Notes under the pieces: model-generated | Seen by the model: only the letters and a program-made list of their open reading frames with translations | The model's database searches: none | Told to the model about the DNA's origin: nothing | Part shown: positions 1 through 64,000 of the stretch, one piece after another | Layout of the letters: every line of letters starts with the position of its first letter | How positions within the stretch are numbered: the stretch's first letter is position 1 | Origin: a virus | IMG/VR virus record: IMGVR_UViG_3300013093_000043 | Coordinates: 3,681-67,680 of that record | Length of the DNA stretch: 64,000 nucleotides | Direction: 5' to 3' (one strand) | Position numbers and translations under genes: made by a program

Positions 1-1
1 G

Positions 2-2050
2 CATCAATATGCCTCGTGGAGCTACACATGGACTCTTTGGTGGCTGGACCTTAACGATTACAATCAGCTCATGACTGCCGGCACAGTGGAAAGTGCCAAC
101 AGTTGGAATCCCACAGTGGGACTTAGTTATGTAATCGCTGAAGATGCCAGTCTCTATCCCGACCGTAGATTGCCCGGAGTGCCCTATGACTATATCATTG
201 ACAGTGTGGAATTTGAAACACTAGTCACTCCCAATACTCGTACCAAGAGTTCAAATCTAATAGAGGGAACGATGGTTATTCAAGAACCATACGGAATTAG
301 TTTTGTTGATGTTTTGGTCAAAGCCGGCTATAGTCTCAATCCAGGGCAACAACAAAATTATCTACTACGTCCCTACATGTTAGAGTGCAATTTTGTCGGC
401 TACGACGACAATGGCAATGCCGTTCCGCAAACCGAAACTGCTGTATATAGAAAACGTTTTCCTATTAGGATATTAGGCATAGATATTGAAGCCGGAACAA
501 AAGGTACCGAATACAAAGTGAGCTATTGTGCTGCCGGGCATATAGCACATTTTGACGAGTTGGGTAAAATGCCCATAGATATCAGTGTCACTGCCGGCAC
601 TGTCAATGAATTTTTTACACAATTCGCAAAAAAATTAAACAATTATTGGCAAACATTGGCCATATATGGCGGAACCGGAAGCAACGGATTTCGAGTACAA
701 TATCCCGATTCATATGAATTTGTACTCGATCCCAGCATTGGTTCAGGCAATATAGTGGATCAAACTCAATTGAGTCTGCAAGATGCAAACACTGCCGGTA
801 TTGACATGGACTTTACCAAGCAAACATTTAAAATTAGTCGAGGCACTCCCATTATCAATGTCATTGAAGGCATAATGGCACACAGTGATTATTTTATTAA
901 TTTACAAGGAGTAGGGTCTACCAGTACCGGATCGGGCAGCACACAAAATCAAACCACAATCTTTAATATTTTCAAAACTCAAGTAAAAACTCAATACAAG
1001 GCTCCGGTGGGCAGTGGATCAACTTCGTCGGGAAGTGAAGCTGCATTTGACACCTACAGAAATTGTTACCCGCAGGCTGTAACTTATTATATTCATCAAT
1101 ACCCCACCTGGGACGGCAAAGATCCCAACATGCCGTTGTTTGCCGACAGTGCCGACTACACGTTAAAAAGATATAATTATCTTTACACCGGACACAATGT
1201 TGATGTTATTGATTTTAAATTGAATTTTAACACAACGTTTTATACTCAAGTCATGGCCTACACTGATTTGGTGGCTGGTGTAACTCCGTCAAAAAGCACA
1301 CTGAACAACTCGTTGCAACAGTCAATCAATATTCCGTTATTGGGATTGGGCACCATTGGCGGCTTGATCCCGGCAGTGGCGGCGGCTCAAGAAAATAACC
1401 CAACGCCGTTGCGATATAGAATCATAAACAACAATCCCAATTGGAGTACTGGTTACAATCGCGAAACACGTCCAGCAGCAGTGGCCGCTGCACAAGTGAT
1501 CAATTCAACTTACACCGATTCTCAAGGCGACATGGTCAGTTTAGAGATGCGTATTGTGGGCGATCCTACTCTGATAAAACAAGACGACTGGTATTACGGT
1601 CCCGATCCCACAGCCGAAGGCGACTACAACAAGTGGAACTCGATGAGCCAGAGCGATTTTATTGCAACCTACGGACATGCTAGAACCGACACCGGCGAAG
1701 TCGTGGTGCGGGTCAATGTCAATACTGTATACGATCTTGACGCTGATGTACCTGGATTGAATCAAGGACTGATGTTTCCCGATCCCAGCCTGGGCACTGC
1801 ATCACTGTTTAGTGGCCAATACAAAATCAGCACAGTAAAAAGCGAGTTTAAAAACGGAGTATTTGAACAAACTTTAAATTTATATCGTTATGTCAACGAC
1901 AGTATAAATGCAGCATTCAGACAGTCGCAAAATAATCAACGCGAAATTACGCCTACCACACCTTCTGCTATCACTCCCAGCACCGGCGGAACAGTGGGAC
2001 AGGTGCAATCAAATCAAACCAGTGTCAACGGTACTACAGCAAGACAATAG
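2..2050 (+). CDS. Baseplate hub-like protein (gp27/VgrG-N-like), 5'-truncated by the window edge
   Basis: The frame is open from base 2 (HQYASWSYTW...) into the listed ORF at 71. C-terminal motifs LEMRIVGDPTLI and FSGQYKISTVKSEFKNGVFEQTLNL are typical of myovirus hub proteins. It lies directly upstream of a gp5-like gene. Confidence 0.7.
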   Translation, partial: HQYASWSYTWTLWWLDLNDYNQLMTAGTVESANSWNPTVGLSYVIAEDASLYPDRRLPGVPYDYIIDSVEFETLVTPNTRTKSSNLIEGTMVIQEPYGISFVDVLVKAGYSLNPGQQQNYLLRPYMLECNFVGYDDNGNAVPQTETAVYRKRFPIRILGIDIEAGTKGTEYKVSYCAAGHIAHFDELGKMPIDISVTAGTVNEFFTQFAKKLNNYWQTLAIYGGTGSNGFRVQYPDSYEFVLDPSIGSGNIVDQTQLSLQDANTAGIDMDFTKQTFKISRGTPIINVIEGIMAHSDYFINLQGVGSTSTGSGSTQNQTTIFNIFKTQVKTQYKAPVGSGSTSSGSEAAFDTYRNCYPQAVTYYIHQYPTWDGKDPNMPLFADSADYTLKRYNYLYTGHNVDVIDFKLNFNTTFYTQVMAYTDLVAGVTPSKSTLNNSLQQSINIPLLGLGTIGGLIPAVAAAQENNPTPLRYRIINNNPNWSTGYNRETRPAAVAAAQVINSTYTDSQGDMVSLEMRIVGDPTLIKQDDWYYGPDPTAEGDYNKWNSMSQSDFIATYGHARTDTGEVVVRVNVNTVYDLDADVPGLNQGLMFPDPSLGTASLFSGQYKISTVKSEFKNGVFEQTLNLYRYVNDSINAAFRQSQNNQREITPTTPSAITPSTGGTVGQVQSNQTSVNGTTARQ

Positions 2051-2063
2051 GAAATAATCAATT

Positions 2064-3644
2064 ATGGCAACAAGCGATTCTCAAAAAACTGGTACTGATG
2101 TTACAGCACAAGCCACCAGCAAAGGTGGCGGACAAACTATCGATCCCGGTCCCTATATCGGAATAGTTCGTGGCTATGTTGAAGGTACTAGAATGGGACA
2201 ACTCAAAGTAGAAATTCCTGAGTTACAAGGAAAATTCAATCCCGGCGATCAAGGACTCGACACCGACGATTTCCCCACAGTAACCTACGCCAGTCCGTTT
2301 TTTGGACAAACATACGGCACCGATACCGGGGCAGCACCCAATTCGCCGGCCACAGCCGGACAAAGTTACGGCATGTGGTTTGTTCCACCTGACATAGGCA
2401 CACAAGTGCTAGTTACGTTTGTTGGCGGCCAAAAAAATCGCGGCTATTGGTTTGGATGTGTTGTGAATACTCCCAGTCATCACATGGTGCCGGCCATTGG
2501 ACGACACATTGGTGGAGCTGCAAATACTCTTAATCCTGCAGACTCGTTGAATCCCTATATCAACAGCTCGAGCGTGTTGCCAGTAGTCGAAGCCGATAGC
2601 TCAGACCCCACACTGTGGTCGTCGACCGGCATTGCCGGTGCCGGCAGATATCCACACGAATATCAAACCATGATCTTGGCTAGTCAGGGTCTGGACCAAG
2701 ATCCCATCCGCGGTGCAATCAGTTCCAGTAGCAGCAGAGAAGTTCCCAGCAATGTGTACGGAATCAGCACCCCGGGCAGAAAAGCCACAAAAACAGATCA
2801 AGTGCCAATTGATCCACAGGCGGTGTTATATCGCAAGGGCGGACATACATTTGTCATGGATGATGGTGCAGCCGGAGACGATGTAAACCCGGCTGGCACA
2901 GATCAGCTGATACGATTACGCACCAGCGGCGGGCATCAAATTCTCATGAACGACACTGAAAATATTTTGTATATTGCCAGTGCCAGCGGAGAACACTGGA
3001 TCGAATTAAGTGCCAACGGATCATTGAATATCTACGCAGCAGCCGGATTCAATGTGCGATCCGAGGGAGTAATGAATTTGTGCAGCGACAGTGCAATTAT
3101 TATGGATGCTCCGCAAATTGTAATGAATGCAGCAAAGGCAATTGCTTTGACTACTCAAGGTACGTTTTCGACCAGTGCTGCTACTGCTGCATCAATAACT
3201 GCCGGCGGGTCTGCGAGCCTAAGCGGTGCAACTGCATCGGTCAAAGGCACGGCATTGGCCAGTCTGAGCGGCGGATTTACCAATATCAGCGGGGGACTAA
3301 TCAATATCAGCGGGGGACTGGGAGCAGCTGCACTGGGAGCAGCAACCAGTTTGCTTGGAAAAGGTCCCGGCTATGCCAAAACACAATCTACATTGGTACC
3401 GTCCTACAACGGAACCAATTGGGTGGCCAATAACAAAGCACTACAGACAATTTGCACTGTGACCCCGGGGCACGAACCCTGGGACCGCAATCAAACTCCG
3501 GGATCGGCTCCCAGTACCGCAGCGGCTTCTGTAGTAGCAGCCGGAATCAATACCACAGTGGCTGCAGGTACTGCATCGTCAACTGGTACTACAACTACAC
3601 CTACAACTACACCGGCTGATGTGGCTCCAGGAGGATCACCTTAA
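2064..3644 (+). CDS. Baseplate central spike, gp5/VgrG-like (OB-fold plus beta-helix)
   Basis: OB-fold motifs GPYIGIV..RMGQLKVEIP and YGMWFVPPDIGTQVLVTFVGG..RGYWFGC. The segment GGHTFVMDD..IRLRTSGGHQILMND is followed by Ser/Gly/Ala-rich beta-helix repeats. Confidence 0.8.
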   Translation: MATSDSQKTGTDVTAQATSKGGGQTIDPGPYIGIVRGYVEGTRMGQLKVEIPELQGKFNPGDQGLDTDDFPTVTYASPFFGQTYGTDTGAAPNSPATAGQSYGMWFVPPDIGTQVLVTFVGGQKNRGYWFGCVVNTPSHHMVPAIGRHIGGAANTLNPADSLNPYINSSSVLPVVEADSSDPTLWSSTGIAGAGRYPHEYQTMILASQGLDQDPIRGAISSSSSREVPSNVYGISTPGRKATKTDQVPIDPQAVLYRKGGHTFVMDDGAAGDDVNPAGTDQLIRLRTSGGHQILMNDTENILYIASASGEHWIELSANGSLNIYAAAGFNVRSEGVMNLCSDSAIIMDAPQIVMNAAKAIALTTQGTFSTSAATAASITAGGSASLSGATASVKGTALASLSGGFTNISGGLINISGGLGAAALGAATSLLGKGPGYAKTQSTLVPSYNGTNWVANNKALQTICTVTPGHEPWDRNQTPGSAPSTAAASVVAAGINTTVAAGTASSTGTTTTPTTTPADVAPGGSP

Positions 3645-3646
3645 TC

Positions 3647-4282
3647 ATGAGTACCTCGTTTGGAATATTATCGGCCCAAGGACAAGCAATTGAAAATCAA
3701 TTACCCATACTATGGCTCAGCAAGCCGGGCATACCGGCAACTCCGCCAAGCTGGGCTAATATTGCAATACTGACCTCGACTCAAGTGCAAAATCTACAAG
3801 CCGAAATCAGTTACGATCAAAGCGGATGGAATTACAACAAAATTGGAGCCAATAATCAATTGGGGGCATATCAGATCAGCACACAAAATCTAGAAACCTA
3901 TGGTTTATTGGCCGCTGGCAGTAATGCTGTTTACGGCAACGATTGCGTCAATTATCGCAACTGTTGGCAACAGGTTGTGGTACGTAACAACACAAATTCG
4001 TATGCAAACTATCTGTATAACATACAAAGTTTGTCGGGATTTTTAACCAATACTGTGGCACAAGATCATTTGGCTTTTCAAATCATATACGATTTGTATA
4101 ACAATCTAGTGCAGGCCGGGGCCATAGTCGGTACAGATTCTGCAGAAACTGCAGCCGGCATGATCTACGTAGGGTGGAATTTGGGCATCAGCGGTGCATT
4201 TGATTGGCGATACTCCAATATCGGCAACGGGGCAAACTATTACAACAGTGGTAGATATGCCATCGCGGTTTTAAGCCAATAA
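3647..4282 (+). CDS. Lysozyme/transglycosylase-like virion protein, probably catalytically degenerate
   Basis: AEISYDQSGWNY...LGAYQIS...L...G resembles the lysozyme-fold E-S...G-x-YQ motif. It sits between gp5-like and gp25-like genes. Confidence 0.5.
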   Translation: MSTSFGILSAQGQAIENQLPILWLSKPGIPATPPSWANIAILTSTQVQNLQAEISYDQSGWNYNKIGANNQLGAYQISTQNLETYGLLAAGSNAVYGNDCVNYRNCWQQVVVRNNTNSYANYLYNIQSLSGFLTNTVAQDHLAFQIIYDLYNNLVQAGAIVGTDSAETAAGMIYVGWNLGISGAFDWRYSNIGNGANYYNSGRYAIAVLSQ

Positions 4283-4285
4283 ATA
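4280..4285 (+). promoter_or_regulatory. Putative late promoter core TAAATA (T4 gp55-type)
   Basis: ATAAATA ends 4 nt before the ATG at 4290. The same hexamer recurs upstream of several structural genes. Confidence 0.5.
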
Positions 4286-4289
4286 CTGT

Positions 4290-4664
4290 ATGGCCACATA
4301 CAAAGGATTCAGCACACTAAACAGTCCCAAGAAGTTTACCTTGACTGATTTTCAACTTGCCAAACAAGATTTGATCAATTATTTCAGTATTCGTAAAGGA
4401 CAAAAACTAATGCAACCAAATTTTGGAACCATAATTTGGGATATGTTGTTTGAACCCTTGGACGATACTACCAGACAACTTATTCAGCAGGATATAACAC
4501 GAATAGTGGGATACGATCCGAGACTGAAAGTGGGTCAAGTGGCAATTACTCAACAAGATACGGGATTTCTAATTCAATTGACCTTGAGTTATGTGAATAC
4601 CAATCAAGTCAGCACTCTCGAACTCAACTTCAACCAAAACAGTCAAACTTTGACAACCAATTAA
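4290..4664 (+). CDS. Baseplate wedge protein, gp25-like
   Basis: 124 aa with YKGFST...KQDLINYFSIRKGQKLMQPNFGTIIWDMLFEPL...DPRL, the GPW/gp25 family pattern. Confidence 0.9.
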   Translation: MATYKGFSTLNSPKKFTLTDFQLAKQDLINYFSIRKGQKLMQPNFGTIIWDMLFEPLDDTTRQLIQQDITRIVGYDPRLKVGQVAITQQDTGFLIQLTLSYVNTNQVSTLELNFNQNSQTLTTN

Positions 4665-4685
4665 CTACCCATATTATTATTGCAA

Positions 4686-4691
4686 TAAATA
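4686..4691 (+). promoter_or_regulatory. Putative late promoter core TAAATA
   Basis: In the intergenic gap 20 nt upstream of the ATG at 4711. Confidence 0.5.
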
Positions 4692-4710
4692 CTAGATATA
4701 GGTAAGAAAT

Positions 4711-7700
4711 ATGGCTCAAACAACACGTCAAACCAGTCTGCTTGTTCAGCAAGATTGGACTAAAATTTATCAAACGTTTACCAACGCGGACTTTACCAGT
4801 TACGATTTTGAAACAATTCGTAACACCATGATAAATTATATCAAGACTTATTATCCCGAAACATTCAATGACTTTATTGAAAGCAGTGAATTTATTGCTA
4901 TCATTGACATGATCAGCTTCTTGGGACAGAGTCTTGCATTTAGAACCGACTTAAATGCACGTGAAAATTTCATTGATACTGCACAACGCCGTGACAGCAT
5001 ATTGAAATTGGCACGTATGTTGAGCTACAATCCCAATAGAAACAATTCGGCCAGTGGCCTGTTGAAATTTGACAGTATTAGAACCACTCAAGCCATAGTC
5101 GACAGTAACGGTGTCAACTTGTCAAATGCCACAATCAATTGGAACGATTTGACCAATGACAATTGGCTAGAACAATTTACCACCATATTGAATGCAGCAT
5201 TGGTTTCTAGCGAAAGTGTAGGCAAGCCAGGAAACAGTCAAGAAATAAACGGCATACAAACCAGCGAATACACAGTAAACTTGGCAACAAACGTGTTGCC
5301 AATAGCCAAGTTCACATCCACAGTCAATGGCGTATCAACTCCGTTTGAAGCAGTCAGTGCCACCAGCGTGGGACAAAATTATATCTACGAAGACGACCCA
5401 ACAAAAATTGGTGAGTTCAATATTCTTTATCGCAACGACAACAACGGCAATGGCAGCAACGACACCGGATTTTTTATCTATTTCAAACAAGGTGCACTGA
5501 ATGCCACATCGTTTACGATTCAAAATGCAGTGCCAAACAATTATGTTCCGGTGGCAACAAACAATATCACAACCGGCGATCAGTGGTTGTATGCCACCAA
5601 CGTCAACGGGGGACCAACAACCAAGTGGACTCAAGTGCCAGCACTGCCCGGAATCAATGTTATCTACAATAACGAAACAGATAAAAATTTATATCAAATC
5701 AATACCCTTACCAACGATCAAATCAATTTGGTGTTTGGAGATGGCAGTTTTAGTAATATTCCGCAAGGATCGTTTGTGTTTTACTATCGCACTGCCAACG
5801 GATTGACCTACAATATAAGCCCCAACGACCTGGCATCAGTTTCAATACCGTTGGTGTATGTGAGTGCAAATAACACTCTAGAAACTTTGACCATAACCGC
5901 CAGTTTAAAATACACAGTGACCAATGCCAATGCTGCTCCCAGCTTGAGCAGTATCAAGAGCAGTGCTCCGCAACAGTACTACACACAAAATCGCATGATC
6001 ACTGGCGAAGATTACAATATCTTTCCGCAAACTACATTTTCTAGCATACAAAAAATCAAGGCAGTCAATCGCTCGAGTAGCGGTGTAAGTTTATATCTAG
6101 ATGCGTTGGATCCTACTGGCAGCTACAGTACAACCAATATATTTGCCGACGACGGAGTACTAACTGCAAATAATACAACAAGTTCTACATCGTTTAGTTT
6201 TTTAACCACTAACGATATCTACAATGCCATTTACAATCAAATCATCCCGATAATTAGTTCTACAGAAATGCAGAATTATTACTATGCAACATATCCTAGA
6301 TATTTGGCCCCAAATGCAAACATACAAGTTAGTCAGTATTCGGTGTCAACGTCAAGCAGCACCGGCTATTTGCAAATATTGGGCAACACACAACAAGTGG
6401 GAGCAGGAGTAAGCGGCAATTTGCAATATGTAACAACTGGTGCAAGTTTGCAGTTTACTGCCAACGGAGTAACCAGTTACGCCAGCGTTTCTAACGTAGT
6501 TGCAAACAACGATATCAACACTCCCAGTCTGGTGTCGTTTGGCACAGTGGTTCCCAGTGGATCCTTACTAGATACTATTATACCAAGTTATAAAACCACG
6601 CTGACCACATCAGTTATCAATCAAATCATCACGTATATACAAACCAAAGTCAATTTTGGATTGTACTACGATCAAGTCAATCAAATTTGGGCAGTTATTT
6701 CGCCCTCGGCCATTGGTACCAGTACCAATTGGTTGATACTGTTTACTTACAATCAAGGACTCTACACAGTAACCTACAAAGAGATGAAATACACTTTTGG
6801 CAGTGCTGGTGGAACTAACTTTTATTTCGATCCTGCAGTACGAGTCTACAACAGTACCACAGGAACCACAATCACCGATTCGATAAAGGTATTGAGCATC
6901 AATACACAACCCAATGCAAATGTGTCCCTGGGGCAAGATGTAACATATCAAATATACAATACAATTACTGCCAGTGATGGCTACGTGGATGACACACAGG
7001 TTGCTGTCACCTTCCCCGATACTCAAGTACAAGGCATCCCCGACAATCCCGACTTGTTTTTTACAGTAAACGGCAACGTGCCAGCAACCGGCAATTCTAC
7101 TGTGAGAAGCAACTTGTATTTTCAATACAAACACAATACTCCGGCACGTAATCGAATTGATCCTACTCCGGTGAACATAATTGATTTATATATTCTAACA
7201 TCTTCGTATTCGACTGCGTACATCAATTGGTTGCAAGATACCACTGGCAAAGTTGTTGAACCTGATTTACCTACTGCCAGCAGTTTAGAAATAGAATACA
7301 ACGGGTTAGACAATTACAAAGCTATCAGCGACAGCATTGTGTATAACCCAGCACAATTCAAACCATTGTTTGGTTCCAAAGCGGATCCGACCCTGCAAGC
7401 CAATTTCCAAGTGGTAAAAAATCCTGCGGTGTCGATTACCGACAACGAAATAAAAACACAAGTAATTGCAACAATTAACAACTACTTTGATGTTAACAAT
7501 TGGAACTTTGGCGATACTTTTTACTTTAGTGAACTAGCAGCCTACTTGCACACCACTCTAGCTCCAAATATTTCCAGTATTGTTATTGTTCCGGCAAGTA
7601 CAAATCTAGTGTTTGGAAATTATTTTCAAATTAACAGCGAACCTTGGGAAATAATAACATCGGCAGCAACAGTGAATAATATACAAATTGTAAGTGCTGT

Positions 7701-7749
7701 AACAGCAGCACATTTAAATCTTGGTAATAACCTAGTAGGAACATATTAA
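4711..7749 (+). CDS. Baseplate wedge protein, gp6-like (baseplate J superfamily)
   Basis: Motifs DFTSYDFETIR..YYPETFNDFIESSE..ENFIDTAQRRDSILKLARMLSYNP, FGDGSFSNIP and QNRMITGEDY. Confidence 0.88.
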   Translation: MAQTTRQTSLLVQQDWTKIYQTFTNADFTSYDFETIRNTMINYIKTYYPETFNDFIESSEFIAIIDMISFLGQSLAFRTDLNARENFIDTAQRRDSILKLARMLSYNPNRNNSASGLLKFDSIRTTQAIVDSNGVNLSNATINWNDLTNDNWLEQFTTILNAALVSSESVGKPGNSQEINGIQTSEYTVNLATNVLPIAKFTSTVNGVSTPFEAVSATSVGQNYIYEDDPTKIGEFNILYRNDNNGNGSNDTGFFIYFKQGALNATSFTIQNAVPNNYVPVATNNITTGDQWLYATNVNGGPTTKWTQVPALPGINVIYNNETDKNLYQINTLTNDQINLVFGDGSFSNIPQGSFVFYYRTANGLTYNISPNDLASVSIPLVYVSANNTLETLTITASLKYTVTNANAAPSLSSIKSSAPQQYYTQNRMITGEDYNIFPQTTFSSIQKIKAVNRSSSGVSLYLDALDPTGSYSTTNIFADDGVLTANNTTSSTSFSFLTTNDIYNAIYNQIIPIISSTEMQNYYYATYPRYLAPNANIQVSQYSVSTSSSTGYLQILGNTQQVGAGVSGNLQYVTTGASLQFTANGVTSYASVSNVVANNDINTPSLVSFGTVVPSGSLLDTIIPSYKTTLTTSVINQIITYIQTKVNFGLYYDQVNQIWAVISPSAIGTSTNWLILFTYNQGLYTVTYKEMKYTFGSAGGTNFYFDPAVRVYNSTTGTTITDSIKVLSINTQPNANVSLGQDVTYQIYNTITASDGYVDDTQVAVTFPDTQVQGIPDNPDLFFTVNGNVPATGNSTVRSNLYFQYKHNTPARNRIDPTPVNIIDLYILTSSYSTAYINWLQDTTGKVVEPDLPTASSLEIEYNGLDNYKAISDSIVYNPAQFKPLFGSKADPTLQANFQVVKNPAVSITDNEIKTQVIATINNYFDVNNWNFGDTFYFSELAAYLHTTLAPNISSIVIVPASTNLVFGNYFQINSEPWEIITSAATVNNIQIVSAVTAAHLNLGNNLVGTY

Positions 7750-10700
7750 TGAGCACCAATCCTAGCACTAATTTTTTACCATCAGTATTTCAGAGTCCAA
7801 CAAATCGCAAATTCTTTGGTGCAACGCTTGATCAATTGATCGAGGACGCACAAAACATACCGTTGTTTGGTTATATTGGTCGAACTTTTAGTCCTACATA
7901 TAAACAAACAGATAACTATGTGCCCGAGTATACTACACAACGACAACACTATCAACTGGAGCCCAGTGTAATAGTTCGAGACGCCGACGGAAATATACAA
8001 TTAACCAGCGGATACATTGATTTATTAAACAGTATTGCCAACAACAACGGATACGCAAACAATCATCAAAGATTGTTTAGCTCACAGGCATACAGTTATG
8101 ACGGACATTTTGATTACGATAAGTTTGTAAACTATTACAATTATTACTGGTTACCTGAAGGACCATTAGACAACAACGGAAATCCCACGTCAGTGCCGGT
8201 ATATGCCAATCAAACTTCGTATCAGGCCAACTATACTGTTACAAGAAACACCAACGTCAATGGATATGAATTTAGCGGAGTAGGAAATCATCCCAACTTG
8301 CAATTGACATTGGCACGTGGAGGAACTTACACGTTCCAAGTCAATCAAGGTACCAATAACTTTTGGATACAAACTGAACCTGGAGTATCGGGAGTAAACC
8401 CCAATATAGCCACAGTATCTACTAGACAAGTATTTGGAGTAAAGAACAATGGCACCAGTTCGGGCACAGTTACTTTTCAAGTACCATTGGCAACCGCACA
8501 AAACTTTTATGCCGAGATGCCAATTCCGGCCGGGGCACAAGTTGATGCAGCAATTGGATTTCATTATACCGATATTCAAAACCAGTTACTGAGCGTGTTC
8601 TTGGCAAACTTCCCCACTGGACTGGACGGAATCACAAGCCAATTAAACGGAAAAACATTTGTTTTTATCAATAACGATTCAGATGCAAGTTATTGGACAA
8701 CACCGTCACTGCCGGCAGCAATCACCAGCACAATTACTACTGCTCCGGGCAGTGTGATTCCGGCCGCGACAAGAACCAACGTGTGGAAAATAGCCTTGGT
8801 TCCGACCGGAACTGGAGATTCGGTAATACAAATATCACCAACGGTAGCAGTAGCACCACTCAACAAGGTGTTTGTGCAATCGGGGATTACCTATGCCAGC
8901 AACGAGTTTTGGTTGAACAACAACTATCTATATTCCTTGGTGCCGGCTATTACTGCCAATTTGGACACATTGTACTACCAAGACGGAAGCAATCCTGATT
9001 TTTATGGTGTTATTAAATTAGTAAACAACAACAATAGCACCATTGATGTGGACAAGGATATATTGGGGTCAATTGGATATACCAGTCCCAACGGAGTAAT
9101 TTTTACCAACGGACTTAAAATTACATTTGATTCCTTGGTCACTCCCAGTACCTATGCCAACAATACCTATTATGTTGAAGGAGTTGGAACTTCAATTGCA
9201 CTAGTAGAAGCAAATAGTTTAACTGTGCCCGAAGCTTATAGCGTAGACATTGCTACCAGTCCCGACTATATAACAATAAATCGTGCAAGCCAAGATCTAA
9301 ATCCCTGGAGTAGATACAATCGTTGGTTCCACAAAGATGTTATCACTGCCACTGCCAATTACCTTGGTATAACGGCCAATTACGGCCCGTCAATTGTGGG
9401 ACGCCGCCCCATTATTGAATTTGAACCCAACTTGCAATTGTTCAATTTTGGTAATCAAATTCTTTCGGGAATTGACATAGTGAGCTTTGACAGTACCGAT
9501 GCTTTTGTCACCATTGAAGGGCAAACTACTGCAACTGTAGATGGACAAGTACTGACCCATGGACAAACAATTATATTCACAAATGATTACGACACAAATG
9601 TAACCAATCAAGTTTATCAAGTACAAATAGAAAATATTCTAAGTAGAAATTATATCACCCTTGTCAACACCGGGGTCACTGTTGTTGAAGGCATGGTGGT
9701 TACTCCAACAGCCGGTGCCCATCGCGGTATAACCTATCACTATACCGGCACTGCCTGGACCACAAGTCAAAACAAAACCGAAGTAATTCAACCGCCACGA
9801 TTCGACATTGTTGACACCAATGGTTACAGTTTTAGCGATGCCACAGTATATCCAGGCACAACATTTGCAGGAACATATTTCTTTGGTTATTCGGGCTACG
9901 GAACCAGCAGCAGTACCAATGACAACATTTTGGGATTTCCGTTAGCTTATCAAAATTTCAACAACATTGGCGACATAGTTTTTTCCAATTATTACGATAC
10001 CGACACTTTCACCGATGCGTCGGGAACTGTGTTGATCAACACCGGCTACTTGGCCAAAAACTACAACGGCTCGGTAACAAAGTTAAACAATTGGACAAAG
10101 AATATAGATCCAACCGAACAATATCAATTGTTCACAAAATTCTATGACGGTCATGTAATAACCGTAAACGGAGCACAAAAAGCATTTGTGCAACTTGATG
10201 TTTTGCCAGCTGCACAAAAGACCGTTCCCTATTTAAAAGTATACCTAAATAATGCCATACTGACTCCTACTGTAGATTATCAACAGACAAAAGTTGGTAT
10301 CTACAACGTGGTTGTGCTAACAACATTACCAAATATCAATGACAAAATTGATGTATTGGTGTTTAACCAACGGTCAGTCAGCCGCACTGGATTTTATCAA
10401 GTGCCTGACAATTTGAATCTAAATCCACTTAATCAAAATTTCAATTCGATCACACTGGGACAACTGCGTACACACTACAACAAGTTAATAGAAAATACCA
10501 GCACAAATTCAATTCCGGTACAGGATAATTATCTAAAACAACAAGGTGGTGTCATAGTACAACACCAAGCTCCGGCGATATATGCAATGACATTTTTAAA
10601 TGATCCCGTTGCAAATTTTGTTGATGGTATTACACTGGCCAAAAAAGAATACGCAAAATTTAAGAATAAATTTTTATCGCTTTGCAATTCATTAACAACA

Positions 10701-13700
10701 CTGGACTATAACGATCCAATCACTGGAGTTGATACAATATTGCAGAGCATTAATGCTATCAAGAACAGCACGTTTCCTTGGTACTACAGTGACATGGTGC
10801 CACAGGGCAGTGTTTATACCGCAATAGATTATACTGTAGTTAACGCAAGACAAACCAACTACGAGATAAATTCCATATTCAACAATGCAGAACTAAGCAA
10901 TCGAGCAGTGTTGGTTTGGGTAAATGGTGTACAACGCACTGTTGGGGTCGATTATACTTTTAGTCAAACTGTTCCAGCAATAGTATTTTCTCTTTCGTTA
11001 AATGTTGGTGACACCATTCTAATTAGAGATTATGCAAATACCGATGGAAACTATATTCCTGAAACTCCAACCAAGTTGGGACTGTATCCTAAATTTACTC
11101 CCAGCATTTATCTAGACACAACTTATCAAACTCCGATCAACGTGATACAAGGTCACGATGGAAGTATTACACCGGCATTTGGAGATTTTCGAGATCAATA
11201 CATACTAGAACTAGAGCTTAGAATATACAACAATATCAAGGCCGATTACAGTAAAAATCAAATTGATTTGGCTACAGTATTTCCCGGACGTTTTAGACAA
11301 ACCGACTATTCATTGACAGAATTCGATAAAATTCTTGGACAAAGTTTTTTAAGTTGGGCCGGAGCCAACAAACTGGATTATACATCAAACAGTTATTTTA
11401 ACTCCAACAATCCCTGGACCTGGAACTACAGCAAGTTTCCCGATGTTGTAACTGGTGCATTTTTACAAGGCAGTTGGCGGGCCATTTACAATTACTGGTT
11501 CGACACCGATACTCCCAACTTGACTCCTTGGAGAATGTTGGGCTTCGGCAGCATGCCCAGCTGGTGGACCACACGATATGGTGCAGCTCCCTACACTGGT
11601 GGAAACACACTGTTGTGGTCGGATCTATCTCAAGGCTATATTTGGAACGATGGCAACCCCTATATTGACAGTGGGTTTGCTAGACCAGGACTGTTGAATT
11701 TTATTCCAGTCGACAATTCGGGCAACTTATTGTCGCCAGCCGACATTCCGTTGTTTAGAAATACCAACTCTAGCAATGCATCTGACGCATTTATCTTGGG
11801 GCAACAAGGTCCAGTCGAAACTGCTTGGAGACGCAGCAGCGATTATCCATACGGAGTACAATTGGCATTGGCAGTTGCTAAGCCTGCGTTGTATTTTAGC
11901 ACACAATTAGATACTAGTACTTTTTATACCAATCCCGTGACCGGGCAATTTAGCGATAGCAGTAATAGAAAAATAGCTCCTGGTCTTCTGAAAATAAATG
12001 GAGATGCTACCAGCGGTACAGTAAAACGGGCCAGCGGATATTTGAATTGGATTGGCGACAATATCAAAAACTTGGGCATGGATCCAGTAACAACATTGAC
12101 TGAATATTTTTCTAATTTATCTGTGCAACTGAGTTACAAAGTTGGTGGATTTACCAGTCACGATCTGTTGACAGTGAACGTAGAGCAAACCTCGCCCAAT
12201 TCCACTAACTCGAGCGTGGTTGTTCCAACAAACAATTGGGGTGTGTACTTAAACAAGTCAACACCGATTCAAAATGCCGAGTACAGTGCTGTTGTGGTCA
12301 CAAAGACTGCAAAAGGATATTCGGTATCGGGCTATAGCCCAACCAATCCGTTCTTTACCATAATACCCAGTGTCAACAACAACGATAGCGAAACCATCAC
12401 AGTAAATTCAACATCGGTCACAGTGTTCAATACACCGTCCAAGTTCTTGCATTCGGTTCCGTACGGAACCGAGTATACTCTTCAACAGACTGCGGACTTT
12501 TTGGTCAGCTATCAACGATATCTAGAACAAACAGGATTTATATTTAATACGTTCAGTACCGATCTTGGGGCCAATCAAGATTTCAAATTGAGTGTGAAAG
12601 AATTAATTTATTGGGCACAACAGGGATGGGAAGCCGGTACTGTTATTGTGCTTAATCCTGTGGCAAATCTTTTGAAAATTGATTCTTTACAATCGGTCGT
12701 GGACGAAGTTACCAACGTGGCCAATGGCAATAAGTTATTGGATCAAAATTTCTTGCCTATTAAAAATAACAATTTTGATATACAACGACTCCAAGGTCCT
12801 GGGTTGGCCAACGAGTTTGTTGTAAGCACCATTGACGGAACTGGTATTGCTTATGCAAAATTGAACCTAGTGCAATTTGAACATGTGTTGGTATTTGACA
12901 ATGTAGACGACTTTGGCGACATAATCTATATTCCCGAATCGGGAACAAGACAATACCGATTGAAATTGTCGGGATCTAAAACAGGAAACTGGAACGGTGC
13001 ACTGAGTGCTCCCGGTTATGTTTACAGTAGTCCTATTATAGATACTTGGAAGTCCGGCACCGATTACCGCACCGGTGACATTGTGAAACACAATAATTTT
13101 TATTATACAGCAACACAAGATATTCCAGCAGCTCAAATCTTCAACGGAATACTGTGGACTCAAATTCAACAGTCTAGTATTCAAACCGGACTACTACCCG
13201 GCCTAGGGCACAACGCACAAAAATTTGTCAACATCTACGACGTAGACAAACCGCCATTGGAAGAAGATCTACAGTTATACAGTGCCGGACTAATAGGATT
13301 CAGAGAACGACAATATTTGACCGATCTTGGATTATCGATTCCAACACAGACAAAATTCTACCAAGGATTCATCAAACAAAAAGGTTCAATGAATTCGGTA
13401 ACAGCACTGACAAAAGCCAACTTTGATAACGTGCAAGGCAATGTCAGTGTATACGAAGAATGGGCGTTGCAAGTTGGACGTTATGGCGGAGTAAACTCAA
13501 ATAACTTCAAAGAATTTATTCTAGACCAAAGTATTTTTACCACTAACCCGTGTGCATTTGTACTGACAAATACATTCAGTACCGGTAATATCATTGCCAA
13601 CTTGACATTGGCAAATATTTATAATTCCAGTAATTTGTCAAGTACATCAACTGCAATCTACAACAATCGCGTTACAAATAGATTCAACACTGATTTGCCC

Positions 13701-16700
13701 GATGTGGGATACGTCAATTTACAAGATGTAGATATTACCGTATTTGATATCAATGCCTATACCGGGTCAGTTGCCGACATTGCAGTTGGGGATAAAATTT
13801 GGGTAGCAAAAAATTATCTTGGTGTTTGGGATATTTTGCGTGCAGGATCCACTGATCTCGTGGTAGAAAAAATAACCTATACCCTAGACACCTATGCCAC
13901 TGTGGCACTCAATAATTCGCATTCGTTCAAGGCCGGCGACTTGTTTGTGTTAAAGAATTTTGGACACAATCTAGACAACATATACCAAATTGTTCGAGTA
14001 CCCAACTCAACCAGCTTAGTAATCAGCATTACCAATCAAGCAGTGCTCAAACCCTTGATCAGAGTTTTGTCGTACTCGGGTTCGGGCGTTGTGTACAGTT
14101 TGTTTTCGGCAAAATATGCCAACACAACTGATTTAATATCGGCAACAGTGCCAGTACACGGATGGATAAACAACGACCATGTGTGGATAGATTCGGCCAC
14201 CGCATTGGGATGGGGTGTATATACATTTAACAGTCCTTGGGCCAGCAATGCCGTGATAAAATCTACAGCACTGTCAGGCAACGTGGCAAACAACAACTAC
14301 GGTTCTAGTGTACGTGTAAATTCTGTAACCGGAAATGTTTATATCGGCAATCCTGGTGCAAAACAAGTACAAGTGCTATCAAGTTCGTATGCATTTAATC
14401 AAATTATTGCCAACGTCGATGCCGGCTTTGGCTCCAGTATTGATGTTGGCGGTAATGTAATTGTTATCTCGGCCAGCAACAATGTACAAATTTATCAAAC
14501 CGCAGGCAATACTGTCAGTTATGTACAAAAACTCACAGGAACAAACAATTTTGGCAACAGTATTGCACTCAGCGGAGATCAGCATTGGTTGTATGTTGGT
14601 ACTCCAGGATCAAATACTGCCAATGTTTACTATACCGCAAATACCGCAGTATCAAATATTGTTTATTCTTACATAACAACCATCTCGGGATCCGGTGGTA
14701 ATTTTGCACAGGCATTGAAAACAAACCTTGATGGATCAAAATTGTTTGTCGGGGCTCCGCTGGCCACTAACGGAAATACACAAGCAGGCAATGTTTATGT
14801 GTATACTCGAACTGGAAATGCTTTTGCACTCACACAAACAATAACCAGCCAACACAACAATCAAGGTGCACAATTTGGTACAAGTCTAACCGTTGATGCT
14901 CTTGGCGGCAATTTGTTTGTGGGCGTTCCCGGATCAACTGCCAGCGGATTCCAAAATGGCGTGGTCGAGCGTTGGACAAATGTCAGCGGCACTTATGTAA
15001 GAAATCAAGTTATTGCACACCCCTACACCGACAACGGCACAACATTTGGATCAAGTATTAGTGTAACTGGAGACAGCGAGATTTTGGCTGTGGGAAGCAG
15101 CAACAGTCCCTCAGAAGAACACACCACATTTGACAAAACTGCATTAACAATTGATGCCAATACAACTAGATTTGTCGAATACATCAACGGTAGCGGTGTA
15201 GTTTACATGTTTGAACCCGTTGTCAACGGTGCAGTAGCTAATGATCTCGGGCAGTATTTGTTTTCGCAAGAACTAGAAACTTCATTGAGTTCGGGCGATA
15301 AATTTGGATTTGCAGTAGATTCTACTAGATCTGCGATTGCAGTTGGTGCTCCGGGCTCGTTGAACAATGCCGGAGCAGCCTATACATTTGTGAACGAAAA
15401 CAATTCAACTGCTTGGAATTTGACAAGACAACAAACTCCGCAAGTGGATATAAACAGTATCAGTAGAACATTCTTGTACAACAAAACCAACAACAATATC
15501 CTATCGGCACTGGATTTTATTGATCCCGCAAAAGGCAAGGTACTCAGTGTATTTGATCGCGATATAGATTTCAAATTGGAAACTGATCCAGCAAGATACA
15601 ATCAAGGTACAGGAACAATTTATACTGACCTACATTGGGGACCAAAACAAGTTGGCAGTATTTGGTGGGATATAAGTACGGTTCGAGCCATTGACTACGA
15701 ACAAGACACATTGATTTATAGACTCAACAACTGGGGAACCTTCTTTCCGGGCAGCAGCATCGATGTATACCAATGGATAGAAAGCACTGTGCTACCTAGT
15801 CAGTACAGTGCAAACGGCGGAGTCGGCACACCCAAAGATGTTTCAAATGCATCGTATAGCACTTACGGATATGTGACCGAATCGGGTGCTGTGCATTTAA
15901 AATATTACTATTGGGTCAAAGGTCTTGACACTATTTCTACAAACACCGGAAAAGCAAACAGTGTTCTAAGTATTGCTGCCGGAATAGAAAATCCGCAGGC
16001 TCAAGGCATACCTTATGCTACCATACTGCGTGATGATGCAATAGCATTATACAACATCACTGGACAATTGGTTGGCCAAAGTACGGTGTTGCAGTTGGGC
16101 AGTCAAGATCAAGATGCAAGATTGATACACAACGAATACGCCTTGGTACAAGAGCACAACCCCAAGAGCACAATTCCAGCATCAATACTACTGAAAATGA
16201 TTGACAGTTTGTCGGGAATTGACGCATTTGGAAACGCAGTGCCCGATGTTGCGTTGATTCCAAGTCAGCGTTACGGAGTCGGTAATAGACCTATTCAGAC
16301 CATGTTTATCAACCAAACACTGGCATTGAACAATTATTTTTCTCTAGTCAATCAATATTTGCAAGCATACCCAGTGGTAGAACGTAAATCATTGACCTTG
16401 CTCAACAGTCAAGAGAGTATTCCAACCAGCGATTCGGGTCAATATTCCATGACCGTTGACACCATTGAAGAATTAGGTTATATCAACACCGCTGGACTCG
16501 GCACAGGATATCGAGTATTGGTGTTGAATGATAGTACACAAAATACCAAATGGGCAATTTATTCGTTATTGAATACTGGAAAATTCAGTAGCACACCGGT
16601 TCTGGTGCAAAGTTATAAAACTAGCCTGTACTGGAATTATACCAATTGGTACGACAGCAGTTATGATCCAACAAGCAATCCCGATATCACAGTGGCAAAC

Positions 16701-19700
16701 TTGTTGGAATTGGGCAAATTGACCCTAAAGGCAAATACTTATATCAAGGTTTTGAACAACGGAAATGATAATTTTGTTGTGTACTACATTGATAGTAATT
16801 TAAACAAAAATCTAGTGGGCATAGAAAACGGCACAATTCAAATCAGTACCGGCACAATACCGGCCAAAGAACTAAGACAAATACTGTTGGCCATGCAGGA
16901 AAATATATTCATTGACGACTTGTCCAATGAATATAATACAATTTTCTTTGCCATGATCAATTATGTATTGACCGAGCAAAAGAATTTGGATTGGGTATTC
17001 AAAACCAGTTTTATAAGTGCAACACAAGCGATTCGCAAACTACAAGAGTTTCCAATTTATACTCCAGACAATCAAAGTTTTTACTTGGAGTATATCAACG
17101 AAGTTAAACCGTATCGCACCATTGTTCGAGAATTTGTTGCTGATTATATCGGAAATGACACGTATGCTAGCGATGTAACCGATTTTGATTTACCGCCATA
17201 CTGGGATGCCACATTGGGCGTTTATCGCAGCCCAACAGGATCACAAAGTTATGACTCGACAATTTGGCAAAGTGGAGTATACAGTCAATGGTACAACAAC
17301 TACTCGTACGGAGTAGTGGATGTCTTAATTGGCACTCCTGGTCAAGGATTTTTGTTTGCTCCGCAAGTAACCATTGCGGGAGGTGGCGGTAGTGGTGCTA
17401 CTGCAATAGCAAACTTAAATGCCACAGGCGGAATTGCTAGTATTACTGTATTGACTTCGGGTCAAGGTTATACCTCCGAGCCAACTATTATTATCAATGG
17501 CACTGGCAGTGGAGCAATTGCATACCCAGTATTGCGAAATATATTTACTGGTGACAATACCGGACACAATCTTGTACGCAGTATATCTACCACAATGCGA
17601 TTTGATCGTGTAGACTACACCAACAGCAATACATTTGTATTTTGGAACACGATTACCAGTGCCAATGTTGGCGAATTTATCCCCAGCGGAACAATTGTTG
17701 TCAACAACGGCAGTCTATATCAATTGACTGCCAATTACACAGTCTATAGCAATTTGGCATTCCCTGCCAACTATACCACAATCACATCATCAGACTTTAA
17801 TACTGCCAATGATAGAATTGTGGCATTTAACGGCAATATTGATCTAAGTCTGTCGCAATCGGGCATATCATATCCCGGTGTCATTGTTGACGGTAACACA
17901 TTCCTGGGCAATGTTTACGATACAACAATTCAAAGCAGCTATAGCGACAGTCTCGGTGTAAATCCCGGGGACATCGTGATAGACGGCGGTGCCTACTACG
18001 ATACATTCAATAGCCATGCACCCGAGGAACTGATTCCAGGGCGTGTTTTTGACAGTACCAACATTGAAGTATTTGACATAAGCGGTATAAGTTTTAGAAT
18101 TTTTGACGACATGAATCAAAATCACAACTTTTATCGAATAGGACAAAGCCAAACCACACTGAGTCAAGACCTGTTATTGACCGATCAATTCATACATGTA
18201 GTTGACGCTAGTAAATTGCCACAACCCGACATTGTTTCAGCAACACCGGGTGTGGTATTTGTTAACGGCGAAAAAATAACTTACTACAGAAATTTTGCTT
18301 TTGAAACACCAACTGCTTGGACACCCAACACAGTAATTGCCACATCAAGCGTGGTGTCGTACAGTAACGTGTTGTATTTGACCACTGGAAATGTTTATGC
18401 AGGTTATTTTGCAAATATCACATCAAATGTTGTATCAATAACTGCAAATACTCTTGGACAAATACGTCGAGCCGTTGACGGAACTTCGCCAGGTTCGTTG
18501 ACTATTCAACCGTGGCAACAGTTTACAAATTATCCAGTGGGATCGTATATTGCCTATTCGGGCAACACCTACGTGACAACGGGAAATACCTATGCATACA
18601 ATGTGTCTTGGAGCCCAAATAACTCTAGCCTAACAACCAATAGCTATTTCTATTATTCGGGAAATGTGTACACAGCCACTGGAAATGTTTATGGTAGTAC
18701 ATTTGCTGGAATAAAAGCCAACACTGCTTTTGTATCCACTGGCACCAACTCGGGATTTGCAAGTATTCAGGCCAATTTGACATTTAAATTTACCGGAACC
18801 GAATCAGTACGTCACTTGAAAGGCCAATTTGTAGTGGATGCTAGCCAAGCTCAAGTTATTCCTGGCACTGCTACGAGCAACATACAACTTCGTTACTCTA
18901 ACACATACTCTACCACAAGCACAGTAAGCTATGCGTTAAATTTGGTAACACCAGTAAGTGCCAATATTGGAGATATTTTGACTCAAGTCAAAACAATTAC
19001 CACTGCTTGGACTGCAAATACAGCATTCAATGTGGGAACATTGTTGACCGATAATTCTACTGGAAATGTGTACACATATCAAACCACTGGCAATGTTTAT
19101 GGAAGTTATTTTGCAAATATCACAGCCAATGTAATTTATTTGTTTACAGGAAATACAGCCAACACAGTTACAATGCGATCATTGCAGACAGTGACAAATT
19201 CAAATGTGGTTCCAGTTATTATATTGTCGGGTGCAATTCAAAACTTGCCCGAAGTATTTGATGGATCATTGGGATTTGATGCTAATGGCGATGACAGTGC
19301 CTATATCATTGTTTCTAGTTCGGCCCCGTCAACAAGACCAAATGTAATTATTCCGCTTTGGACTGCAAACACTTCGTTTACAATTCAGAGCACAATTCAA
19401 TACAACAGCAATGTTTATACAGTGCTGGGCAATGTTTACGCACCCTATTTTGCCAATATATCATCGCAGTCAAATAATAGCAGCAACATCATACTGTCGT
19501 CAAACGCAAACGTGTTCTTGAACGGACCAGTATCAAATTACACCAGCCCGGGTGCTAGTCTGCAGGTTAACGATCAATGGCTTGATACCGTAAACGATTT
19601 AGTTTATTACTGGACCGGGTCGGCCTGGGCAGTATACACTCCGCCAATCACAGGAGCAGGATTTGATAATACATCAAGTCCGTTATACATTAACAATAAC

Positions 19701-19910
19701 GTCACTTCAAGCTATATAGTGAACACACGCATACTTGGCGAAGTAAACAGCAGTGGACAAATTACAGTTCCGGCTGGCACTTACTTGACTCACGGTAATG
19801 TATGGTACAGCCAAGGAGTCGCTACTCCATCAAATGGTGCCGCATTGTATCAGCAGACCACAGCACAAGCTGTATTCTTGAAAGCTTCACCTGGAGGGTA
19901 CGCACCATGA
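7749..19910 (+). CDS. Giant virion structural protein (4053 aa; baseplate wedge/fibre platform) with an FG-GAP-like propeller and CBM-like repeats
   Basis: An uninterrupted 12.2-kb ORF coupled to the gp6-like gene by a TAATG overlap. It has an N-terminal NFLPSVFQ..KFFGATLDQL motif, a YINEVKPYRT motif, FG-GAP-like repeats (~14290-15390) and W-x-x-N-T...Y repeats near the C-terminus. Confidence 0.8.
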   Translation: MSTNPSTNFLPSVFQSPTNRKFFGATLDQLIEDAQNIPLFGYIGRTFSPTYKQTDNYVPEYTTQRQHYQLEPSVIVRDADGNIQLTSGYIDLLNSIANNNGYANNHQRLFSSQAYSYDGHFDYDKFVNYYNYYWLPEGPLDNNGNPTSVPVYANQTSYQANYTVTRNTNVNGYEFSGVGNHPNLQLTLARGGTYTFQVNQGTNNFWIQTEPGVSGVNPNIATVSTRQVFGVKNNGTSSGTVTFQVPLATAQNFYAEMPIPAGAQVDAAIGFHYTDIQNQLLSVFLANFPTGLDGITSQLNGKTFVFINNDSDASYWTTPSLPAAITSTITTAPGSVIPAATRTNVWKIALVPTGTGDSVIQISPTVAVAPLNKVFVQSGITYASNEFWLNNNYLYSLVPAITANLDTLYYQDGSNPDFYGVIKLVNNNNSTIDVDKDILGSIGYTSPNGVIFTNGLKITFDSLVTPSTYANNTYYVEGVGTSIALVEANSLTVPEAYSVDIATSPDYITINRASQDLNPWSRYNRWFHKDVITATANYLGITANYGPSIVGRRPIIEFEPNLQLFNFGNQILSGIDIVSFDSTDAFVTIEGQTTATVDGQVLTHGQTIIFTNDYDTNVTNQVYQVQIENILSRNYITLVNTGVTVVEGMVVTPTAGAHRGITYHYTGTAWTTSQNKTEVIQPPRFDIVDTNGYSFSDATVYPGTTFAGTYFFGYSGYGTSSSTNDNILGFPLAYQNFNNIGDIVFSNYYDTDTFTDASGTVLINTGYLAKNYNGSVTKLNNWTKNIDPTEQYQLFTKFYDGHVITVNGAQKAFVQLDVLPAAQKTVPYLKVYLNNAILTPTVDYQQTKVGIYNVVVLTTLPNINDKIDVLVFNQRSVSRTGFYQVPDNLNLNPLNQNFNSITLGQLRTHYNKLIENTSTNSIPVQDNYLKQQGGVIVQHQAPAIYAMTFLNDPVANFVDGITLAKKEYAKFKNKFLSLCNSLTTLDYNDPITGVDTILQSINAIKNSTFPWYYSDMVPQGSVYTAIDYTVVNARQTNYEINSIFNNAELSNRAVLVWVNGVQRTVGVDYTFSQTVPAIVFSLSLNVGDTILIRDYANTDGNYIPETPTKLGLYPKFTPSIYLDTTYQTPINVIQGHDGSITPAFGDFRDQYILELELRIYNNIKADYSKNQIDLATVFPGRFRQTDYSLTEFDKILGQSFLSWAGANKLDYTSNSYFNSNNPWTWNYSKFPDVVTGAFLQGSWRAIYNYWFDTDTPNLTPWRMLGFGSMPSWWTTRYGAAPYTGGNTLLWSDLSQGYIWNDGNPYIDSGFARPGLLNFIPVDNSGNLLSPADIPLFRNTNSSNASDAFILGQQGPVETAWRRSSDYPYGVQLALAVAKPALYFSTQLDTSTFYTNPVTGQFSDSSNRKIAPGLLKINGDATSGTVKRASGYLNWIGDNIKNLGMDPVTTLTEYFSNLSVQLSYKVGGFTSHDLLTVNVEQTSPNSTNSSVVVPTNNWGVYLNKSTPIQNAEYSAVVVTKTAKGYSVSGYSPTNPFFTIIPSVNNNDSETITVNSTSVTVFNTPSKFLHSVPYGTEYTLQQTADFLVSYQRYLEQTGFIFNTFSTDLGANQDFKLSVKELIYWAQQGWEAGTVIVLNPVANLLKIDSLQSVVDEVTNVANGNKLLDQNFLPIKNNNFDIQRLQGPGLANEFVVSTIDGTGIAYAKLNLVQFEHVLVFDNVDDFGDIIYIPESGTRQYRLKLSGSKTGNWNGALSAPGYVYSSPIIDTWKSGTDYRTGDIVKHNNFYYTATQDIPAAQIFNGILWTQIQQSSIQTGLLPGLGHNAQKFVNIYDVDKPPLEEDLQLYSAGLIGFRERQYLTDLGLSIPTQTKFYQGFIKQKGSMNSVTALTKANFDNVQGNVSVYEEWALQVGRYGGVNSNNFKEFILDQSIFTTNPCAFVLTNTFSTGNIIANLTLANIYNSSNLSSTSTAIYNNRVTNRFNTDLPDVGYVNLQDVDITVFDINAYTGSVADIAVGDKIWVAKNYLGVWDILRAGSTDLVVEKITYTLDTYATVALNNSHSFKAGDLFVLKNFGHNLDNIYQIVRVPNSTSLVISITNQAVLKPLIRVLSYSGSGVVYSLFSAKYANTTDLISATVPVHGWINNDHVWIDSATALGWGVYTFNSPWASNAVIKSTALSGNVANNNYGSSVRVNSVTGNVYIGNPGAKQVQVLSSSYAFNQIIANVDAGFGSSIDVGGNVIVISASNNVQIYQTAGNTVSYVQKLTGTNNFGNSIALSGDQHWLYVGTPGSNTANVYYTANTAVSNIVYSYITTISGSGGNFAQALKTNLDGSKLFVGAPLATNGNTQAGNVYVYTRTGNAFALTQTITSQHNNQGAQFGTSLTVDALGGNLFVGVPGSTASGFQNGVVERWTNVSGTYVRNQVIAHPYTDNGTTFGSSISVTGDSEILAVGSSNSPSEEHTTFDKTALTIDANTTRFVEYINGSGVVYMFEPVVNGAVANDLGQYLFSQELETSLSSGDKFGFAVDSTRSAIAVGAPGSLNNAGAAYTFVNENNSTAWNLTRQQTPQVDINSISRTFLYNKTNNNILSALDFIDPAKGKVLSVFDRDIDFKLETDPARYNQGTGTIYTDLHWGPKQVGSIWWDISTVRAIDYEQDTLIYRLNNWGTFFPGSSIDVYQWIESTVLPSQYSANGGVGTPKDVSNASYSTYGYVTESGAVHLKYYYWVKGLDTISTNTGKANSVLSIAAGIENPQAQGIPYATILRDDAIALYNITGQLVGQSTVLQLGSQDQDARLIHNEYALVQEHNPKSTIPASILLKMIDSLSGIDAFGNAVPDVALIPSQRYGVGNRPIQTMFINQTLALNNYFSLVNQYLQAYPVVERKSLTLLNSQESIPTSDSGQYSMTVDTIEELGYINTAGLGTGYRVLVLNDSTQNTKWAIYSLLNTGKFSSTPVLVQSYKTSLYWNYTNWYDSSYDPTSNPDITVANLLELGKLTLKANTYIKVLNNGNDNFVVYYIDSNLNKNLVGIENGTIQISTGTIPAKELRQILLAMQENIFIDDLSNEYNTIFFAMINYVLTEQKNLDWVFKTSFISATQAIRKLQEFPIYTPDNQSFYLEYINEVKPYRTIVREFVADYIGNDTYASDVTDFDLPPYWDATLGVYRSPTGSQSYDSTIWQSGVYSQWYNNYSYGVVDVLIGTPGQGFLFAPQVTIAGGGGSGATAIANLNATGGIASITVLTSGQGYTSEPTIIINGTGSGAIAYPVLRNIFTGDNTGHNLVRSISTTMRFDRVDYTNSNTFVFWNTITSANVGEFIPSGTIVVNNGSLYQLTANYTVYSNLAFPANYTTITSSDFNTANDRIVAFNGNIDLSLSQSGISYPGVIVDGNTFLGNVYDTTIQSSYSDSLGVNPGDIVIDGGAYYDTFNSHAPEELIPGRVFDSTNIEVFDISGISFRIFDDMNQNHNFYRIGQSQTTLSQDLLLTDQFIHVVDASKLPQPDIVSATPGVVFVNGEKITYYRNFAFETPTAWTPNTVIATSSVVSYSNVLYLTTGNVYAGYFANITSNVVSITANTLGQIRRAVDGTSPGSLTIQPWQQFTNYPVGSYIAYSGNTYVTTGNTYAYNVSWSPNNSSLTTNSYFYYSGNVYTATGNVYGSTFAGIKANTAFVSTGTNSGFASIQANLTFKFTGTESVRHLKGQFVVDASQAQVIPGTATSNIQLRYSNTYSTTSTVSYALNLVTPVSANIGDILTQVKTITTAWTANTAFNVGTLLTDNSTGNVYTYQTTGNVYGSYFANITANVIYLFTGNTANTVTMRSLQTVTNSNVVPVIILSGAIQNLPEVFDGSLGFDANGDDSAYIIVSSSAPSTRPNVIIPLWTANTSFTIQSTIQYNSNVYTVLGNVYAPYFANISSQSNNSSNIILSSNANVFLNGPVSNYTSPGASLQVNDQWLDTVNDLVYYWTGSAWAVYTPPITGAGFDNTSSPLYINNNVTSSYIVNTRILGEVNSSGQITVPAGTYLTHGNVWYSQGVATPSNGAALYQQTTAQAVFLKASPGGYAP
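18316..19460 (+). repeat. Dispersed protein repeats W-x-(P/A)-N-T...Y-x-(G/S)-N-x-Y-x-x-(T/L)-G-N-(V/T)-Y in the giant protein (CBM5/12-like)
   Basis: Five copies: AWTPNT..YSNVLYLTTGNVY, PWQQFT..YSGNTYVTTGNTY, SWSPNN..YSGNVYTATGNVY, AWTANT..YQTTGNVY and LWTANT..YNSNVYTVLGNVY. Confidence 0.65.
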
Positions 19911-20614
19911 TAAATAACATTAATCCCGTAACTACTCAATTGAAATCGGACACAAACAAGGAAAAAACAGTGGAAAACAAGCAAAAAAGACCCAATGAAT
20001 CTGCCGGAATTTCGGTGCAAGGGCATATCAAGATATTTGATCCAGAAACCAAAGAAGTTTTTATTGACAAAAACAATGCCATTCACTATGAAAATTTCTC
20101 TGTGGCTTTAGCAAACAGTATTGCCAACAAGAGCGAAAACTTCATATACGAAATGGATTTTGGCAACGGCGGAACCAGTGTAGATCCTACCGGAATTATT
20201 ACCTATTTGCCAACCAACACAACCGGGCAAAACGCCAACTTGTACAATCCCACATACAGCAAGATTGTGGACAATACCTCAATTGCCAATCCCGATCCAG
20301 TGAACAATTACATGAGTGCCACTCACATTCCGGGCACAGTGTATACCGATATCTTGGTAAGTTGCTTGTTGGATTACGGCGAGCCTAATGGACAACAACT
20401 ATTTGACAACAGTACCAATTTGAATGGCGAGTATGTGTTTGATGAATTGGGACTTAGAGGAAAAAGCAGTGATGGCACAGTGGGCCTGTTATCAACTGGA
20501 TTATTGCTGACACATGTGATATTTCACCCGGTGCAAAAAGCTCTGAACCGATTGATTCAAATTGATTATACTGTGCGTATTCAAACTTTAACTAATTTAA
20601 GTACTCAAGGATAA
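19907..20614 (+). CDS. Virion structural protein (baseplate or fibre-attachment type)
   Basis: The start is reassigned from 19802 to the ATGA overlap at 19907; a GTG near 19970 after AAGGA is an alternative. Motifs GHIKIFDP..NAIHYEN..FGNGGTSVDPTG..YVFDELGL..LLTHVIFHPVQKALNRLIQIDYTVRI. Confidence 0.75.
   Translation: MINNINPVTTQLKSDTNKEKTVENKQKRPNESAGISVQGHIKIFDPETKEVFIDKNNAIHYENFSVALANSIANKSENFIYEMDFGNGGTSVDPTGIITYLPTNTTGQNANLYNPTYSKIVDNTSIANPDPVNNYMSATHIPGTVYTDILVSCLLDYGEPNGQQLFDNSTNLNGEYVFDELGLRGKSSDGTVGLLSTGLLLTHVIFHPVQKALNRLIQIDYTVRIQTLTNLSTQG
19911..19916 (+). promoter_or_regulatory. Putative late promoter core TAAATA
   Basis: Immediately after the stop of the giant gene, which would favour the downstream GTG start. 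Confidence 0.4.
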
Positions 20615-20618
20615 TATT

Positions 20619-22214
20619 ATGAGTTACACAATAAACACCACCAGCGGCAATGTTCTAGTAACATTGTTGGATGGAACCATTGATTCCAGCACGGGCTTAA
20701 CCTTGATCGGTCGCAATTATCCCAGTTACGGACTGTTGCAAAATGACAATTTTGTGCGATTGTTGGAAAATTTTTCTGATTCAATCCCCCCAACCCAGCA
20801 CAGTGCACTGAATCCATTAACCGGAATGTTATGGTATGATTCCGGCAATGCAACAATAAAATCATATGATAGCATAAATTGGAATCCTGTTAGCGGACGA
20901 CTTGCATCGGGAGTAGATCCAAAAACTTTAGGCAATATAACTATACATACAGGTGATCAATGGTGGGATATTACTAACCAGCAACTAAACTCATGGAATG
21001 GTACTAGTTGGCAATTGATTGGTCCAGCATACACTGCCTCACAAGGCAAAACTGGGTCTTTGGTAGAATTAGTAACAGCCACAAACTCCAATGTGTACAC
21101 AGTGGTCAACACATACACCAATGGAAATTTAGTCAGCGTTACCAGTGCCAACAGTTTCACGCCAACCGGTACTTTATATTCGGGAATTGCCACAATACGA
21201 CCTGGAGTTAATTTACCTTCAACAAATCAATTTAGCGGAAATGCCACAAACAGCTTTGCACTGGGCGGGGTGGCTGCTGCAAATTACGCCAGAACCGATA
21301 TTGCATCCGCTTTTGCACAAAGTGTTTCGGTTGGCGGTACTCTAACATTGACCAACGGAATTATTTCGTACTCGGCCGGCACGCTCACTTTGCAAAACAC
21401 AAATCTAAATGGCAATATTGCAGTTGTCACTAATACCGGCACAAATACCAATGTACTAAATGTAAACGGCAGTACAGGACTAGTTACAGTAGCCGGAGAT
21501 CCCACAAACAATTTGGGAGTTGCCACAAAACAATATGTTGACAATTCCACTTCGAATATCAACTCCGCGGTAGCAGCTCAAATATCTACCATCAACGGAA
21601 ATGTAGGGCAATTAAGAGCCGATTACTTTGCCAATATTGCTTCGGTACAGTCGGCAATAAACAGCAACGTAAACACCTTGCAGTCACAGACCATTGCCAA
21701 TACCAATATGTTAATTGCCGAGTTGGCATCTAACGTGACAACGTTTTCAGCCAACATTGCAAGTTTAAATGCCAATCTTGGCACAGTGATCTACACCGAT
21801 TTGCCACTGTTAGCCCCTTTAGCAAGCCCGTCGTTTACTGGAACACCAACAGCACCTACTCCAGCTGGTGGAGATAACAGTGGAAATATTGCCACTACTG
21901 CATTTGCGGCCAACATTTATACAACATTGTACAACGGATATCTAGGGGCAGTAAGTCAAGAAGTAACCAATAGAAATTCGGCTATAGCAACAGCTGTCAC
22001 AGGCCTGGCACCAAATGCCAGTCCGCACTTGACCGGAACACCAACAGCTCCCACACCTACCACTGGTGATTCATCTACATCCATAGCTACAACAGCATTT
22101 GTGGCCACTGCAATTACAAATGCAACTGTAACTTTCCCGCACATTACCTACGGAACTACTCCGCCGCAGAACGGTCAAGGCAACAATGGCGATTATTACT
22201 TTCAATACGTATAA
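20619..22214 (+). CDS. Tail fibre-like protein (paralog 1 of a shared N-terminal anchor domain)
   Basis: The N-terminal YT..DGT.D...L.L.G.NY..YG...N.N...LL.NF...G.LW domain is shared with 23925 and 26665. Two copies of the fibre repeat LAP.ASP..TGTPTAPTP..GD.S..IATTAF, plus ATKQYVD. Confidence 0.75.
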   Translation: MSYTINTTSGNVLVTLLDGTIDSSTGLTLIGRNYPSYGLLQNDNFVRLLENFSDSIPPTQHSALNPLTGMLWYDSGNATIKSYDSINWNPVSGRLASGVDPKTLGNITIHTGDQWWDITNQQLNSWNGTSWQLIGPAYTASQGKTGSLVELVTATNSNVYTVVNTYTNGNLVSVTSANSFTPTGTLYSGIATIRPGVNLPSTNQFSGNATNSFALGGVAAANYARTDIASAFAQSVSVGGTLTLTNGIISYSAGTLTLQNTNLNGNIAVVTNTGTNTNVLNVNGSTGLVTVAGDPTNNLGVATKQYVDNSTSNINSAVAAQISTINGNVGQLRADYFANIASVQSAINSNVNTLQSQTIANTNMLIAELASNVTTFSANIASLNANLGTVIYTDLPLLAPLASPSFTGTPTAPTPAGGDNSGNIATTAFAANIYTTLYNGYLGAVSQEVTNRNSAIATAVTGLAPNASPHLTGTPTAPTPTTGDSSTSIATTAFVATAITNATVTFPHITYGTTPPQNGQGNNGDYYFQYV

Positions 22215-22217
22215 ATT

Positions 22218-23186
22218 ATGACAATGTATGTTAATCAGGGCGGCACTTGGCGAACAATAGCCCAGCCCAAAGTAAAAGTAGGCGGCACTTGGCGAACCAT
22301 CGTTGGCGGTTGGGTTAATGTAAACGGAACTTGGCGAAGATATTATCCAGGAACAGTAGAAGCCACCATTTTAGTAGTTGGTGGTGGTGGCGGGGGTGGT
22401 ATTGGAGCCGGAGACGAAGGTGGCGGCGGAGGCGGAGGCGGAGGTGTGGTATTGGTTAACAATGTTATATTGGACGCTACTCAAACCTATGCCGTTACTG
22501 TGGGTGCTGGCGGCCCGGTTGGATCCAATGGCAAAGACTCGTCGTTTAGCGGTAGTTTTTCTGCACCGCCGGGTACAAGTCTTGGAGCAACTGCTTCATA
22601 CAGCAATGCAGTTATACCGCCCAGTGACAATATTTCAGATACCTGTTTCCCGGCCGGGTCTCAAGTGCTAATGGCCGATTTAACTTGGAAAAATATTGAA
22701 TCAGTACAAGTTGGCGAGCTGATGTATAGTGTCGATGGTCCTGCAGAATGCGTTAAAGAATATGTAACTACTCTGGGCAACAGACGCATGATAACTTTTG
22801 CTGACCAAAGTATATTTTGGAGCGAAGAACATGCATTTTGGACTAGAGAAAATGATCGTGATTGGTGGTGGAGTTACAATGCCGACAGATGGCGTGGGGA
22901 AGTCGAGCGGGGTGTGATCGGTGGCTTACTGGATAACAACAGTATTAGAACTGGAGAAATTGAACAAGAGTATGCACACGTCAATGGCTGGCGTAGACAA
23001 AAAAGTCAAGTTGCTGTGGGCATGTACTCTGAAAACTTTCCGTTGTATGTGCCACTAACCAACGGGGAACCCATTGTGGTCAATGGCTATCTTGTTGGTG
23101 CCGGAGTCAACGAGCATGCATTTGATTACACCAAGATTGATTGGGATAAAATTATAGCCCAATACAAAAACATGGAGACTGTGTAA
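22218..23186 (+). CDS. Gly-rich fibre/adhesin N-fragment fused to a C-terminal Hint domain
   Basis: Three GTWR repeats and the start of a Gly-rich domain (ILVVGGGGGGG...YAVTVGAGG..NGKDSSF). Then CFPAGSQVLMAD..KNIESVQVGE (Hint block A), SEEH (block B-like) and VNGYLVG (block G-like). Confidence 0.75.
   Translation: MTMYVNQGGTWRTIAQPKVKVGGTWRTIVGGWVNVNGTWRRYYPGTVEATILVVGGGGGGGIGAGDEGGGGGGGGGVVLVNNVILDATQTYAVTVGAGGPVGSNGKDSSFSGSFSAPPGTSLGATASYSNAVIPPSDNISDTCFPAGSQVLMADLTWKNIESVQVGELMYSVDGPAECVKEYVTTLGNRRMITFADQSIFWSEEHAFWTRENDRDWWWSYNADRWRGEVERGVIGGLLDNNSIRTGEIEQEYAHVNGWRRQKSQVAVGMYSENFPLYVPLTNGEPIVVNGYLVGAGVNEHAFDYTKIDWDKIIAQYKNMETV
22644..23100 (+). other. Hint (Hedgehog/intein-like) autoprocessing domain
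   Basis: Cys1 codon TGT at 22644. No terminal His-Asn and no endonuclease domain. Confidence 0.75.
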
Positions 23187-23611
23187 TGCCGTTTACTATT
23201 AACCCATTGGTTGCACCGGGAACAGTGATAAATGCCATTGGCGGCGGTGCTGGCGGGGCAAGTAATCTAAGTAGCCAAATTTTTGGCAATGGCAATTACG
23301 GAGCACCGGGCGGAAGTGGCGGAGGCGGATCAGGCCCGGGGCAGTATTATCCCGGCGGACCAGGGGTACCAGGCCAGGGCAATGACGGTGCCGGTGGCCC
23401 GCACGAAGCACCTGGTGGTGGCGGAGGCGGAGCTTCGGGAAAAGCTGGATCTGCTGGAGATTATACTTCGGGTGGACCGGGAGTGACTTTACTGGGATAT
23501 GCAGTAGGTGGTGGTGGTGGCGGAGGCCCCAAATATGGATCGGGCGGCGGCTTGCCTGGTGGTGGTGGCGGAGGCGGGTATGCCCCAACACCTACTGACA
23601 ATGGCGATTAG
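23186..23611 (+). CDS. Gly-rich domain, middle fragment
   Basis: TAATG-coupled to the previous gene. INAIGGGAGG...GGSGGGGSG...GQGNDGAGG...YAVGGGGGGG continues the Gly-rich domain begun in 22218. Confidence 0.65.
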   Translation: MPFTINPLVAPGTVINAIGGGAGGASNLSSQIFGNGNYGAPGGSGGGGSGPGQYYPGGPGVPGQGNDGAGGPHEAPGGGGGGASGKAGSAGDYTSGGPGVTLLGYAVGGGGGGGPKYGSGGGLPGGGGGGGYAPTPTDNGD

Positions 23612-23667
23612 TCTGGTCCCGGTGGAGACGGTATAGATTAATACAACAAGCATCAAGGGAAAATATT

Positions 23668-23889
23668 GTGGCAACTTATGATAAAAACGGACAGAACGGA
23701 ACTGGGGGCGGTGGAGCTGGATCCAGCTCGTGGAGTCAGTCGGGCGGAAGTGGCGGTTGCGGCATTGTGGTAGTGCAATATAAAGCTCCTGTTCCGTATT
23801 TTGTTGGCGGGCAAATAACCTCAGACGGAACCACAGTGACTCATGTGTTCAATTCGGCCGGAAACTTTTCGCTGAGCCCGTTGTCGTAG
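23668..23889 (+). CDS. Gly-rich domain, C-terminal fragment
   Basis: GTG start after AAGGGA. NGTGGGGAG...GGSGGCGIVVVQY...GGQITSDGTTVTHVFNSAGNF is the usual terminus of these Gly-rich domains. Confidence 0.65.
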   Translation: MATYDKNGQNGTGGGGAGSSSWSQSGGSGGCGIVVVQYKAPVPYFVGGQITSDGTTVTHVFNSAGNFSLSPLS

Positions 23890-23924
23890 CATTTTGGATA
23901 AGTATAGTATAAAGAGAACGAAAC

Positions 23925-25676
23925 ATGCCTTATACAGTAACAGCAAGCGATGGTGCAATTAATATCACAATACCCGACGGTACTGCAGATACTACCAGCA
24001 CCAATTTAACTCTGCCCGGACCCAACTATGTTGGATACGGACTACAACTCAACGAAAATCTATTGGATTTATTGACCAATTTTGCATCAAATTCGGCACC
24101 AATTGGCAATAACGTTGAAGGACAACTTTGGTTTAATAAAACCAATCAAACCCTGAATGTATTTGCCAATGTTGGTACACAAAATCAATTCATCACAGTG
24201 TCGGGAATTATAGTTGATACCAATCAGCCGGTAATTGGGCAACCGGGTAATATGTGGTACAACCCAAATACCAATCAAATTTTTATGTACTCTAATGGTA
24301 CATACAATCTGATAGCCCCGTTATACACTACACAACAAGGGCCTAGCGGGGCAATACCGGCACAGATTGGTGATCTAAATGTACTCAATGCCACACACAA
24401 TGTAATCAAGTTAGAATACGGCGGAACTGTTATTGCAACCATTAGCTCGGACAATTCGTTTCAGCCTACACCGGCCATCACTGGATTCCCATATATCAAT
24501 CAAGGTATTACGATTAACAATACACTGACTGCGACCAAATTAAATTCTAATTTGACCGGTAATGTAATAGGAAATTTAACCGGCAATGTCACTGGCAACG
24601 TGATTGGAACCACATTGGTGGGCAGTTTAACTGGAAATGTACAAGCAACTTCGGGAACTATAACCACCTTGATTAGTTCTAATTTGACTGCCACTAGCGG
24701 CAATGTAACTGGATTGGTCAATTTAAGTGCCACAAATTTGACCGCTACCAATGCTACAACCACTACACAAGTGTCTACTAACTTTAGCACCAGTAATATA
24801 TTGGTAACTGGCGGAAGTATGGCTGGATTATCTACAGTATCGGCAACAACAACGGCAACAACAAATTTAGTCACAGGAAATGCACAAATCACTGGGGGTG
24901 CAATATCAGCAACTCCAATATCAGGCAGTACCGGATCGTTTACAACTCAAGTGTCTACTAATTTCAGCAGCGGCAATGTGTTGATCACGGGCGGACATAT
25001 CAACTCGGTATCCAATATAACAACCACAACAGGAACCGTAACAAATCTAATCAGCAGCAATGCACAAATCACTGGGGGTGCAATATCAGCAACCCCAATA
25101 TCAGGCAGCACTGGAGTGTTCACAATTGCCAACATATCGCTTTTAGGGGCAGGCACAATACAAGCAGCCACTATTGGCAATGTGGGTACATTGTTAACAG
25201 GAACATTACAAACTGCGTCGCAAACCAACATAACTGCGTTGGGCAATATTACAACTGGTATTTGGAGTGCAACCACAGTGGGCACCACACATGGTGGAAC
25301 TGGACTAAACTCGTTTACTTCTGGCGGTGCGGTTTATGCCACAAGTACATCGGCACTCGCTACTGGCACACTGCCGCCAACTGCAGGCGGAACTGGAGTA
25401 GCAACATTATCGGGAGTGGTATACGCCAATGGTACTAGTGCGTTTACAGCAGCCACTGGAACACAAATAGCAACAGCCATTGGATCTGCAGCAGTAGTAA
25501 ATGCCAACAATGCAGTGGTAGCAGCCAATGCTTCGGCAGTGTCTACAACTAATTTTACTATGTATCAATCGGGTAGCAAGTTGTACTTTGCTTATAATGG
25601 CGTTCCCATAGCATCATTGGATTCAAGCGGACATTTTACTGCGGCCAATGATATTTCGGCTTTTACAACACCATAA
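23925..25676 (+). CDS. Tail fibre-like protein (paralog 2), Thr/Asn/Gly-rich beta-helix
   Basis: Shared N-terminal anchor domain, LTGNV repeats and GGTG fibre repeats. A TAAGTA motif lies upstream at 23899. Confidence 0.75.
   Translation: MPYTVTASDGAINITIPDGTADTTSTNLTLPGPNYVGYGLQLNENLLDLLTNFASNSAPIGNNVEGQLWFNKTNQTLNVFANVGTQNQFITVSGIIVDTNQPVIGQPGNMWYNPNTNQIFMYSNGTYNLIAPLYTTQQGPSGAIPAQIGDLNVLNATHNVIKLEYGGTVIATISSDNSFQPTPAITGFPYINQGITINNTLTATKLNSNLTGNVIGNLTGNVTGNVIGTTLVGSLTGNVQATSGTITTLISSNLTATSGNVTGLVNLSATNLTATNATTTTQVSTNFSTSNILVTGGSMAGLSTVSATTTATTNLVTGNAQITGGAISATPISGSTGSFTTQVSTNFSSGNVLITGGHINSVSNITTTTGTVTNLISSNAQITGGAISATPISGSTGVFTIANISLLGAGTIQAATIGNVGTLLTGTLQTASQTNITALGNITTGIWSATTVGTTHGGTGLNSFTSGGAVYATSTSALATGTLPPTAGGTGVATLSGVVYANGTSAFTAATGTQIATAIGSAAVVNANNAVVAANASAVSTTNFTMYQSGSKLYFAYNGVPIASLDSSGHFTAANDISAFTTP
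24879..25115 (+). repeat. Intragenic direct repeat with a 180-bp (60-aa) period
   Basis: aatgcacaaatcactgggggtgcaatatcagcaacYccaatatcaggcagYacYgga occurs at 24879 and 25059. caagtgtctactaa occurs at ~24768 and ~24948. Confidence 0.9.
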
Positions 25677-25677
25677 T

Positions 25678-26616
25678 ATGACTCTACCCAGCACTGGATC
25701 AATATCAATTTCCCAAGCCGATGTAGAAACTTTACAAACGCCTACTACCAGTATCAGCATGAATAACAGTTTGATTAGGTTTTTGGCCAATCACCAAACT
25801 GCAAATTCGGCTATATCTATGTCGCAATTGTATGGATCAAGTTATGTGGTTGCTGCCGGAGCATTGTTTACAACTGTTGGCAGTTATCTGTATCAATTGC
25901 CAAGAACTTCGGGCCCAACTATCAAAATAGTATCCATAGGTGGAGGTGGCGGTGGTGGCGGAGGCTCGGCACGAACTGCTCACAATCCGCGAGGACCTGG
26001 TGGCGGTGGTGGAAGCGGTGAAATTACCCTTGCTACAGTGACAGTGACTCCGGGGCAGTATATCTGGATCACTGTGGGCAGCGGCGGGACCGGCGGAGGT
26101 GCATGCGACGGGCATTACAGTCCGGGAACGTCTGGCGGAACTGGCAGCTACAGTGGAGTAAGTATAAACAATCCAGCATCTTCCTTTTCGTTGACAGCTG
26201 CGGCCTGGATCAGTCTAGCTTTTGGCGGCCTGGGCGGAGATCAGGGATACGATGTACCATTTGGTGCTGTATGCTATGGCGGTGCAGCCGGATCGGGCGG
26301 TGTAGGAACTGATATTGCCAGCTATGCTCAAGCCGGAGGAAATGCACAATACGGGGTAACATCAGGTGGTGGCACCGGTGGGCAAGGATTCAATATAACC
26401 ACTACTGTGGGAACTGAACCTACATATTCTGTAGGATCATCGGGATCGGGCGGAGTGGGCAACGATCCTGGAGGATCAACTTATGCCACTACCGGAACAA
26501 CATACGGTGCCGGGGGCGGAGGTGGCGGAACCAATAACGAATTTGCCGGCGAAGGCCCGGGAATTAACGGAGCTCCGGGATCACAGGGTGCAGTATTTGT
26601 ATGGTGGGGATACTAA
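25678..26616 (+). CDS. Gly-rich fibre-tip adhesin-like protein
   Basis: The start is reassigned to ATG 25678. MTLPSTGSISISQ..ISMSQLYG is a common fibre-tip N-terminus. An intact Gly-rich domain ends GSQGAVFVWW. Confidence 0.7.
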   Translation: MTLPSTGSISISQADVETLQTPTTSISMNNSLIRFLANHQTANSAISMSQLYGSSYVVAAGALFTTVGSYLYQLPRTSGPTIKIVSIGGGGGGGGGSARTAHNPRGPGGGGGSGEITLATVTVTPGQYIWITVGSGGTGGGACDGHYSPGTSGGTGSYSGVSINNPASSFSLTAAAWISLAFGGLGGDQGYDVPFGAVCYGGAAGSGGVGTDIASYAQAGGNAQYGVTSGGGTGGQGFNITTTVGTEPTYSVGSSGSGGVGNDPGGSTYATTGTTYGAGGGGGGTNNEFAGEGPGINGAPGSQGAVFVWWGY

Positions 26617-26630
26617 GCCGTAAACAACAC

Positions 26631-26636
26631 TAAATA
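26631..26636 (+). promoter_or_regulatory. Putative late promoter core TAAATA
   Basis: Intergenic, upstream of an AAGGA RBS and ATG 26665. Confidence 0.5.
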
Positions 26637-26664
26637 TACTAATATAGCGATCAAAGGAATTTAA

Positions 26665-27846
26665 ATGGCATACACTATTAATCTAACCAACGGAGCAACA
26701 TTGATTCCTGGCGGATTATCTGACGGTACCGTCGACACAACACATACAAGTTTGGTATTGATTGGTAAAGATTTTGCCAACTACGGTACTTACCTAAACG
26801 ATAACTTTGTACATTTATTAGAAAATTTTGCAAATAACTCGAGCCCGGCCAATCCGCTTAAAGGTCAACTGTGGTGGGATACCACAAACAACGTATTAAA
26901 AGTCTATTCAGGCACAAGTTGGAAAATATCAACCGGTGCTACCAGTGCTCCTTTTGCAAGTCCGCCAACTGATTTGAGTCTACTGGGCGGCGATTTGTGG
27001 TTTGACACTACAAATAATCAGTTAAAAGTATATTCGGGCAGCAGTTGGATTACAGTAGGCCCTGCAGCTACTACTGCAACAGGTAATACTGGAGCATTTC
27101 CGGCCTTGATGACTGATACTTCTAGCGGAGTACACATTGTAATACAATTATTATTCAGCAATTCGTTGTATGCCGTAATATCAAAAGACACTTTTTCAAC
27201 TTCACTGTCGGGTTTTAGTCCGACAATTGTGGCTGGTATAAATTTTAGCACCACAGCCAGTCCAAGTTGGGCTTTGAGTACGCAATCTCAAAGTGCAACA
27301 AATTTGACATTGGCACAACGCGACAGTGGCGGAGGATTGACTGCCAGTACTTTTTATGCCACAACCGGCATACTGCCAACAGCCAATGCCACAGTTAATT
27401 TGGGCAGTACCACTGCTTGGTTTAACAATGTTTATGGTACAAGTTTACATGCTCAATATGCCGATTTGGCCGAACGGTTTGAAGCAGATGTAGAATACGA
27501 AGCCGGGACTGTGGTAGAATTAGGCGGGCCAGCCGAAATTACCGCGGTTGGTTCAGAATTAAGCGAAGATGTATTTGGAGTCATAAGTACTAATGCAGGC
27601 TATTTAATGAATTCTCGAGCCGGCAACAACAAAACACATCCCCCTGTAGCTGTTCAAGGCCGAGTTCCTGTTAAAGTAACCGGAAAAGTACGCAAAGGCG
27701 ATCGTTTAGTCAGTGCCGGAAATGGTTTAGCTAGAGCAGGTAAACGGTCCGAGCTGACAGCTTGGAATGTTATTGGTCGCAGTCTAGAAGATAAAACAAC
27801 AGTGGGTGAGGGAATTGTCGAAGCCGCAGTTAAGATGAACAGTTAA
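26665..27846 (+). CDS. Tail fibre-like protein (paralog 3) with a C-terminal autocleaving intramolecular-chaperone-like domain
   Basis: Shared N-terminal anchor. C-terminal AQYADLAERFEAD..GTVV..FGVIST..GRVPVKV.G.V.KGDRLVS is a peptidase G2/IMC-type pattern. Confidence 0.75.
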   Translation: MAYTINLTNGATLIPGGLSDGTVDTTHTSLVLIGKDFANYGTYLNDNFVHLLENFANNSSPANPLKGQLWWDTTNNVLKVYSGTSWKISTGATSAPFASPPTDLSLLGGDLWFDTTNNQLKVYSGSSWITVGPAATTATGNTGAFPALMTDTSSGVHIVIQLLFSNSLYAVISKDTFSTSLSGFSPTIVAGINFSTTASPSWALSTQSQSATNLTLAQRDSGGGLTASTFYATTGILPTANATVNLGSTTAWFNNVYGTSLHAQYADLAERFEADVEYEAGTVVELGGPAEITAVGSELSEDVFGVISTNAGYLMNSRAGNNKTHPPVAVQGRVPVKVTGKVRKGDRLVSAGNGLARAGKRSELTAWNVIGRSLEDKTTVGEGIVEAAVKMNS

Positions 27847-27860
27847 GGATATAACACAAA

Positions 27861-28850
27861 ATGGCATACAGTTCAGGTGGCTTGATAGCAGCATCGGATT
27901 ACAACGGATTTGTGGGCTCAAGCCCTAGTGCCGTTAGCAATACAATCAATACAGTTTGGGCCACCGGAAGTGGTGCTTGGGGCTACGGACAAACTGCTCT
28001 GTCACAGGTAAGCAGCAGCGGATTGGTCACTGCAACTCAATGGGCCAGTGCCATTAACACGCTAAACAGTATTCAAACACATCAAACCGGTAGTGGTACA
28101 GGACTTACAGCTCCCACTACTGGAAGCCTAGCTACATATTTGGGATCGTTTAGTTCAAGCATTAACTCTGCCTATGGCAATGCACTAGTATTTGCTTCTC
28201 AAGGAACCACAGTAACCAATGCCAATATTGCAGCGTCAGACGTTGCAGCCAATACAGCCAGCCCGGTATCGTATACTGTGACACGTACTGCAACCTTTGC
28301 CAGTGCTGACCAAGCAAGATATTTCTTCAACGCCGGCGGGCAATTGAATTATACCATTGCTGGAGTAACCAACAATGACGGAACTAGTCGTAGTGGAGAC
28401 CTGGTAACTTTACTAGCAACCAACCTTAAAGGCATAACAGCATTTAGAGCCAACACCAATGGTGGAAGAACTGGCTCGGGTGGTACAGTAAATACCAATA
28501 CCACCAATATTGGCTACTATGGACTTACTACTAGCAATGTTACTATACAACAAATCACTAGCACTACCAGTGGATATACTAGCGATTATGCAAACGTACA
28601 AGTTAAAACCAATGGTGTGCAAGGAACCAACAACGACAACGGGTCGGTCGTTACATTTTATCTAAATGTGTACAGTGCCAGTCGTCCCACATTGCCAGCA
28701 GCACCTCCTGCAGGACCAGGCGGTACTCCGGGAATTAGTAATACTGTAGTAAATGATACTATAAATGTTACCATACAACATCACATTGATATTGTTTATC
28801 CGGAAACAACCAATTTAAGCAACGTGTGGGGTGCAGTTACAATAGCATAA
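27861..28850 (+). CDS. Virion structural protein, Ser/Thr/Asn-rich (tandem paralog A)
   Basis: MAYSSGGLIAASDYN..G.GYGQT..ADQARYFFNAGGQL..IDIVYPETTNLSNVWG. AAGGA RBS. Confidence 0.7.
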   Translation: MAYSSGGLIAASDYNGFVGSSPSAVSNTINTVWATGSGAWGYGQTALSQVSSSGLVTATQWASAINTLNSIQTHQTGSGTGLTAPTTGSLATYLGSFSSSINSAYGNALVFASQGTTVTNANIAASDVAANTASPVSYTVTRTATFASADQARYFFNAGGQLNYTIAGVTNNDGTSRSGDLVTLLATNLKGITAFRANTNGGRTGSGGTVNTNTTNIGYYGLTTSNVTIQQITSTTSGYTSDYANVQVKTNGVQGTNNDNGSVVTFYLNVYSASRPTLPAAPPAGPGGTPGISNTVVNDTINVTIQHHIDIVYPETTNLSNVWGAVTIA

Positions 28851-28860
28851 GAGAATATAA

Positions 28861-29781
28861 ATGGCTTATAATCAGGGTGGATTAATCGAAGCCAGTGACT
28901 ACAATAATTTTTTAAATGGGTCAAATCAATTAAATAGTATTTGGAGCACTGGAACTGGCAGTACCGGGTACGGTCAAACCGCTTTGAGTGCAGTGAGCTC
29001 GACTGGATTGGTTAGTGCTAGCCAATGGTCCAGTTTGATCAACACATTAAACAGTATTTCGGTACATCAAAGCGGTGTTGGATCGGGAATAAGTTCGGTT
29101 ACTTCGGGCGGTACCATATACTATCTCTCGGCATTGAGCAGTAGTATCAACACAGTTTATACCAATAGATTAACAAAAGCCACTCAAGGCACTACCACAA
29201 CCGGATCAGTGTTCAGCCCAAACTACACTGTATCCAGTACGACCGCAGCACAAACCTGGAGCTTTACTCGCACTGCAACATTTGGCAATGCCGACCAAGC
29301 CCGATACTTTTTTAACTGTGGCGGACAACTGAATTTTGTCACTACCAGTGTAACCAACAACGATTCCAGTGTTCGTAGTGCCGATTGGGTAACATTGATT
29401 GGTACCAATTTCAACAGCCTCCCGGCAATAAACTACAACTCCAATGGCGGACGCAGTGGTATTGGTGGAACTGTTAATACTGCTGTTACCAATTTGGGAT
29501 ATTATGGACTGACAACTAGCAATGTGACCATTAGCAAAATAACAACATTATCGCCAACCTACACTGGAGACTATGTTGTAATGTCGTTGGGATCCAACGG
29601 CACACAAGGCACACATGGCGATACTGGATCGGTTATTTACATGAATTTTACAGTATTTTCAGCTTCGACGGCTTCGGCATTTAACGAAAGTATAAATGTT
29701 ACATGGAATCACAGAATCGACGTAGTCTATCCAGAAACCACCAACTTGTCAAATAGTTGGGGCACAGTCACAATAGCATAA
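28861..29781 (+). CDS. Virion structural protein, Ser/Thr/Asn-rich (tandem paralog B)
   Basis: Colinear paralog of 27861, with ADQARYFFNCGGQL and IDVVYPETTNLSNSWGTVTIA. Confidence 0.7.
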   Translation: MAYNQGGLIEASDYNNFLNGSNQLNSIWSTGTGSTGYGQTALSAVSSTGLVSASQWSSLINTLNSISVHQSGVGSGISSVTSGGTIYYLSALSSSINTVYTNRLTKATQGTTTTGSVFSPNYTVSSTTAAQTWSFTRTATFGNADQARYFFNCGGQLNFVTTSVTNNDSSVRSADWVTLIGTNFNSLPAINYNSNGGRSGIGGTVNTAVTNLGYYGLTTSNVTISKITTLSPTYTGDYVVMSLGSNGTQGTHGDTGSVIYMNFTVFSASTASAFNESINVTWNHRIDVVYPETTNLSNSWGTVTIA

Positions 29782-29790
29782 CCAAACTCA

Positions 29791-29819
29791 TTGACATCAA
29801 CACTGTAGCATGTTATACT
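29791..29819 (+). promoter_or_regulatory. Sigma70-type promoter, probably giving a leaderless mRNA
   Basis: TTGACA (29791-96), a 17-nt spacer ending in TGn, then TATACT (29814-19). ATG 29826 lies at the expected +1 and has no SD sequence. Confidence 0.8.
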
Positions 29820-29825
29820 GTGTAG

Positions 29826-30155
29826 ATGGACTTAGACACACTCAAATCATACATCACAGTAGCCACAGACTATCAAGTTAACAAACGCATACTCCGCGAG
29901 AAAATCCAAACCGATTTGCATTTTGCCTACAATGGCGGCTTGTTCAAAGCCACTCCCGAATTGATTTTGTTTGCAAATGCATGGCCTCGTACTCAAGACT
30001 TGTATTTGGAAGACACATATCAAAATCCCATACACATTCCCGATCCTGAATCGTTTGCTGAACAATGCAAAGAATGTTATTCTAAAGTGATGAACCGTTG
30101 GCATCAACAACATGACGAACTCAAAAAAATTAGAAAAATCCACTTCAACCGCTAG
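29826..30155 (+). CDS. Hypothetical protein (first gene of the modification cluster)
   Basis: 109-aa ORF directly at the promoter, overlapping the next gene. Confidence 0.7.
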   Translation: MDLDTLKSYITVATDYQVNKRILREKIQTDLHFAYNGGLFKATPELILFANAWPRTQDLYLEDTYQNPIHIPDPESFAEQCKECYSKVMNRWHQQHDELKKIRKIHFNR

Positions 30156-30930
30156 AGGTGTTGTTGTATTTGCATTTAACACCGAGACTGTTGACTATGT
30201 AAAGATTGCAGATCAAACCAGTCAATTGGCCGGCCACTACATGGATTTGCCCGTCACACTAATAACTGATCATGATGCAGATCCCAAGTTTAGATACGAC
30301 AATATCATAACAATAGATAAACAAGGAGATAATTTTAGAGATGGAAGCGTACAATGGAGAAATCGTGGACGACATTGGGCATACGCTCTCACGCCCTATG
30401 AAGATACTATATTGCTTGATTGCGACTATTTGGTGCTTGATTCCAGTCTCGATCGTTTATTTGATACAGACTTTGACTACAAACTAATGCACCATAACAC
30501 AAATTATGCGGGTGCAGTATATGAACGCATGGGCGAGACTAGCTTACCGTTTATCTGGGCCACAGTGATACTATTTCGCAAATCTAAAAAATCTGAATTG
30601 TTATTCGATCTAGTGGGAAAGATACAACGCAATTACGATTATTACCGAGCATTGTATAACATTCGTGAAGGTAATTATAGAAACGATTATGCGTTTGCTA
30701 TTGCTAACACGATCTTAAACGGATACAACTTGAATGAAGATCAGGGCATTCCGTGGCCTATGTTTACTATTGAAGAAACGATTGATCAAGTATTGTATGA
30801 CGACAATTTTTTATATGTTTATAGTGAAGGTGCAGGGAGAATAGTGCCAAGACAAAACACACACATCATGGACAAACAATATCTACAAAGTCCGGACTTT
30901 GAACAATTGGTAAATGGATTAATGGTATGA
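30112..30930 (+). CDS. GT-A fold glycosyltransferase-like protein
   Basis: GVVVFAFN..DY...A, LTPYEDTILLDCDY (DxD motif), RNDYAFAIA. Confidence 0.7.
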   Translation: MTNSKKLEKSTSTARGVVVFAFNTETVDYVKIADQTSQLAGHYMDLPVTLITDHDADPKFRYDNIITIDKQGDNFRDGSVQWRNRGRHWAYALTPYEDTILLDCDYLVLDSSLDRLFDTDFDYKLMHHNTNYAGAVYERMGETSLPFIWATVILFRKSKKSELLFDLVGKIQRNYDYYRALYNIREGNYRNDYAFAIANTILNGYNLNEDQGIPWPMFTIEETIDQVLYDDNFLYVYSEGAGRIVPRQNTHIMDKQYLQSPDFEQLVNGLMV

Positions 30931-31766
30931 GTCAACATCAAGAACAACAGGGTTTTGTAACCTTTGCAATTAACACGCCCGAAGTTGACTACGGACGATT
31001 GGCATATCTTCAATGCTTGAATGTTAAAGCCACGCAACAAGAGAACCGTTATGCGGTTATTGCGGATGAAGCAACATACAATTCATTTAACAAAAAACAA
31101 CTCAACGCATTTGATTATGTTATCAGACTGCCTGAGGGATTTGAACAAAATCCCTTTGTTGCAGAACCTTATGTGTTCTCGCTTACTCCGTTTAAAGAAA
31201 CTATTAAACTAGAAAGTGATTTATTGTTTACCCGCAGTATAGATCACTGGTGGACTGCATTTAGACTTCGTGATGTTTGTTTAGGTAATGGTGCCAAAAA
31301 TGTTATGGACACACCCAGTGCGGTTAGAAAATACAGACAACTATTTGATGCAAATCAATTACCTGATGTTTATACAGGCTTGATGTATTTTAGATACACG
31401 CAAACTGCCAAACAATTTTTTGAACTTGCTAGGTTTGTATTTCAGGAATGGGATTTTATTAAAACTTATCTTGAAGGTGTAGACCTAGAACTAAAGCCCA
31501 CAACCGATGTTGTGTATGCATTGGCGGCATTGATTTTGGGCGAAGAAGCAGTCTTGATGCCTAGTATGGATTTTATAAACTTCGTACACATGAAGTCGGG
31601 CTTCAATGGATGGAGCGATGCACGTAGTTGGCTAGAGACTGTGATGCACGAGCGTGATGGTGATATTATACGCATTAACAACTTAAATCAATACGATCCG
31701 GTTCACTATCATGACAAAACATACGCCACACAGGAACTAATAGAATACTATGAATCAAAAGCCTAA
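30927..31766 (+). CDS. GT-A fold glycosyltransferase-like protein (paralog of 30112)
   Basis: GFVTFAIN..DY..LA, LTPFKETIKLESDLLF, PDVYTGLMYF, TTDVVYALA, FVHMK. Confidence 0.65.
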   Translation: MSQHQEQQGFVTFAINTPEVDYGRLAYLQCLNVKATQQENRYAVIADEATYNSFNKKQLNAFDYVIRLPEGFEQNPFVAEPYVFSLTPFKETIKLESDLLFTRSIDHWWTAFRLRDVCLGNGAKNVMDTPSAVRKYRQLFDANQLPDVYTGLMYFRYTQTAKQFFELARFVFQEWDFIKTYLEGVDLELKPTTDVVYALAALILGEEAVLMPSMDFINFVHMKSGFNGWSDARSWLETVMHERDGDIIRINNLNQYDPVHYHDKTYATQELIEYYESKA

Positions 31767-32484
31767 AATTTTTATTGGTGGAGATAGCTGGGGTTGCGGC
31801 GAATGGATAGGGCATAAAGTGACTCATCGTGGACTAGAACAATATTTTTTAGATGTAGGATATACTGTTATAAATTCATCTAGACCGAGCAGCTCAAATA
31901 TACAATCAATTATACGTTTAGATGAATCCCTCAAAATTTTCAATAATGATATTATTCTGTGGATACAAACAGATCCTATCAGGGACGTAAGTATAGATAA
32001 AAGTCAAGCTCTAGATGTACATAAATTAAGAGATGGTATTGAAAAGTTTGGAGGATTTGTAAAATTTATGGAGTTTTTGCTTCATGAAAATTATAAAAAA
32101 TTAAATGATATTGCAAAAGAAAACAATACTGTTATACATTTAATTGGCGGAATGACAAATGTGATGGAAAATATTGCTAGTGATTTTAAAAATTTAAATG
32201 TAGTAGTACAATCGTGGCATCATCTACTGGTAGGTAACATCCCGCAATATTCCGAATGGTACAAGGAATTATATTTGGGAATTTTAAGTAAGAATATAAA
32301 TGAATTTTCTTTACAGTTATACGAATGGAAAACAAAATCTAAATTGGTCAACGAATTATACACAATAACAAAAAAATGGGATCAGTTCCAATCATTGGAG
32401 AATATATATCCAGACCGAGCACATCCAAGTAGACACGGCCATAAAAAACTTTTTGATTATATCATAAATGAATTAAAACTATGA
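31750..32484 (+). CDS. SGNH/GDSL-like hydrolase or acyltransferase (AT-rich gene)
   Basis: N-terminal GGDSWGCG and C-terminal DRAHPSRHGH (D-x-x-H). Confidence 0.6.
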   Translation: MNQKPKIFIGGDSWGCGEWIGHKVTHRGLEQYFLDVGYTVINSSRPSSSNIQSIIRLDESLKIFNNDIILWIQTDPIRDVSIDKSQALDVHKLRDGIEKFGGFVKFMEFLLHENYKKLNDIAKENNTVIHLIGGMTNVMENIASDFKNLNVVVQSWHHLLVGNIPQYSEWYKELYLGILSKNINEFSLQLYEWKTKSKLVNELYTITKKWDQFQSLENIYPDRAHPSRHGHKKLFDYIINELKL

Positions 32485-32825
32485 GTAAAGATTTTTGGCA
32501 CGAAGTTGAAAGTTTAATCAAACCCGTACCCAAATTGGAATTAGAGTATAGGCTATATTATGACGAAGAAGGTAATATTGTTTCTTGTTCCATGACAGAT
32601 CATCCCAAAAGCGGTGAATATATTGTTGTGACCCGACAAGAATATGATACATACTTTACATATCAAGTTATTCGTGGACGATTAGTAAAAATCGAACAAG
32701 ATGCCAAGTATCGTGTGCAATTGGAAAAGAGTAATAAGGGATTTCAAGTAGTACGCGGACATGCCGGACTCGTAATAGAAGATGAAGAATATAACGACAC
32801 AGAATACTATGAAAGAACCAATTAA
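32481..32825 (+). CDS. Hypothetical protein
   Basis: 114 aa with ATGA coupling and a YRLYYDEEGNI motif. Confidence 0.65.
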   Translation: MSKDFWHEVESLIKPVPKLELEYRLYYDEEGNIVSCSMTDHPKSGEYIVVTRQEYDTYFTYQVIRGRLVKIEQDAKYRVQLEKSNKGFQVVRGHAGLVIEDEEYNDTEYYERTN

Positions 32826-33513
32826 CTTACTGGTAAATGGTGCCAGTTTTAGTCGAGGCCCAACTGCCTGGCCTTATCATCTTGACGGTGTCAATTTGAC
32901 CAATTTGGCCTGTGCCGCTGCAGGTAATACCTATATTCATGACACCACTATTTCAGAATTGGCCAATAGAAAATATGATTTTGTTGCAATTATGTGGACT
33001 GAGCCGGCGAGAACTGATATAAAAGTCTCAAACATAAATGTATTTAATACGTCAACTTATACCAGCAAGTATCAATCAACAAAAAACGATTGGCAAGGAA
33101 AAATAATTTATCCCGTTAACGATCAAGACTATGTTGAAAAAAATTGGGTGTTTGGTTGCGGATATATCAATAAAGAATCAGAGTTATTAAAAACCAAATT
33201 ATTTGACCAGTTATACCGTTACCAGTCAATTGAACAACTAGTTGAAAAATCCTTGATACATATGATTTCTTTGCAAGGTATATTGAAGTCAATAAATATA
33301 CCGTATTTGTTTATGTATGATAACGATTATTCTGGTGACTTTCAAAAGTTTTCGGCATTGTATAATGTTCTGGATCAAGCCAATATCTACATCACCAATA
33401 ACATATATGCTATAACAAAACAAAACAACTGGTACGACGAGGACAAACATCATCCCGGCCCAGAAGCACACAAAAAATGGGCTGAATTAATTAATCCTTT
33501 TATAACAAAATGA
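32809..33513 (+). CDS. SGNH-like hydrolase or acyltransferase
   Basis: The start is reassigned to ATG 32809 (MKEPINLLVNGASFS). Motifs NLACAAAGN, MWT..R and DKHHPGPEAH. Confidence 0.6.
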   Translation: MKEPINLLVNGASFSRGPTAWPYHLDGVNLTNLACAAAGNTYIHDTTISELANRKYDFVAIMWTEPARTDIKVSNINVFNTSTYTSKYQSTKNDWQGKIIYPVNDQDYVEKNWVFGCGYINKESELLKTKLFDQLYRYQSIEQLVEKSLIHMISLQGILKSINIPYLFMYDNDYSGDFQKFSALYNVLDQANIYITNNIYAITKQNNWYDEDKHHPGPEAHKKWAELINPFITK

Positions 33514-34409
33514 CACAAGATTTGATTGACATAGCCGATTTAGATGTAGTATTTTTAACATACGACGAACCACGACGAGAAGAATTTTGGATACAGATTC
33601 AAAACATGGTGCCTTGGGCAACAAGAGTGGACGGTGTAAAAGGAAGTGATGCAGCTCACAAAGCAGCTGCTGATGCCAGCACTACTGATCGTTTCGTGCT
33701 CATTGATGGCGACAATATTCCCGACGCTAGTTTCTTCAACTTACAGTTGGATTCACGAATCAATGCTCGTGGGGTATTTCGTTATCGTGCTAGGAATAAT
33801 ATTAATGGCTTGATGTACGGCAACGGCGGATTGAGCATTTGGCACAAAGACTTTGTGTACAACATGCGGACACACGAGAATACAGATGGCTCAGATGCAA
33901 CTGCTGTGGAGTTTTGTTTCCACCCGGACTATTGGGCTATGCATGACTGCTATAGCACCACATACCCTGATGCCACCGCATTCCAAGCATGGCGAGCCGG
34001 CTTTCGTGAAGGTGTTAAAATGTGTTTGGACCGTGGTGCCAAGCCCTCAATCTCGGAGTTTAAAACTCGTGTAGTCGGTCGCAACATGGATAACCTAAGC
34101 ATATGGCACAACGTGGGTGCTGACAATGAGATGGGCATTTGGGCCATGGCCGGTGCTAGACAAGGCACATATAATACAATGCTCTCGGACTGGGATTATC
34201 GAGAGGTGCAGGACTTTGCGATGTTAAAAGACTATTGGGAAGAGACGGTGCAACATTTCAATCCGGTAAACTTTTTCCATAATTATCGAGAAGAATTAAC
34301 ACAACGTTTGGGCCTGCCCATGGTTGATTTAGATGCTGAACAAAGTAGATTCTTTAAGCATCATTACAAAAGTAATTTTCGAAACACAGGACCCATGGTA
34401 CGAGAATGA
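33510..34409 (+). CDS. GT-A fold glycosyltransferase-like protein
   Basis: DVVFLTYDEP..VDGVKGSDAAHKAAA..FVLIDGD (DxD motif), NGLMYGNGG, AWRAGFREGVK. Confidence 0.65.
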   Translation: MTQDLIDIADLDVVFLTYDEPRREEFWIQIQNMVPWATRVDGVKGSDAAHKAAADASTTDRFVLIDGDNIPDASFFNLQLDSRINARGVFRYRARNNINGLMYGNGGLSIWHKDFVYNMRTHENTDGSDATAVEFCFHPDYWAMHDCYSTTYPDATAFQAWRAGFREGVKMCLDRGAKPSISEFKTRVVGRNMDNLSIWHNVGADNEMGIWAMAGARQGTYNTMLSDWDYREVQDFAMLKDYWEETVQHFNPVNFFHNYREELTQRLGLPMVDLDAEQSRFFKHHYKSNFRNTGPMVRE

Positions 34410-34930
34410 TCAAAGAAGTAAAATTAAATTACGACTTATCGGTATTTTTAAATGCCGATTACACCCAACACGAAGGTAGTTGTATCAAACATCAGGTATA
34501 CGAATTGACCGATGTGCACGAAAAGTTTGGCGGGTTCCCTAAAACCTATAAGTATGATAATACTCTTATAAATCAATTATGGTGGGATAGCACACAAGTC
34601 GATTTTAAAGACATTGGCAACCAATTGGGCATGGAAGTAATTACAGTAAGCAGTATTTTACAACCTCCAGGATGTGTTATACCCTTGCACAGAGACACCT
34701 TTTTTCAAATTAACCAACGCTATCCCGATCGCAAAGAATTAAAAGTACGTGCCAACATTTATCTTGAAGATTGGAAAACAGGTCATTTTTTACAATATGA
34801 TGACATTGTGATATCAAATTGGCAAGCCGGTACTGGATACTTGTGGGACAGTAGTGTGTTACACCTAGGTGCTAATGCCGGAATGGAGGACAAATACACA
34901 TTGCAAGTGTCGGGATTTTATCATGAATAA
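34406..34930 (+). CDS. 2OG-Fe(II)/cupin oxygenase-like protein
   Basis: PPGCVIPLHRD (H-x-D) and LHLGANAG..KYTLQVSG. Confidence 0.65.
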   Translation: MIKEVKLNYDLSVFLNADYTQHEGSCIKHQVYELTDVHEKFGGFPKTYKYDNTLINQLWWDSTQVDFKDIGNQLGMEVITVSSILQPPGCVIPLHRDTFFQINQRYPDRKELKVRANIYLEDWKTGHFLQYDDIVISNWQAGTGYLWDSSVLHLGANAGMEDKYTLQVSGFYHE

Positions 34931-35570
34931 CACTAATTTGGATTTTCGATTACTACATGATTCGGGCAAGATTTTGTGTTTTGTCGGGCACTCGTATGGC
35001 AATTTTACACTGTTTAACTATTTTCAACCAACAAGGCCCTGCGAAATATATCGTATCGAAGAAATAGAAAACAATTCCAGTGATTGGTTTGATGCCAGAC
35101 AGTTTATATCGGTATCGGCCGATATTGCATTGAAACGACGCATTGTTGACTCGTTACAAAAACACAATCCCGATTATTTCAGCGTTGTGGCTGCTCGATG
35201 CCATATTGGATTCAATGTCGAGATCGGACGCGGAACGTATATCAGTGATTTCAATACCTTGTTGGACAACACTGTGGTAGGCAACTATGTGGTAATAACA
35301 CACTACGTGTCCTTGAGCCACGAAGTCAAGATTGGAGATTATTGCCATATTGGCCCAAGTGCGTATTTGTTGTTTACCAACTTGGGAGCAGGATCGTATG
35401 TTGCAGCCAAATCAAATTTTTTAGGAAAAACCAAATCACCAATCACAACTGCTGACCATTGCAATTACTTGATTGGATCAACAGTGACAAAAAATATAAC
35501 AGCGACTGGAACTTACCACAACAATAGGCATTTGAATTCCAATTCAAGCCTAAACACCAAGATAGATTGA
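34923..35570 (+). CDS. Hexapeptide-repeat sugar acetyltransferase (PglD/NeuD-like)
   Basis: The start is reassigned to ATG 34923. Left-handed beta-helix repeats IGFNVEIGRGTYI..VGNYVVI..LSHEVKIGDYCHIGP include the catalytic-type His. Confidence 0.75.
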   Translation: MNNTNLDFRLLHDSGKILCFVGHSYGNFTLFNYFQPTRPCEIYRIEEIENNSSDWFDARQFISVSADIALKRRIVDSLQKHNPDYFSVVAARCHIGFNVEIGRGTYISDFNTLLDNTVVGNYVVITHYVSLSHEVKIGDYCHIGPSAYLLFTNLGAGSYVAAKSNFLGKTKSPITTADHCNYLIGSTVTKNITATGTYHNNRHLNSNSSLNTKID

Positions 35571-35571
35571 T

Positions 35572-36660
35572 ATGAAACGAGCCGTTATTTGCGTGGAGAA
35601 TCCACAAGACTATATTTCTAAAATAACTGATTACAGTCAAATGATAATAAATCCCTTGGCCAATGCCGATAGGAATCAGTACCTTCTGGACCATTCGGAT
35701 TGGAGTTTGCTTATCACTGATCAAGGCGAGCAATATCGCAACGGCGGCGATTACGATGAAGCTGTTTTTTTGTATACTTCGGGAACCACTGGCGACAGTA
35801 AATTTTACAGCTTTACACAAAGCCAATTGGATATAGTAATTGACAATGTGATATCCGAATACAATTTGACTGCAAATGATATCTATGCCTCGCTTATGCC
35901 ACTGTGGCATCCATACGGGCAAACTTTTTATCGAGTGGCCAAAAAAGTCAATTGCGAAGTACATCATTACTCGATTAAAAACTGGAGTGAAAGTCCCAAA
36001 TGCAATCCAACATTTATTGCATCTGCTCCGGTTTTTCTAAAAACATTGGCCAAATTTGATTTTACCAATTTGGATTTTATTATTTCGGCCGGCGGAGCAT
36101 TTGCAAACATAAATGAATACAACGAGTTCAAGAACAAATTCAACTCGATCATTTTGGAATCATATGGATTGACCGAATCGTTGGGACATTGTTTTACAAA
36201 TCCACGTTATGGCGAACATAGATATGGCACAATAGGATTACCGTTTGGCCTAGAAGCCAAGATAGATCAAGACAATCATCTACATCTACATGGACCGGCC
36301 TGTGCCATGCCCGGCTGGTTTGATACCGGGGATCTAGCACAACAAGACGACAAGGGCTACTACAAACTGTTGGGTAGAAGTGACGATATAATACGAACAA
36401 AGGGAGTAAATATAAATCCTTTAAGTATCGAGAAACAACTGCGAGAAAATATTCCGGGACTAGTAGAATGTGCAATATTTGGAACTGATCGTATAAACTG
36501 TGTGTATGTGGGTGACGCGACACCGGATCAAATACAGAAATTTTTACTTGGACTTGGCTCGCATTGTCGAGCAAAAAACATAGTAAAAATGGATGCACTG
36601 CCGTTGAATGTTTCGGGAAAAATTTCAAGGTACTACCTAAACAATTTATTTAAATCATGA
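35572..36660 (+). CDS. AMP-binding (ANL superfamily) acyl-adenylate ligase, compact form
   Basis: YTSGTTGDSK, SYGLTE, FDTGDL, GRSDD and the terminal GKI motif. Confidence 0.85.
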   Translation: MKRAVICVENPQDYISKITDYSQMIINPLANADRNQYLLDHSDWSLLITDQGEQYRNGGDYDEAVFLYTSGTTGDSKFYSFTQSQLDIVIDNVISEYNLTANDIYASLMPLWHPYGQTFYRVAKKVNCEVHHYSIKNWSESPKCNPTFIASAPVFLKTLAKFDFTNLDFIISAGGAFANINEYNEFKNKFNSIILESYGLTESLGHCFTNPRYGEHRYGTIGLPFGLEAKIDQDNHLHLHGPACAMPGWFDTGDLAQQDDKGYYKLLGRSDDIIRTKGVNINPLSIEKQLRENIPGLVECAIFGTDRINCVYVGDATPDQIQKFLLGLGSHCRAKNIVKMDALPLNVSGKISRYYLNNLFKS

Positions 36661-37673
36661 TAAAATTAGAATCACGAGACGGTCAAATTTGGAATCTTGA
36701 AAGCAAAGTAGTTGAAATTATCAATGAAGCAATTGCCACAAAAGGCAGTATTGTAATTGATTTCAACTACGAGGGGCCTTGCCTGCGTTCTTGTGGATTT
36801 TATCAATTACTAGACAGTGTAACAAAAACTTTCAATGTTGATAAATCGAGATTTGTAATACAGACTTGTAATGTGGAAGAATGTCATGATGAATATAAAA
36901 TATTGATCAAAGATAATATTTGGCTAATTGAAGCCAAAAAATTTAGTAATGTGTTGGCACAGTCAAAAAATCCCGATTTAAAAACAGTAGGTTGTTTTAT
37001 TGGAAAAACCAATTGGGCTAGATTGATATTGGTCGCCTGGCTTGATCTTAATTACCACAAGCAATCGTTATTGACCTGTCATCACAACAACAATGGCGAG
37101 ATGCATCGTTCAGCACTACAGTTATCAGAGATAATGAATCGCAGTGCCGATGACATTGATGCAGCCACAAAATTTTTAAAAACTTGTCCTAGAACTCTTG
37201 AAAAATACGAAAAAAATTCTGATTTTTTACAAAATTATAATTATTCAACAAGTACAAAATATCAAGGAAGTTTAACCACAATGAGTTCATTGACTTTTGG
37301 ATTTTCAAAAGTCTATTCAGACATATTTTGTGAATTGGTATGTGAAACTTATTACAGTGGATTGACCTTCTTCCCCACAGAAAAAACATTTAAGCCCATT
37401 ATACAACTGACACCATTTATTGTGTTTGGTCCGCAAGGCCATTTGTCCAATTTGCAAAGATGCGGATTTAGAACATTTGGCAATTACTGGGACGAAAGTT
37501 ACGATGATTTTGCTGGAATAGATAGAATAGACAAAATCAAAAAGATAATATCAACATTGTGTATGCAAACTCAAACACAATTACAAGACATGTATCATGA
37601 CATGATGCCGATACTACAACACAATCAAAATAGATTATCAAAAATCACTCCCGGGGAATTAAAACTTGGATAA
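36657..37673 (+). CDS. GT10/GT-B-like 'TEK' family protein
   Basis: ETYY..FPTEKTFKPI..PF..G..GFRTFGNYWDESYD resembles the alpha-1,3-fucosyltransferase TEK motif. Confidence 0.55.
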   Translation: MIKLESRDGQIWNLESKVVEIINEAIATKGSIVIDFNYEGPCLRSCGFYQLLDSVTKTFNVDKSRFVIQTCNVEECHDEYKILIKDNIWLIEAKKFSNVLAQSKNPDLKTVGCFIGKTNWARLILVAWLDLNYHKQSLLTCHHNNNGEMHRSALQLSEIMNRSADDIDAATKFLKTCPRTLEKYEKNSDFLQNYNYSTSTKYQGSLTTMSSLTFGFSKVYSDIFCELVCETYYSGLTFFPTEKTFKPIIQLTPFIVFGPQGHLSNLQRCGFRTFGNYWDESYDDFAGIDRIDKIKKIISTLCMQTQTQLQDMYHDMMPILQHNQNRLSKITPGELKLG

Positions 37674-39054
37674 AAGTAACTTCATGGCCAATGCCGAATG
37701 GATGCGGGACAATCTTGGACCCGCACTCTGCTTGGCCAAATGGAAACAAGTAAGCCTACACTTGCCCACCGGACTCAACAACAGTTGTTATCATCCGCCA
37801 CTGCACGCTATTGCCGCAGATCAATTAAAAGATAATCCCGGAGCATTGCATAACACCGATCACAAGAAAGCTCAACGTGTTATTATGTTAAAGAATGAAA
37901 AACCCACAGAGTGTAGTTATTGTTGGAATATTGAACAACATGGACAATTGAGTGATAGGCATTATCGTTCAGGCGAACCCTGGGCCGCAGAAGATTACGA
38001 CGCTATAGTAAATAGTACTGGAAAGGAAGACGATGTCGTACCAAGTTATGTTGAAGTTAATTTTAATCATGCCTGTAATCTTGCTTGCAGCTATTGCAGC
38101 CCTCAATTTTCTAGTACCTGGCAAGCGGAAGTTGATCGATGGGGAGGATATCCTACTAGCACTATTCATAACGACCCTAGTCACTTTGTTGGTAGAAACC
38201 GCCCTATACCTGCCAGCCATGACAACCCATATGTAACTGCATTTTGGGAATGGTGGCCTACGCTATACCCTAAACTAAAACATTTTAGAATGACTGGTGG
38301 CGAGCCACTCATGGATAAAAACACATACAAAGTATTTGATTATGTGTTGGCCATACCCAAACCCGATTTGCATCTAAATGTCACTAGCAACTTTAGTGTA
38401 GAACCTGCACTATTTGACAAGTATTTGGGATATGTCAAGCAGTTATGCAACACACAAATAGAACATTTTATGCAGTTTGTGAGTTTAGATTCGGGAAATC
38501 CCGAACATGCTGAATATATTAGACATGGTTTAAATTTTCGAAGAATGGAATGGAATGTTAATTCATTCTTACATGAAATCCCATACCGCAATAGTCTTAC
38601 GTTTATTATTACAATGAACAATCTCAGTGTATTGGGACTACAACAACAATTGGAGTGGATCCTGGCACTACGCAAGTCGTACAGTACCACATACCAACGT
38701 GTTTGGTTCGACACTCCACTGTTGCGTAAACCCGAATGGCAAAGTTTACAAATACTTCCTCCTGTATACATTGCAATGTTAGAACGTGTGGCCGACTGGA
38801 TGGAACTAAATTTAGAAACGGCCGAAGATCCATTTCATGGATTCAAAGACTACGAAGTGCAACGTATGCGTCGGGATATAGATTGGATGAGGGAAGGTAG
38901 CAAATTGGATCCTGATTATGTTAAACTACAACGTGCCGACTTTTATAGATTCTTTAACGAACACGACAAACGCCGCAAAACCGATTTCATAGAAACATTT
39001 CCGCAGATGCGAGAATTTTGGAACGAATGCGAATACCATGCCAAAAATCAATAA
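37666..39054 (+). CDS. Radical SAM enzyme with an N-terminal SPASM/Twitch-like Cys domain (1)
   Basis: CNLACSYC and TGGEP. N-terminal CLAKW..SCYHP..ECSYCW. TTG start. Confidence 0.88.
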   Translation: MDKSNFMANAEWMRDNLGPALCLAKWKQVSLHLPTGLNNSCYHPPLHAIAADQLKDNPGALHNTDHKKAQRVIMLKNEKPTECSYCWNIEQHGQLSDRHYRSGEPWAAEDYDAIVNSTGKEDDVVPSYVEVNFNHACNLACSYCSPQFSSTWQAEVDRWGGYPTSTIHNDPSHFVGRNRPIPASHDNPYVTAFWEWWPTLYPKLKHFRMTGGEPLMDKNTYKVFDYVLAIPKPDLHLNVTSNFSVEPALFDKYLGYVKQLCNTQIEHFMQFVSLDSGNPEHAEYIRHGLNFRRMEWNVNSFLHEIPYRNSLTFIITMNNLSVLGLQQQLEWILALRKSYSTTYQRVWFDTPLLRKPEWQSLQILPPVYIAMLERVADWMELNLETAEDPFHGFKDYEVQRMRRDIDWMREGSKLDPDYVKLQRADFYRFFNEHDKRRKTDFIETFPQMREFWNECEYHAKNQ

Positions 39055-40417
39055 CGAAACAGACTCACAGTACAAGCGTCGAGTAATTGACATCAAGTCC
39101 AAATCATTCTGCGGGGCAAAATGGTACAATGCCACTATATGGTTAGGCTCGGGGCAAACCACAAGTTGTCATCATCCCTTACCGCATCAAGTCAGTGTCG
39201 AGGCAGTGACTGCCAATCCCAAAGCCTTACACAATACTCCAGAAAAGAAACACCAACGTGAGCAAATGCAACGCGGCGAGCGTCCTAGTGGTTGTGAATA
39301 CTGCTGGAAGATTGAAGATATGCATAAAGACACCGTTGGAGATGTTGCCGAGCCCATCAGTGACCGAGTATACAAAACAGTAATTTATTCAGACAAGGAC
39401 TTAGATCGAGCATACCGAACACCTGCTGACCAAGACGTGGACCTACAAACTTTGGAAATCGCATTCGACCGAACTTGTCAGTTTGCTTGTTCTTATTGTA
39501 ACCCTGCTTTTAGTAGCACTTGGGTTAAAGACATTAAACAACATGGTGCCTACACCAACTTGGTTAGTGACGGCAGGAACCATTTTACCCATACCCATAA
39601 TAGTAGTCAACTTTATAAATTCGGTGAGACTAATCCGTATGTGGAAGCGTTCCACAAGTGGTGGGAATCAAACCTCCATAGAACCCTAAAAGAACTACGC
39701 ATTACAGGTGGCGAACCTTTAATGAGTGCAGAGACTTGGCGGTTGATTGAATGGTTTAAGACCAACCGAGGCAAGAGTAAGACACGACTTGCCATTAACA
39801 GCAACTTGGGCACAGATGTAGATGTGGATAGATTGCTTGCAGCCATTGATGGTGTTGAAGTAGATTTATATACCAGCAACGAAGCACTAGGGGCACAAGC
39901 TGAATACATACGTGATGGTTTAGTGTGGCAGGATTGGTGCAACAACGTAGAAAAGTTATTGCAAAGTCAAAAGTTCCGCGGCATTCATGTTATGTGTACA
40001 ATTAATTTATTGTGTTTAGATAGCTTGCCTGAATTCCTAGATGTCGTAATGAATTGGAAATTGGAATACGGAAAAGATGCAATTAACTTTTCGCTAAATA
40101 TATTACGCTTTCCAAGTTTTCAATCACTAACCATTCTCCCTAGCGACATTAGACAAAGTTATGCCGGTAACCTATATGCATTCAGCAATAGATGGGGACG
40201 CGGCACCCACTTTGATTTGTTTCACGAGTTTGAACAAAATCAGCTAGACCGACTACTTGATTATATTGATGTGGTACAAAAACCACACGAGGAAGCCATG
40301 TCACAACAGATACTACAACGTGACTTTAAAAACTTTTATATGCAATATGATCAACGCCGAGGCAAAGACTTTGCCAAAACATTCCCTGCACTGGCCGACT
40401 GGTACAATAAACTATAA
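39038..40417 (+). CDS. Radical SAM enzyme with an N-terminal SPASM/Twitch-like Cys domain (2)
   Basis: CQFACSYC and TGGEP. N-terminal CGAKW..SCHHP..GCEYCW. Paralog of 37666. Confidence 0.88.
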   Translation: MPKINNETDSQYKRRVIDIKSKSFCGAKWYNATIWLGSGQTTSCHHPLPHQVSVEAVTANPKALHNTPEKKHQREQMQRGERPSGCEYCWKIEDMHKDTVGDVAEPISDRVYKTVIYSDKDLDRAYRTPADQDVDLQTLEIAFDRTCQFACSYCNPAFSSTWVKDIKQHGAYTNLVSDGRNHFTHTHNSSQLYKFGETNPYVEAFHKWWESNLHRTLKELRITGGEPLMSAETWRLIEWFKTNRGKSKTRLAINSNLGTDVDVDRLLAAIDGVEVDLYTSNEALGAQAEYIRDGLVWQDWCNNVEKLLQSQKFRGIHVMCTINLLCLDSLPEFLDVVMNWKLEYGKDAINFSLNILRFPSFQSLTILPSDIRQSYAGNLYAFSNRWGRGTHFDLFHEFEQNQLDRLLDYIDVVQKPHEEAMSQQILQRDFKNFYMQYDQRRGKDFAKTFPALADWYNKL

Positions 40418-41727
40418 TGAAAAAACACTACAAGTATAACGACCGCAATCCGATATATCCGTCAGCAACTCCCCTTACTGAAGAAGAGTTGGTCCTGGTT
40501 ACTGAAAGCGAAACATTTTGTATTATCCCTTGGATTCACATGCACGGATTTCCCGATGGTAGAGCTTACCCTTGTTGTTTAAGCGACTATTGGCATCCCA
40601 TCGGCGACTTCCGCAAAAACACTATGGAAGAGATTTGGAATCAAGAGCCGATTCGAAACATGCGCAAGAACATGTTGGAGGGCAAGAAGTGCAAAGAATG
40701 CACCAAGTGCTACGAGATAGAAGACAATGGCATGTTCAGTATGCGTAACAGTTTTTCTCGAGACTTTGGACATCATGTTACTTTGGTTAAAGATACCAAG
40801 CCTGATGGAACATATGAAGATTTCAAAATACGCTATTATGATGTGCGTTTTTCTAACATGTGCAATTTTAGATGCAGAATGTGCGGACCAGTGTTTAGCA
40901 GCAATTGGTACAACGATCATGTAAAAATGTATGGCAAAAAGCCTGACGTACTAGGACGTCCAATGGAACGTATTGAGTATGCTGGTAGACACAAATACGA
41001 CATGTGGGAACAACTAGAGCAACACATTCCCTATCTTGACCAAGTGTATTTTGCCGGTGGCGAGCCATTGATCATGGAAGAGCACTACATGATACTGAAA
41101 GAGCTGGTGCGCCGTGAACTGTTTCATGTACGTTTAATTTACAACACAAATTTCAGTGAGGTGTTGTACAAAGATCAAGACGTAATGGAAATGTGGAAAC
41201 TGTTCAAGGTTGTTTCGGTTGGAGCAAGTTTAGACGACAACTATGCACGTGGCGAATACATACGTAAGGGACAGGATTGGAAACAAACTGTAACAAATAG
41301 AGAACGTATGCTAAAGATTTGTCCCAACGTAGACTTTTATGTTAGTAGTACTGTAATGTTATACAATGTGGGACACATACCCGAGTTTCACAGAGAATGG
41401 GTAGACTTGGGCTTGGTAAGACCCCAGGACTGGAACATAAACTTATGCCAAAGTCCCGAACATGATCGTGCCGATGTGTTACCGCGTTACTACAAAGACA
41501 TTGCAATTGAAAAAATTCAACGTCATTTGGAATGGCTTGAGCCACTAGACAAATTGACTCGTGCCACCAACGGATACAAAGGTATCATTACATTTTTGAA
41601 TCAAACAGATAACAGTCATCAACTTGGTGAGTTTTTTCGAGCCAATGATGCCATGGATCAAGTGCGTGATGAAAAGTTTGAAACAGTATTTCCCGAATAT
41701 AAGGACCTAAGAAGCCATGTTACCTGA
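40417..41727 (+). CDS. Radical SAM enzyme with an N-terminal SPASM/Twitch-like Cys domain (3)
   Basis: CNFRCRMC and AGGEP. N-terminal CIIPWIH..DGRAYPCC..IGD....EEIWN..ECTKC. Confidence 0.9.
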   Translation: MKKHYKYNDRNPIYPSATPLTEEELVLVTESETFCIIPWIHMHGFPDGRAYPCCLSDYWHPIGDFRKNTMEEIWNQEPIRNMRKNMLEGKKCKECTKCYEIEDNGMFSMRNSFSRDFGHHVTLVKDTKPDGTYEDFKIRYYDVRFSNMCNFRCRMCGPVFSSNWYNDHVKMYGKKPDVLGRPMERIEYAGRHKYDMWEQLEQHIPYLDQVYFAGGEPLIMEEHYMILKELVRRELFHVRLIYNTNFSEVLYKDQDVMEMWKLFKVVSVGASLDDNYARGEYIRKGQDWKQTVTNRERMLKICPNVDFYVSSTVMLYNVGHIPEFHREWVDLGLVRPQDWNINLCQSPEHDRADVLPRYYKDIAIEKIQRHLEWLEPLDKLTRATNGYKGIITFLNQTDNSHQLGEFFRANDAMDQVRDEKFETVFPEYKDLRSHVT

Positions 41728-42928
41728 AACAATTTGTATGCTACCTTGGGTCAGTATAGAAGCAAGTCCAATGGGCACAACCCGTCCCTGTTGTTTGGCA
41801 CAAGAAGAAATTACTGACACTCACGGTAACAAAATAGATTTACGTACAAGTACACTACAAGACGCATACAAAAGCGAATACATGCAAGACTTGCGTAGAC
41901 AATTTCGTGCAGGCAAACGACCCAACACTTGCAGAATGTGTTGGGAAGAAGAAGCCGCAGGCAGAGATAGCAAGCGTATACACAGCCGTGTACGTCTTAA
42001 AGAATTATATCCACAAGTTGATTGGCAGAATGATACTCCGGATCAACTGTGGTTTATAGATTTAAAACTGGGCAACATCTGTAATTTAAAATGTCGTATA
42101 TGCGGATCATGGAGTAGTAGCAAGTGGGCCGCAGAAGAAATGGATTACTTGCCTGCAGGAGCAGACAAGAAAAAGCACGTTGCATATACTTGGTTAAAAG
42201 CCGGTAAGTGGCCCGAAGAATCGCCAGACTTTTGGGAGAACCTTAAAGCACTGTTACCCAACATACGATACTTTGAGTTTACTGGCGGTGAGCCTTGGTT
42301 GATACAAGAACATTTTGATCTACTACAATACGCAGTGGATCAAGGTTACAGTCGAAACATCGATATACACTACAATACCAATGCCACACAAACACCATTA
42401 CCTCATGTGCCTATGTGGGCAAATTTTGGACGTGTGGATATTGCATTTAGTATCGACAATGTAGGCAAGAGATTTGAATATGAACGTTACGGTGCCAATT
42501 GGGCAGAAGCTAACGGTAATATTGACCGAACACATTTTGCCAAAAAAGACATGTGCCCCAATATCACAACACAGTTATGCTTTACCATCAACATACAAAA
42601 TGTCTACTACCTAGATGAATTGTTGGCATGGGCCGACACAAAAGGTTTTGGTAGCGTATATTTTAATATGTTGCAAAGTCCCGAACGCATGAACATACAA
42701 CGCATGACACCGCAAGCACAAGAGTTGGTATTGAACAAATTAAAAACACATTTTTGGACCAGCACCAAGTACCAACAAGAAATTGATAATGTTATTCGCT
42801 TTATTGAAAACGGCACAGGTAGTGACGGCACCGAGTTTGTAAAAAATATGAAACAAACAGATGCGTACCGTAAACAAAACTTTCTAGATACACATCCTGA
42901 AATAGCCAGGGCAATGGGTTATGAGTAA
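41717..42928 (+). CDS. Radical SAM enzyme with an N-terminal SPASM/Twitch-like Cys domain (4)
   Basis: CNLKCRIC and TGGEP. N-terminal CMLPW..RPCC..TCRMC. Confidence 0.9.
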   Translation: MLPETICMLPWVSIEASPMGTTRPCCLAQEEITDTHGNKIDLRTSTLQDAYKSEYMQDLRRQFRAGKRPNTCRMCWEEEAAGRDSKRIHSRVRLKELYPQVDWQNDTPDQLWFIDLKLGNICNLKCRICGSWSSSKWAAEEMDYLPAGADKKKHVAYTWLKAGKWPEESPDFWENLKALLPNIRYFEFTGGEPWLIQEHFDLLQYAVDQGYSRNIDIHYNTNATQTPLPHVPMWANFGRVDIAFSIDNVGKRFEYERYGANWAEANGNIDRTHFAKKDMCPNITTQLCFTINIQNVYYLDELLAWADTKGFGSVYFNMLQSPERMNIQRMTPQAQELVLNKLKTHFWTSTKYQQEIDNVIRFIENGTGSDGTEFVKNMKQTDAYRKQNFLDTHPEIARAMGYE

Positions 42929-43826
42929 GATTGTATTGATAACTCATCCCACTGATTTAACATCATTTAATGCCACATATTTAGAACCAATACTTGATAA
43001 GTATTTTACAGTTGTATATTATGATCGAGATTTGAAATATCCTAAATCATCTGTAGCAATAGTAGGCAAGACAAATAACAATTGGTATACGAAATTAAAT
43101 ACTAAAATTGCGATTGTTAACTTATGGGAAAAAGATAAACAACGTACTAACTTTCCCTGTTTCAACATCGCAAACAAGAATTGGTTTTGGTACAACGAAT
43201 CACTGTGGTATAAAAAGAATGGATACGATTTGTATATACCAAACAAACAATATACCCATACTGCATTCATGCAAATGCGTTTACAAAAACCCAATAGAGA
43301 TAAATTGTTAAATAAATTACAACCATATTTAGATAATATGATCTATAGTTATGTTGCCAAAGGAATTTATTTACCCAAAGACCTACCGCACGATTTAGAT
43401 ACGTTAACCGGTAATTTTCAACGAAACTTTAACCCATTATGGTACGACAATACTTATTATAGCATTGTTGCAGAAACTCATATCGACGACACTACGATAT
43501 TTCCCACTGAAAAAACGTTTAAACCTATAGCATTTTTACATCCATTTATGATACTAGGACAATTTAAAATTTTATCTTATATTAAAAGTTTAGGATTTGC
43601 AACATTTGATAACTTGTTTGACGAATCTTATGATAATGTAAAAAATTATAATTTAAGAATAGATAATATAGTAGAGAATGTTAAAAACTTTATTTTAGAA
43701 TCATATAGTAAAGAAACAGTAGATAAATTAAATCATAATAAAGAATTATTTTTTAATCAAAAAATAGTCGAGCAAAGAATAGTCAATGAAATAATAAATC
43801 CCTTAATAGAATATGCAGAAACCTAA
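42921..43826 (+). CDS. GT10/GT-B-like 'TEK' family protein (very AT-rich gene)
   Basis: SIVAET..FPTEKTFKPIAFLHPF..GFATFDNLFDESYD. Confidence 0.55.
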   Translation: MSKIVLITHPTDLTSFNATYLEPILDKYFTVVYYDRDLKYPKSSVAIVGKTNNNWYTKLNTKIAIVNLWEKDKQRTNFPCFNIANKNWFWYNESLWYKKNGYDLYIPNKQYTHTAFMQMRLQKPNRDKLLNKLQPYLDNMIYSYVAKGIYLPKDLPHDLDTLTGNFQRNFNPLWYDNTYYSIVAETHIDDTTIFPTEKTFKPIAFLHPFMILGQFKILSYIKSLGFATFDNLFDESYDNVKNYNLRIDNIVENVKNFILESYSKETVDKLNHNKELFFNQKIVEQRIVNEIINPLIEYAET

Positions 43827-45135
43827 TACCTTGTGTATGGCACCGTGGACACACACGTACCTAAGTCCACAAACAGAACGACGTATGTGTTGTGCGTCGC
43901 GAGAGCCCGCACAGAATTTTGAACAGTATATTGATACGGAATCTGGCACCGGACGATATATACCCGTCACACTAGACGAACATTGGAACAGTGATCATAT
44001 GCGTTCAGTCAGACGCAGGATGATAGCAGGAGAGACACTCCCCGAGTGCGAAGTATGTAATGATCGACTGTTGAATACCTCGGTTTACCGCAGTTATTTT
44101 AATCAACTGTTTGGTGATAAGTACAATGAAGCAATTGCTTCCACAGATGAAACAGGTCGCACTAGCATGAAACCTGTAAGCTGGGACTATCGGTTCAGCA
44201 ATCTCTGTAATTTTAAATGCCGTATGTGTGGCGATATGTTAAGCAGTGCTTGGGAAACCGAGCAACGCACACACCGCATGATCGACTACACCAATCCCAA
44301 GAACAATTGGATGCGACCTGAAGTCAAAAAACAAATTGAACAATTCCAAGCGACTCAAATTGAACAAGAGTTTAGCGACGCAGTAGAAGAACATAGGGTT
44401 GAGGAAGTCTACTGGGTAGGTGGCGAACCGTTGATGTACGAACAACACTGGAGGTACATGCAACGCATAGTTGAATTAGGAGACGGTCCACGTGTTTATG
44501 CTAGATATAATACTAATCTTTCCCGTGTTAATTATCGTGGCATTGATTTGTATACGGACATTTTGGCAAACTTGCGTGACTGGCAAATTTGTGCCTCGCT
44601 CGATGGAACAGGAGCAATTGGCGAATATATTAGAACAGGCCTTGAGTACAATCGGTGGCTTGAGAACTTCCGTAGAGGAACTGAGATTGCAACTAATGCT
44701 AGACAGATGCGAATCGATTTCACACTCACGTTGCCAGGAATGTTTGAATGTGGGCGAGTGCAAGCTCTTGGAAAAGAACTTGGTGCGGAAATCCTTGCCA
44801 AAGTAATTTTTAGTTTTAGCCCGGACATAGTTATGAGCCCGTTAGCACTACCCCGGGAGTTATTACATTCTTGGATAGATGAAATATTGGGTGACACCCC
44901 AGGGGGTATTAACCATATACCTGATAACAGTCCCTTACGAGACATACTAGTCCAGCTAAAAACTAGACAGACATTTGAGGAACAATGGCCTGACACTTAT
45001 CAAAGTGGGCTAATAAAGGGCAAACAACGTATACTAGAGCTTGAAAAAATTCGAAAAGACGTGTATACTATGAGAGACATACTCGCGGAACGTCCACAAG
45101 TATTAAAATGGTGGGATAGCATTGAAACAAGTTAA
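43813..45135 (+). CDS. Radical SAM enzyme with an N-terminal SPASM/Twitch-like Cys domain (5)
   Basis: CNFKCRMC and VGGEP. N-terminal CMAPWTH..RMCC..ECEVC. Confidence 0.9.
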   Translation: MQKPNTLCMAPWTHTYLSPQTERRMCCASREPAQNFEQYIDTESGTGRYIPVTLDEHWNSDHMRSVRRRMIAGETLPECEVCNDRLLNTSVYRSYFNQLFGDKYNEAIASTDETGRTSMKPVSWDYRFSNLCNFKCRMCGDMLSSAWETEQRTHRMIDYTNPKNNWMRPEVKKQIEQFQATQIEQEFSDAVEEHRVEEVYWVGGEPLMYEQHWRYMQRIVELGDGPRVYARYNTNLSRVNYRGIDLYTDILANLRDWQICASLDGTGAIGEYIRTGLEYNRWLENFRRGTEIATNARQMRIDFTLTLPGMFECGRVQALGKELGAEILAKVIFSFSPDIVMSPLALPRELLHSWIDEILGDTPGGINHIPDNSPLRDILVQLKTRQTFEEQWPDTYQSGLIKGKQRILELEKIRKDVYTMRDILAERPQVLKWWDSIETS

Positions 45136-46189
45136 AGTCGTATTACGCAATCCGTTAAACAAACGAGATCAAATTGATTACACAATAGATGTAAACGATT
45201 CGCCTATGGGCGAGTTATGGTTCTCTGCATTGCAGGACTTATTGCGTAACAACAATTACTTAGAGAAGAACTTTTGTTTTCTTGGCTTCCCTGATAGTGC
45301 AAGAAACTTAGACTTTATATGCAAAGAGTTAAATTGGGCAACGAATAAAATCAATAAATTCTTTGGACAAGAATATTGGATACCTGAAGTATATTTGCCC
45401 AGTACTATGCGTACAGGATTTGACCCCAATCAAGAGGTAATGAATAGGCTACATAATCACTTTGAACATTTACAAGGAACTGTGTGGGAGTTAAGTGATT
45501 ATTACCGACGTGCAGACTATGAAACAAAATTTGCAATACGACAACTAAACAATTTATGTCACGAAGCAGAAAGTTTAATGTTAAGTCAACGCAAACAAGC
45601 AACACAACCTGAATGGGTACGACCCAGTCAAATAACAACTTTTTTAAACGCACCTAGGATAGATTTCCCCAATGAACATAAAACTTCTTTTGACGAAACT
45701 AGATACGATAGACGATTCGGGGAAGTCTACCTCCATTGGACGCAGATTGGTAAAACGCTTTATGAAGTCTATCGTGATGAGCATGGAGTGGATATCGATA
45801 GTGCTACTTGTGATGCTATTACTCATTTACGCTATTATAGTGGAGAGTTTGATATTGAGTGGGCACAAGATGTTATCTTTAATGGACCGCATCCGTGGCA
45901 CACACGAGAAATGACTGGATTTAGAGAGTGGTTGCATCGTAACGGATTTGATACCGAAAATACCGAATACAATTATGGATATCACGCTGTCGGGCAAGTG
46001 GAATTACAAAAAAGTTTTGGAACTACTGACTTTAAAAAAGTTTGGCCCATACTGTCTAAGTACCTTGATATTGTAAGTATAGAAGCAGGAGATGCACAGG
46101 CAGTATACGATTATACCTGGACCGACACAGATTATTATCAACAACAAATTGAACGAATGAGACCGGGATATGATTTTAGCAGCCGGTGA
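45122..46189 (+). CDS. Hypothetical protein of the modification cluster
   Basis: 355-aa ORF (TTG start) overlapping both neighbours. His-containing motifs NRLHNHFE and LNNLCHEAE; no family recognised. Confidence 0.7.
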   Translation: MKQVKVVLRNPLNKRDQIDYTIDVNDSPMGELWFSALQDLLRNNNYLEKNFCFLGFPDSARNLDFICKELNWATNKINKFFGQEYWIPEVYLPSTMRTGFDPNQEVMNRLHNHFEHLQGTVWELSDYYRRADYETKFAIRQLNNLCHEAESLMLSQRKQATQPEWVRPSQITTFLNAPRIDFPNEHKTSFDETRYDRRFGEVYLHWTQIGKTLYEVYRDEHGVDIDSATCDAITHLRYYSGEFDIEWAQDVIFNGPHPWHTREMTGFREWLHRNGFDTENTEYNYGYHAVGQVELQKSFGTTDFKKVWPILSKYLDIVSIEAGDAQAVYDYTWTDTDYYQQQIERMRPGYDFSSR

Positions 46190-46967
46190 CAGTTTTGTTT
46201 ATGGCAGCGAGTTGGCTGATGTTACATCAATCGTTCCTAGTAAAAATACATTTACTGCATTATTAGGTGCTACCGAAACGGTCGCCTGGCCCGGATATGG
46301 CAATGACAGTATAGCACGTACTGTTATTGAACGATGCGAACAAGGCGATGTCACAGGAGTCGTAACAAGTTGGACTTTTCCGGGCCGATACGAATTTAGA
46401 TTCAACTACAATACTTATCAACGCAAAAGTCCGTGGTACACAATCAATTCCTGGACCAGCAATCTCGACATTGAAAATATCAAAAAAGAATTTTTTAATC
46501 AAGACGAAAAAACATCAAAACATCTATTGGATAATGCATTGCGAGCAAAAAATTTAGGTATCAATGATTTTGCACGAGTGTTTTACCAACATGTGGGCAA
46601 TAGCGAGTATTGGGAAATATACAGTAGCCTTAAAGAAATTGTTTATTTGCAAAACTATCTAAAACTAAAATCAATTCCGTATATGTTTACTTGTGCCGAT
46701 ACTTACATGTTTTATCACAACACCGAAATTGATGCTACTCTTAAAAGTTTATTTGGTCAAATTGATTTCGACAAATGGTATTTTTTCCCAGAAGGTGCAG
46801 AATGGGAAACAACTACCCCGAGAGGTTTTTACCAATGGGCAGTAGAGAATAAATACCCAATGGGAGCCATGCATCCACTGGAACCGGCTCACCTAGCTGC
46901 TGCCGAACTAATGAAGGAAAAATTCAATGAACTGGTTAAAAAGTCTATACAACCGAGCGGTGCTTGA
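46170..46967 (+). CDS. SGNH-like hydrolase or acyltransferase
   Basis: GDSFVYGSELAD, PGYGN, SWTF.GR, HPLEPAH. Confidence 0.65.
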   Translation: MILAAGDSFVYGSELADVTSIVPSKNTFTALLGATETVAWPGYGNDSIARTVIERCEQGDVTGVVTSWTFPGRYEFRFNYNTYQRKSPWYTINSWTSNLDIENIKKEFFNQDEKTSKHLLDNALRAKNLGINDFARVFYQHVGNSEYWEIYSSLKEIVYLQNYLKLKSIPYMFTCADTYMFYHNTEIDATLKSLFGQIDFDKWYFFPEGAEWETTTPRGFYQWAVENKYPMGAMHPLEPAHLAAAELMKEKFNELVKKSIQPSGA

Positions 46968-47028
46968 AATACGCTACCGAAAAAAATTACGCGAACTACG
47001 CAAACGAGATCCATTTATTTACAAATGA
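46927..47028 (+). CDS. Small basic protein (33 aa, MNWLKSLYNRAVLEIRYRKKLRELRKRDPFIYK), not in the ORF track
   Basis: It fills the 46967-47025 gap, has AAGGA upstream and ends in an ATGA overlap with 47025. Confidence 0.7.
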   Translation: MNWLKSLYNRAVLEIRYRKKLRELRKRDPFIYK

Positions 47029-47711
47029 TATTGACTCTAGGCGATAGTTTTACTTATGGGTCCGAGTTGGCTGACCGTCCCATGAACTACTCTGTGACTA
47101 CACATTTACCTCCCAGCAGTTTTGCTTGGCCCGTCTTGTTAGCAAAAAAATTAAATACAACGGTTGATAACTTGGCATTGCCCGGGGCCAGTAACGCTAG
47201 AACATTTAGGTTGGCGATGTCAACAACAGTAAAGAAAAAATATGATATTGTGGTTTGTGGGTGGACTGAATTATCACGACTTGACATCCAGTATCAGGAC
47301 ACAGATTTTCCGGTCACAATCAATTCGGGAAAATGGTTTAAAAATGAGTTACCTTGGATTGACGATTACTATAGATTAAGTTATAATGAAAAGCATGCAG
47401 CCGAAACATGGTTGTCGCAATTGGTGGCATTACAGGATTTTTTTAAATACAACGGTCAAAGATACTTGTTTTTGAGTATGCAAGGGTATGGTATACTGCC
47501 AGGATTTCTTGGGACAGACACAATAGAAAACTTTGTAGAATTAGAAAAACGAATTGATCGACAATACTATCTCAATTGGCCCAACGGCGGCATGGTAGAT
47601 TGGATGGCAGATTGTCCAAAAGGTCCTGGCGGACATCCGCTAGAACTAGGGCACGAACGAATAGCAGATAAAATTTATGAACATATTAGGAGTCTCGGCT
47701 GGCTTTCATGA
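47025..47711 (+). CDS. SGNH-like hydrolase or acyltransferase (paralog of 46170)
   Basis: GDSFTYGSELAD, NLALPGASN, GWT..SR, GHPLELGH. Confidence 0.65.
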   Translation: MILTLGDSFTYGSELADRPMNYSVTTHLPPSSFAWPVLLAKKLNTTVDNLALPGASNARTFRLAMSTTVKKKYDIVVCGWTELSRLDIQYQDTDFPVTINSGKWFKNELPWIDDYYRLSYNEKHAAETWLSQLVALQDFFKYNGQRYLFLSMQGYGILPGFLGTDTIENFVELEKRIDRQYYLNWPNGGMVDWMADCPKGPGGHPLELGHERIADKIYEHIRSLGWLS

Positions 47712-49170
47712 TGCCGCAGTAACATTATTATCACCTGCGGGTGAGATATTGTTTGCCGCACACAGTGAAAGATACAGCAAAATTAAAAACGATCCCAACA
47801 TACATTCGGAAATGGTATGGGATTTGGTCAACGCTGAGAATTGTTTCGGGCTTGATACCATTGCCTATTACGAACGTCCCTTGTATAAACAAGCACGGCA
47901 GTGGTATTCGGGACAGGGTATTGAATGGAACAAATTAATCGCACGTAAAATATTACGAGATCAAATACGAATATTTGATTTCTCCAGTGTACCAGTTAAG
48001 AGTTATAATCACCATTTAAGCCATGCGGCAGCAGGATTTCAAACAAGTCCATTTGATCGTGCTACAGTGGTTGTTATTGATGCTATAGGTGAATGGGATA
48101 CTATCAGCATCTGGGGCGCAGAATACAACGGCCGAGGTGAAGCAACTTACAAACGCTTATGGGGACAACGGTATCCGCATAGCATAGGATTGTTTTATAG
48201 CGCAATGACACAACGTTGTGGCCTAAAACCCAACGAAGAAGAATATATTACAATGGGCATGAGTGCGTATGGTACTAATGTGTTTGATGACTTGGTACAA
48301 ACTGCAGTAATTGAAAACGAGTGGGAAATTAGATTAAAGCAAAATTTACACTTGGGCTTTACTGAAGACTTTTTTAAGGAAGCTGGTGTAGAGGAAATGG
48401 CACGCAGTGCACAAAACGTAGCCGAGATATTGATATTGAATGTTATGTATCGTGCCAAGAAGTTAGGCTGGAGTAATAACTTATGCTACATGGGCGGAGT
48501 CGCACTTAACTGTAGTGCCAATAGACACATAGGAGCTTATTTTGATAATGTATGGATTATGCCAAATCCTGGCGATGCTGGTAGCAGTCTTGGTGCTGCG
48601 GCACTTGCGTATAAAAAACGTGTTAATTGGCGCGATGCTTTTCTTGGCCATGATATACCTGGTGCCTATCCTGTTAACGACGTACTTGATCACTTACTTA
48701 GTGATAAGATTGTTGGTGTGGCTAGTGGTCGCGCAGAATTCGGACCTAGAGCCCTGGGAAATAGAAGCCTACTCGCGGATCCGAGAGGAAGTGAAATCAA
48801 GGACCAAGTAAATGAAATCAAACGCAGACAAAAATTTAGACCTTTTGCGCCGGTTATTCTTGAAGAATATGCCCCGGAGTATTTTGACATGCCTCGGGGC
48901 TTTGCTACTAGCCCTTACATGCAGTCAGTGGCTCATTGCCGCCATCCCGATCTATTTCCTGCTATTGTACATCACGATGGAACAAGTCGAGTACAAACCG
49001 TTGGACGAGACGGATCGGGAATAAGAGAACTACTAGAAAAATGGTTTGTTATGACCGGATGCCCTATGTTGCTTAACACAAGTCTAAACATACGTGGCGA
49101 ACCCATGGTAAACGATCGTACAGATGCAGATCGTTTTGAACAACTATATGGTGTACGGGTGTGTTCATGA
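47677..49170 (+). CDS. O-carbamoyltransferase (NodU/CmcH/TobZ family)
   Basis: GFHDAA, HHLSHAA, DAIGE, GGVALNC, PGDAGSSLGAA, GRAEFGPRALGNRS, FRPFAP, LNTSLN. Confidence 0.95.
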   Translation: MNILGVSAGFHDAAVTLLSPAGEILFAAHSERYSKIKNDPNIHSEMVWDLVNAENCFGLDTIAYYERPLYKQARQWYSGQGIEWNKLIARKILRDQIRIFDFSSVPVKSYNHHLSHAAAGFQTSPFDRATVVVIDAIGEWDTISIWGAEYNGRGEATYKRLWGQRYPHSIGLFYSAMTQRCGLKPNEEEYITMGMSAYGTNVFDDLVQTAVIENEWEIRLKQNLHLGFTEDFFKEAGVEEMARSAQNVAEILILNVMYRAKKLGWSNNLCYMGGVALNCSANRHIGAYFDNVWIMPNPGDAGSSLGAAALAYKKRVNWRDAFLGHDIPGAYPVNDVLDHLLSDKIVGVASGRAEFGPRALGNRSLLADPRGSEIKDQVNEIKRRQKFRPFAPVILEEYAPEYFDMPRGFATSPYMQSVAHCRHPDLFPAIVHHDGTSRVQTVGRDGSGIRELLEKWFVMTGCPMLLNTSLNIRGEPMVNDRTDADRFEQLYGVRVCS

Positions 49171-49721
49171 ATGTAAATGCCACTGTACAATTTGCCAACA
49201 ACGCTAGGTTATTTTTAATAGATAATTTTTTTAGCGAGGAACTAAACAATCAAGTGTTTGGTACTTTTATGTCGTACAACGACACTAATACCAATTGGGG
49301 CAACACTACAAATTTTGAACACAAACCTGGACGGAAGGTATATACTGGATCCGTCGGCAACATAGATGCTTATGTACAAACACCTGCGGTATTGGATCAA
49401 ATTCGCACACTATTAGGTAAACCGGTAAAATATCTAAGTTCAAGTATGTGGGTAGACCTTCCGGGATATACAATTTCACCACATTACGATATTGATGCTT
49501 TTGAACATGCTGTACAAATATACATGACCGATCCTTCAAAAAATTTTGAAATGATGGGAACCGCATTTTATTTAAATAACAAACAACTGATGTTTGAAAT
49601 ACCTTATAGAAGAAACTCGGGCTATCTAATAGACACTGCTCAAAGTATACTACACGGACTACATCATTCAATACCGCCGGGATTTTTACGATATAGTGTT
49701 TACATGAGATTTCGAACATGA
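49167..49721 (+). CDS. 2OG-Fe(II) oxygenase-like protein
   Basis: ATGA-coupled start at 49167. ISPHYD (H-x-D), GTAFY and LHG...R.S. Confidence 0.7.
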   Translation: MNVNATVQFANNARLFLIDNFFSEELNNQVFGTFMSYNDTNTNWGNTTNFEHKPGRKVYTGSVGNIDAYVQTPAVLDQIRTLLGKPVKYLSSSMWVDLPGYTISPHYDIDAFEHAVQIYMTDPSKNFEMMGTAFYLNNKQLMFEIPYRRNSGYLIDTAQSILHGLHHSIPPGFLRYSVYMRFRT

Positions 49722-50185
49722 GAGTATTAATAATGGGCTTACCGGGTGCAGGTAAAACCACATTGGCATCGGCATTAAAGCCCGCATTGGAAGTTGCGGG
49801 CTATACAGTGGCTTGGTTCAATGCCGATGCGTTGCGAGCACAACACAATGACTGGGACTTTAGTGGTGCTGGTAGAATGCGTCAAGCCGAGCGTATGCGT
49901 GAAGCAGCCGACGGTGAAGTTTGTGATTTTGTCATATGCGACTTTGTTTGTCCGTTATTGACAATGAGATTTGTATTTGCACCGCATTTTGTTGTGTGGG
50001 TAGACACTATAAAGGAAGGCAGATTTGAAAGTACAAACCAAATATTCAATCCACCCAAGTCATGGGATGTTAGGGTTGACTCTCAAGATACTGAGCAGTG
50101 GCTTCCTGTAATCCTGGAACGGTTGGTTTCTGCTCGCAAACGTCTCGTAGTCCAAGAACTAACTCATTCCAACAACGATCAATAA
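49718..50185 (+). CDS. cysC: Adenylylsulfate (APS) kinase-like P-loop kinase
   Basis: MGLPGAGKTT P-loop, NAD.LR...DWDFS..GR.RQA.RM, DFVCP. Confidence 0.7.
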   Translation: MRVLIMGLPGAGKTTLASALKPALEVAGYTVAWFNADALRAQHNDWDFSGAGRMRQAERMREAADGEVCDFVICDFVCPLLTMRFVFAPHFVVWVDTIKEGRFESTNQIFNPPKSWDVRVDSQDTEQWLPVILERLVSARKRLVVQELTHSNNDQ

Positions 50186-51254
50186 AATTTTGACTATAAA
50201 ATAAGTTGTAATTATAGTCTAGCACACCCTGCATTTCTTGTAGAGTAAATTCCAAATCCTTTTCACTTAGCGTACAAATCCTTTCCAATACTTCGCCTAC
50301 CGCCTGCATACGTGCAACAGGATCTTCAATCGTATCGTAACTCTCATCCCACCAATAATCAAAAGTTTGAAATCCGTAACTACGCAAATACTCTAGGTTA
50401 TGTGCAGGGCCTACTAGTATAAATGGCATGCGGCTCACAATGGGTTTAAATATCTTTTCGGTTAAATGACATTTACGTTCCCAATAACAAGTTTCGGTTA
50501 CAACATATACAAAACTTTCTTGAGATTCGGCAACTGCACTCAACGCAAAACTATTATTGGGAATCAAGTGCTGGTCTTTAAAATCGATACGTAAAGGTAA
50601 TTGTATTTTATTGATATTGCTGATTGCTTTATCTGCCACTTCTTTGCTAATTAATCGTTCATCAACTGCTGACAATAAATTTTCTGCGTAGTTCTTTTGG
50701 TTGTCGGGACAAACATCACCGTAACTGACATGGCCTTGATCCAGTATGTTACACTCGATTAACTCGCTGATAAATAAACTACGATACACCCGTCGGTTGC
50801 TGGTCAATCTATTAAACGTGATGTATTTTTTCTTTAGTTTTCTTGTTGCAGGATTGACCAATCTTGAATCATATTCGATCCCTCGAAACCAATCGTGAGC
50901 AGCAAACACATGATGAAAATAATACACAACTGGCCATCCGTATCTTTGTTGAATCAATTCTAGAGGATCGCTGTTCTTTTCGGTAGTAACCAGTATGAAC
51001 GGACCTTGACAATTGTCTCTAACGTAATCTAGTAGTTTGAAATTGTATTCACCCAAAATTGGTTCTTGATCGTAACAGATAAACATTGGTCCATCTACTA
51101 CATCTTTGTCGGTATGCCCGATGTCATCGGCAATACGTTCAAGATTTTCTGGTTGAGTTGCTCCGTAAGGCAGTAGATAAAGTAGTCTGCGATATGTTAC
51201 AATAGTGCTTAAATAATGAAAGATGTTTTCGTAATGACTGTGAATATTATACAT
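50070..51254 (-). CDS. GT10/GT-B-like 'TEK' family protein
   Basis: ITFNR..R, VVTET..HLTEKIFKPI..PFILVG..GFQTFDYWWDESYD. Confidence 0.6.
   Translation of the reverse strand: MYNIHSHYENIFHYLSTIVTYRRLLYLLPYGATQPENLERIADDIGHTDKDVVDGPMFICYDQEPILGEYNFKLLDYVRDNCQGPFILVTTEKNSDPLELIQQRYGWPVVYYFHHVFAAHDWFRGIEYDSRLVNPATRKLKKKYITFNRLTSNRRVYRSLFISELIECNILDQGHVSYGDVCPDNQKNYAENLLSAVDERLISKEVADKAISNINKIQLPLRIDFKDQHLIPNNSFALSAVAESQESFVYVVTETCYWERKCHLTEKIFKPIVSRMPFILVGPAHNLEYLRSYGFQTFDYWWDESYDTIEDPVARMQAVGEVLERICTLSEKDLEFTLQEMQGVLDYNYNLFYSQNFIDRCWNELVLGLRDVCEQKPTVPGLQEATAQYLESQP
51210..51215 (+). promoter_or_regulatory. Putative late promoter core TAAATA for the 51253 gene, inside the antisense gene
   Basis: TAAATA lies ~38 nt upstream of ATG 51253, and there is no intergenic space. 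Confidence 0.3.
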
Positions 51255-54200
51255 GTTTGATGTGTTTTACAAAGGGCCCAAGCCCAATTTGTTTGCTTTT
51301 GAAAAACCTGCAACGAGTTTGGAGGATGCAGCACGTCAGAGTCGAACCAAGTACTACTGGTTTATTTATGGACTCAATGATTACAGTAGTTTTGATTTTG
51401 ATTATGTTCCGGTTCCGTGGCAAAGCGAGTATATACACACCTGGCCCAATCAATGGCAACCGGATGGAGAAGTGTATCTAGCCAAACGAACCAACAGTGG
51501 ACAACCGCATTATCATGAACAAATCGTTCGCAGACTGGGAGTAAAAGAGTATTGGCATATTCCGGACTATATAGATCCTGAGACTGTAGATACTACTTGG
51601 TGTCCAGATCCACTGGAACCCGCTTACATATACCATTTCCCCAGTCAACATCAAAGTTGTAGCGGAGTTACTTATACTGTCCCGGGAGCAACCGAAGTAA
51701 AATTAGTAGATGCATTTGTTGTCAAGGCACTGCCCAATCCCGCTAGATTTGGGCACAATATTGCAGTAACTGACTTTGATTACAGTTGGCATCCTAACGT
51801 GCTAGATCCTGCATACACTTATGTGTTTGGCAATCAATGGAATCCGGCTACTCTAGAAGCCACTGTGGTATATCATGTAGATGGGGCAACCGAAATCAAG
51901 TACATGGAACCAATTGCCACAGTAGCGTCTGATATGACCAATTGGGAATCGCTAGATGACATTGAGGAATTTGATTACAGTTGGAGGCCCAATCCCACAG
52001 AACCTGCTTACATTTATGTATTTGGCAATCAATGGCTAACGCCCGAGCAACGTCCGGCATTAAAATATGTTGTTCCCGGTGCTACTGAGATAAAATACAT
52101 GGACATGCCCAAGGCCACCAGAACCAGCAAGCCCGAACTGTTTGTAACACATTACGACTGCGAGTTTGATTATAGTTGGGAACCTGACCCTGGGTCACCG
52201 GCGTATAACTATGTATTTGGTAATCAATGGTATCCGGGCGAACAAATGCCCACAGTAGAATATAGGATGTCGGGAGCAACAGAAACAAAATTTGTTGATG
52301 TACCGGCACGACTATTACCAACAACTCTTAATTGGCAAACTCGAATTGACTGTGAGTTTGATTATAGTTGGTGTCCCGATCCCGGAGACCCCGCCTACAT
52401 CTATGTATTTGGTAATCAACATTGGCCTGCAATAAAAATGCCCACAGTTGAATATCATGTACCGGGTGCTACAGAATATAAATTTTTAGATTATCCCGTG
52501 GCAAAATTATTGCCAAATCTTGATGCTTGGCAAGTACCTGAAGAAATCGATGCTGACAACATTGACTACAGTTGGGTGCCCGATCCCGGAGAGCCTGCTT
52601 ACATATATCACTTTGGAACAGACTATCAACAAAGCATTGGATTGACTTATACCGTGCCCGGAGCAACAGAATTAAAGTTTTGGGGCGACATACCTCGAGT
52701 CAAGCGAGAACAAACTGCGGTAAAAGCACTAGAGATATTCTTTATTGATCGCGGCAATGCCAAGAGCCTGGTACGTTACGAAATACTACAAGCACTTTAC
52801 GAAAATGTAGTCAAGGTTCGTTATGCAAACAGCCTGTTTGAAACCATACAAAGATGTGTGACTCGTGCACAAGGCAATCGGTTTTGGGTCATTAGCAGCG
52901 AATACAATTACAACGACTTTGATTTTTATTGGCACGCCGAACCCTGGCAAAGTTATATGACGCATGTGTTCCCGAGTCAACATAACAAGTGGAGCGATAC
53001 ATTTTTAATAAACCGATGGGAATTTGAACGCCATGCAAAATGGGCCACCGGCCTAGAACAGTTTCCCAATTTAAACTTTGTTCAAGATCAAATGGTTAAC
53101 CGGACCGAAGCCACTGCGGACATTTACTACGTAGACCATGCCAATCCCGAAAGCAATGATAATTACAACTATCTTAAAGTAGAAGTGGGAGAAGTAATAC
53201 GCACACGTTTTGCGGGCGAGTATTTGGACGTATTAAAACGTATTGTGAACACGGCAGAAACAGAATATGTTTGGGTGGTTAGCAGTTTATGTCGGTACAA
53301 CTATTTTGATTTTACTTGGGAACCTGAACCTTGGCAACGCGAAATGATACACTGCTTTGCCAATTACGGAGAACAACGTGGGGACACATTTTATATACAC
53401 GTAGAATCATTTAAACGGCAAATGATTGAACTTGAATTATTGGATTGGTTTAACGTTATCAACTATGTCAGCACTAACACAGTCAGCAGGTATCCTACCC
53501 CAATACACTACTACGAAGGTGACGATTTAATCACCGAAATTAAAAACTATGATTTTAAAACTCCTTACGTGACATTTACAAATCAACAAGACCTAAGTTT
53601 GTTTTTAACAAACTGTTTGTGGAGCGAAAAGGATCGCACAGTAGTACGAGCAACTAGGTCGGGGGCAACTTGTATAGTACCCCGAGATATTAAACGATAT
53701 TTACGAACACAAATATACGACTATCCCTATTTGGACAAACATCACTACATAAACGAGTACTACAATAATAGTCTATTTCCCGGAATAGATATAGTTTACA
53801 TCAGTAACGGCGAACCCGATGAGGAAAAGTGGTACGACACACTATGCTATGTGTCTAATAACACCGGTAGTGAAGTAAAATGGATACGTGGAGTCAATGG
53901 CAGAACTGCTGCTTACCAAGCAGCTGCCAGGGCAAGTACTACCCCGTGGTTCTTTGCGGTGTTTGCCAAAATAGAAGTTGATGTTCATTTCCCCTGGCGA
54001 GATTGGATGCCGGACTATTGGCAAGAACCCAAGCACTATATCTTTAATGCACGTAATCCGGTTAATGGGTTAGAGTACGGCCACCAGGGTGTAATAGCAT
54101 ACAACCGACGACTAGTCCTTGAAAATAACTCACCTGGGATAGACTTTACACTATCACAACCGCACGAATCGGTGCCGATATTGTCAGGCGTGGCACATTT

Positions 54201-54480
54201 TAATCAGGATCCTTGGATGACGTGGCGTACTGCATTTAGAGAAGTAATAAAGTTAAAGCACTTTGATGCAACGGCACCTACACTAGAAAACAGTCATAGA
54301 CTTGACGTATGGTGCACACAGGCCAAGGGAAAGTACAGTGATTACTGTCTAGCAGGGGCCCGTGACGCAGTTGCTTATTATGAAGAGGTAAATGGAGATT
54401 ACGAGCTACTCAAATTGAGCTTTGAGTGGGATTGGTTACGAACAAGATTTGAAGCAGTTAAACTTCGTTATGGGATTTAA
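51253..54480 (+). CDS. Large repeat protein with several degenerate GT-A-like domains
   Basis: Six ~62-65-aa repeats. The C-terminal domain is homologous to 33510 (DIVYISNGEP..GVNGRTAAYQAAA..NGLEYGHQG..WRTAFREVIK). Confidence 0.75.
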   Translation: MFDVFYKGPKPNLFAFEKPATSLEDAARQSRTKYYWFIYGLNDYSSFDFDYVPVPWQSEYIHTWPNQWQPDGEVYLAKRTNSGQPHYHEQIVRRLGVKEYWHIPDYIDPETVDTTWCPDPLEPAYIYHFPSQHQSCSGVTYTVPGATEVKLVDAFVVKALPNPARFGHNIAVTDFDYSWHPNVLDPAYTYVFGNQWNPATLEATVVYHVDGATEIKYMEPIATVASDMTNWESLDDIEEFDYSWRPNPTEPAYIYVFGNQWLTPEQRPALKYVVPGATEIKYMDMPKATRTSKPELFVTHYDCEFDYSWEPDPGSPAYNYVFGNQWYPGEQMPTVEYRMSGATETKFVDVPARLLPTTLNWQTRIDCEFDYSWCPDPGDPAYIYVFGNQHWPAIKMPTVEYHVPGATEYKFLDYPVAKLLPNLDAWQVPEEIDADNIDYSWVPDPGEPAYIYHFGTDYQQSIGLTYTVPGATELKFWGDIPRVKREQTAVKALEIFFIDRGNAKSLVRYEILQALYENVVKVRYANSLFETIQRCVTRAQGNRFWVISSEYNYNDFDFYWHAEPWQSYMTHVFPSQHNKWSDTFLINRWEFERHAKWATGLEQFPNLNFVQDQMVNRTEATADIYYVDHANPESNDNYNYLKVEVGEVIRTRFAGEYLDVLKRIVNTAETEYVWVVSSLCRYNYFDFTWEPEPWQREMIHCFANYGEQRGDTFYIHVESFKRQMIELELLDWFNVINYVSTNTVSRYPTPIHYYEGDDLITEIKNYDFKTPYVTFTNQQDLSLFLTNCLWSEKDRTVVRATRSGATCIVPRDIKRYLRTQIYDYPYLDKHHYINEYYNNSLFPGIDIVYISNGEPDEEKWYDTLCYVSNNTGSEVKWIRGVNGRTAAYQAAARASTTPWFFAVFAKIEVDVHFPWRDWMPDYWQEPKHYIFNARNPVNGLEYGHQGVIAYNRRLVLENNSPGIDFTLSQPHESVPILSGVAHFNQDPWMTWRTAFREVIKLKHFDATAPTLENSHRLDVWCTQAKGKYSDYCLAGARDAVAYYEEVNGDYELLKLSFEWDWLRTRFEAVKLRYGI
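51550..52690 (+). repeat. Six tandem ~190-bp coding repeats (DYSW.P.P..PAY.YVFGNQW...Y.VPGATE.K)
   Basis: Visible at DNA level, e.g. tttgattaYagttgg, tttggYaatcaa and ccgggNgcNacNga. Confidence 0.9.
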
Positions 54481-55583
54481 CGAAAGTACTCTCGAATAGT
54501 TCTAACTATCTTTTCAACTTCACTGTCATAAAGTTCGGGATAGATTGGCAGTGATAAACATTCTCTGGTAAACTTTTCCGCTTCCCAATTGTTCGCGTCT
54601 GGAGCAAAACTACGGCCCACAAACTCCTCGTACAATGTACGAGTATAGGTCATTTTTGATTCAATATCGTTGTAGTCTAGGTGTTTCTTTAACTGTATTC
54701 TATTGGGCACACGGACCACATACTTGCTCCAAGCATGAACTGCACCCGGAGTGGCAACAGGTACTTCTACATATTCTTGTAGCTCACGTGTATAATATTC
54801 AGCAATTTCGCTACGACGTGCTTGCCATTTATCAAAGTGCTTGAGTTTCATGGCCATAACGGCACAATCTACTTCGCTCATTTTACTGTTAATGCCTGGC
54901 ATTTCATGTCCGGTATGTTTGCCATTATCGCGTAAATTTTTAACCAGCTCATATACCAATATATCATCAGTCAGTATCATACCACCCGACCCAAAATTGT
55001 TTAGATTCTTTGTAGGATCAAAACTCAGCACACTGATGTCGCCCATCTTGCCTGAAGGAACTCCATTGAAACTGGCTCCAAAACTCTGTGCAGCATCTTC
55101 AACAACACGTACTTGATCACTGCCAAAGAATTGAGTCATTATTTTAAATCTATCCCAATCTACAGTATTACCAAAAAGGTTAACATACATTACAGTTTGG
55201 ATCTCGGACCCCATTGCTTGATCAGCCAGTCCCAAATCTATTAACCCGTTTGAGTCTACGTCACAGATTTTTAAATTTGCATACTTAGATAGTACTGCCG
55301 AGTTCATGGTGGCAATATAGCTAACTGCAGGTATTAAAAGACCGGGTTTTTCACTGGAAACTAACGAATTTAATGCAAAAACCAATCCGGTAGTGGCACT
55401 ATTTACTGCAACGGCATAATTGCGATTTAACCGATGAGCTATTTCAAGTTCAAATTTCACAGTGTATTCCCCGTCCAAAACTCGTCCGGTACTTAATACA
55501 GTGTCGGTTATATCCAAGACTTTGCGTTTTAAATTTTGGTATTGGCGATTAACGCCATACATTTTTATAGTTTTTGTTGACAT
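54477..55583 (-). CDS. DegT/DnrJ/EryC1/StrS PLP-dependent sugar aminotransferase
   Basis: AVNSATTGL, EDAAQSFGA, SFDPTKNL (catalytic Lys), LSLPIYPEL. Confidence 0.93.
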   Translation of the reverse strand: MSTKTIKMYGVNRQYQNLKRKVLDITDTVLSTGRVLDGEYTVKFELEIAHRLNRNYAVAVNSATTGLVFALNSLVSSEKPGLLIPAVSYIATMNSAVLSKYANLKICDVDSNGLIDLGLADQAMGSEIQTVMYVNLFGNTVDWDRFKIMTQFFGSDQVRVVEDAAQSFGASFNGVPSGKMGDISVLSFDPTKNLNNFGSGGMILTDDILVYELVKNLRDNGKHTGHEMPGINSKMSEVDCAVMAMKLKHFDKWQARRSEIAEYYTRELQEYVEVPVATPGAVHAWSKYVVRVPNRIQLKKHLDYNDIESKMTYTRTLYEEFVGRSFAPDANNWEAEKFTRECLSLPIYPELYDSEVEKIVRTIREYFR

Positions 55584-55586
55584 CGT

Positions 55587-56624
55587 TTATAATAGCCCAT
55601 ATATGTTTTCAACTTTGTGATAAATGTTGGGCTCTAATAATTTATGCAATTCTTGTGTGTTATTGGGGAATTTTTCTATTCCATATGATTTAAAAGTTAA
55701 TCCATACTTATAAATCATAATGTGTTGAATTGCTGCTTCTTGTAATATATTTAAATTATACTCACTAAGATCAAAATAATAGTTATTGACAATTGATGTA
55801 CATATATGCTCAAAATTCCAAGAAAACTTTAACGTATTGTGTTGTATTTTTTGCCACTCTTTATATATTGGCAACCACTTGATTAAACGATCTTTATCTA
55901 TTTTTAAATTTAAATAATTGAAAATTTTATTCAATGCGTTTTCGCCATCATGCCAAATTTCTTGGCTATCTAATAATAGATGAGGTAAAGAAAAATCTAT
56001 TTGTTCTTTAATGTTGTTGAATGCGTATGGCCTGACGTTTAATGCATAAATTTCTCTAAGATCCCAGACCGACAAAGGAGTATATTCGTTTTTAAAAAAT
56101 ACATCAAAATAATCACAAATTGACTCGTCAACAGATGTATATTTTTTAGTATTCAGCAATTGACGATCCAGTGCACGTACAGATAATTGATATACAGGGG
56201 AGGAACTTAAATTAAAATAAATCAAAGCAAAATTATTTTCGTGACATAACCGCCAAATTTGTGCAAAATCTTGTCTTGTATGATTTGCTATAATATTATG
56301 ATTTGATTCCTTTAAAGATTCGTCCAATGGAATAGATAATTCTCGAGCAGCTATATCCCAATGTAATTGTATAGGGTAAAGAGATAGCAGCTTGTGGCCT
56401 GATACGCCATTGAAGCTTTTGATGTAACTTGAAGTTTCTGCTTGACCACTAGGATGATTTTTTCGATGACCATGTGCATTGGTCTTGGACAAAGGATTAG
56501 ATACTAACGGAACCCAATTGTTTTTAGCATAAAAATCATCTTGTTTTGCCAGCCAGTACACGCTCCAATCGACGAACGTACATCCAATTGCAACATCACT
56601 CATCAAACAAAATCGATTTGTCAT
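55587..56624 (-). CDS. Hypothetical protein, possibly sulfotransferase-like (AT-rich gene)
   Basis: The start is reassigned to the ATGA overlap at 56624. The N-terminal IGCTFVDWS weakly recalls a sulfotransferase 5'-PSB loop; the function call is weak. Confidence 0.5.
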   Translation of the reverse strand: MTNRFCLMSDVAIGCTFVDWSVYWLAKQDDFYAKNNWVPLVSNPLSKTNAHGHRKNHPSGQAETSSYIKSFNGVSGHKLLSLYPIQLHWDIAARELSIPLDESLKESNHNIIANHTRQDFAQIWRLCHENNFALIYFNLSSSPVYQLSVRALDRQLLNTKKYTSVDESICDYFDVFFKNEYTPLSVWDLREIYALNVRPYAFNNIKEQIDFSLPHLLLDSQEIWHDGENALNKIFNYLNLKIDKDRLIKWLPIYKEWQKIQHNTLKFSWNFEHICTSIVNNYYFDLSEYNLNILQEAAIQHIMIYKYGLTFKSYGIEKFPNNTQELHKLLEPNIYHKVENIYGLL

Positions 56625-57598
56625 TTTATTTGTGTACTCCAATATGCACTCTCTCGAAACCATTTGTGGTACCGTTTAAACCCTTCTTTGATGTTTATTT
56701 TAGGATCGTACCCGAGTTCCTCTCGGGCTTTATCTATATTTAATCTTCCACGACTAGGGAAATCGGGATCTTTGTCCTGTATGTCTATTTTGCCGCGGCC
56801 TGCAATTTTAATACATAATGCAGCAGCATCAAGTAGCGTAATTTGTTTACTAGCACACCGAGTCATATTGTATATGTTGCCATTGGCTTCTGGTTTGGTT
56901 GTTGCAAGTGCTATACCCAATGCCACATCATCTACGTGTGTGAAGTCTAGTGATTCGTTTGCCCCACGTACTGTGATTGTTTGATCACGCATCGCTGCCA
57001 GCATAAACTTTGAAACAACTCTATCTTCCACGTCATATTCACCATATACAGCAGAGGGCCGTACAATAACATGATCAAAGCAGTTACGACGAGTATAGTC
57101 TTTGACAAGGTGTTCGCCCATTAGTTTCATGATGCCATACTGCCCTGCAGGATTACAGTCAGCAGTTTCTCGAACACCATCCTGGAAGTTTCCGTAAACC
57201 ATACTGCTACTGACATAAACAAATTTGGGCACTTTGTAATTTTTTGTCAGTTCTAGTAGGTTCATTAGTGCCGGGCCCATAACATCTGCACCCACCAACG
57301 GATCACGGGCAAATACTTTTTGTCGGGGGAAACCGGCAAGGTGTATAACACAGTCCGCATCAAAAGAGAATGTTCGCACCACATCTTCCATTGCTTTATA
57401 GTCTCTAAGATCAATATGATGTACACTGGCACGAATACGACTACGTCGTTGACTGTATAGATAACTTAATTCGTCTTTGTCCACAAAGCCATAGTCAGTG
57501 ACACTGTCAATTATAATACATTCGTGACCCATGGCTTCTAGATGTCTTACTACATTGTGTCCAATGAAGCCAGCACCGCCTGTTACTAAATACCGCAT
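56621..57598 (-). CDS. NAD-dependent nucleotide-sugar epimerase/dehydratase
   Basis: TGGAGFIG, HLAG, SSSMVYG, YGIMK (YxxxK), DFTHVDD. Confidence 0.93.
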   Translation of the reverse strand: MRYLVTGGAGFIGHNVVRHLEAMGHECIIIDSVTDYGFVDKDELSYLYSQRRSRIRASVHHIDLRDYKAMEDVVRTFSFDADCVIHLAGFPRQKVFARDPLVGADVMGPALMNLLELTKNYKVPKFVYVSSSMVYGNFQDGVRETADCNPAGQYGIMKLMGEHLVKDYTRRNCFDHVIVRPSAVYGEYDVEDRVVSKFMLAAMRDQTITVRGANESLDFTHVDDVALGIALATTKPEANGNIYNMTRCASKQITLLDAAALCIKIAGRGKIDIQDKDPDFPSRGRLNIDKAREELGYDPKINIKEGFKRYHKWFRESAYWSTQIK

Positions 57599-58689
57599 TC
57601 TAATAACCTTTCTTTAGATTTTACAATAGTTTTAATTTCTTCAAACAACTTGGGTTTGCGTTCATCAAACATTTTTGGTAATTCATTGTAAAAATGTTCA
57701 TGGTTGTATTGTAATATTGGGTGCATGGCTGTGTACACTTTATTAATTTTTTCTATAGACCAATTACTGATCTCAAGTATTAAATGAAACATTGCCTCTA
57801 ACCGTTGATTGCCAATTAGATTGTCATAATCTTCATCCCAAAAATCACTGAATGTTTTAAATCCCAATTTTTTTAATAATTGTAAACCACCTTTATTTGA
57901 ATCTAATATAAATGGTTGGAAAAAAGCGATTGGTTTAAACGTTTTTTCAGTTAGAAATGCATACTGTTCTGCAACATACGTTTCCATGACCACTGAACAA
58001 AAACTATCTGTATAATAATGTGGTTGGCCATAAGACCAATCATTACGATCAAACGTATCTCCATTGATTTTTATTGGGATATTTAAATTTAGTTCTTCTA
58101 AATTTAATTTTTTTAGATACCACGGTACACCATCTGATGTGCAAGCATCAGATATATCTTTAAACGAATTAAAATCCGTTCTATGAAGTTCGCCTAAATA
58201 ACTAAAATAAAATTTATCTTTCATTGAAAATTTTTCAAGAAAATAATATAAAGACTGTCTGTGTGGGCTAGCCCTATTATTGAGACTTAAAAAATGACAT
58301 TTTTTTGGTGCGTTTAGATCAATATCTAATTTTCCTATGTGACTAGAATAATATGAATATAACAATGGTTCTTCTATTTCTGTATATTGATTTGTGTATT
58401 CTGTTTTAATGAAATCTGAACATGGGTGTGGAGTTATAAATATATGATATTTTTTTACCTTACCAGTTTTGTCATATAAAAATTTCTCTAAACATAACAA
58501 TTTGTCAAAAAATTCCCAATTCACATATTCTCCCAAATAAAGATTAACAACTACTTTGCTTTCTATGTCTGGGGGTGCATATCTATCTGGCTCATTATAG
58601 ATCTGAGATATACTTAAATTTTTGGAATCTACAAAGGTATCTAATCCGTCCAACAGTGTTGGTGCACTGCACCTTGGTAATGGATTCAT
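57586..58689 (-). CDS. GT10/GT-B-like 'TEK' family protein (AT-rich gene)
   Basis: FLSLNNR..HR, VVMET..FLTEKTFKPIAFFQPF..GFKTFSDFWDEDYD. Confidence 0.55.
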   Translation of the reverse strand: MNPLPRCSAPTLLDGLDTFVDSKNLSISQIYNEPDRYAPPDIESKVVVNLYLGEYVNWEFFDKLLCLEKFLYDKTGKVKKYHIFITPHPCSDFIKTEYTNQYTEIEEPLLYSYYSSHIGKLDIDLNAPKKCHFLSLNNRASPHRQSLYYFLEKFSMKDKFYFSYLGELHRTDFNSFKDISDACTSDGVPWYLKKLNLEELNLNIPIKINGDTFDRNDWSYGQPHYYTDSFCSVVMETYVAEQYAFLTEKTFKPIAFFQPFILDSNKGGLQLLKKLGFKTFSDFWDEDYDNLIGNQRLEAMFHLILEISNWSIEKINKVYTAMHPILQYNHEHFYNELPKMFDERKPKLFEEIKTIVKSKERLLECGI

Positions 58690-59579
58690 TATACTGCCAT
58701 TTCTGCTTTTATGGCATCCAGTGATTGATAGCCAACCAATCTAATATCCGCCATAGTAAACTTGTCTATGTCTTTTACTTCGGGATTGAGCCATAGTTGT
58801 GGCGCAGGCAAGGGTTCACGTTTCAATTGTTCATTTACCTGCTGTATGTGATTAAGGTAAATGTGAGCATCACCGAGAACGTGAACAAACTCACCAATGG
58901 CTAAATTGCACACTTGAGCAATCATATGCGTCAACAAGCTGTAGCTTGCCACATTAAATGGAACCCCTAAAAACATATCACAACTTCGTTGGTACATCTG
59001 GCAGGACAACTCATCCCTTCCACCAGGTACTGATCTTACACTAAACTGGGCCAACACATGACAGGGCGGCAGGGCCATGTCGTCTAACTCTCCGGGATTC
59101 CATGCAGTCAAGATGTGTCTACGACTGTATGGATTGGTTTGAATGTCGTTGATCAGAGTGGCCAATTGGTCAACCACAACTGGTTCTCGTTCACTGCTGC
59201 TGATCCAGCGAGATCGATTGGTTTGCCATTGACGCCATTGTACTCCATATACTCTACCAAGGTCGCCCTCAAATCGGGCTCGCGGTCGCCAATAAGGTGC
59301 TTGGGCATTGGCAGTCCAAATGGTGTCTTTTGGGGAGTTTTTATCCCCGTGTAAGATTTCCCGTAGGCGTCGTTCGTCCCCGGAACCTTCAATGAACCAA
59401 AGCAGTTCACTAACAATGGATTTCCAAGCCAGTCGCTTGGTAGTAACTGCTGGAAAGCCTTGTCTTAGATCGTATCGTTGTTGTAATCCGAACAAGCTGA
59501 TGGTGCCTGTGCCTGTTCGGTCTTGGTGTTTAGTACCCGATTCGAGTACTTGTTTTAGTGCGGATAAGTATTGCTTCAT
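58689..59579 (-). CDS. thyA: Thymidylate synthase
   Basis: DRTGTGT, ELLWF, LGRVYGVQWR, RRHIL.AWNP, LPPCH, YQRSCDMFLGVPFN, DAHIYLNH. Confidence 0.97.
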   Translation of the reverse strand: MKQYLSALKQVLESGTKHQDRTGTGTISLFGLQQRYDLRQGFPAVTTKRLAWKSIVSELLWFIEGSGDERRLREILHGDKNSPKDTIWTANAQAPYWRPRARFEGDLGRVYGVQWRQWQTNRSRWISSSEREPVVVDQLATLINDIQTNPYSRRHILTAWNPGELDDMALPPCHVLAQFSVRSVPGGRDELSCQMYQRSCDMFLGVPFNVASYSLLTHMIAQVCNLAIGEFVHVLGDAHIYLNHIQQVNEQLKREPLPAPQLWLNPEVKDIDKFTMADIRLVGYQSLDAIKAEMAV

Positions 59580-59586
59580 ATTATGT

Positions 59587-59614
59587 ATTATACGTTAATT
59601 AATTGAAAAAGCAA
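59587..59614 (-). promoter_or_regulatory. Sigma70-type promoter for thyA, probably (near-)leaderless
   Basis: Minus strand TTGCTT (59614-09), 16 nt, then TATAAT (59592-87). The ATG at 59579 follows 7 intervening nt and has no SD sequence. Confidence 0.6.
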
Positions 59615-59628
59615 TAATACTGGTGATG

Positions 59629-60129
59629 TTATTTCGATCTTCTAAAGATTGATTCGTAAACAACAAAAGTACAGTTGTCTTCTGGTGCAGCACTTGCACT
59701 ACGCATTAATCGTCCTGACAACAATAATTTAAGATTAATTTTTGTGTCTGCACGATAAGAACCTTTGATATGTGTCAAGTATATTCTGTCATAGATACTT
59801 TCGCATTGTTCTAATACATCGGCCCCGCCAATAACCCAAATAGTTCGATCAGGATTGGCTTGCTCTAATTTTAGTATCTTGCTTACTATGTCGCCCTTAA
59901 TTTGGTGTACACTATCTGCGATCATTCTATTACTAACAACGTATACAGTACGATCCTTGAGTGTTTTGGGCATCTTGGGATCATCGTATGTGCGTCGACC
60001 CATAACAACAATGCCACCAGTAGTGAGATTTTTAAAATGTTTCAAGTCATTGGAATTATGAGGCCAAGGCAATGAGCCCTGAAGACCCAAGCCGCCGTAC
60101 ATGTCAGCAGCAAAGATTGCATTTATCAT
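59629..60129 (-). CDS. folA: Dihydrofolate reductase
   Basis: GLGLQGSLPW..DLKHFK, VVMGRRTY, WVIGGA, IYLT.I...ADT. Confidence 0.93.
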   Translation of the reverse strand: MINAIFAADMYGGLGLQGSLPWPHNSNDLKHFKNLTTGGIVVMGRRTYDDPKMPKTLKDRTVYVVSNRMIADSVHQIKGDIVSKILKLEQANPDRTIWVIGGADVLEQCESIYDRIYLTHIKGSYRADTKINLKLLLSGRLMRSASAAPEDNCTFVVYESIFRRSK

Positions 60130-60473
60130 AGATTTTTTAGTAAGTTATCGGTAATGGGTTGTACAGTTTTGGCCACGTTGTCGATACTGATATGAAAATC
60201 CACATCGTCGATCACGTGATCCAATGCTTTTAATTTTTCGTTAATGATGCGTTCAACAATTTCTGGTGCTGCACCTTCTTCGAGCATTTCGGCTATGTCA
60301 ACATCAACACTGGTTCCGTCTTTTAAATTAACAGTTATGTATTGTAAAACATCAATGGGCACTTGTTCTTTAGAAATTTCTTTGAGTAACCGTTCCCATT
60401 GAGTTTTTTTGTTTAAATTAAGCCGCCGACTTCGCGGAGGGTTTGGCTTTTTTGGCTCTTGTGGGTTTGACAT
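60126..60473 (-). CDS. Hypothetical protein
   Basis: Likely start at ATG 60473 (MSNPQEP). It overlaps the upstream gene and is ATGA-coupled to folA. Confidence 0.65.
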   Translation of the reverse strand: MSNPQEPKKPNPPRSRRLNLNKKTQWERLLKEISKEQVPIDVLQYITVNLKDGTSVDVDIAEMLEEGAAPEIVERIINEKLKALDHVIDDVDFHISIDNVAKTVQPITDNLLKNL

Positions 60474-61137
60474 TTTTCGCAGGGGATAAATCATTTGCTT
60501 CCGCTTCTAATCTTTTGGCTTCAGCAAGTAATTGTTCTGCTTGCTTTTTCATTGTTTCTGCTTGTGCAACTCGTTGAGCTGCTAAATCAGTATCACTCAA
60601 TACGCCTTCACTTAGTGCACCCTTGAGGTATGCCGCCGCAGTTGCATTGCCTTCTACATCCATGTTAGTACGGCTTACACTGGAATTATTTGGTGGCATA
60701 CCAACTTCACGGCCTTCTTTGGGACCGCGACGTTTGGTTTGCATACCGTTATTGGTATCCAGTTCTTGCATGCGTTTGATAGCTTCTTCGCCCTTGTCCA
60801 TTTCGTCCAAGATGTCGTTCAATTCATCCAAGCGAACTGTACTCTTGGTTGTTGGAGTAATCAAGACTTGGCTGGTAGGAACCTTCTTTATAAATCCTTC
60901 ACGATGAATAACTTCTAAAACATTTCTACCATCGGCCATTGTTGTGCGGAACAAAACATCGGCAAAGTCTTTTGCATTTTGACCAACTGGTGACTCTAGT
61001 TGTTTCATGACTTCATCGTGTATCATGCGTGGTAATGTATCACTGTATAGCACCAGTGCCATATGATTCTCATTGGGCACCTTTCTCCATAGCAATACTA
61101 ATTTTTTGCTGTTGTGTTTGCCGACGTGTTTTATCAT
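60418..61137 (-). CDS. Hypothetical protein with a coiled-coil, basic C-terminus
   Basis: 239 aa with an AAGGA RBS. C-terminal QAEQLLAEAKRLEAEA..KPTRAKKAK. Confidence 0.75.
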   Translation of the reverse strand: MIKHVGKHNSKKLVLLWRKVPNENHMALVLYSDTLPRMIHDEVMKQLESPVGQNAKDFADVLFRTTMADGRNVLEVIHREGFIKKVPTSQVLITPTTKSTVRLDELNDILDEMDKGEEAIKRMQELDTNNGMQTKRRGPKEGREVGMPPNNSSVSRTNMDVEGNATAAAYLKGALSEGVLSDTDLAAQRVAQAETMKKQAEQLLAEAKRLEAEANDLSPAKNVKPTRAKKAKPSAKSAA

Positions 61138-61138
61138 T

Positions 61139-61390
61139 TTAATTTCCTTGTGAATCGCCTGCAGTTTCTGCAGGAGTTTGTGCAGGAGTGATAGCTCCGC
61201 TGGCTTGCAAAAAGCCGATTAGGCGTTCATAGACGCCGCCAATTTGAGTGAATTCTTCTACTTTAAAAGCACCACGTGAACTAGCAATTTGTATCACTTG
61301 AGTGGCAAGTAATATATCTGACAATTGTAGTTGTGCCTGGGGGGCTTGTGGTGCAACCTCGGGGGTTGGGGTAGTTGTTTCGTCTGCCAT
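61139..61390 (-). CDS. Small hypothetical protein
   Basis: 83 aa with a GGAG RBS and an upstream TAAATA. Confidence 0.75.
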   Translation of the reverse strand: MADETTTPTPEVAPQAPQAQLQLSDILLATQVIQIASSRGAFKVEEFTQIGGVYERLIGFLQASGAITPAQTPAETAGDSQGN

Positions 61391-61413
61391 AATATCTCCG
61401 TAAAATATACATA

Positions 61414-61419
61414 TATTTA
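61414..61419 (-). promoter_or_regulatory. Putative late promoter core TAAATA
   Basis: Intergenic, 24 nt upstream of ATG 61390. Confidence 0.45.
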
Positions 61420-61448
61420 CGTCCTATAGCAAACCGGAAAAAATTTTT

Positions 61449-61739
61449 TTACCAGGAAGTATACCGGTTGATAGTGTCCAATTGCAGAGCAAAGTAGCTG
61501 GCTTCCCCAGGAAGTTCGAAAGCGGCACACTTGTGCATGCCCACTTTGCTGTTACTTTCGTGTACAAAATACGTGTCGCCGTAGTAAAATCTACCAGTTA
61601 GATTTTCATAGATCCAGTCGGTGACAGTTTTGTCTGTGACGGATACGTCAAATGTAAATCGGGTAAAATGCGGAGGGCAGTGATCTACTCTCCGCAGTCC
61701 AAACACACTTAAAGGATTCACCTCATTGTGTTTCAACAC
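61449..61739 (-). CDS. Hypothetical protein
   Basis: Likely GTG start at 61739 after AAGGAAG (VLKHNEVNPLSVFGLRR..PPHF). Confidence 0.65.
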   Translation of the reverse strand: MLKHNEVNPLSVFGLRRVDHCPPHFTRFTFDVSVTDKTVTDWIYENLTGRFYYGDTYFVHESNSKVGMHKCAAFELPGEASYFALQLDTINRYTSW

Positions 61740-62082
61740 TTGCGTCTTCCTTTTTGTCGGTGACAATTGTAATCTTCATAGGGCCCGCTTGCGGATATTC
61801 CACTACAATCTTCTTTTCCAGTGCCGCTTCCGAGGGCAGCAAAAACGATTCCATTAAGCCAAAGTCTTTGCATACCACTGCAATTTCGCAGGCACGGTGC
61901 AAGTCGCCCAAACGCATTTCCAATTCCATAATGCGTTCACGTGCCGCGTCCAGATCTTCAGGAGCATTATGATATATAACAGCGGGTTCTTTTTTAACCC
62001 CGGTTACATCCTCTAACACATCCTTTAAGTCGGCATCAACAGAGTTGATCTCGTGAGTGTCTTTATTGAGCTTTTTGGCCAT
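61723..62082 (-). CDS. Hypothetical protein
   Basis: 119 aa, tiling with its neighbours; AGGA upstream. Confidence 0.65.
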   Translation of the reverse strand: MAKKLNKDTHEINSVDADLKDVLEDVTGVKKEPAVIYHNAPEDLDAARERIMELEMRLGDLHRACEIAVVCKDFGLMESFLLPSEAALEKKIVVEYPQAGPMKITIVTDKKEDASVETQ

Positions 62083-62257
62083 TGTCAGTCCTATCTGCTA
62101 TGATGTTTACAACGATGATAATGCCGTACAAAGCAGCATTGGTATATTCGCCACGTGCCAGAGAATCCATTGCACTCATGAATACTATGCCAATGATAAA
62201 ATAAAGTACTTTGGGGTTATCGTAACCAATTATGGTTTTAAATTTGTCTAGTGTCAT
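62063..62257 (-). CDS. Small membrane protein with two predicted TM segments
   Basis: Hydrophobic stretches VLYFIIGIVFMSAM and AALYGIIIVVNII. AAGGA RBS. Confidence 0.6.
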   Translation of the reverse strand: MTLDKFKTIIGYDNPKVLYFIIGIVFMSAMDSLARGEYTNAALYGIIIVVNIIADRTDNGQKAQ

Positions 62258-62369
62258 TTTGTTTTTCCTTCGCTATGTAGCGTGAATGTGGATAAGTTTG
62301 TTGGAGCCATACGAGCAGGTCTGCATCGTATGGCAACTGGATCTCTCCAGTGTAGTTAGTTATATACAT
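62238..62369 (-). CDS. Small hypothetical protein (43 aa, MYITNYTGEIQLPYDADLLVWLQQTYPHSRY...), not in the ORF track
   Basis: TAATG-coupled to the VWA gene; fills the 62257-62369 gap. Confidence 0.6.
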   Translation of the reverse strand: MYITNYTGEIQLPYDADLLVWLQQTYPHSRYIAKEKQNDTRQI

Positions 62370-63634
62370 TACTTTTTCGCCTCTTCGTAATGTGCCCAAA
62401 TCCCAAATTCAGGTTCAGCGTTGGGATTGCCTTTAATGATCCAAACTGTGTCTGCATAACTTTCAACTTCTTTTGGGTTCCAACCAAAGAAGCAATAGTC
62501 TGTGAACATAATAAGTTTCTTAGGCTCCATTCCATTCTCAATCAAGTAGTTCCAAACGCAATGTGGATCAGTACCACCACCACCTTGTGGATCGAAGCTA
62601 GTAATGTCCTCCATGTTTTCGTTTGTAAACAATTTGGTACCACCAACCGCAGTATCCCAGCCCATAACAAAGATATTGTACTCAGTGTATGAGTCCATAA
62701 TACCTTTGATCTCTGAGAAGAAGATCTTTAAGTCTTCGGGTCCAATTGAACCAGATGTATCAATGCCAATAACTACGTCAATTGTTTCTCCAGGTTTTGC
62801 ACTAGGCAGGATAGCATCCATGTGCCAGGATTTGCGTCCGGGACGTGCAAAGGTGTAGTCACTTTTGATAGTAGATTGGATTTGTTGCTCTAGTAATTCT
62901 TTCCATGAAATTTGTGGCTCTGTGAGATCTTTGATAAGACGTTTAACACCACCGGGCAAGTTGCCTGCACCTGCTGCCTGTGCGGCTTGCAGTACTGCAT
63001 CTTTGATTTCGTCACGTATTTGTCGACGTTCTTCTTCAGTTAACTTGGGACGGCCTTTACCATCTCGGCCTTCGCCGTCGCCATTGCCCTCACCTTCGCC
63101 CTCACCATCACCATCCAAGTGCTCGTCTAACAACTTGTCAATGTACTGTTCAATTTCCATCTTGTCAGCATTTTTCATCAAGTCGTCATAGACTTCTTCC
63201 ATGCTCCAGCCGGCATACTTTTGGTCATACAAGCCCACAGGAATCTTTTCACCAACACGTTGTTCTAGCAAATCTGCGTTGACGCAAAAGTCTGCGGCAA
63301 TGTTGGCAATTTTACGATCACGTTCGCCATTACGTCCCATGTGGTCGTACACCACATGCAACACTTCGTGCCCAAACAAGAACTCCACTTGTTTGAGTGG
63401 CATCTTGTTAATGAATTCACTATTGTAGTAGAAGCGACGACCATCTGTTGCGGCAGTGCCACACCAGTCATCTGCATTAGTCAATGTCAACCGTGTAGCA
63501 AGGTTACCAAAGAACGGTGCCTTGAGCAAGAGTCCAATACGTGCAGTGACCAATTTATCTCGAGCACTTGCATCTACTCGGGGATCGGTAACTGTTTTAA
63601 CTTTAGTTTTTTCTGCTAATGTTGTTTCTGACAT
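62369..63634 (-). CDS. HExxH putative metallopeptidase plus VWA-like domain protein (DUF2201-type)
   Basis: TAATDG, HEVLH, NIAAD..VN, an acidic Gly linker, MIDAS-like DTSGS, GGGGTD and FTD. Confidence 0.88.
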   Translation of the reverse strand: MSETTLAEKTKVKTVTDPRVDASARDKLVTARIGLLLKAPFFGNLATRLTLTNADDWCGTAATDGRRFYYNSEFINKMPLKQVEFLFGHEVLHVVYDHMGRNGERDRKIANIAADFCVNADLLEQRVGEKIPVGLYDQKYAGWSMEEVYDDLMKNADKMEIEQYIDKLLDEHLDGDGEGEGEGNGDGEGRDGKGRPKLTEEERRQIRDEIKDAVLQAAQAAGAGNLPGGVKRLIKDLTEPQISWKELLEQQIQSTIKSDYTFARPGRKSWHMDAILPSAKPGETIDVVIGIDTSGSIGPEDLKIFFSEIKGIMDSYTEYNIFVMGWDTAVGGTKLFTNENMEDITSFDPQGGGGTDPHCVWNYLIENGMEPKKLIMFTDYCFFGWNPKEVESYADTVWIIKGNPNAEPEFGIWAHYEEAKK

Positions 63635-63663
63635 TTGTATTCCTTGTTTCTTACTATATTCAT

Positions 63664-63692
63664 ATTATAGCATCTTTGTCATTATGAGTCAA
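63664..63692 (-). promoter_or_regulatory. Sigma70-type promoter
   Basis: Minus strand TTGACT, 17 nt ending in TGc, then TATAAT. A short leader with an AAGGA RBS precedes ATG 63634. Confidence 0.8.
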
Positions 63693-63693
63693 A

Positions 63694-63885
63694 TTAGGCC
63701 GCGAAAGTAGTTGATCGCACCATTGCTTGGCAATAAACATACTGTCCTGAATTTGGGCTTACTACACTGAGTCCACCAACAACCATATAGCCTGCTTTGA
63801 TAGCCTCATTCACCATATCCATTAGCTCTTCTGTATTGAGTGCACGGATTACAACATAAGCTCTGCCATTTGCTGTAGTAGTCAT
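63694..63885 (-). CDS. Small hypothetical protein (DUF1737-like)
   Basis: Y.V......L...VNEAI..GY..VGG......YCQAMV pattern. Confidence 0.6.
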   Translation of the reverse strand: MTTTANGRAYVVIRALNTEELMDMVNEAIKAGYMVVGGLSVVSPNSGQYVYCQAMVRSTTFAA

Positions 63886-63888
63886 TTG

Positions 63889-63999
63889 TTAACCTTTGGT
63901 GTAGTTTGATAAGAACTCTTTGCGGTGACGCTTACGGATGAGAACGGGATTGTATTCTTCGCTATCGCCTACGACTTCACCAATGGCTCGAATACAGGT
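63889..63999 (-). CDS. Partial CDS (3' end only), hypothetical
   Basis: Open frame from the window end (TCIRAIGEVVGDSEEYNPVLIRKRHRKEFLSNYTKG*) stopping just before ATG 63885. Confidence 0.5.
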   Translation of the reverse strand, partial: TCIRAIGEVVGDSEEYNPVLIRKRHRKEFLSNYTKG

Positions 64000-64000
64000 T

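Follow-up and report, generated by a model that had tools for sequence, protein, structure and literature searches.

How can one fiber-tip domain be divided among three consecutive genes, and why does a Hint domain sit at the first break? These questions arise from a 64,000-nucleotide stretch (here, the window) of the viral record IMGVR_UViG_3300013093_000043. An initial annotation of the sequence described three open reading frames, which we confirm: ORF1 (22218-23186; 322 aa, frame 0, stop TAA), ORF2 (23186-23611; 141 aa, frame 2, stop TAG), and ORF3 (23668-23889; 73 aa, frame 1, GTG start), all on the plus strand and each free of frameshifts and internal stops. They lie in the tail-fiber/baseplate cluster of a freshwater myovirus-like phage. 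A 531-aa fiber gene upstream (20619-22214, plus strand), with orthologues in the related contigs L009, L011, and L006, and a 583-aa fiber gene downstream (23925-25676, plus strand), with orthologues in L009 and L011, mark the syntenic slot. The intact Gly_rich_2 paralogue that had been noted at 25678 is present (25678-26616, plus strand) and covers positions 1 to 223 of Pfam profile PF21722; its reading frame opens at 25648, and the Met at 25678 is the likely start, as judged by comparison with L011 (5439-6389). The nearby gene at 26665-27846 has a Pfam match to Peptidase_G2 that falls below threshold. Scans for promoters (24, versus 22.4 in shuffled sequence) and terminators (10, versus 9.6) revealed no excess.

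The initial annotation proposed that a single glycine-rich domain runs across the three ORFs, and alignment to uninterrupted proteins bears this out. The N-terminal fragment of ORF1 (aa 1-142; 22218-22643, plus strand), delimited by Pfam and by alignment to L011 and L009, consists of W-x-x-I beta repeats (aa 1-45), followed by the first third of a fiber-tip domain of the Gly_rich_2, or TNF-like plus glycine-rich, type, and then a linker. Residues 46 to 114 match Gly_rich_2 (PF21722) over profile positions 14-89 of 226, with 39.7 bits against a cut-off of 24.3. ORF2 has no match in Pfam and aligns with the middle of the intact orthologues. ORF3 supplies the last glycine-rich loop, the closing beta strands, and an extension at the C terminus; its residues 5 to 39 correspond to profile positions 189-226 at 20.8 bits, slightly below the same cut-off, and the intact L011 orthologue itself scores 32.9 bits. 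The ORF1 N-fragment, ORF2, and ORF3 tile the single 373-aa ORF of L011, and also P0029, in order and without overlap. Within this tiling, the N-fragment aligns to residues 1 to ~131 of L011 and 1 to ~125 of L009, and ORF2 is 76% identical to the L009 protein, where it is joined to the N-terminal part without a break.

Structural comparison suggests what kind of domain this is. A model of the L011 protein (pLDDT 68.5) superimposes in VIA-align on the Pam3 fiber (7ypx_A; Z 11.8, rmsd 2.8, 162 aligned residues, 31% identity) and on the Bxb1 tail tip (9d93_Qa; Z 11.6, rmsd 3.4, 162 aligned residues, 38% identity). Foldseek returned nothing at an E value of ≤0.001 with the same model, and a PDB sequence search with the glycine-rich profile returned only GGGGS-linker artifacts. 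The three genes are thus predicted to encode one TNF-like plus glycine-rich fiber-tip domain of the Pam3 gp24 kind. Like the tips of Pam3 gp24, Bxb1, and the S16 gp38 type, it would be built of a TNF-like sandwich and a glycine-rich loop lattice, a fold described as receptor recognizing; from this fold and the gene neighborhood, we infer that the domain may bind a receptor. The Pam3, Bxb1, and S16 gp38-type tips are, however, single chains, whereas here the same domain comes from three genes, and their N-terminal part is a helical shaft rather than W-x-x-I beta repeats.

The orthologues that occupy this slot form a series: one 373-aa ORF in L011, two ORFs of 285 and 80 aa without a Hint domain in L009, and three in the window. 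The locus, therefore, offers a dated natural series for the breakup of a receptor-binding tip, from one ORF to two to three. The break between ORF2 and ORF3 is old and conserved. In L009, the stop and the Shine-Dalgarno (SD) spacer at this point are shared with the window, a separate start follows, and synonymous sites are near saturation; its small ORF begins with AAGGA plus ATG where the window has AAGGGA (23655-23660), 8 nucleotides, and the GTG of ORF3 (the whole signal spanning 23655-23670, plus strand). Moreover, ORF3 homologues stand alone elsewhere, as the 80-aa protein of L009 and as P0031, a 74-aa protein found on 52 contigs, and by these comparisons the split is clearly functional in relatives. 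One change at this break is specific to the window's lineage: a premature TAG (23609-23611) ends ORF2 and shortens it by 9 codons; beyond these codons comes the TAA (23639-23641), the conserved stop position used in L009 (23609-23641 in all, plus strand).

The break between ORF1 and ORF2 is of another kind, namely, a recent, clean insertion of ~590 nucleotides that is in frame upstream. A pairwise DNA alignment with the Hint-less L009 places it at 22603-23192 (plus strand; gap columns 404-993). Within the insert, a linker and the Hint domain are followed by a tail of 26 aa, a stop codon, and the GGAG-N8-ATG restart (23174-23188, plus strand) as read from the sequence; GGAG occupies 23174-23177, 8 nucleotides upstream of the ATG of ORF2, which overlaps the TAA of ORF1 as TAATG. 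The frame changes between ORF1 and ORF2 because 590 leaves a remainder of 2 when divided by 3. No convincing flanking direct or inverted repeats, terminal repeats, or target-site duplication was found at the insert. It holds no further ORF of more than 47 aa, and so neither an endonuclease nor an autonomous mobile element, and a search for a second Hint copy in the record found only this one. A copy of the cassette in L006 sits after a complete glycine-rich domain, and the last codons of ORF1, in the GGAG/TAATG region, differ from it. The assertion that each piece has its own start signal holds for both GGAG/TAATG and AAGGGA/GTG, the latter being the signal conserved in L009.

The place where the cassette landed is a loop that accepts inserts. 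Residues 120 to 141 of the L011 model, which form the loop at the insertion place, have pLDDT values of <50, and in P0029 and P0178-P0180, a domain of ~150 aa is inserted in the same loop. A Hint domain in the middle of the glycine-rich domain occurs only in the window's own protein among 29 matches. Near-identical DNA was absent from the phage collection; a scan of viral contigs for relatives yielded none with ORF3 and none with P0025; a viral scan with alignment A3 yielded the L011 contig and, beyond it, just two distant Hint proteins; and metagenome-contig scans with P0025 and with alignment A3 gave no match. As for whether the split is conserved in relatives, which the initial annotation had raised, the answer differs by break: the ORF2-ORF3 split is kept in L009, but the ORF1-ORF2 insertion is absent from it. 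That the two breaks differ in age and origin had not been foreseen, nor had the absence of the cassette from a close relative or the usual place of its Hint family at the end of fiber proteins.

What, then, is the inserted domain? The C-terminal part of ORF1, comprising the Hint domain (Cys143 to about Gly296), a conserved C-terminal tail, and the TAA (22644-23186, plus strand), is predicted to have a HINT fold, as evidenced by AlphaFold2 (AF2), Foldseek, and a family alignment. AF2 models the domain with its tail at pLDDT 94-98 over aa 141-322. The best Foldseek match is BIL2 (6y75; E 2.4e-6, TMt 0.73), and the listed matches among the 17 PDB chains at E≤0.001 are BIL2, inteins, Hedgehog (1at0), and a bacterial intein-like (BIL) domain (2lwy). 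By sequence, residues 143 to 183 resemble the Pfam families Hom_end_hint and Hint in the N-terminal block only, below the cut-offs. NCBIfam gave no match, PHROGs had no family for the Hint part, the ESM Atlas returned generic Hint clusters only, and Hint matches in a PDB sequence search were marginal.

The domain belongs to a large family, with 439 cluster representatives at E≤1e-3, of which a near-full-domain subset of 144 sequences, the window's own included, was used to assess conservation. Cys1, which is Cys143 in ORF1 (codon TGT, 22644-22646), is present in 143 of the 144. The block-B motif S202-E-E-H205 (22821-22832, plus strand) is nearly as constant: Ser occurs in 132 sequences (Thr in another 10), E204 in 132, and H205 in 142. 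Where inteins carry His-Asn and then a +1 nucleophile, the window has NGYLVGAG (23082-23105, plus strand). The first three of these residues are well kept (N289 in 112 sequences, with Asp in a further 22; G290 in 137; Y291 in 133), and at family positions 294 to 296, the commonest residues are Gly (84), Ala (93), and Gly (81), with neither His nor Asn among the three commonest at any of these positions across the 144 sequences. The tail of ~26 aa, VNE..FDY..I.W plus a helix, is also conserved (D303 in 120, Y304 in 133, and W309 in 134), and it is followed by TAA in place of the +1 Cys/Ser/Thr and C-extein of a class 1 intein. The view of the initial annotation that this is a nonsplicing Hint, with Cys1 and the block-B His and without His-Asn, is upheld, and this composition is a trait of the whole family rather than a sign of decay. 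Because Cys1 and S-x-E-H are near-invariant and His-Asn is missing family-wide, the domain is probably an N-terminal cleaver like those of Hedgehog (Hog) proteins or B-type BIL domains rather than a decayed intein.

The position of the domain in its proteins points in the same direction. The protein ends within 15 aa of the Hint match in 117 of the 144 sequences, after 16 to 30 aa in 12, after 31 to 60 aa in 14, and later in 1, and the N-terminal parts include collagen-like, glycine-rich, and T4 gp36-like fiber parts. The L006 product at 5590-6555 and gp28 of phage JWF are family members whose fiber part is complete. In these data, the family closes phage fiber-like proteins at their C terminus in nearly every case, and so the window's Hint would be a C-terminal module that landed in the middle of a domain, not an intein. 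The same placement characterizes Hog-Hint precursors, in which the Hint is C-terminal and the N-terminal part is the mature product, and it is found across the family. Further points of likeness are the HINT fold (TMt about 0.61 for 1at0/6tyy), Cys1, a block-B (T/S)xxH, a short extra region after the Hint core, and neither C-terminal Asn cyclization nor extein ligation. Unlike Hog-Hint, the family occurs in a phage/bacterial context, has the ~26-aa tail instead of a sterol-recognition region, and shares sequence similarity only in the N-terminal block, below the Pfam cut-off. B-type BIL domains are described, in the excerpted text of PMC7765530, as having the intein motifs minus the C-terminal one, cleaving at the N-terminal flank, and occurring in hypervariable, nonconserved proteins. 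Both descriptive features fit the window's family, a comparison made by description rather than with a BIL-B profile; in contrast, the domain here ends proteins and, in the window, interrupts a domain. BIL2 keeps a C-terminal Asn, as judged only from the N143A mutant in the entry title, and the window's Hint does not have one. Literature searches on phage tail-fiber Hint domains, judged partly from their listings, found no paper on this family; the phage Hint passages retrieved dealt with terminase inteins only, and the listing for JWF held nothing relevant. The analysis, therefore, brings out a large Hog/BIL-like Hint family that ends phage fiber proteins and whose Pfam scores fall below cut-offs.

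We propose that the insertion is tolerated without splicing. ORF1 would be synthesized as a 322-aa precursor, in which Cys143, aided by S202 and H205, would carry out an N-to-S acyl shift at Thr142-Cys143. The thioester would be resolved, most simply, by hydrolysis, freeing the 142-aa N-fragment while the Hint is discarded. ORF2 would arise from coupled reinitiation and ORF3 from its own SD site and GTG, and the three chains would cofold into one nicked fiber-tip domain, in which the central loops of the ORF1 N-fragment and ORF3 pack together and ORF2 extends the sheet beside the DSSF strand. With the upstream piece detached by cleavage and the downstream one provided by a restart codon, the Hint would make its own insertion nearly harmless. 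We judge the whole of this explanation, from cassette insertion through cleavage and restart to cofolding, to be somewhat more probable than all of its competitors combined; on the other side, a loss of function could be compensated by the intact paralogue that lies 2 kb downstream.

Structure prediction supports the cofolding step. A complex model of ORF1 (aa 1-142), ORF2, and ORF3 scored 0.89, versus 0.67 for the best of three controls. Of 80 solved complexes, 58 attain the mark used, as do 2 of 110 mismatched pairs; these reference counts hold only roughly here because our own alignments were used. At least 89% of contacts agree among runs, and partner pLDDT values are ≥76. Because relatives of the pieces' fold have been solved, the pass may reflect likeness. 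The idea that the fragments reassemble in trans, put forward in the initial annotation, thus gains support from the complex model and from purifying selection, but the association itself is a modeled one. Glycine-rich adhesin tips are, by this model, indicated as assemblable from fragments, which may be of use in phage engineering.

A precedent for a divided phage protein is the nrdA gene of phage Aeh1, which is split by mobE and whose pieces are translated separately and reassemble, according to an excerpt of the work by Crona et al. (2011, PMC3045599). As far as that excerpt goes, both cases involve a phage gene cut by an inserted element, with insertion-created sequence forming part of the pieces; here, too, there are uninterrupted orthologues at the same locus (L011 and L009 versus the window) and a discrete insert. 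In contrast to the same partial account, the insert here is not a homing endonuclease gene but encodes a domain that is predicted to cleave itself and is fused to the upstream piece, and the product is not an enzyme but a fiber tip whose reassembly is a model.

Peptidase_S74/G2-type domains are C-terminal intramolecular chaperones of phage fibers. The Hint family resembles them as a C-terminal fiber module predicted to remove itself, although the folds are unrelated and the chemistry is different; a chaperone role for the phage-fiber Hint is a conjecture.

The most serious competitor of the proposed cleavage and reassembly is insertional inactivation. In that alternative, the Hint cassette killed the gene, ORF2 and ORF3 are decaying remnants comparable to the orphan modules left by a C-terminal cassette that has newly gone in ahead of them, and the phage relies on the paralogue at 25678-26616. 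The arrangement is indeed unique to this lineage, the paralogue is intact and close by, ORF2 has its premature TAG relative to L009, and the N-fragment modeled alone appears disordered (pLDDT <50 over aa 46-128). Against decay, all three ORFs are free of frameshifts and internal stops, the fusion is in frame with a well-spaced GGAG-N8-ATG exactly at the stop, and the ORF2-ORF3 split is itself the one that functions in relatives.

Selection estimates bear on the same alternative. Relative to L009, pN/pS is 0.19/0.60 for the ORF1 N-fragment, 0.16/0.73 for ORF2, and 0.23/0.84 for ORF3, the flanking fiber genes give 0.18/0.70 and 0.17/0.67, and dN/dS is 0.07 between the Hint and the L006 copy; each comparison adds up change along the two lineages, and the period after the insertion cannot be singled out. 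Of the strain differences listed in ORF2 plus ORF3, 8 of 10 are synonymous (permutation P = 0.003), including 5 of 5 in ORF3 (P = 0.007). In the Hint part, 3 of 7 are synonymous (P = 0.52), with no constraint visible, which favors inactivation. The three X8 contigs carry 24 strain differences, of which 17 were listed and classified. The one with the ORF2 differences is physically joined to the Hint; the one with the ORF3 differences is unlinked to it and may, therefore, come from a Hint-less relative. The ORF1 N-fragment, ORF2, and ORF3 look, from these patterns, as if they are still used. The premature TAG of ORF2 speaks against this reading. Because a mid-domain Hint is confined to this lineage, the insertion may be too young for decay to show. 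On this evidence, we regard inactivation as unlikely, with a chance that is far from negligible.

Hydrolysis is the simplest fate of the thioester in the cleavage that we favor. The thioester might instead be resolved by an amine or another nucleophile, leaving the N-fragment linked to ORF2, a virion protein, or a small molecule. The best structural match, Tetrahymena BIL2 (6y75), and the conserved extra tail beyond the Hint core, at the place where Hedgehog carries its sterol-recognition part (according to an excerpt of PMC7765530), are in keeping with such a transfer. However, the tail is just ~26 aa, no acceptor was identified, and ORF2 begins with Met-Pro; as it has no N-terminal Cys, rejoining of the native-chemical-ligation type is unlikely. 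The data fit hydrolysis and transfer alike, and we hold that transfer has a low probability. BIL2 itself forms an isopeptide between a Lys epsilon-amine and a C terminus, as reported in the excerpted text of PMC8616854. By analogy with BIL2 and its ubiquitin-like domains, it is conceivable, as something of a long shot, that the phage Hint family is a covalent, ATP-free attachment device that passes the thioester of a fiber part to an amine of a partner or the virion. The window's N-fragment would then be stitched onto the three-piece tip or the fiber, and the cassette would be a transposable "cleave-and-conjugate" module. If the thioester were passed to a partner, it would provide a new route to covalent virion links and a natural protein-conjugation tool.

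Cleavage and separate translation would be unnecessary if the three ORFs yielded a single polypeptide through read-through, a programmed frameshift, a ribosome hop, or TAG recoding, with an intein-like Hint splicing itself out. There are hints of this: a GAT precedes the stop at both breaks, another GAT occurs early in ORF3 (codon 5) and in the small ORF of L009 (codon 3), and the split in L006 is one in-frame TAG. Inteins and the "fractured genes" of split inteins, as described in part of PMC2677866, are alike in having an in-frame HINT-fold insertion and host genes in separate ORFs. Measured against that partial description, the window's Hint has neither His-Asn nor a +1 Cys/Ser/Thr, as is true of its family; the element's own reading frame contains the stop; and the Hint is complete on one side, with no ligation expected. 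A shared programmed frameshift at the ORF2-ORF3 break is rejected because the frame offset is -1 in the window and +1 in L009. Stop-codon recoding is rejected, as TAG serves as a normal if infrequent stop (in 4 of 57 ORFs of ≥120 aa), no other gene is broken, and tRNA genes are absent. A ribosome hop from GAT-stop to GAT is likewise unlikely: P0031 has no Asp near its start to serve as a landing codon, and the SD site and start codon are conserved. A single polypeptide is, accordingly, very improbable.

An assembly or sequencing artifact, with false frameshifts in runs of glycine codons, is scarcely credible, even though the record is a metagenome contig with a CheckV completeness of 19% and G-rich repeats break assemblies, leaving loose ends near 22370-22400 and 23505-23580, since it is matched exactly across both junctions by contigs of two further runs, which differ from it in sample and year. 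The X3 contigs (21900-23364 and 23485-24100) and the X4 contigs (23054-23405 and 23558-24100) match there with 0 differences and 0 gaps, which answers the concern over assembly errors in the initial annotation; as assembled contigs of independent runs, they show the presence of the arrangement rather than the absence of variants. The RNA evidence consists of a single 236-nucleotide metatranscriptome contig (23140-23375), possibly DNA that was carried over. The second junction is retained in L009, and an X8 variant of ~98% identity spans the first (22934-23407) with 8 differences and 0 gaps.

The split domain lies in a parent viral metagenome record of 67,680 nt (CheckV completeness 19%), and the runs containing the stretch are labeled as freshwater or lake metagenomes. 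Neighboring genes include a baseplate hub, a baseplate wedge (phrog_10646, E 1e-284), a 4053-aa fiber-like giant protein, and several fiber genes; the cluster is one of baseplate and tail-fiber genes of a large myovirus-like phage. Between fiber genes of 531 aa (upstream) and 583 aa (downstream), three plus-strand ORFs, each in a different frame, tile one Gly_rich_2 domain: ORF1 (22218-23186, 322 aa), ORF2 (23186-23611, 141 aa), and ORF3 (23668-23889, 73 aa, GTG start). In Pfam, ORF1 residues 46-114 match positions 14-89 of the 226-position Gly_rich_2 profile (PF21722), and ORF3 residues 5-39 match positions 189-226, while ORF2 has no Pfam match and aligns with the middle part of intact relatives. 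ORF1 residues 143-183 resemble the first block of Hint-type models, with scores under the cut-offs. These placements bear out the three-ORF description in the initial annotation, and the features it listed are present: Cys143 (the first Hint residue), S-E-E-H205, NGYLVGAG without His-Asn, the TAATG overlap, and AAGGGA ahead of the GTG.

The slot between the two fiber genes is kept, as evidenced by synteny, in the window and in the related loci L011 and L009. L011 has one uninterrupted 373-aa ORF there, and L009 has a 285-aa ORF in which the ORF1 N-terminal part is fused straight to the ORF2 part and, after it, an 80-aa ORF that starts separately at an ATG of its own. DNA alignment of the window with L009 gives a single clean 590-nt gap (window 22603-23192) holding a 13-residue linker, the Hint domain, its tail, TAA, and the ORF2 ATG; the frame changes at the ORF1/ORF2 break because 590 mod 3 is 2. 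The second break, between ORF2 and ORF3, is common to both and consists of a TAA stop (window 23639-23641), a short spacer with AAGG(G/A)A, and, 8 nt later, a start codon (ATG in L009, GTG in the window); window ORF2 stops 10 codons early at a lineage-specific TAG. By this comparison, the second break is a conserved gene boundary. P0031, a 74-aa protein that is 82% identical and recorded on 52 contigs, is a third stand-alone ORF3-like protein. Thus, on whether relatives conserve the split, the answer differs by break: the ORF2/ORF3 break is kept in L009, but the ORF1/ORF2 break, with its Hint domain, is absent from it. In the related phage L006, a glycine-rich gene (4309-6555) also forms two ORFs, of 423 and 321 aa and in the same frame, whose junction (5578-5592) reads one TAG, then GAGAAAAAT, then ATG, with "TAGGAG" supplying an SD-like GGAG 7 nt before the ATG; its position in the domain differs from both window breaks.

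The model of the intact ortholog L011 (pLDDT 68.5, pTM 0.72) resembles the cyanophage Pam3 fiber (7ypx_A; Z 11.8, rmsd 2.8, 162 aligned) and a Bxb1 tail-tip chain (9d93_Qa; Z 11.6, rmsd 3.4, 162 aligned) and, more weakly (Z 5-6), the ALK/LTK TNF-like plus glycine-rich domain. The Pam3 paper describes a TNF-like sandwich with a lattice built by six glycine-rich loops, the first and last being central, and proposes the variable tip as receptor binder (PMC9608196). Given this predicted fold and the neighborhood, "putative adhesin" is a fair reading. The Hint insertion site corresponds to L011 residues about 128-140, within a stretch (120-141) of pLDDT <50, and the second break falls close to another low-confidence region (about 280-300). 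More distant intact relatives (P0029 and P0178-P0180) carry an extra domain of ~150 aa (..PVY..YNGFLNTYGVWT..) in the same loop, which is an insertion hot spot.

HMMER, run in full over 1.84 billion representatives, returned 439 Hint homologs at E<=1e-3, 185 at E<=1e-10, and 78 at E<=1e-30. Among the 144 near-full-domain proteins, the window's own included, the Hint match ends within 15 residues of the protein end in 117, at 16-30 residues in 12, at 31-60 in 14, and beyond 60 in 1; a Hint domain, a short tail, and a stop are therefore the norm. The preceding parts are diverse, comprising collagen-like repeats, short peptides, complete glycine-rich domains (P0002, which is L006 5590-6555, and P0013), and a T4 gp36-like fiber part (Achromobacter phage JWF gp28). 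Conservation in the family alignment is high at Cys143 (143/144), Phe144 (139/144), Ser202 (132/144, plus Thr in 10), Glu204 (132/144), His205 (142/144), Trp208 (138/144), Gly290 (137/144), Tyr291 (133/144), Tyr304 (133/144), and Trp309 (134/144). At the positions equivalent to the intein His-Asn and +1 nucleophile, Gly (84 of 144), Ala (93), and Gly (81) are the most frequent residues, and His and Asn both stay outside the top three at each of them in this alignment, which upholds the earlier reading of a non-splicing Hint. Judged from these alignments, these Hint domains are C-terminal modules rather than broken inteins. AlphaFold2 models ORF1 residues 141-322 at pLDDT 94-98, and Foldseek matches the Hint model to Tetrahymena BIL2 (6y75; E 2.4e-6, TMt 0.73), mini-inteins, the Hedgehog autoprocessing domain (1at0, 6tyy), and a Clostridium BIL (2lwy). 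B-type BIL domains, as characterized in PMC7765530, have intein motifs minus the C-terminal one, cleave their N-terminal flank, and occur in hypervariable proteins; by its motifs, the window's putative Hint fits this description and likewise that of Hog-Hint. Its nearest copy (78% amino-acid identity, dN/dS 0.07) sits behind a complete glycine-rich domain in L006, so a module usually found at the end of such proteins landed mid-domain in the window.

Four close homologs of ORF1 residues 1-142 plus ORF2 (P0025, P0026, P0027, and P0177) run uninterrupted up to "...GGGGG" and then, near the window's ORF2/ORF3 break, change to a second, unrelated Hint type (starting CFIG.ALVTLASG, no His-Asn) that is followed by about 90 aa of another domain and the stop codon. 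If these genes turn out to precede a small ORF3-like gene, the pattern of a Hint cassette plus displaced remainder would be a repeated one, and one such cassette might have left the old break behind as its scar.

Our overall proposal, which we hold with moderate confidence, is that Hint cleavage, restarts at ORF2 and ORF3, and co-folding of three chains yield a fiber tip. The ORF1 precursor would form a thioester at Thr142-Cys143, and the Hint domain and tail would be released, hydrolysis being the simplest route. ORF2 would start from GGAG-N8-ATG overlapping the ORF1 stop, where the final ORF1 codons differ from the L006 cassette copy; ORF3 would start from its conserved SD; and the three chains would fold together into one fiber-tip domain. 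The only sign of expression at RNA or protein level is a single 236-nt metatranscriptome contig, possibly DNA.

Reassembly in trans, as first suggested, was modeled as a complex of ORF1(1-142), the scored partner, with ORF2 and ORF3. The score was 0.89 (runs 0.90, 0.89, and 0.87), against 0.67 for the best control, in which ORF2 was replaced and ORF1(1-142) still docked on ORF3; two partner-replaced controls scored 0.00 each. Calibration of the tool saw 58/80 solved complexes and 2/110 mismatched pairs attain the mark, counts that hold only roughly here since custom alignments were used. Runs agreed on at least 89% of contacts, with partner pLDDT of at least 76. Modeled alone, the glycine-rich part of ORF1 has pLDDT <50. 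The closest modeled contacts join ORF3 33-37 (GIVVV) to ORF1 50-54 and ORF2 15-17 to ORF1 107-110, the predicted pattern being that expected of a nicked single-chain domain. The model thus agrees with reassembly, but its pass may reflect likeness, because the pieces come from a fold for which structures of relatives have been solved.

Insertional inactivation is the leading alternative: ORF2 and ORF3 would be remnants before decay, and the intact paralog (25678-26616) would cover the loss; we consider it unlikely, though it deserves serious weight. Against L009, with synonymous sites near saturation, pN and pS are 0.19 and 0.60 for ORF1 residues 1-142, 0.16 and 0.73 for ORF2, and 0.23 and 0.84 for ORF3, resembling the upstream (0.18 and 0.70) and downstream (0.17 and 0.67) fiber genes. 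This comparison, which sums both lineages, shows maintenance of the two-gene form. For the period since the Hint insertion, only the variant from run X8 is informative, with three contigs and 24 differences, of which the 17 listed and classified carry the strain comparison. Synonymous changes, with p values from permutations placing the same base changes at random, numbered 5/5 in ORF3 (p 0.007), 3/5 in ORF2 (p 0.13), 3/7 in the Hint part (p 0.52), 8/10 in ORF2 plus ORF3 (p 0.003), and 11/17 overall (p 0.008). The contig with ORF2 is physically joined to the Hint; that with ORF3 is not.

Covalent transfer, in which the thioester would pass to an acceptor as the initial annotation envisaged, seems improbable. 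PMC8616854 offers a precedent by analogy, BIL2 making an isopeptide to lysine, but no evidence for it was found at the window locus, and cysteine-dependent ligation to ORF2 is not available because ORF2 starts Met-Pro.

We give very little credence to a single read-through, hopped, or spliced product. A shared frameshift site at ORF2/ORF3 is ruled out because the frame offsets differ (-1 in the window, +1 in L009). GAT precedes the stop at the glycine-rich gene breaks (window 23606-23611 and 23636-23641, L009 4466-4471, and L006 5575-5580) and recurs within codons 1-5 of the following ORF in the window and L009. Ribosome hopping on a GAT take-off/landing pair was considered, but P0031 has no such codon and the SD and start are conserved, so the pattern is probably chance. 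TAG recoding was rejected: 4/57 ORFs with 120 aa or more stop at TAG, all other genes remain whole when read with table 11, and no tRNA gene turned up.

An assembly or sequencing artifact is scarcely credible, since contigs from two further runs, X3 (21900-23364 and 23485-24100) and X4 (23054-23405 and 23558-24100), are identical to the window over both junctions without gaps, settling the earlier concern over assembly errors with assembled contigs, not reads. The ~98% X8 variant spans the first junction (22934-23407) with 8 differences and no gaps; such contigs show presence, and minor variants may exist. The glycine-codon runs at 22370-22400 and 23505-23580 are touched by many unrelated contigs (loose ends, depth spikes) and contain short words common to glycine-rich fiber genes of other phages, which is likely to be why assemblies break in genes of this class.

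The components are known: Hog/BIL-type Hint domains, glycine-rich fiber tips, and phage genes in pieces. Aeh1 nrdA, split by mobE according to PMC3045599, is likewise a phage gene in pieces, whereas the window's insert is itself a putative self-removing protein domain. What is new is the combination, such an element joined to the upstream piece with a restart after it; the stepwise series at one locus from one to two to three genes; and the size and uniform C-terminal placement of the Hint family in phage fiber proteins. No description of such a family turned up in the literature searched, which largely lacks subscription journals, and this is not proof of absence.

Related loci hold further Hint arrangements. 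Cys/Asn-rich parts (CNCNC... repeats) stand right before the Hint Cys1 in L007 (5530-7910) and phage JWF (L004, 3077-6598), and a radical-SAM/SPASM-type gene is the next gene in L007 and lies one gene further on in JWF, where it is annotated as an "anaerobic sulfatase-maturating enzyme"; P0005, P0014, P0021, and P0022 have the same Cys-rich run. These could constitute a modified-peptide system with Hint-mediated release. In the window, at 37666-41727 and 47677-49170 downstream of the fiber genes, a long same-strand gene run includes two ORFs whose radical-SAM PHROG matches are weak (E about 1e-9) as well as a Nol-like carbamoyltransferase (E 5e-93); these may be modification enzymes. L015 (953-5044) encodes a 1363-aa structural protein ending in two tandem Hint domains, the first with ...LLVHN and the second of the window-family type (...FFVNEYAVSS...FEYDTW, then stop). 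The 393-aa fiber gene after the paralog (26665-27846) has a sub-threshold match to the Peptidase_G2 "IMC autoproteolytic cleavage domain" (23.8 bits, cut-off 25), so two distinct self-removing C-terminal modules, Hint and Peptidase_G2-like, may coexist in one fiber cluster. Finally, the first listed starts of 25648-26616 and 19802-20614 are probably too far upstream: the paralog likely starts at 25678, as originally annotated, because relatives begin at the MTLP... equivalent (L011 5439), and relatives of 19802-20614 start at MINN... equivalents (L009 1324, L011 224).
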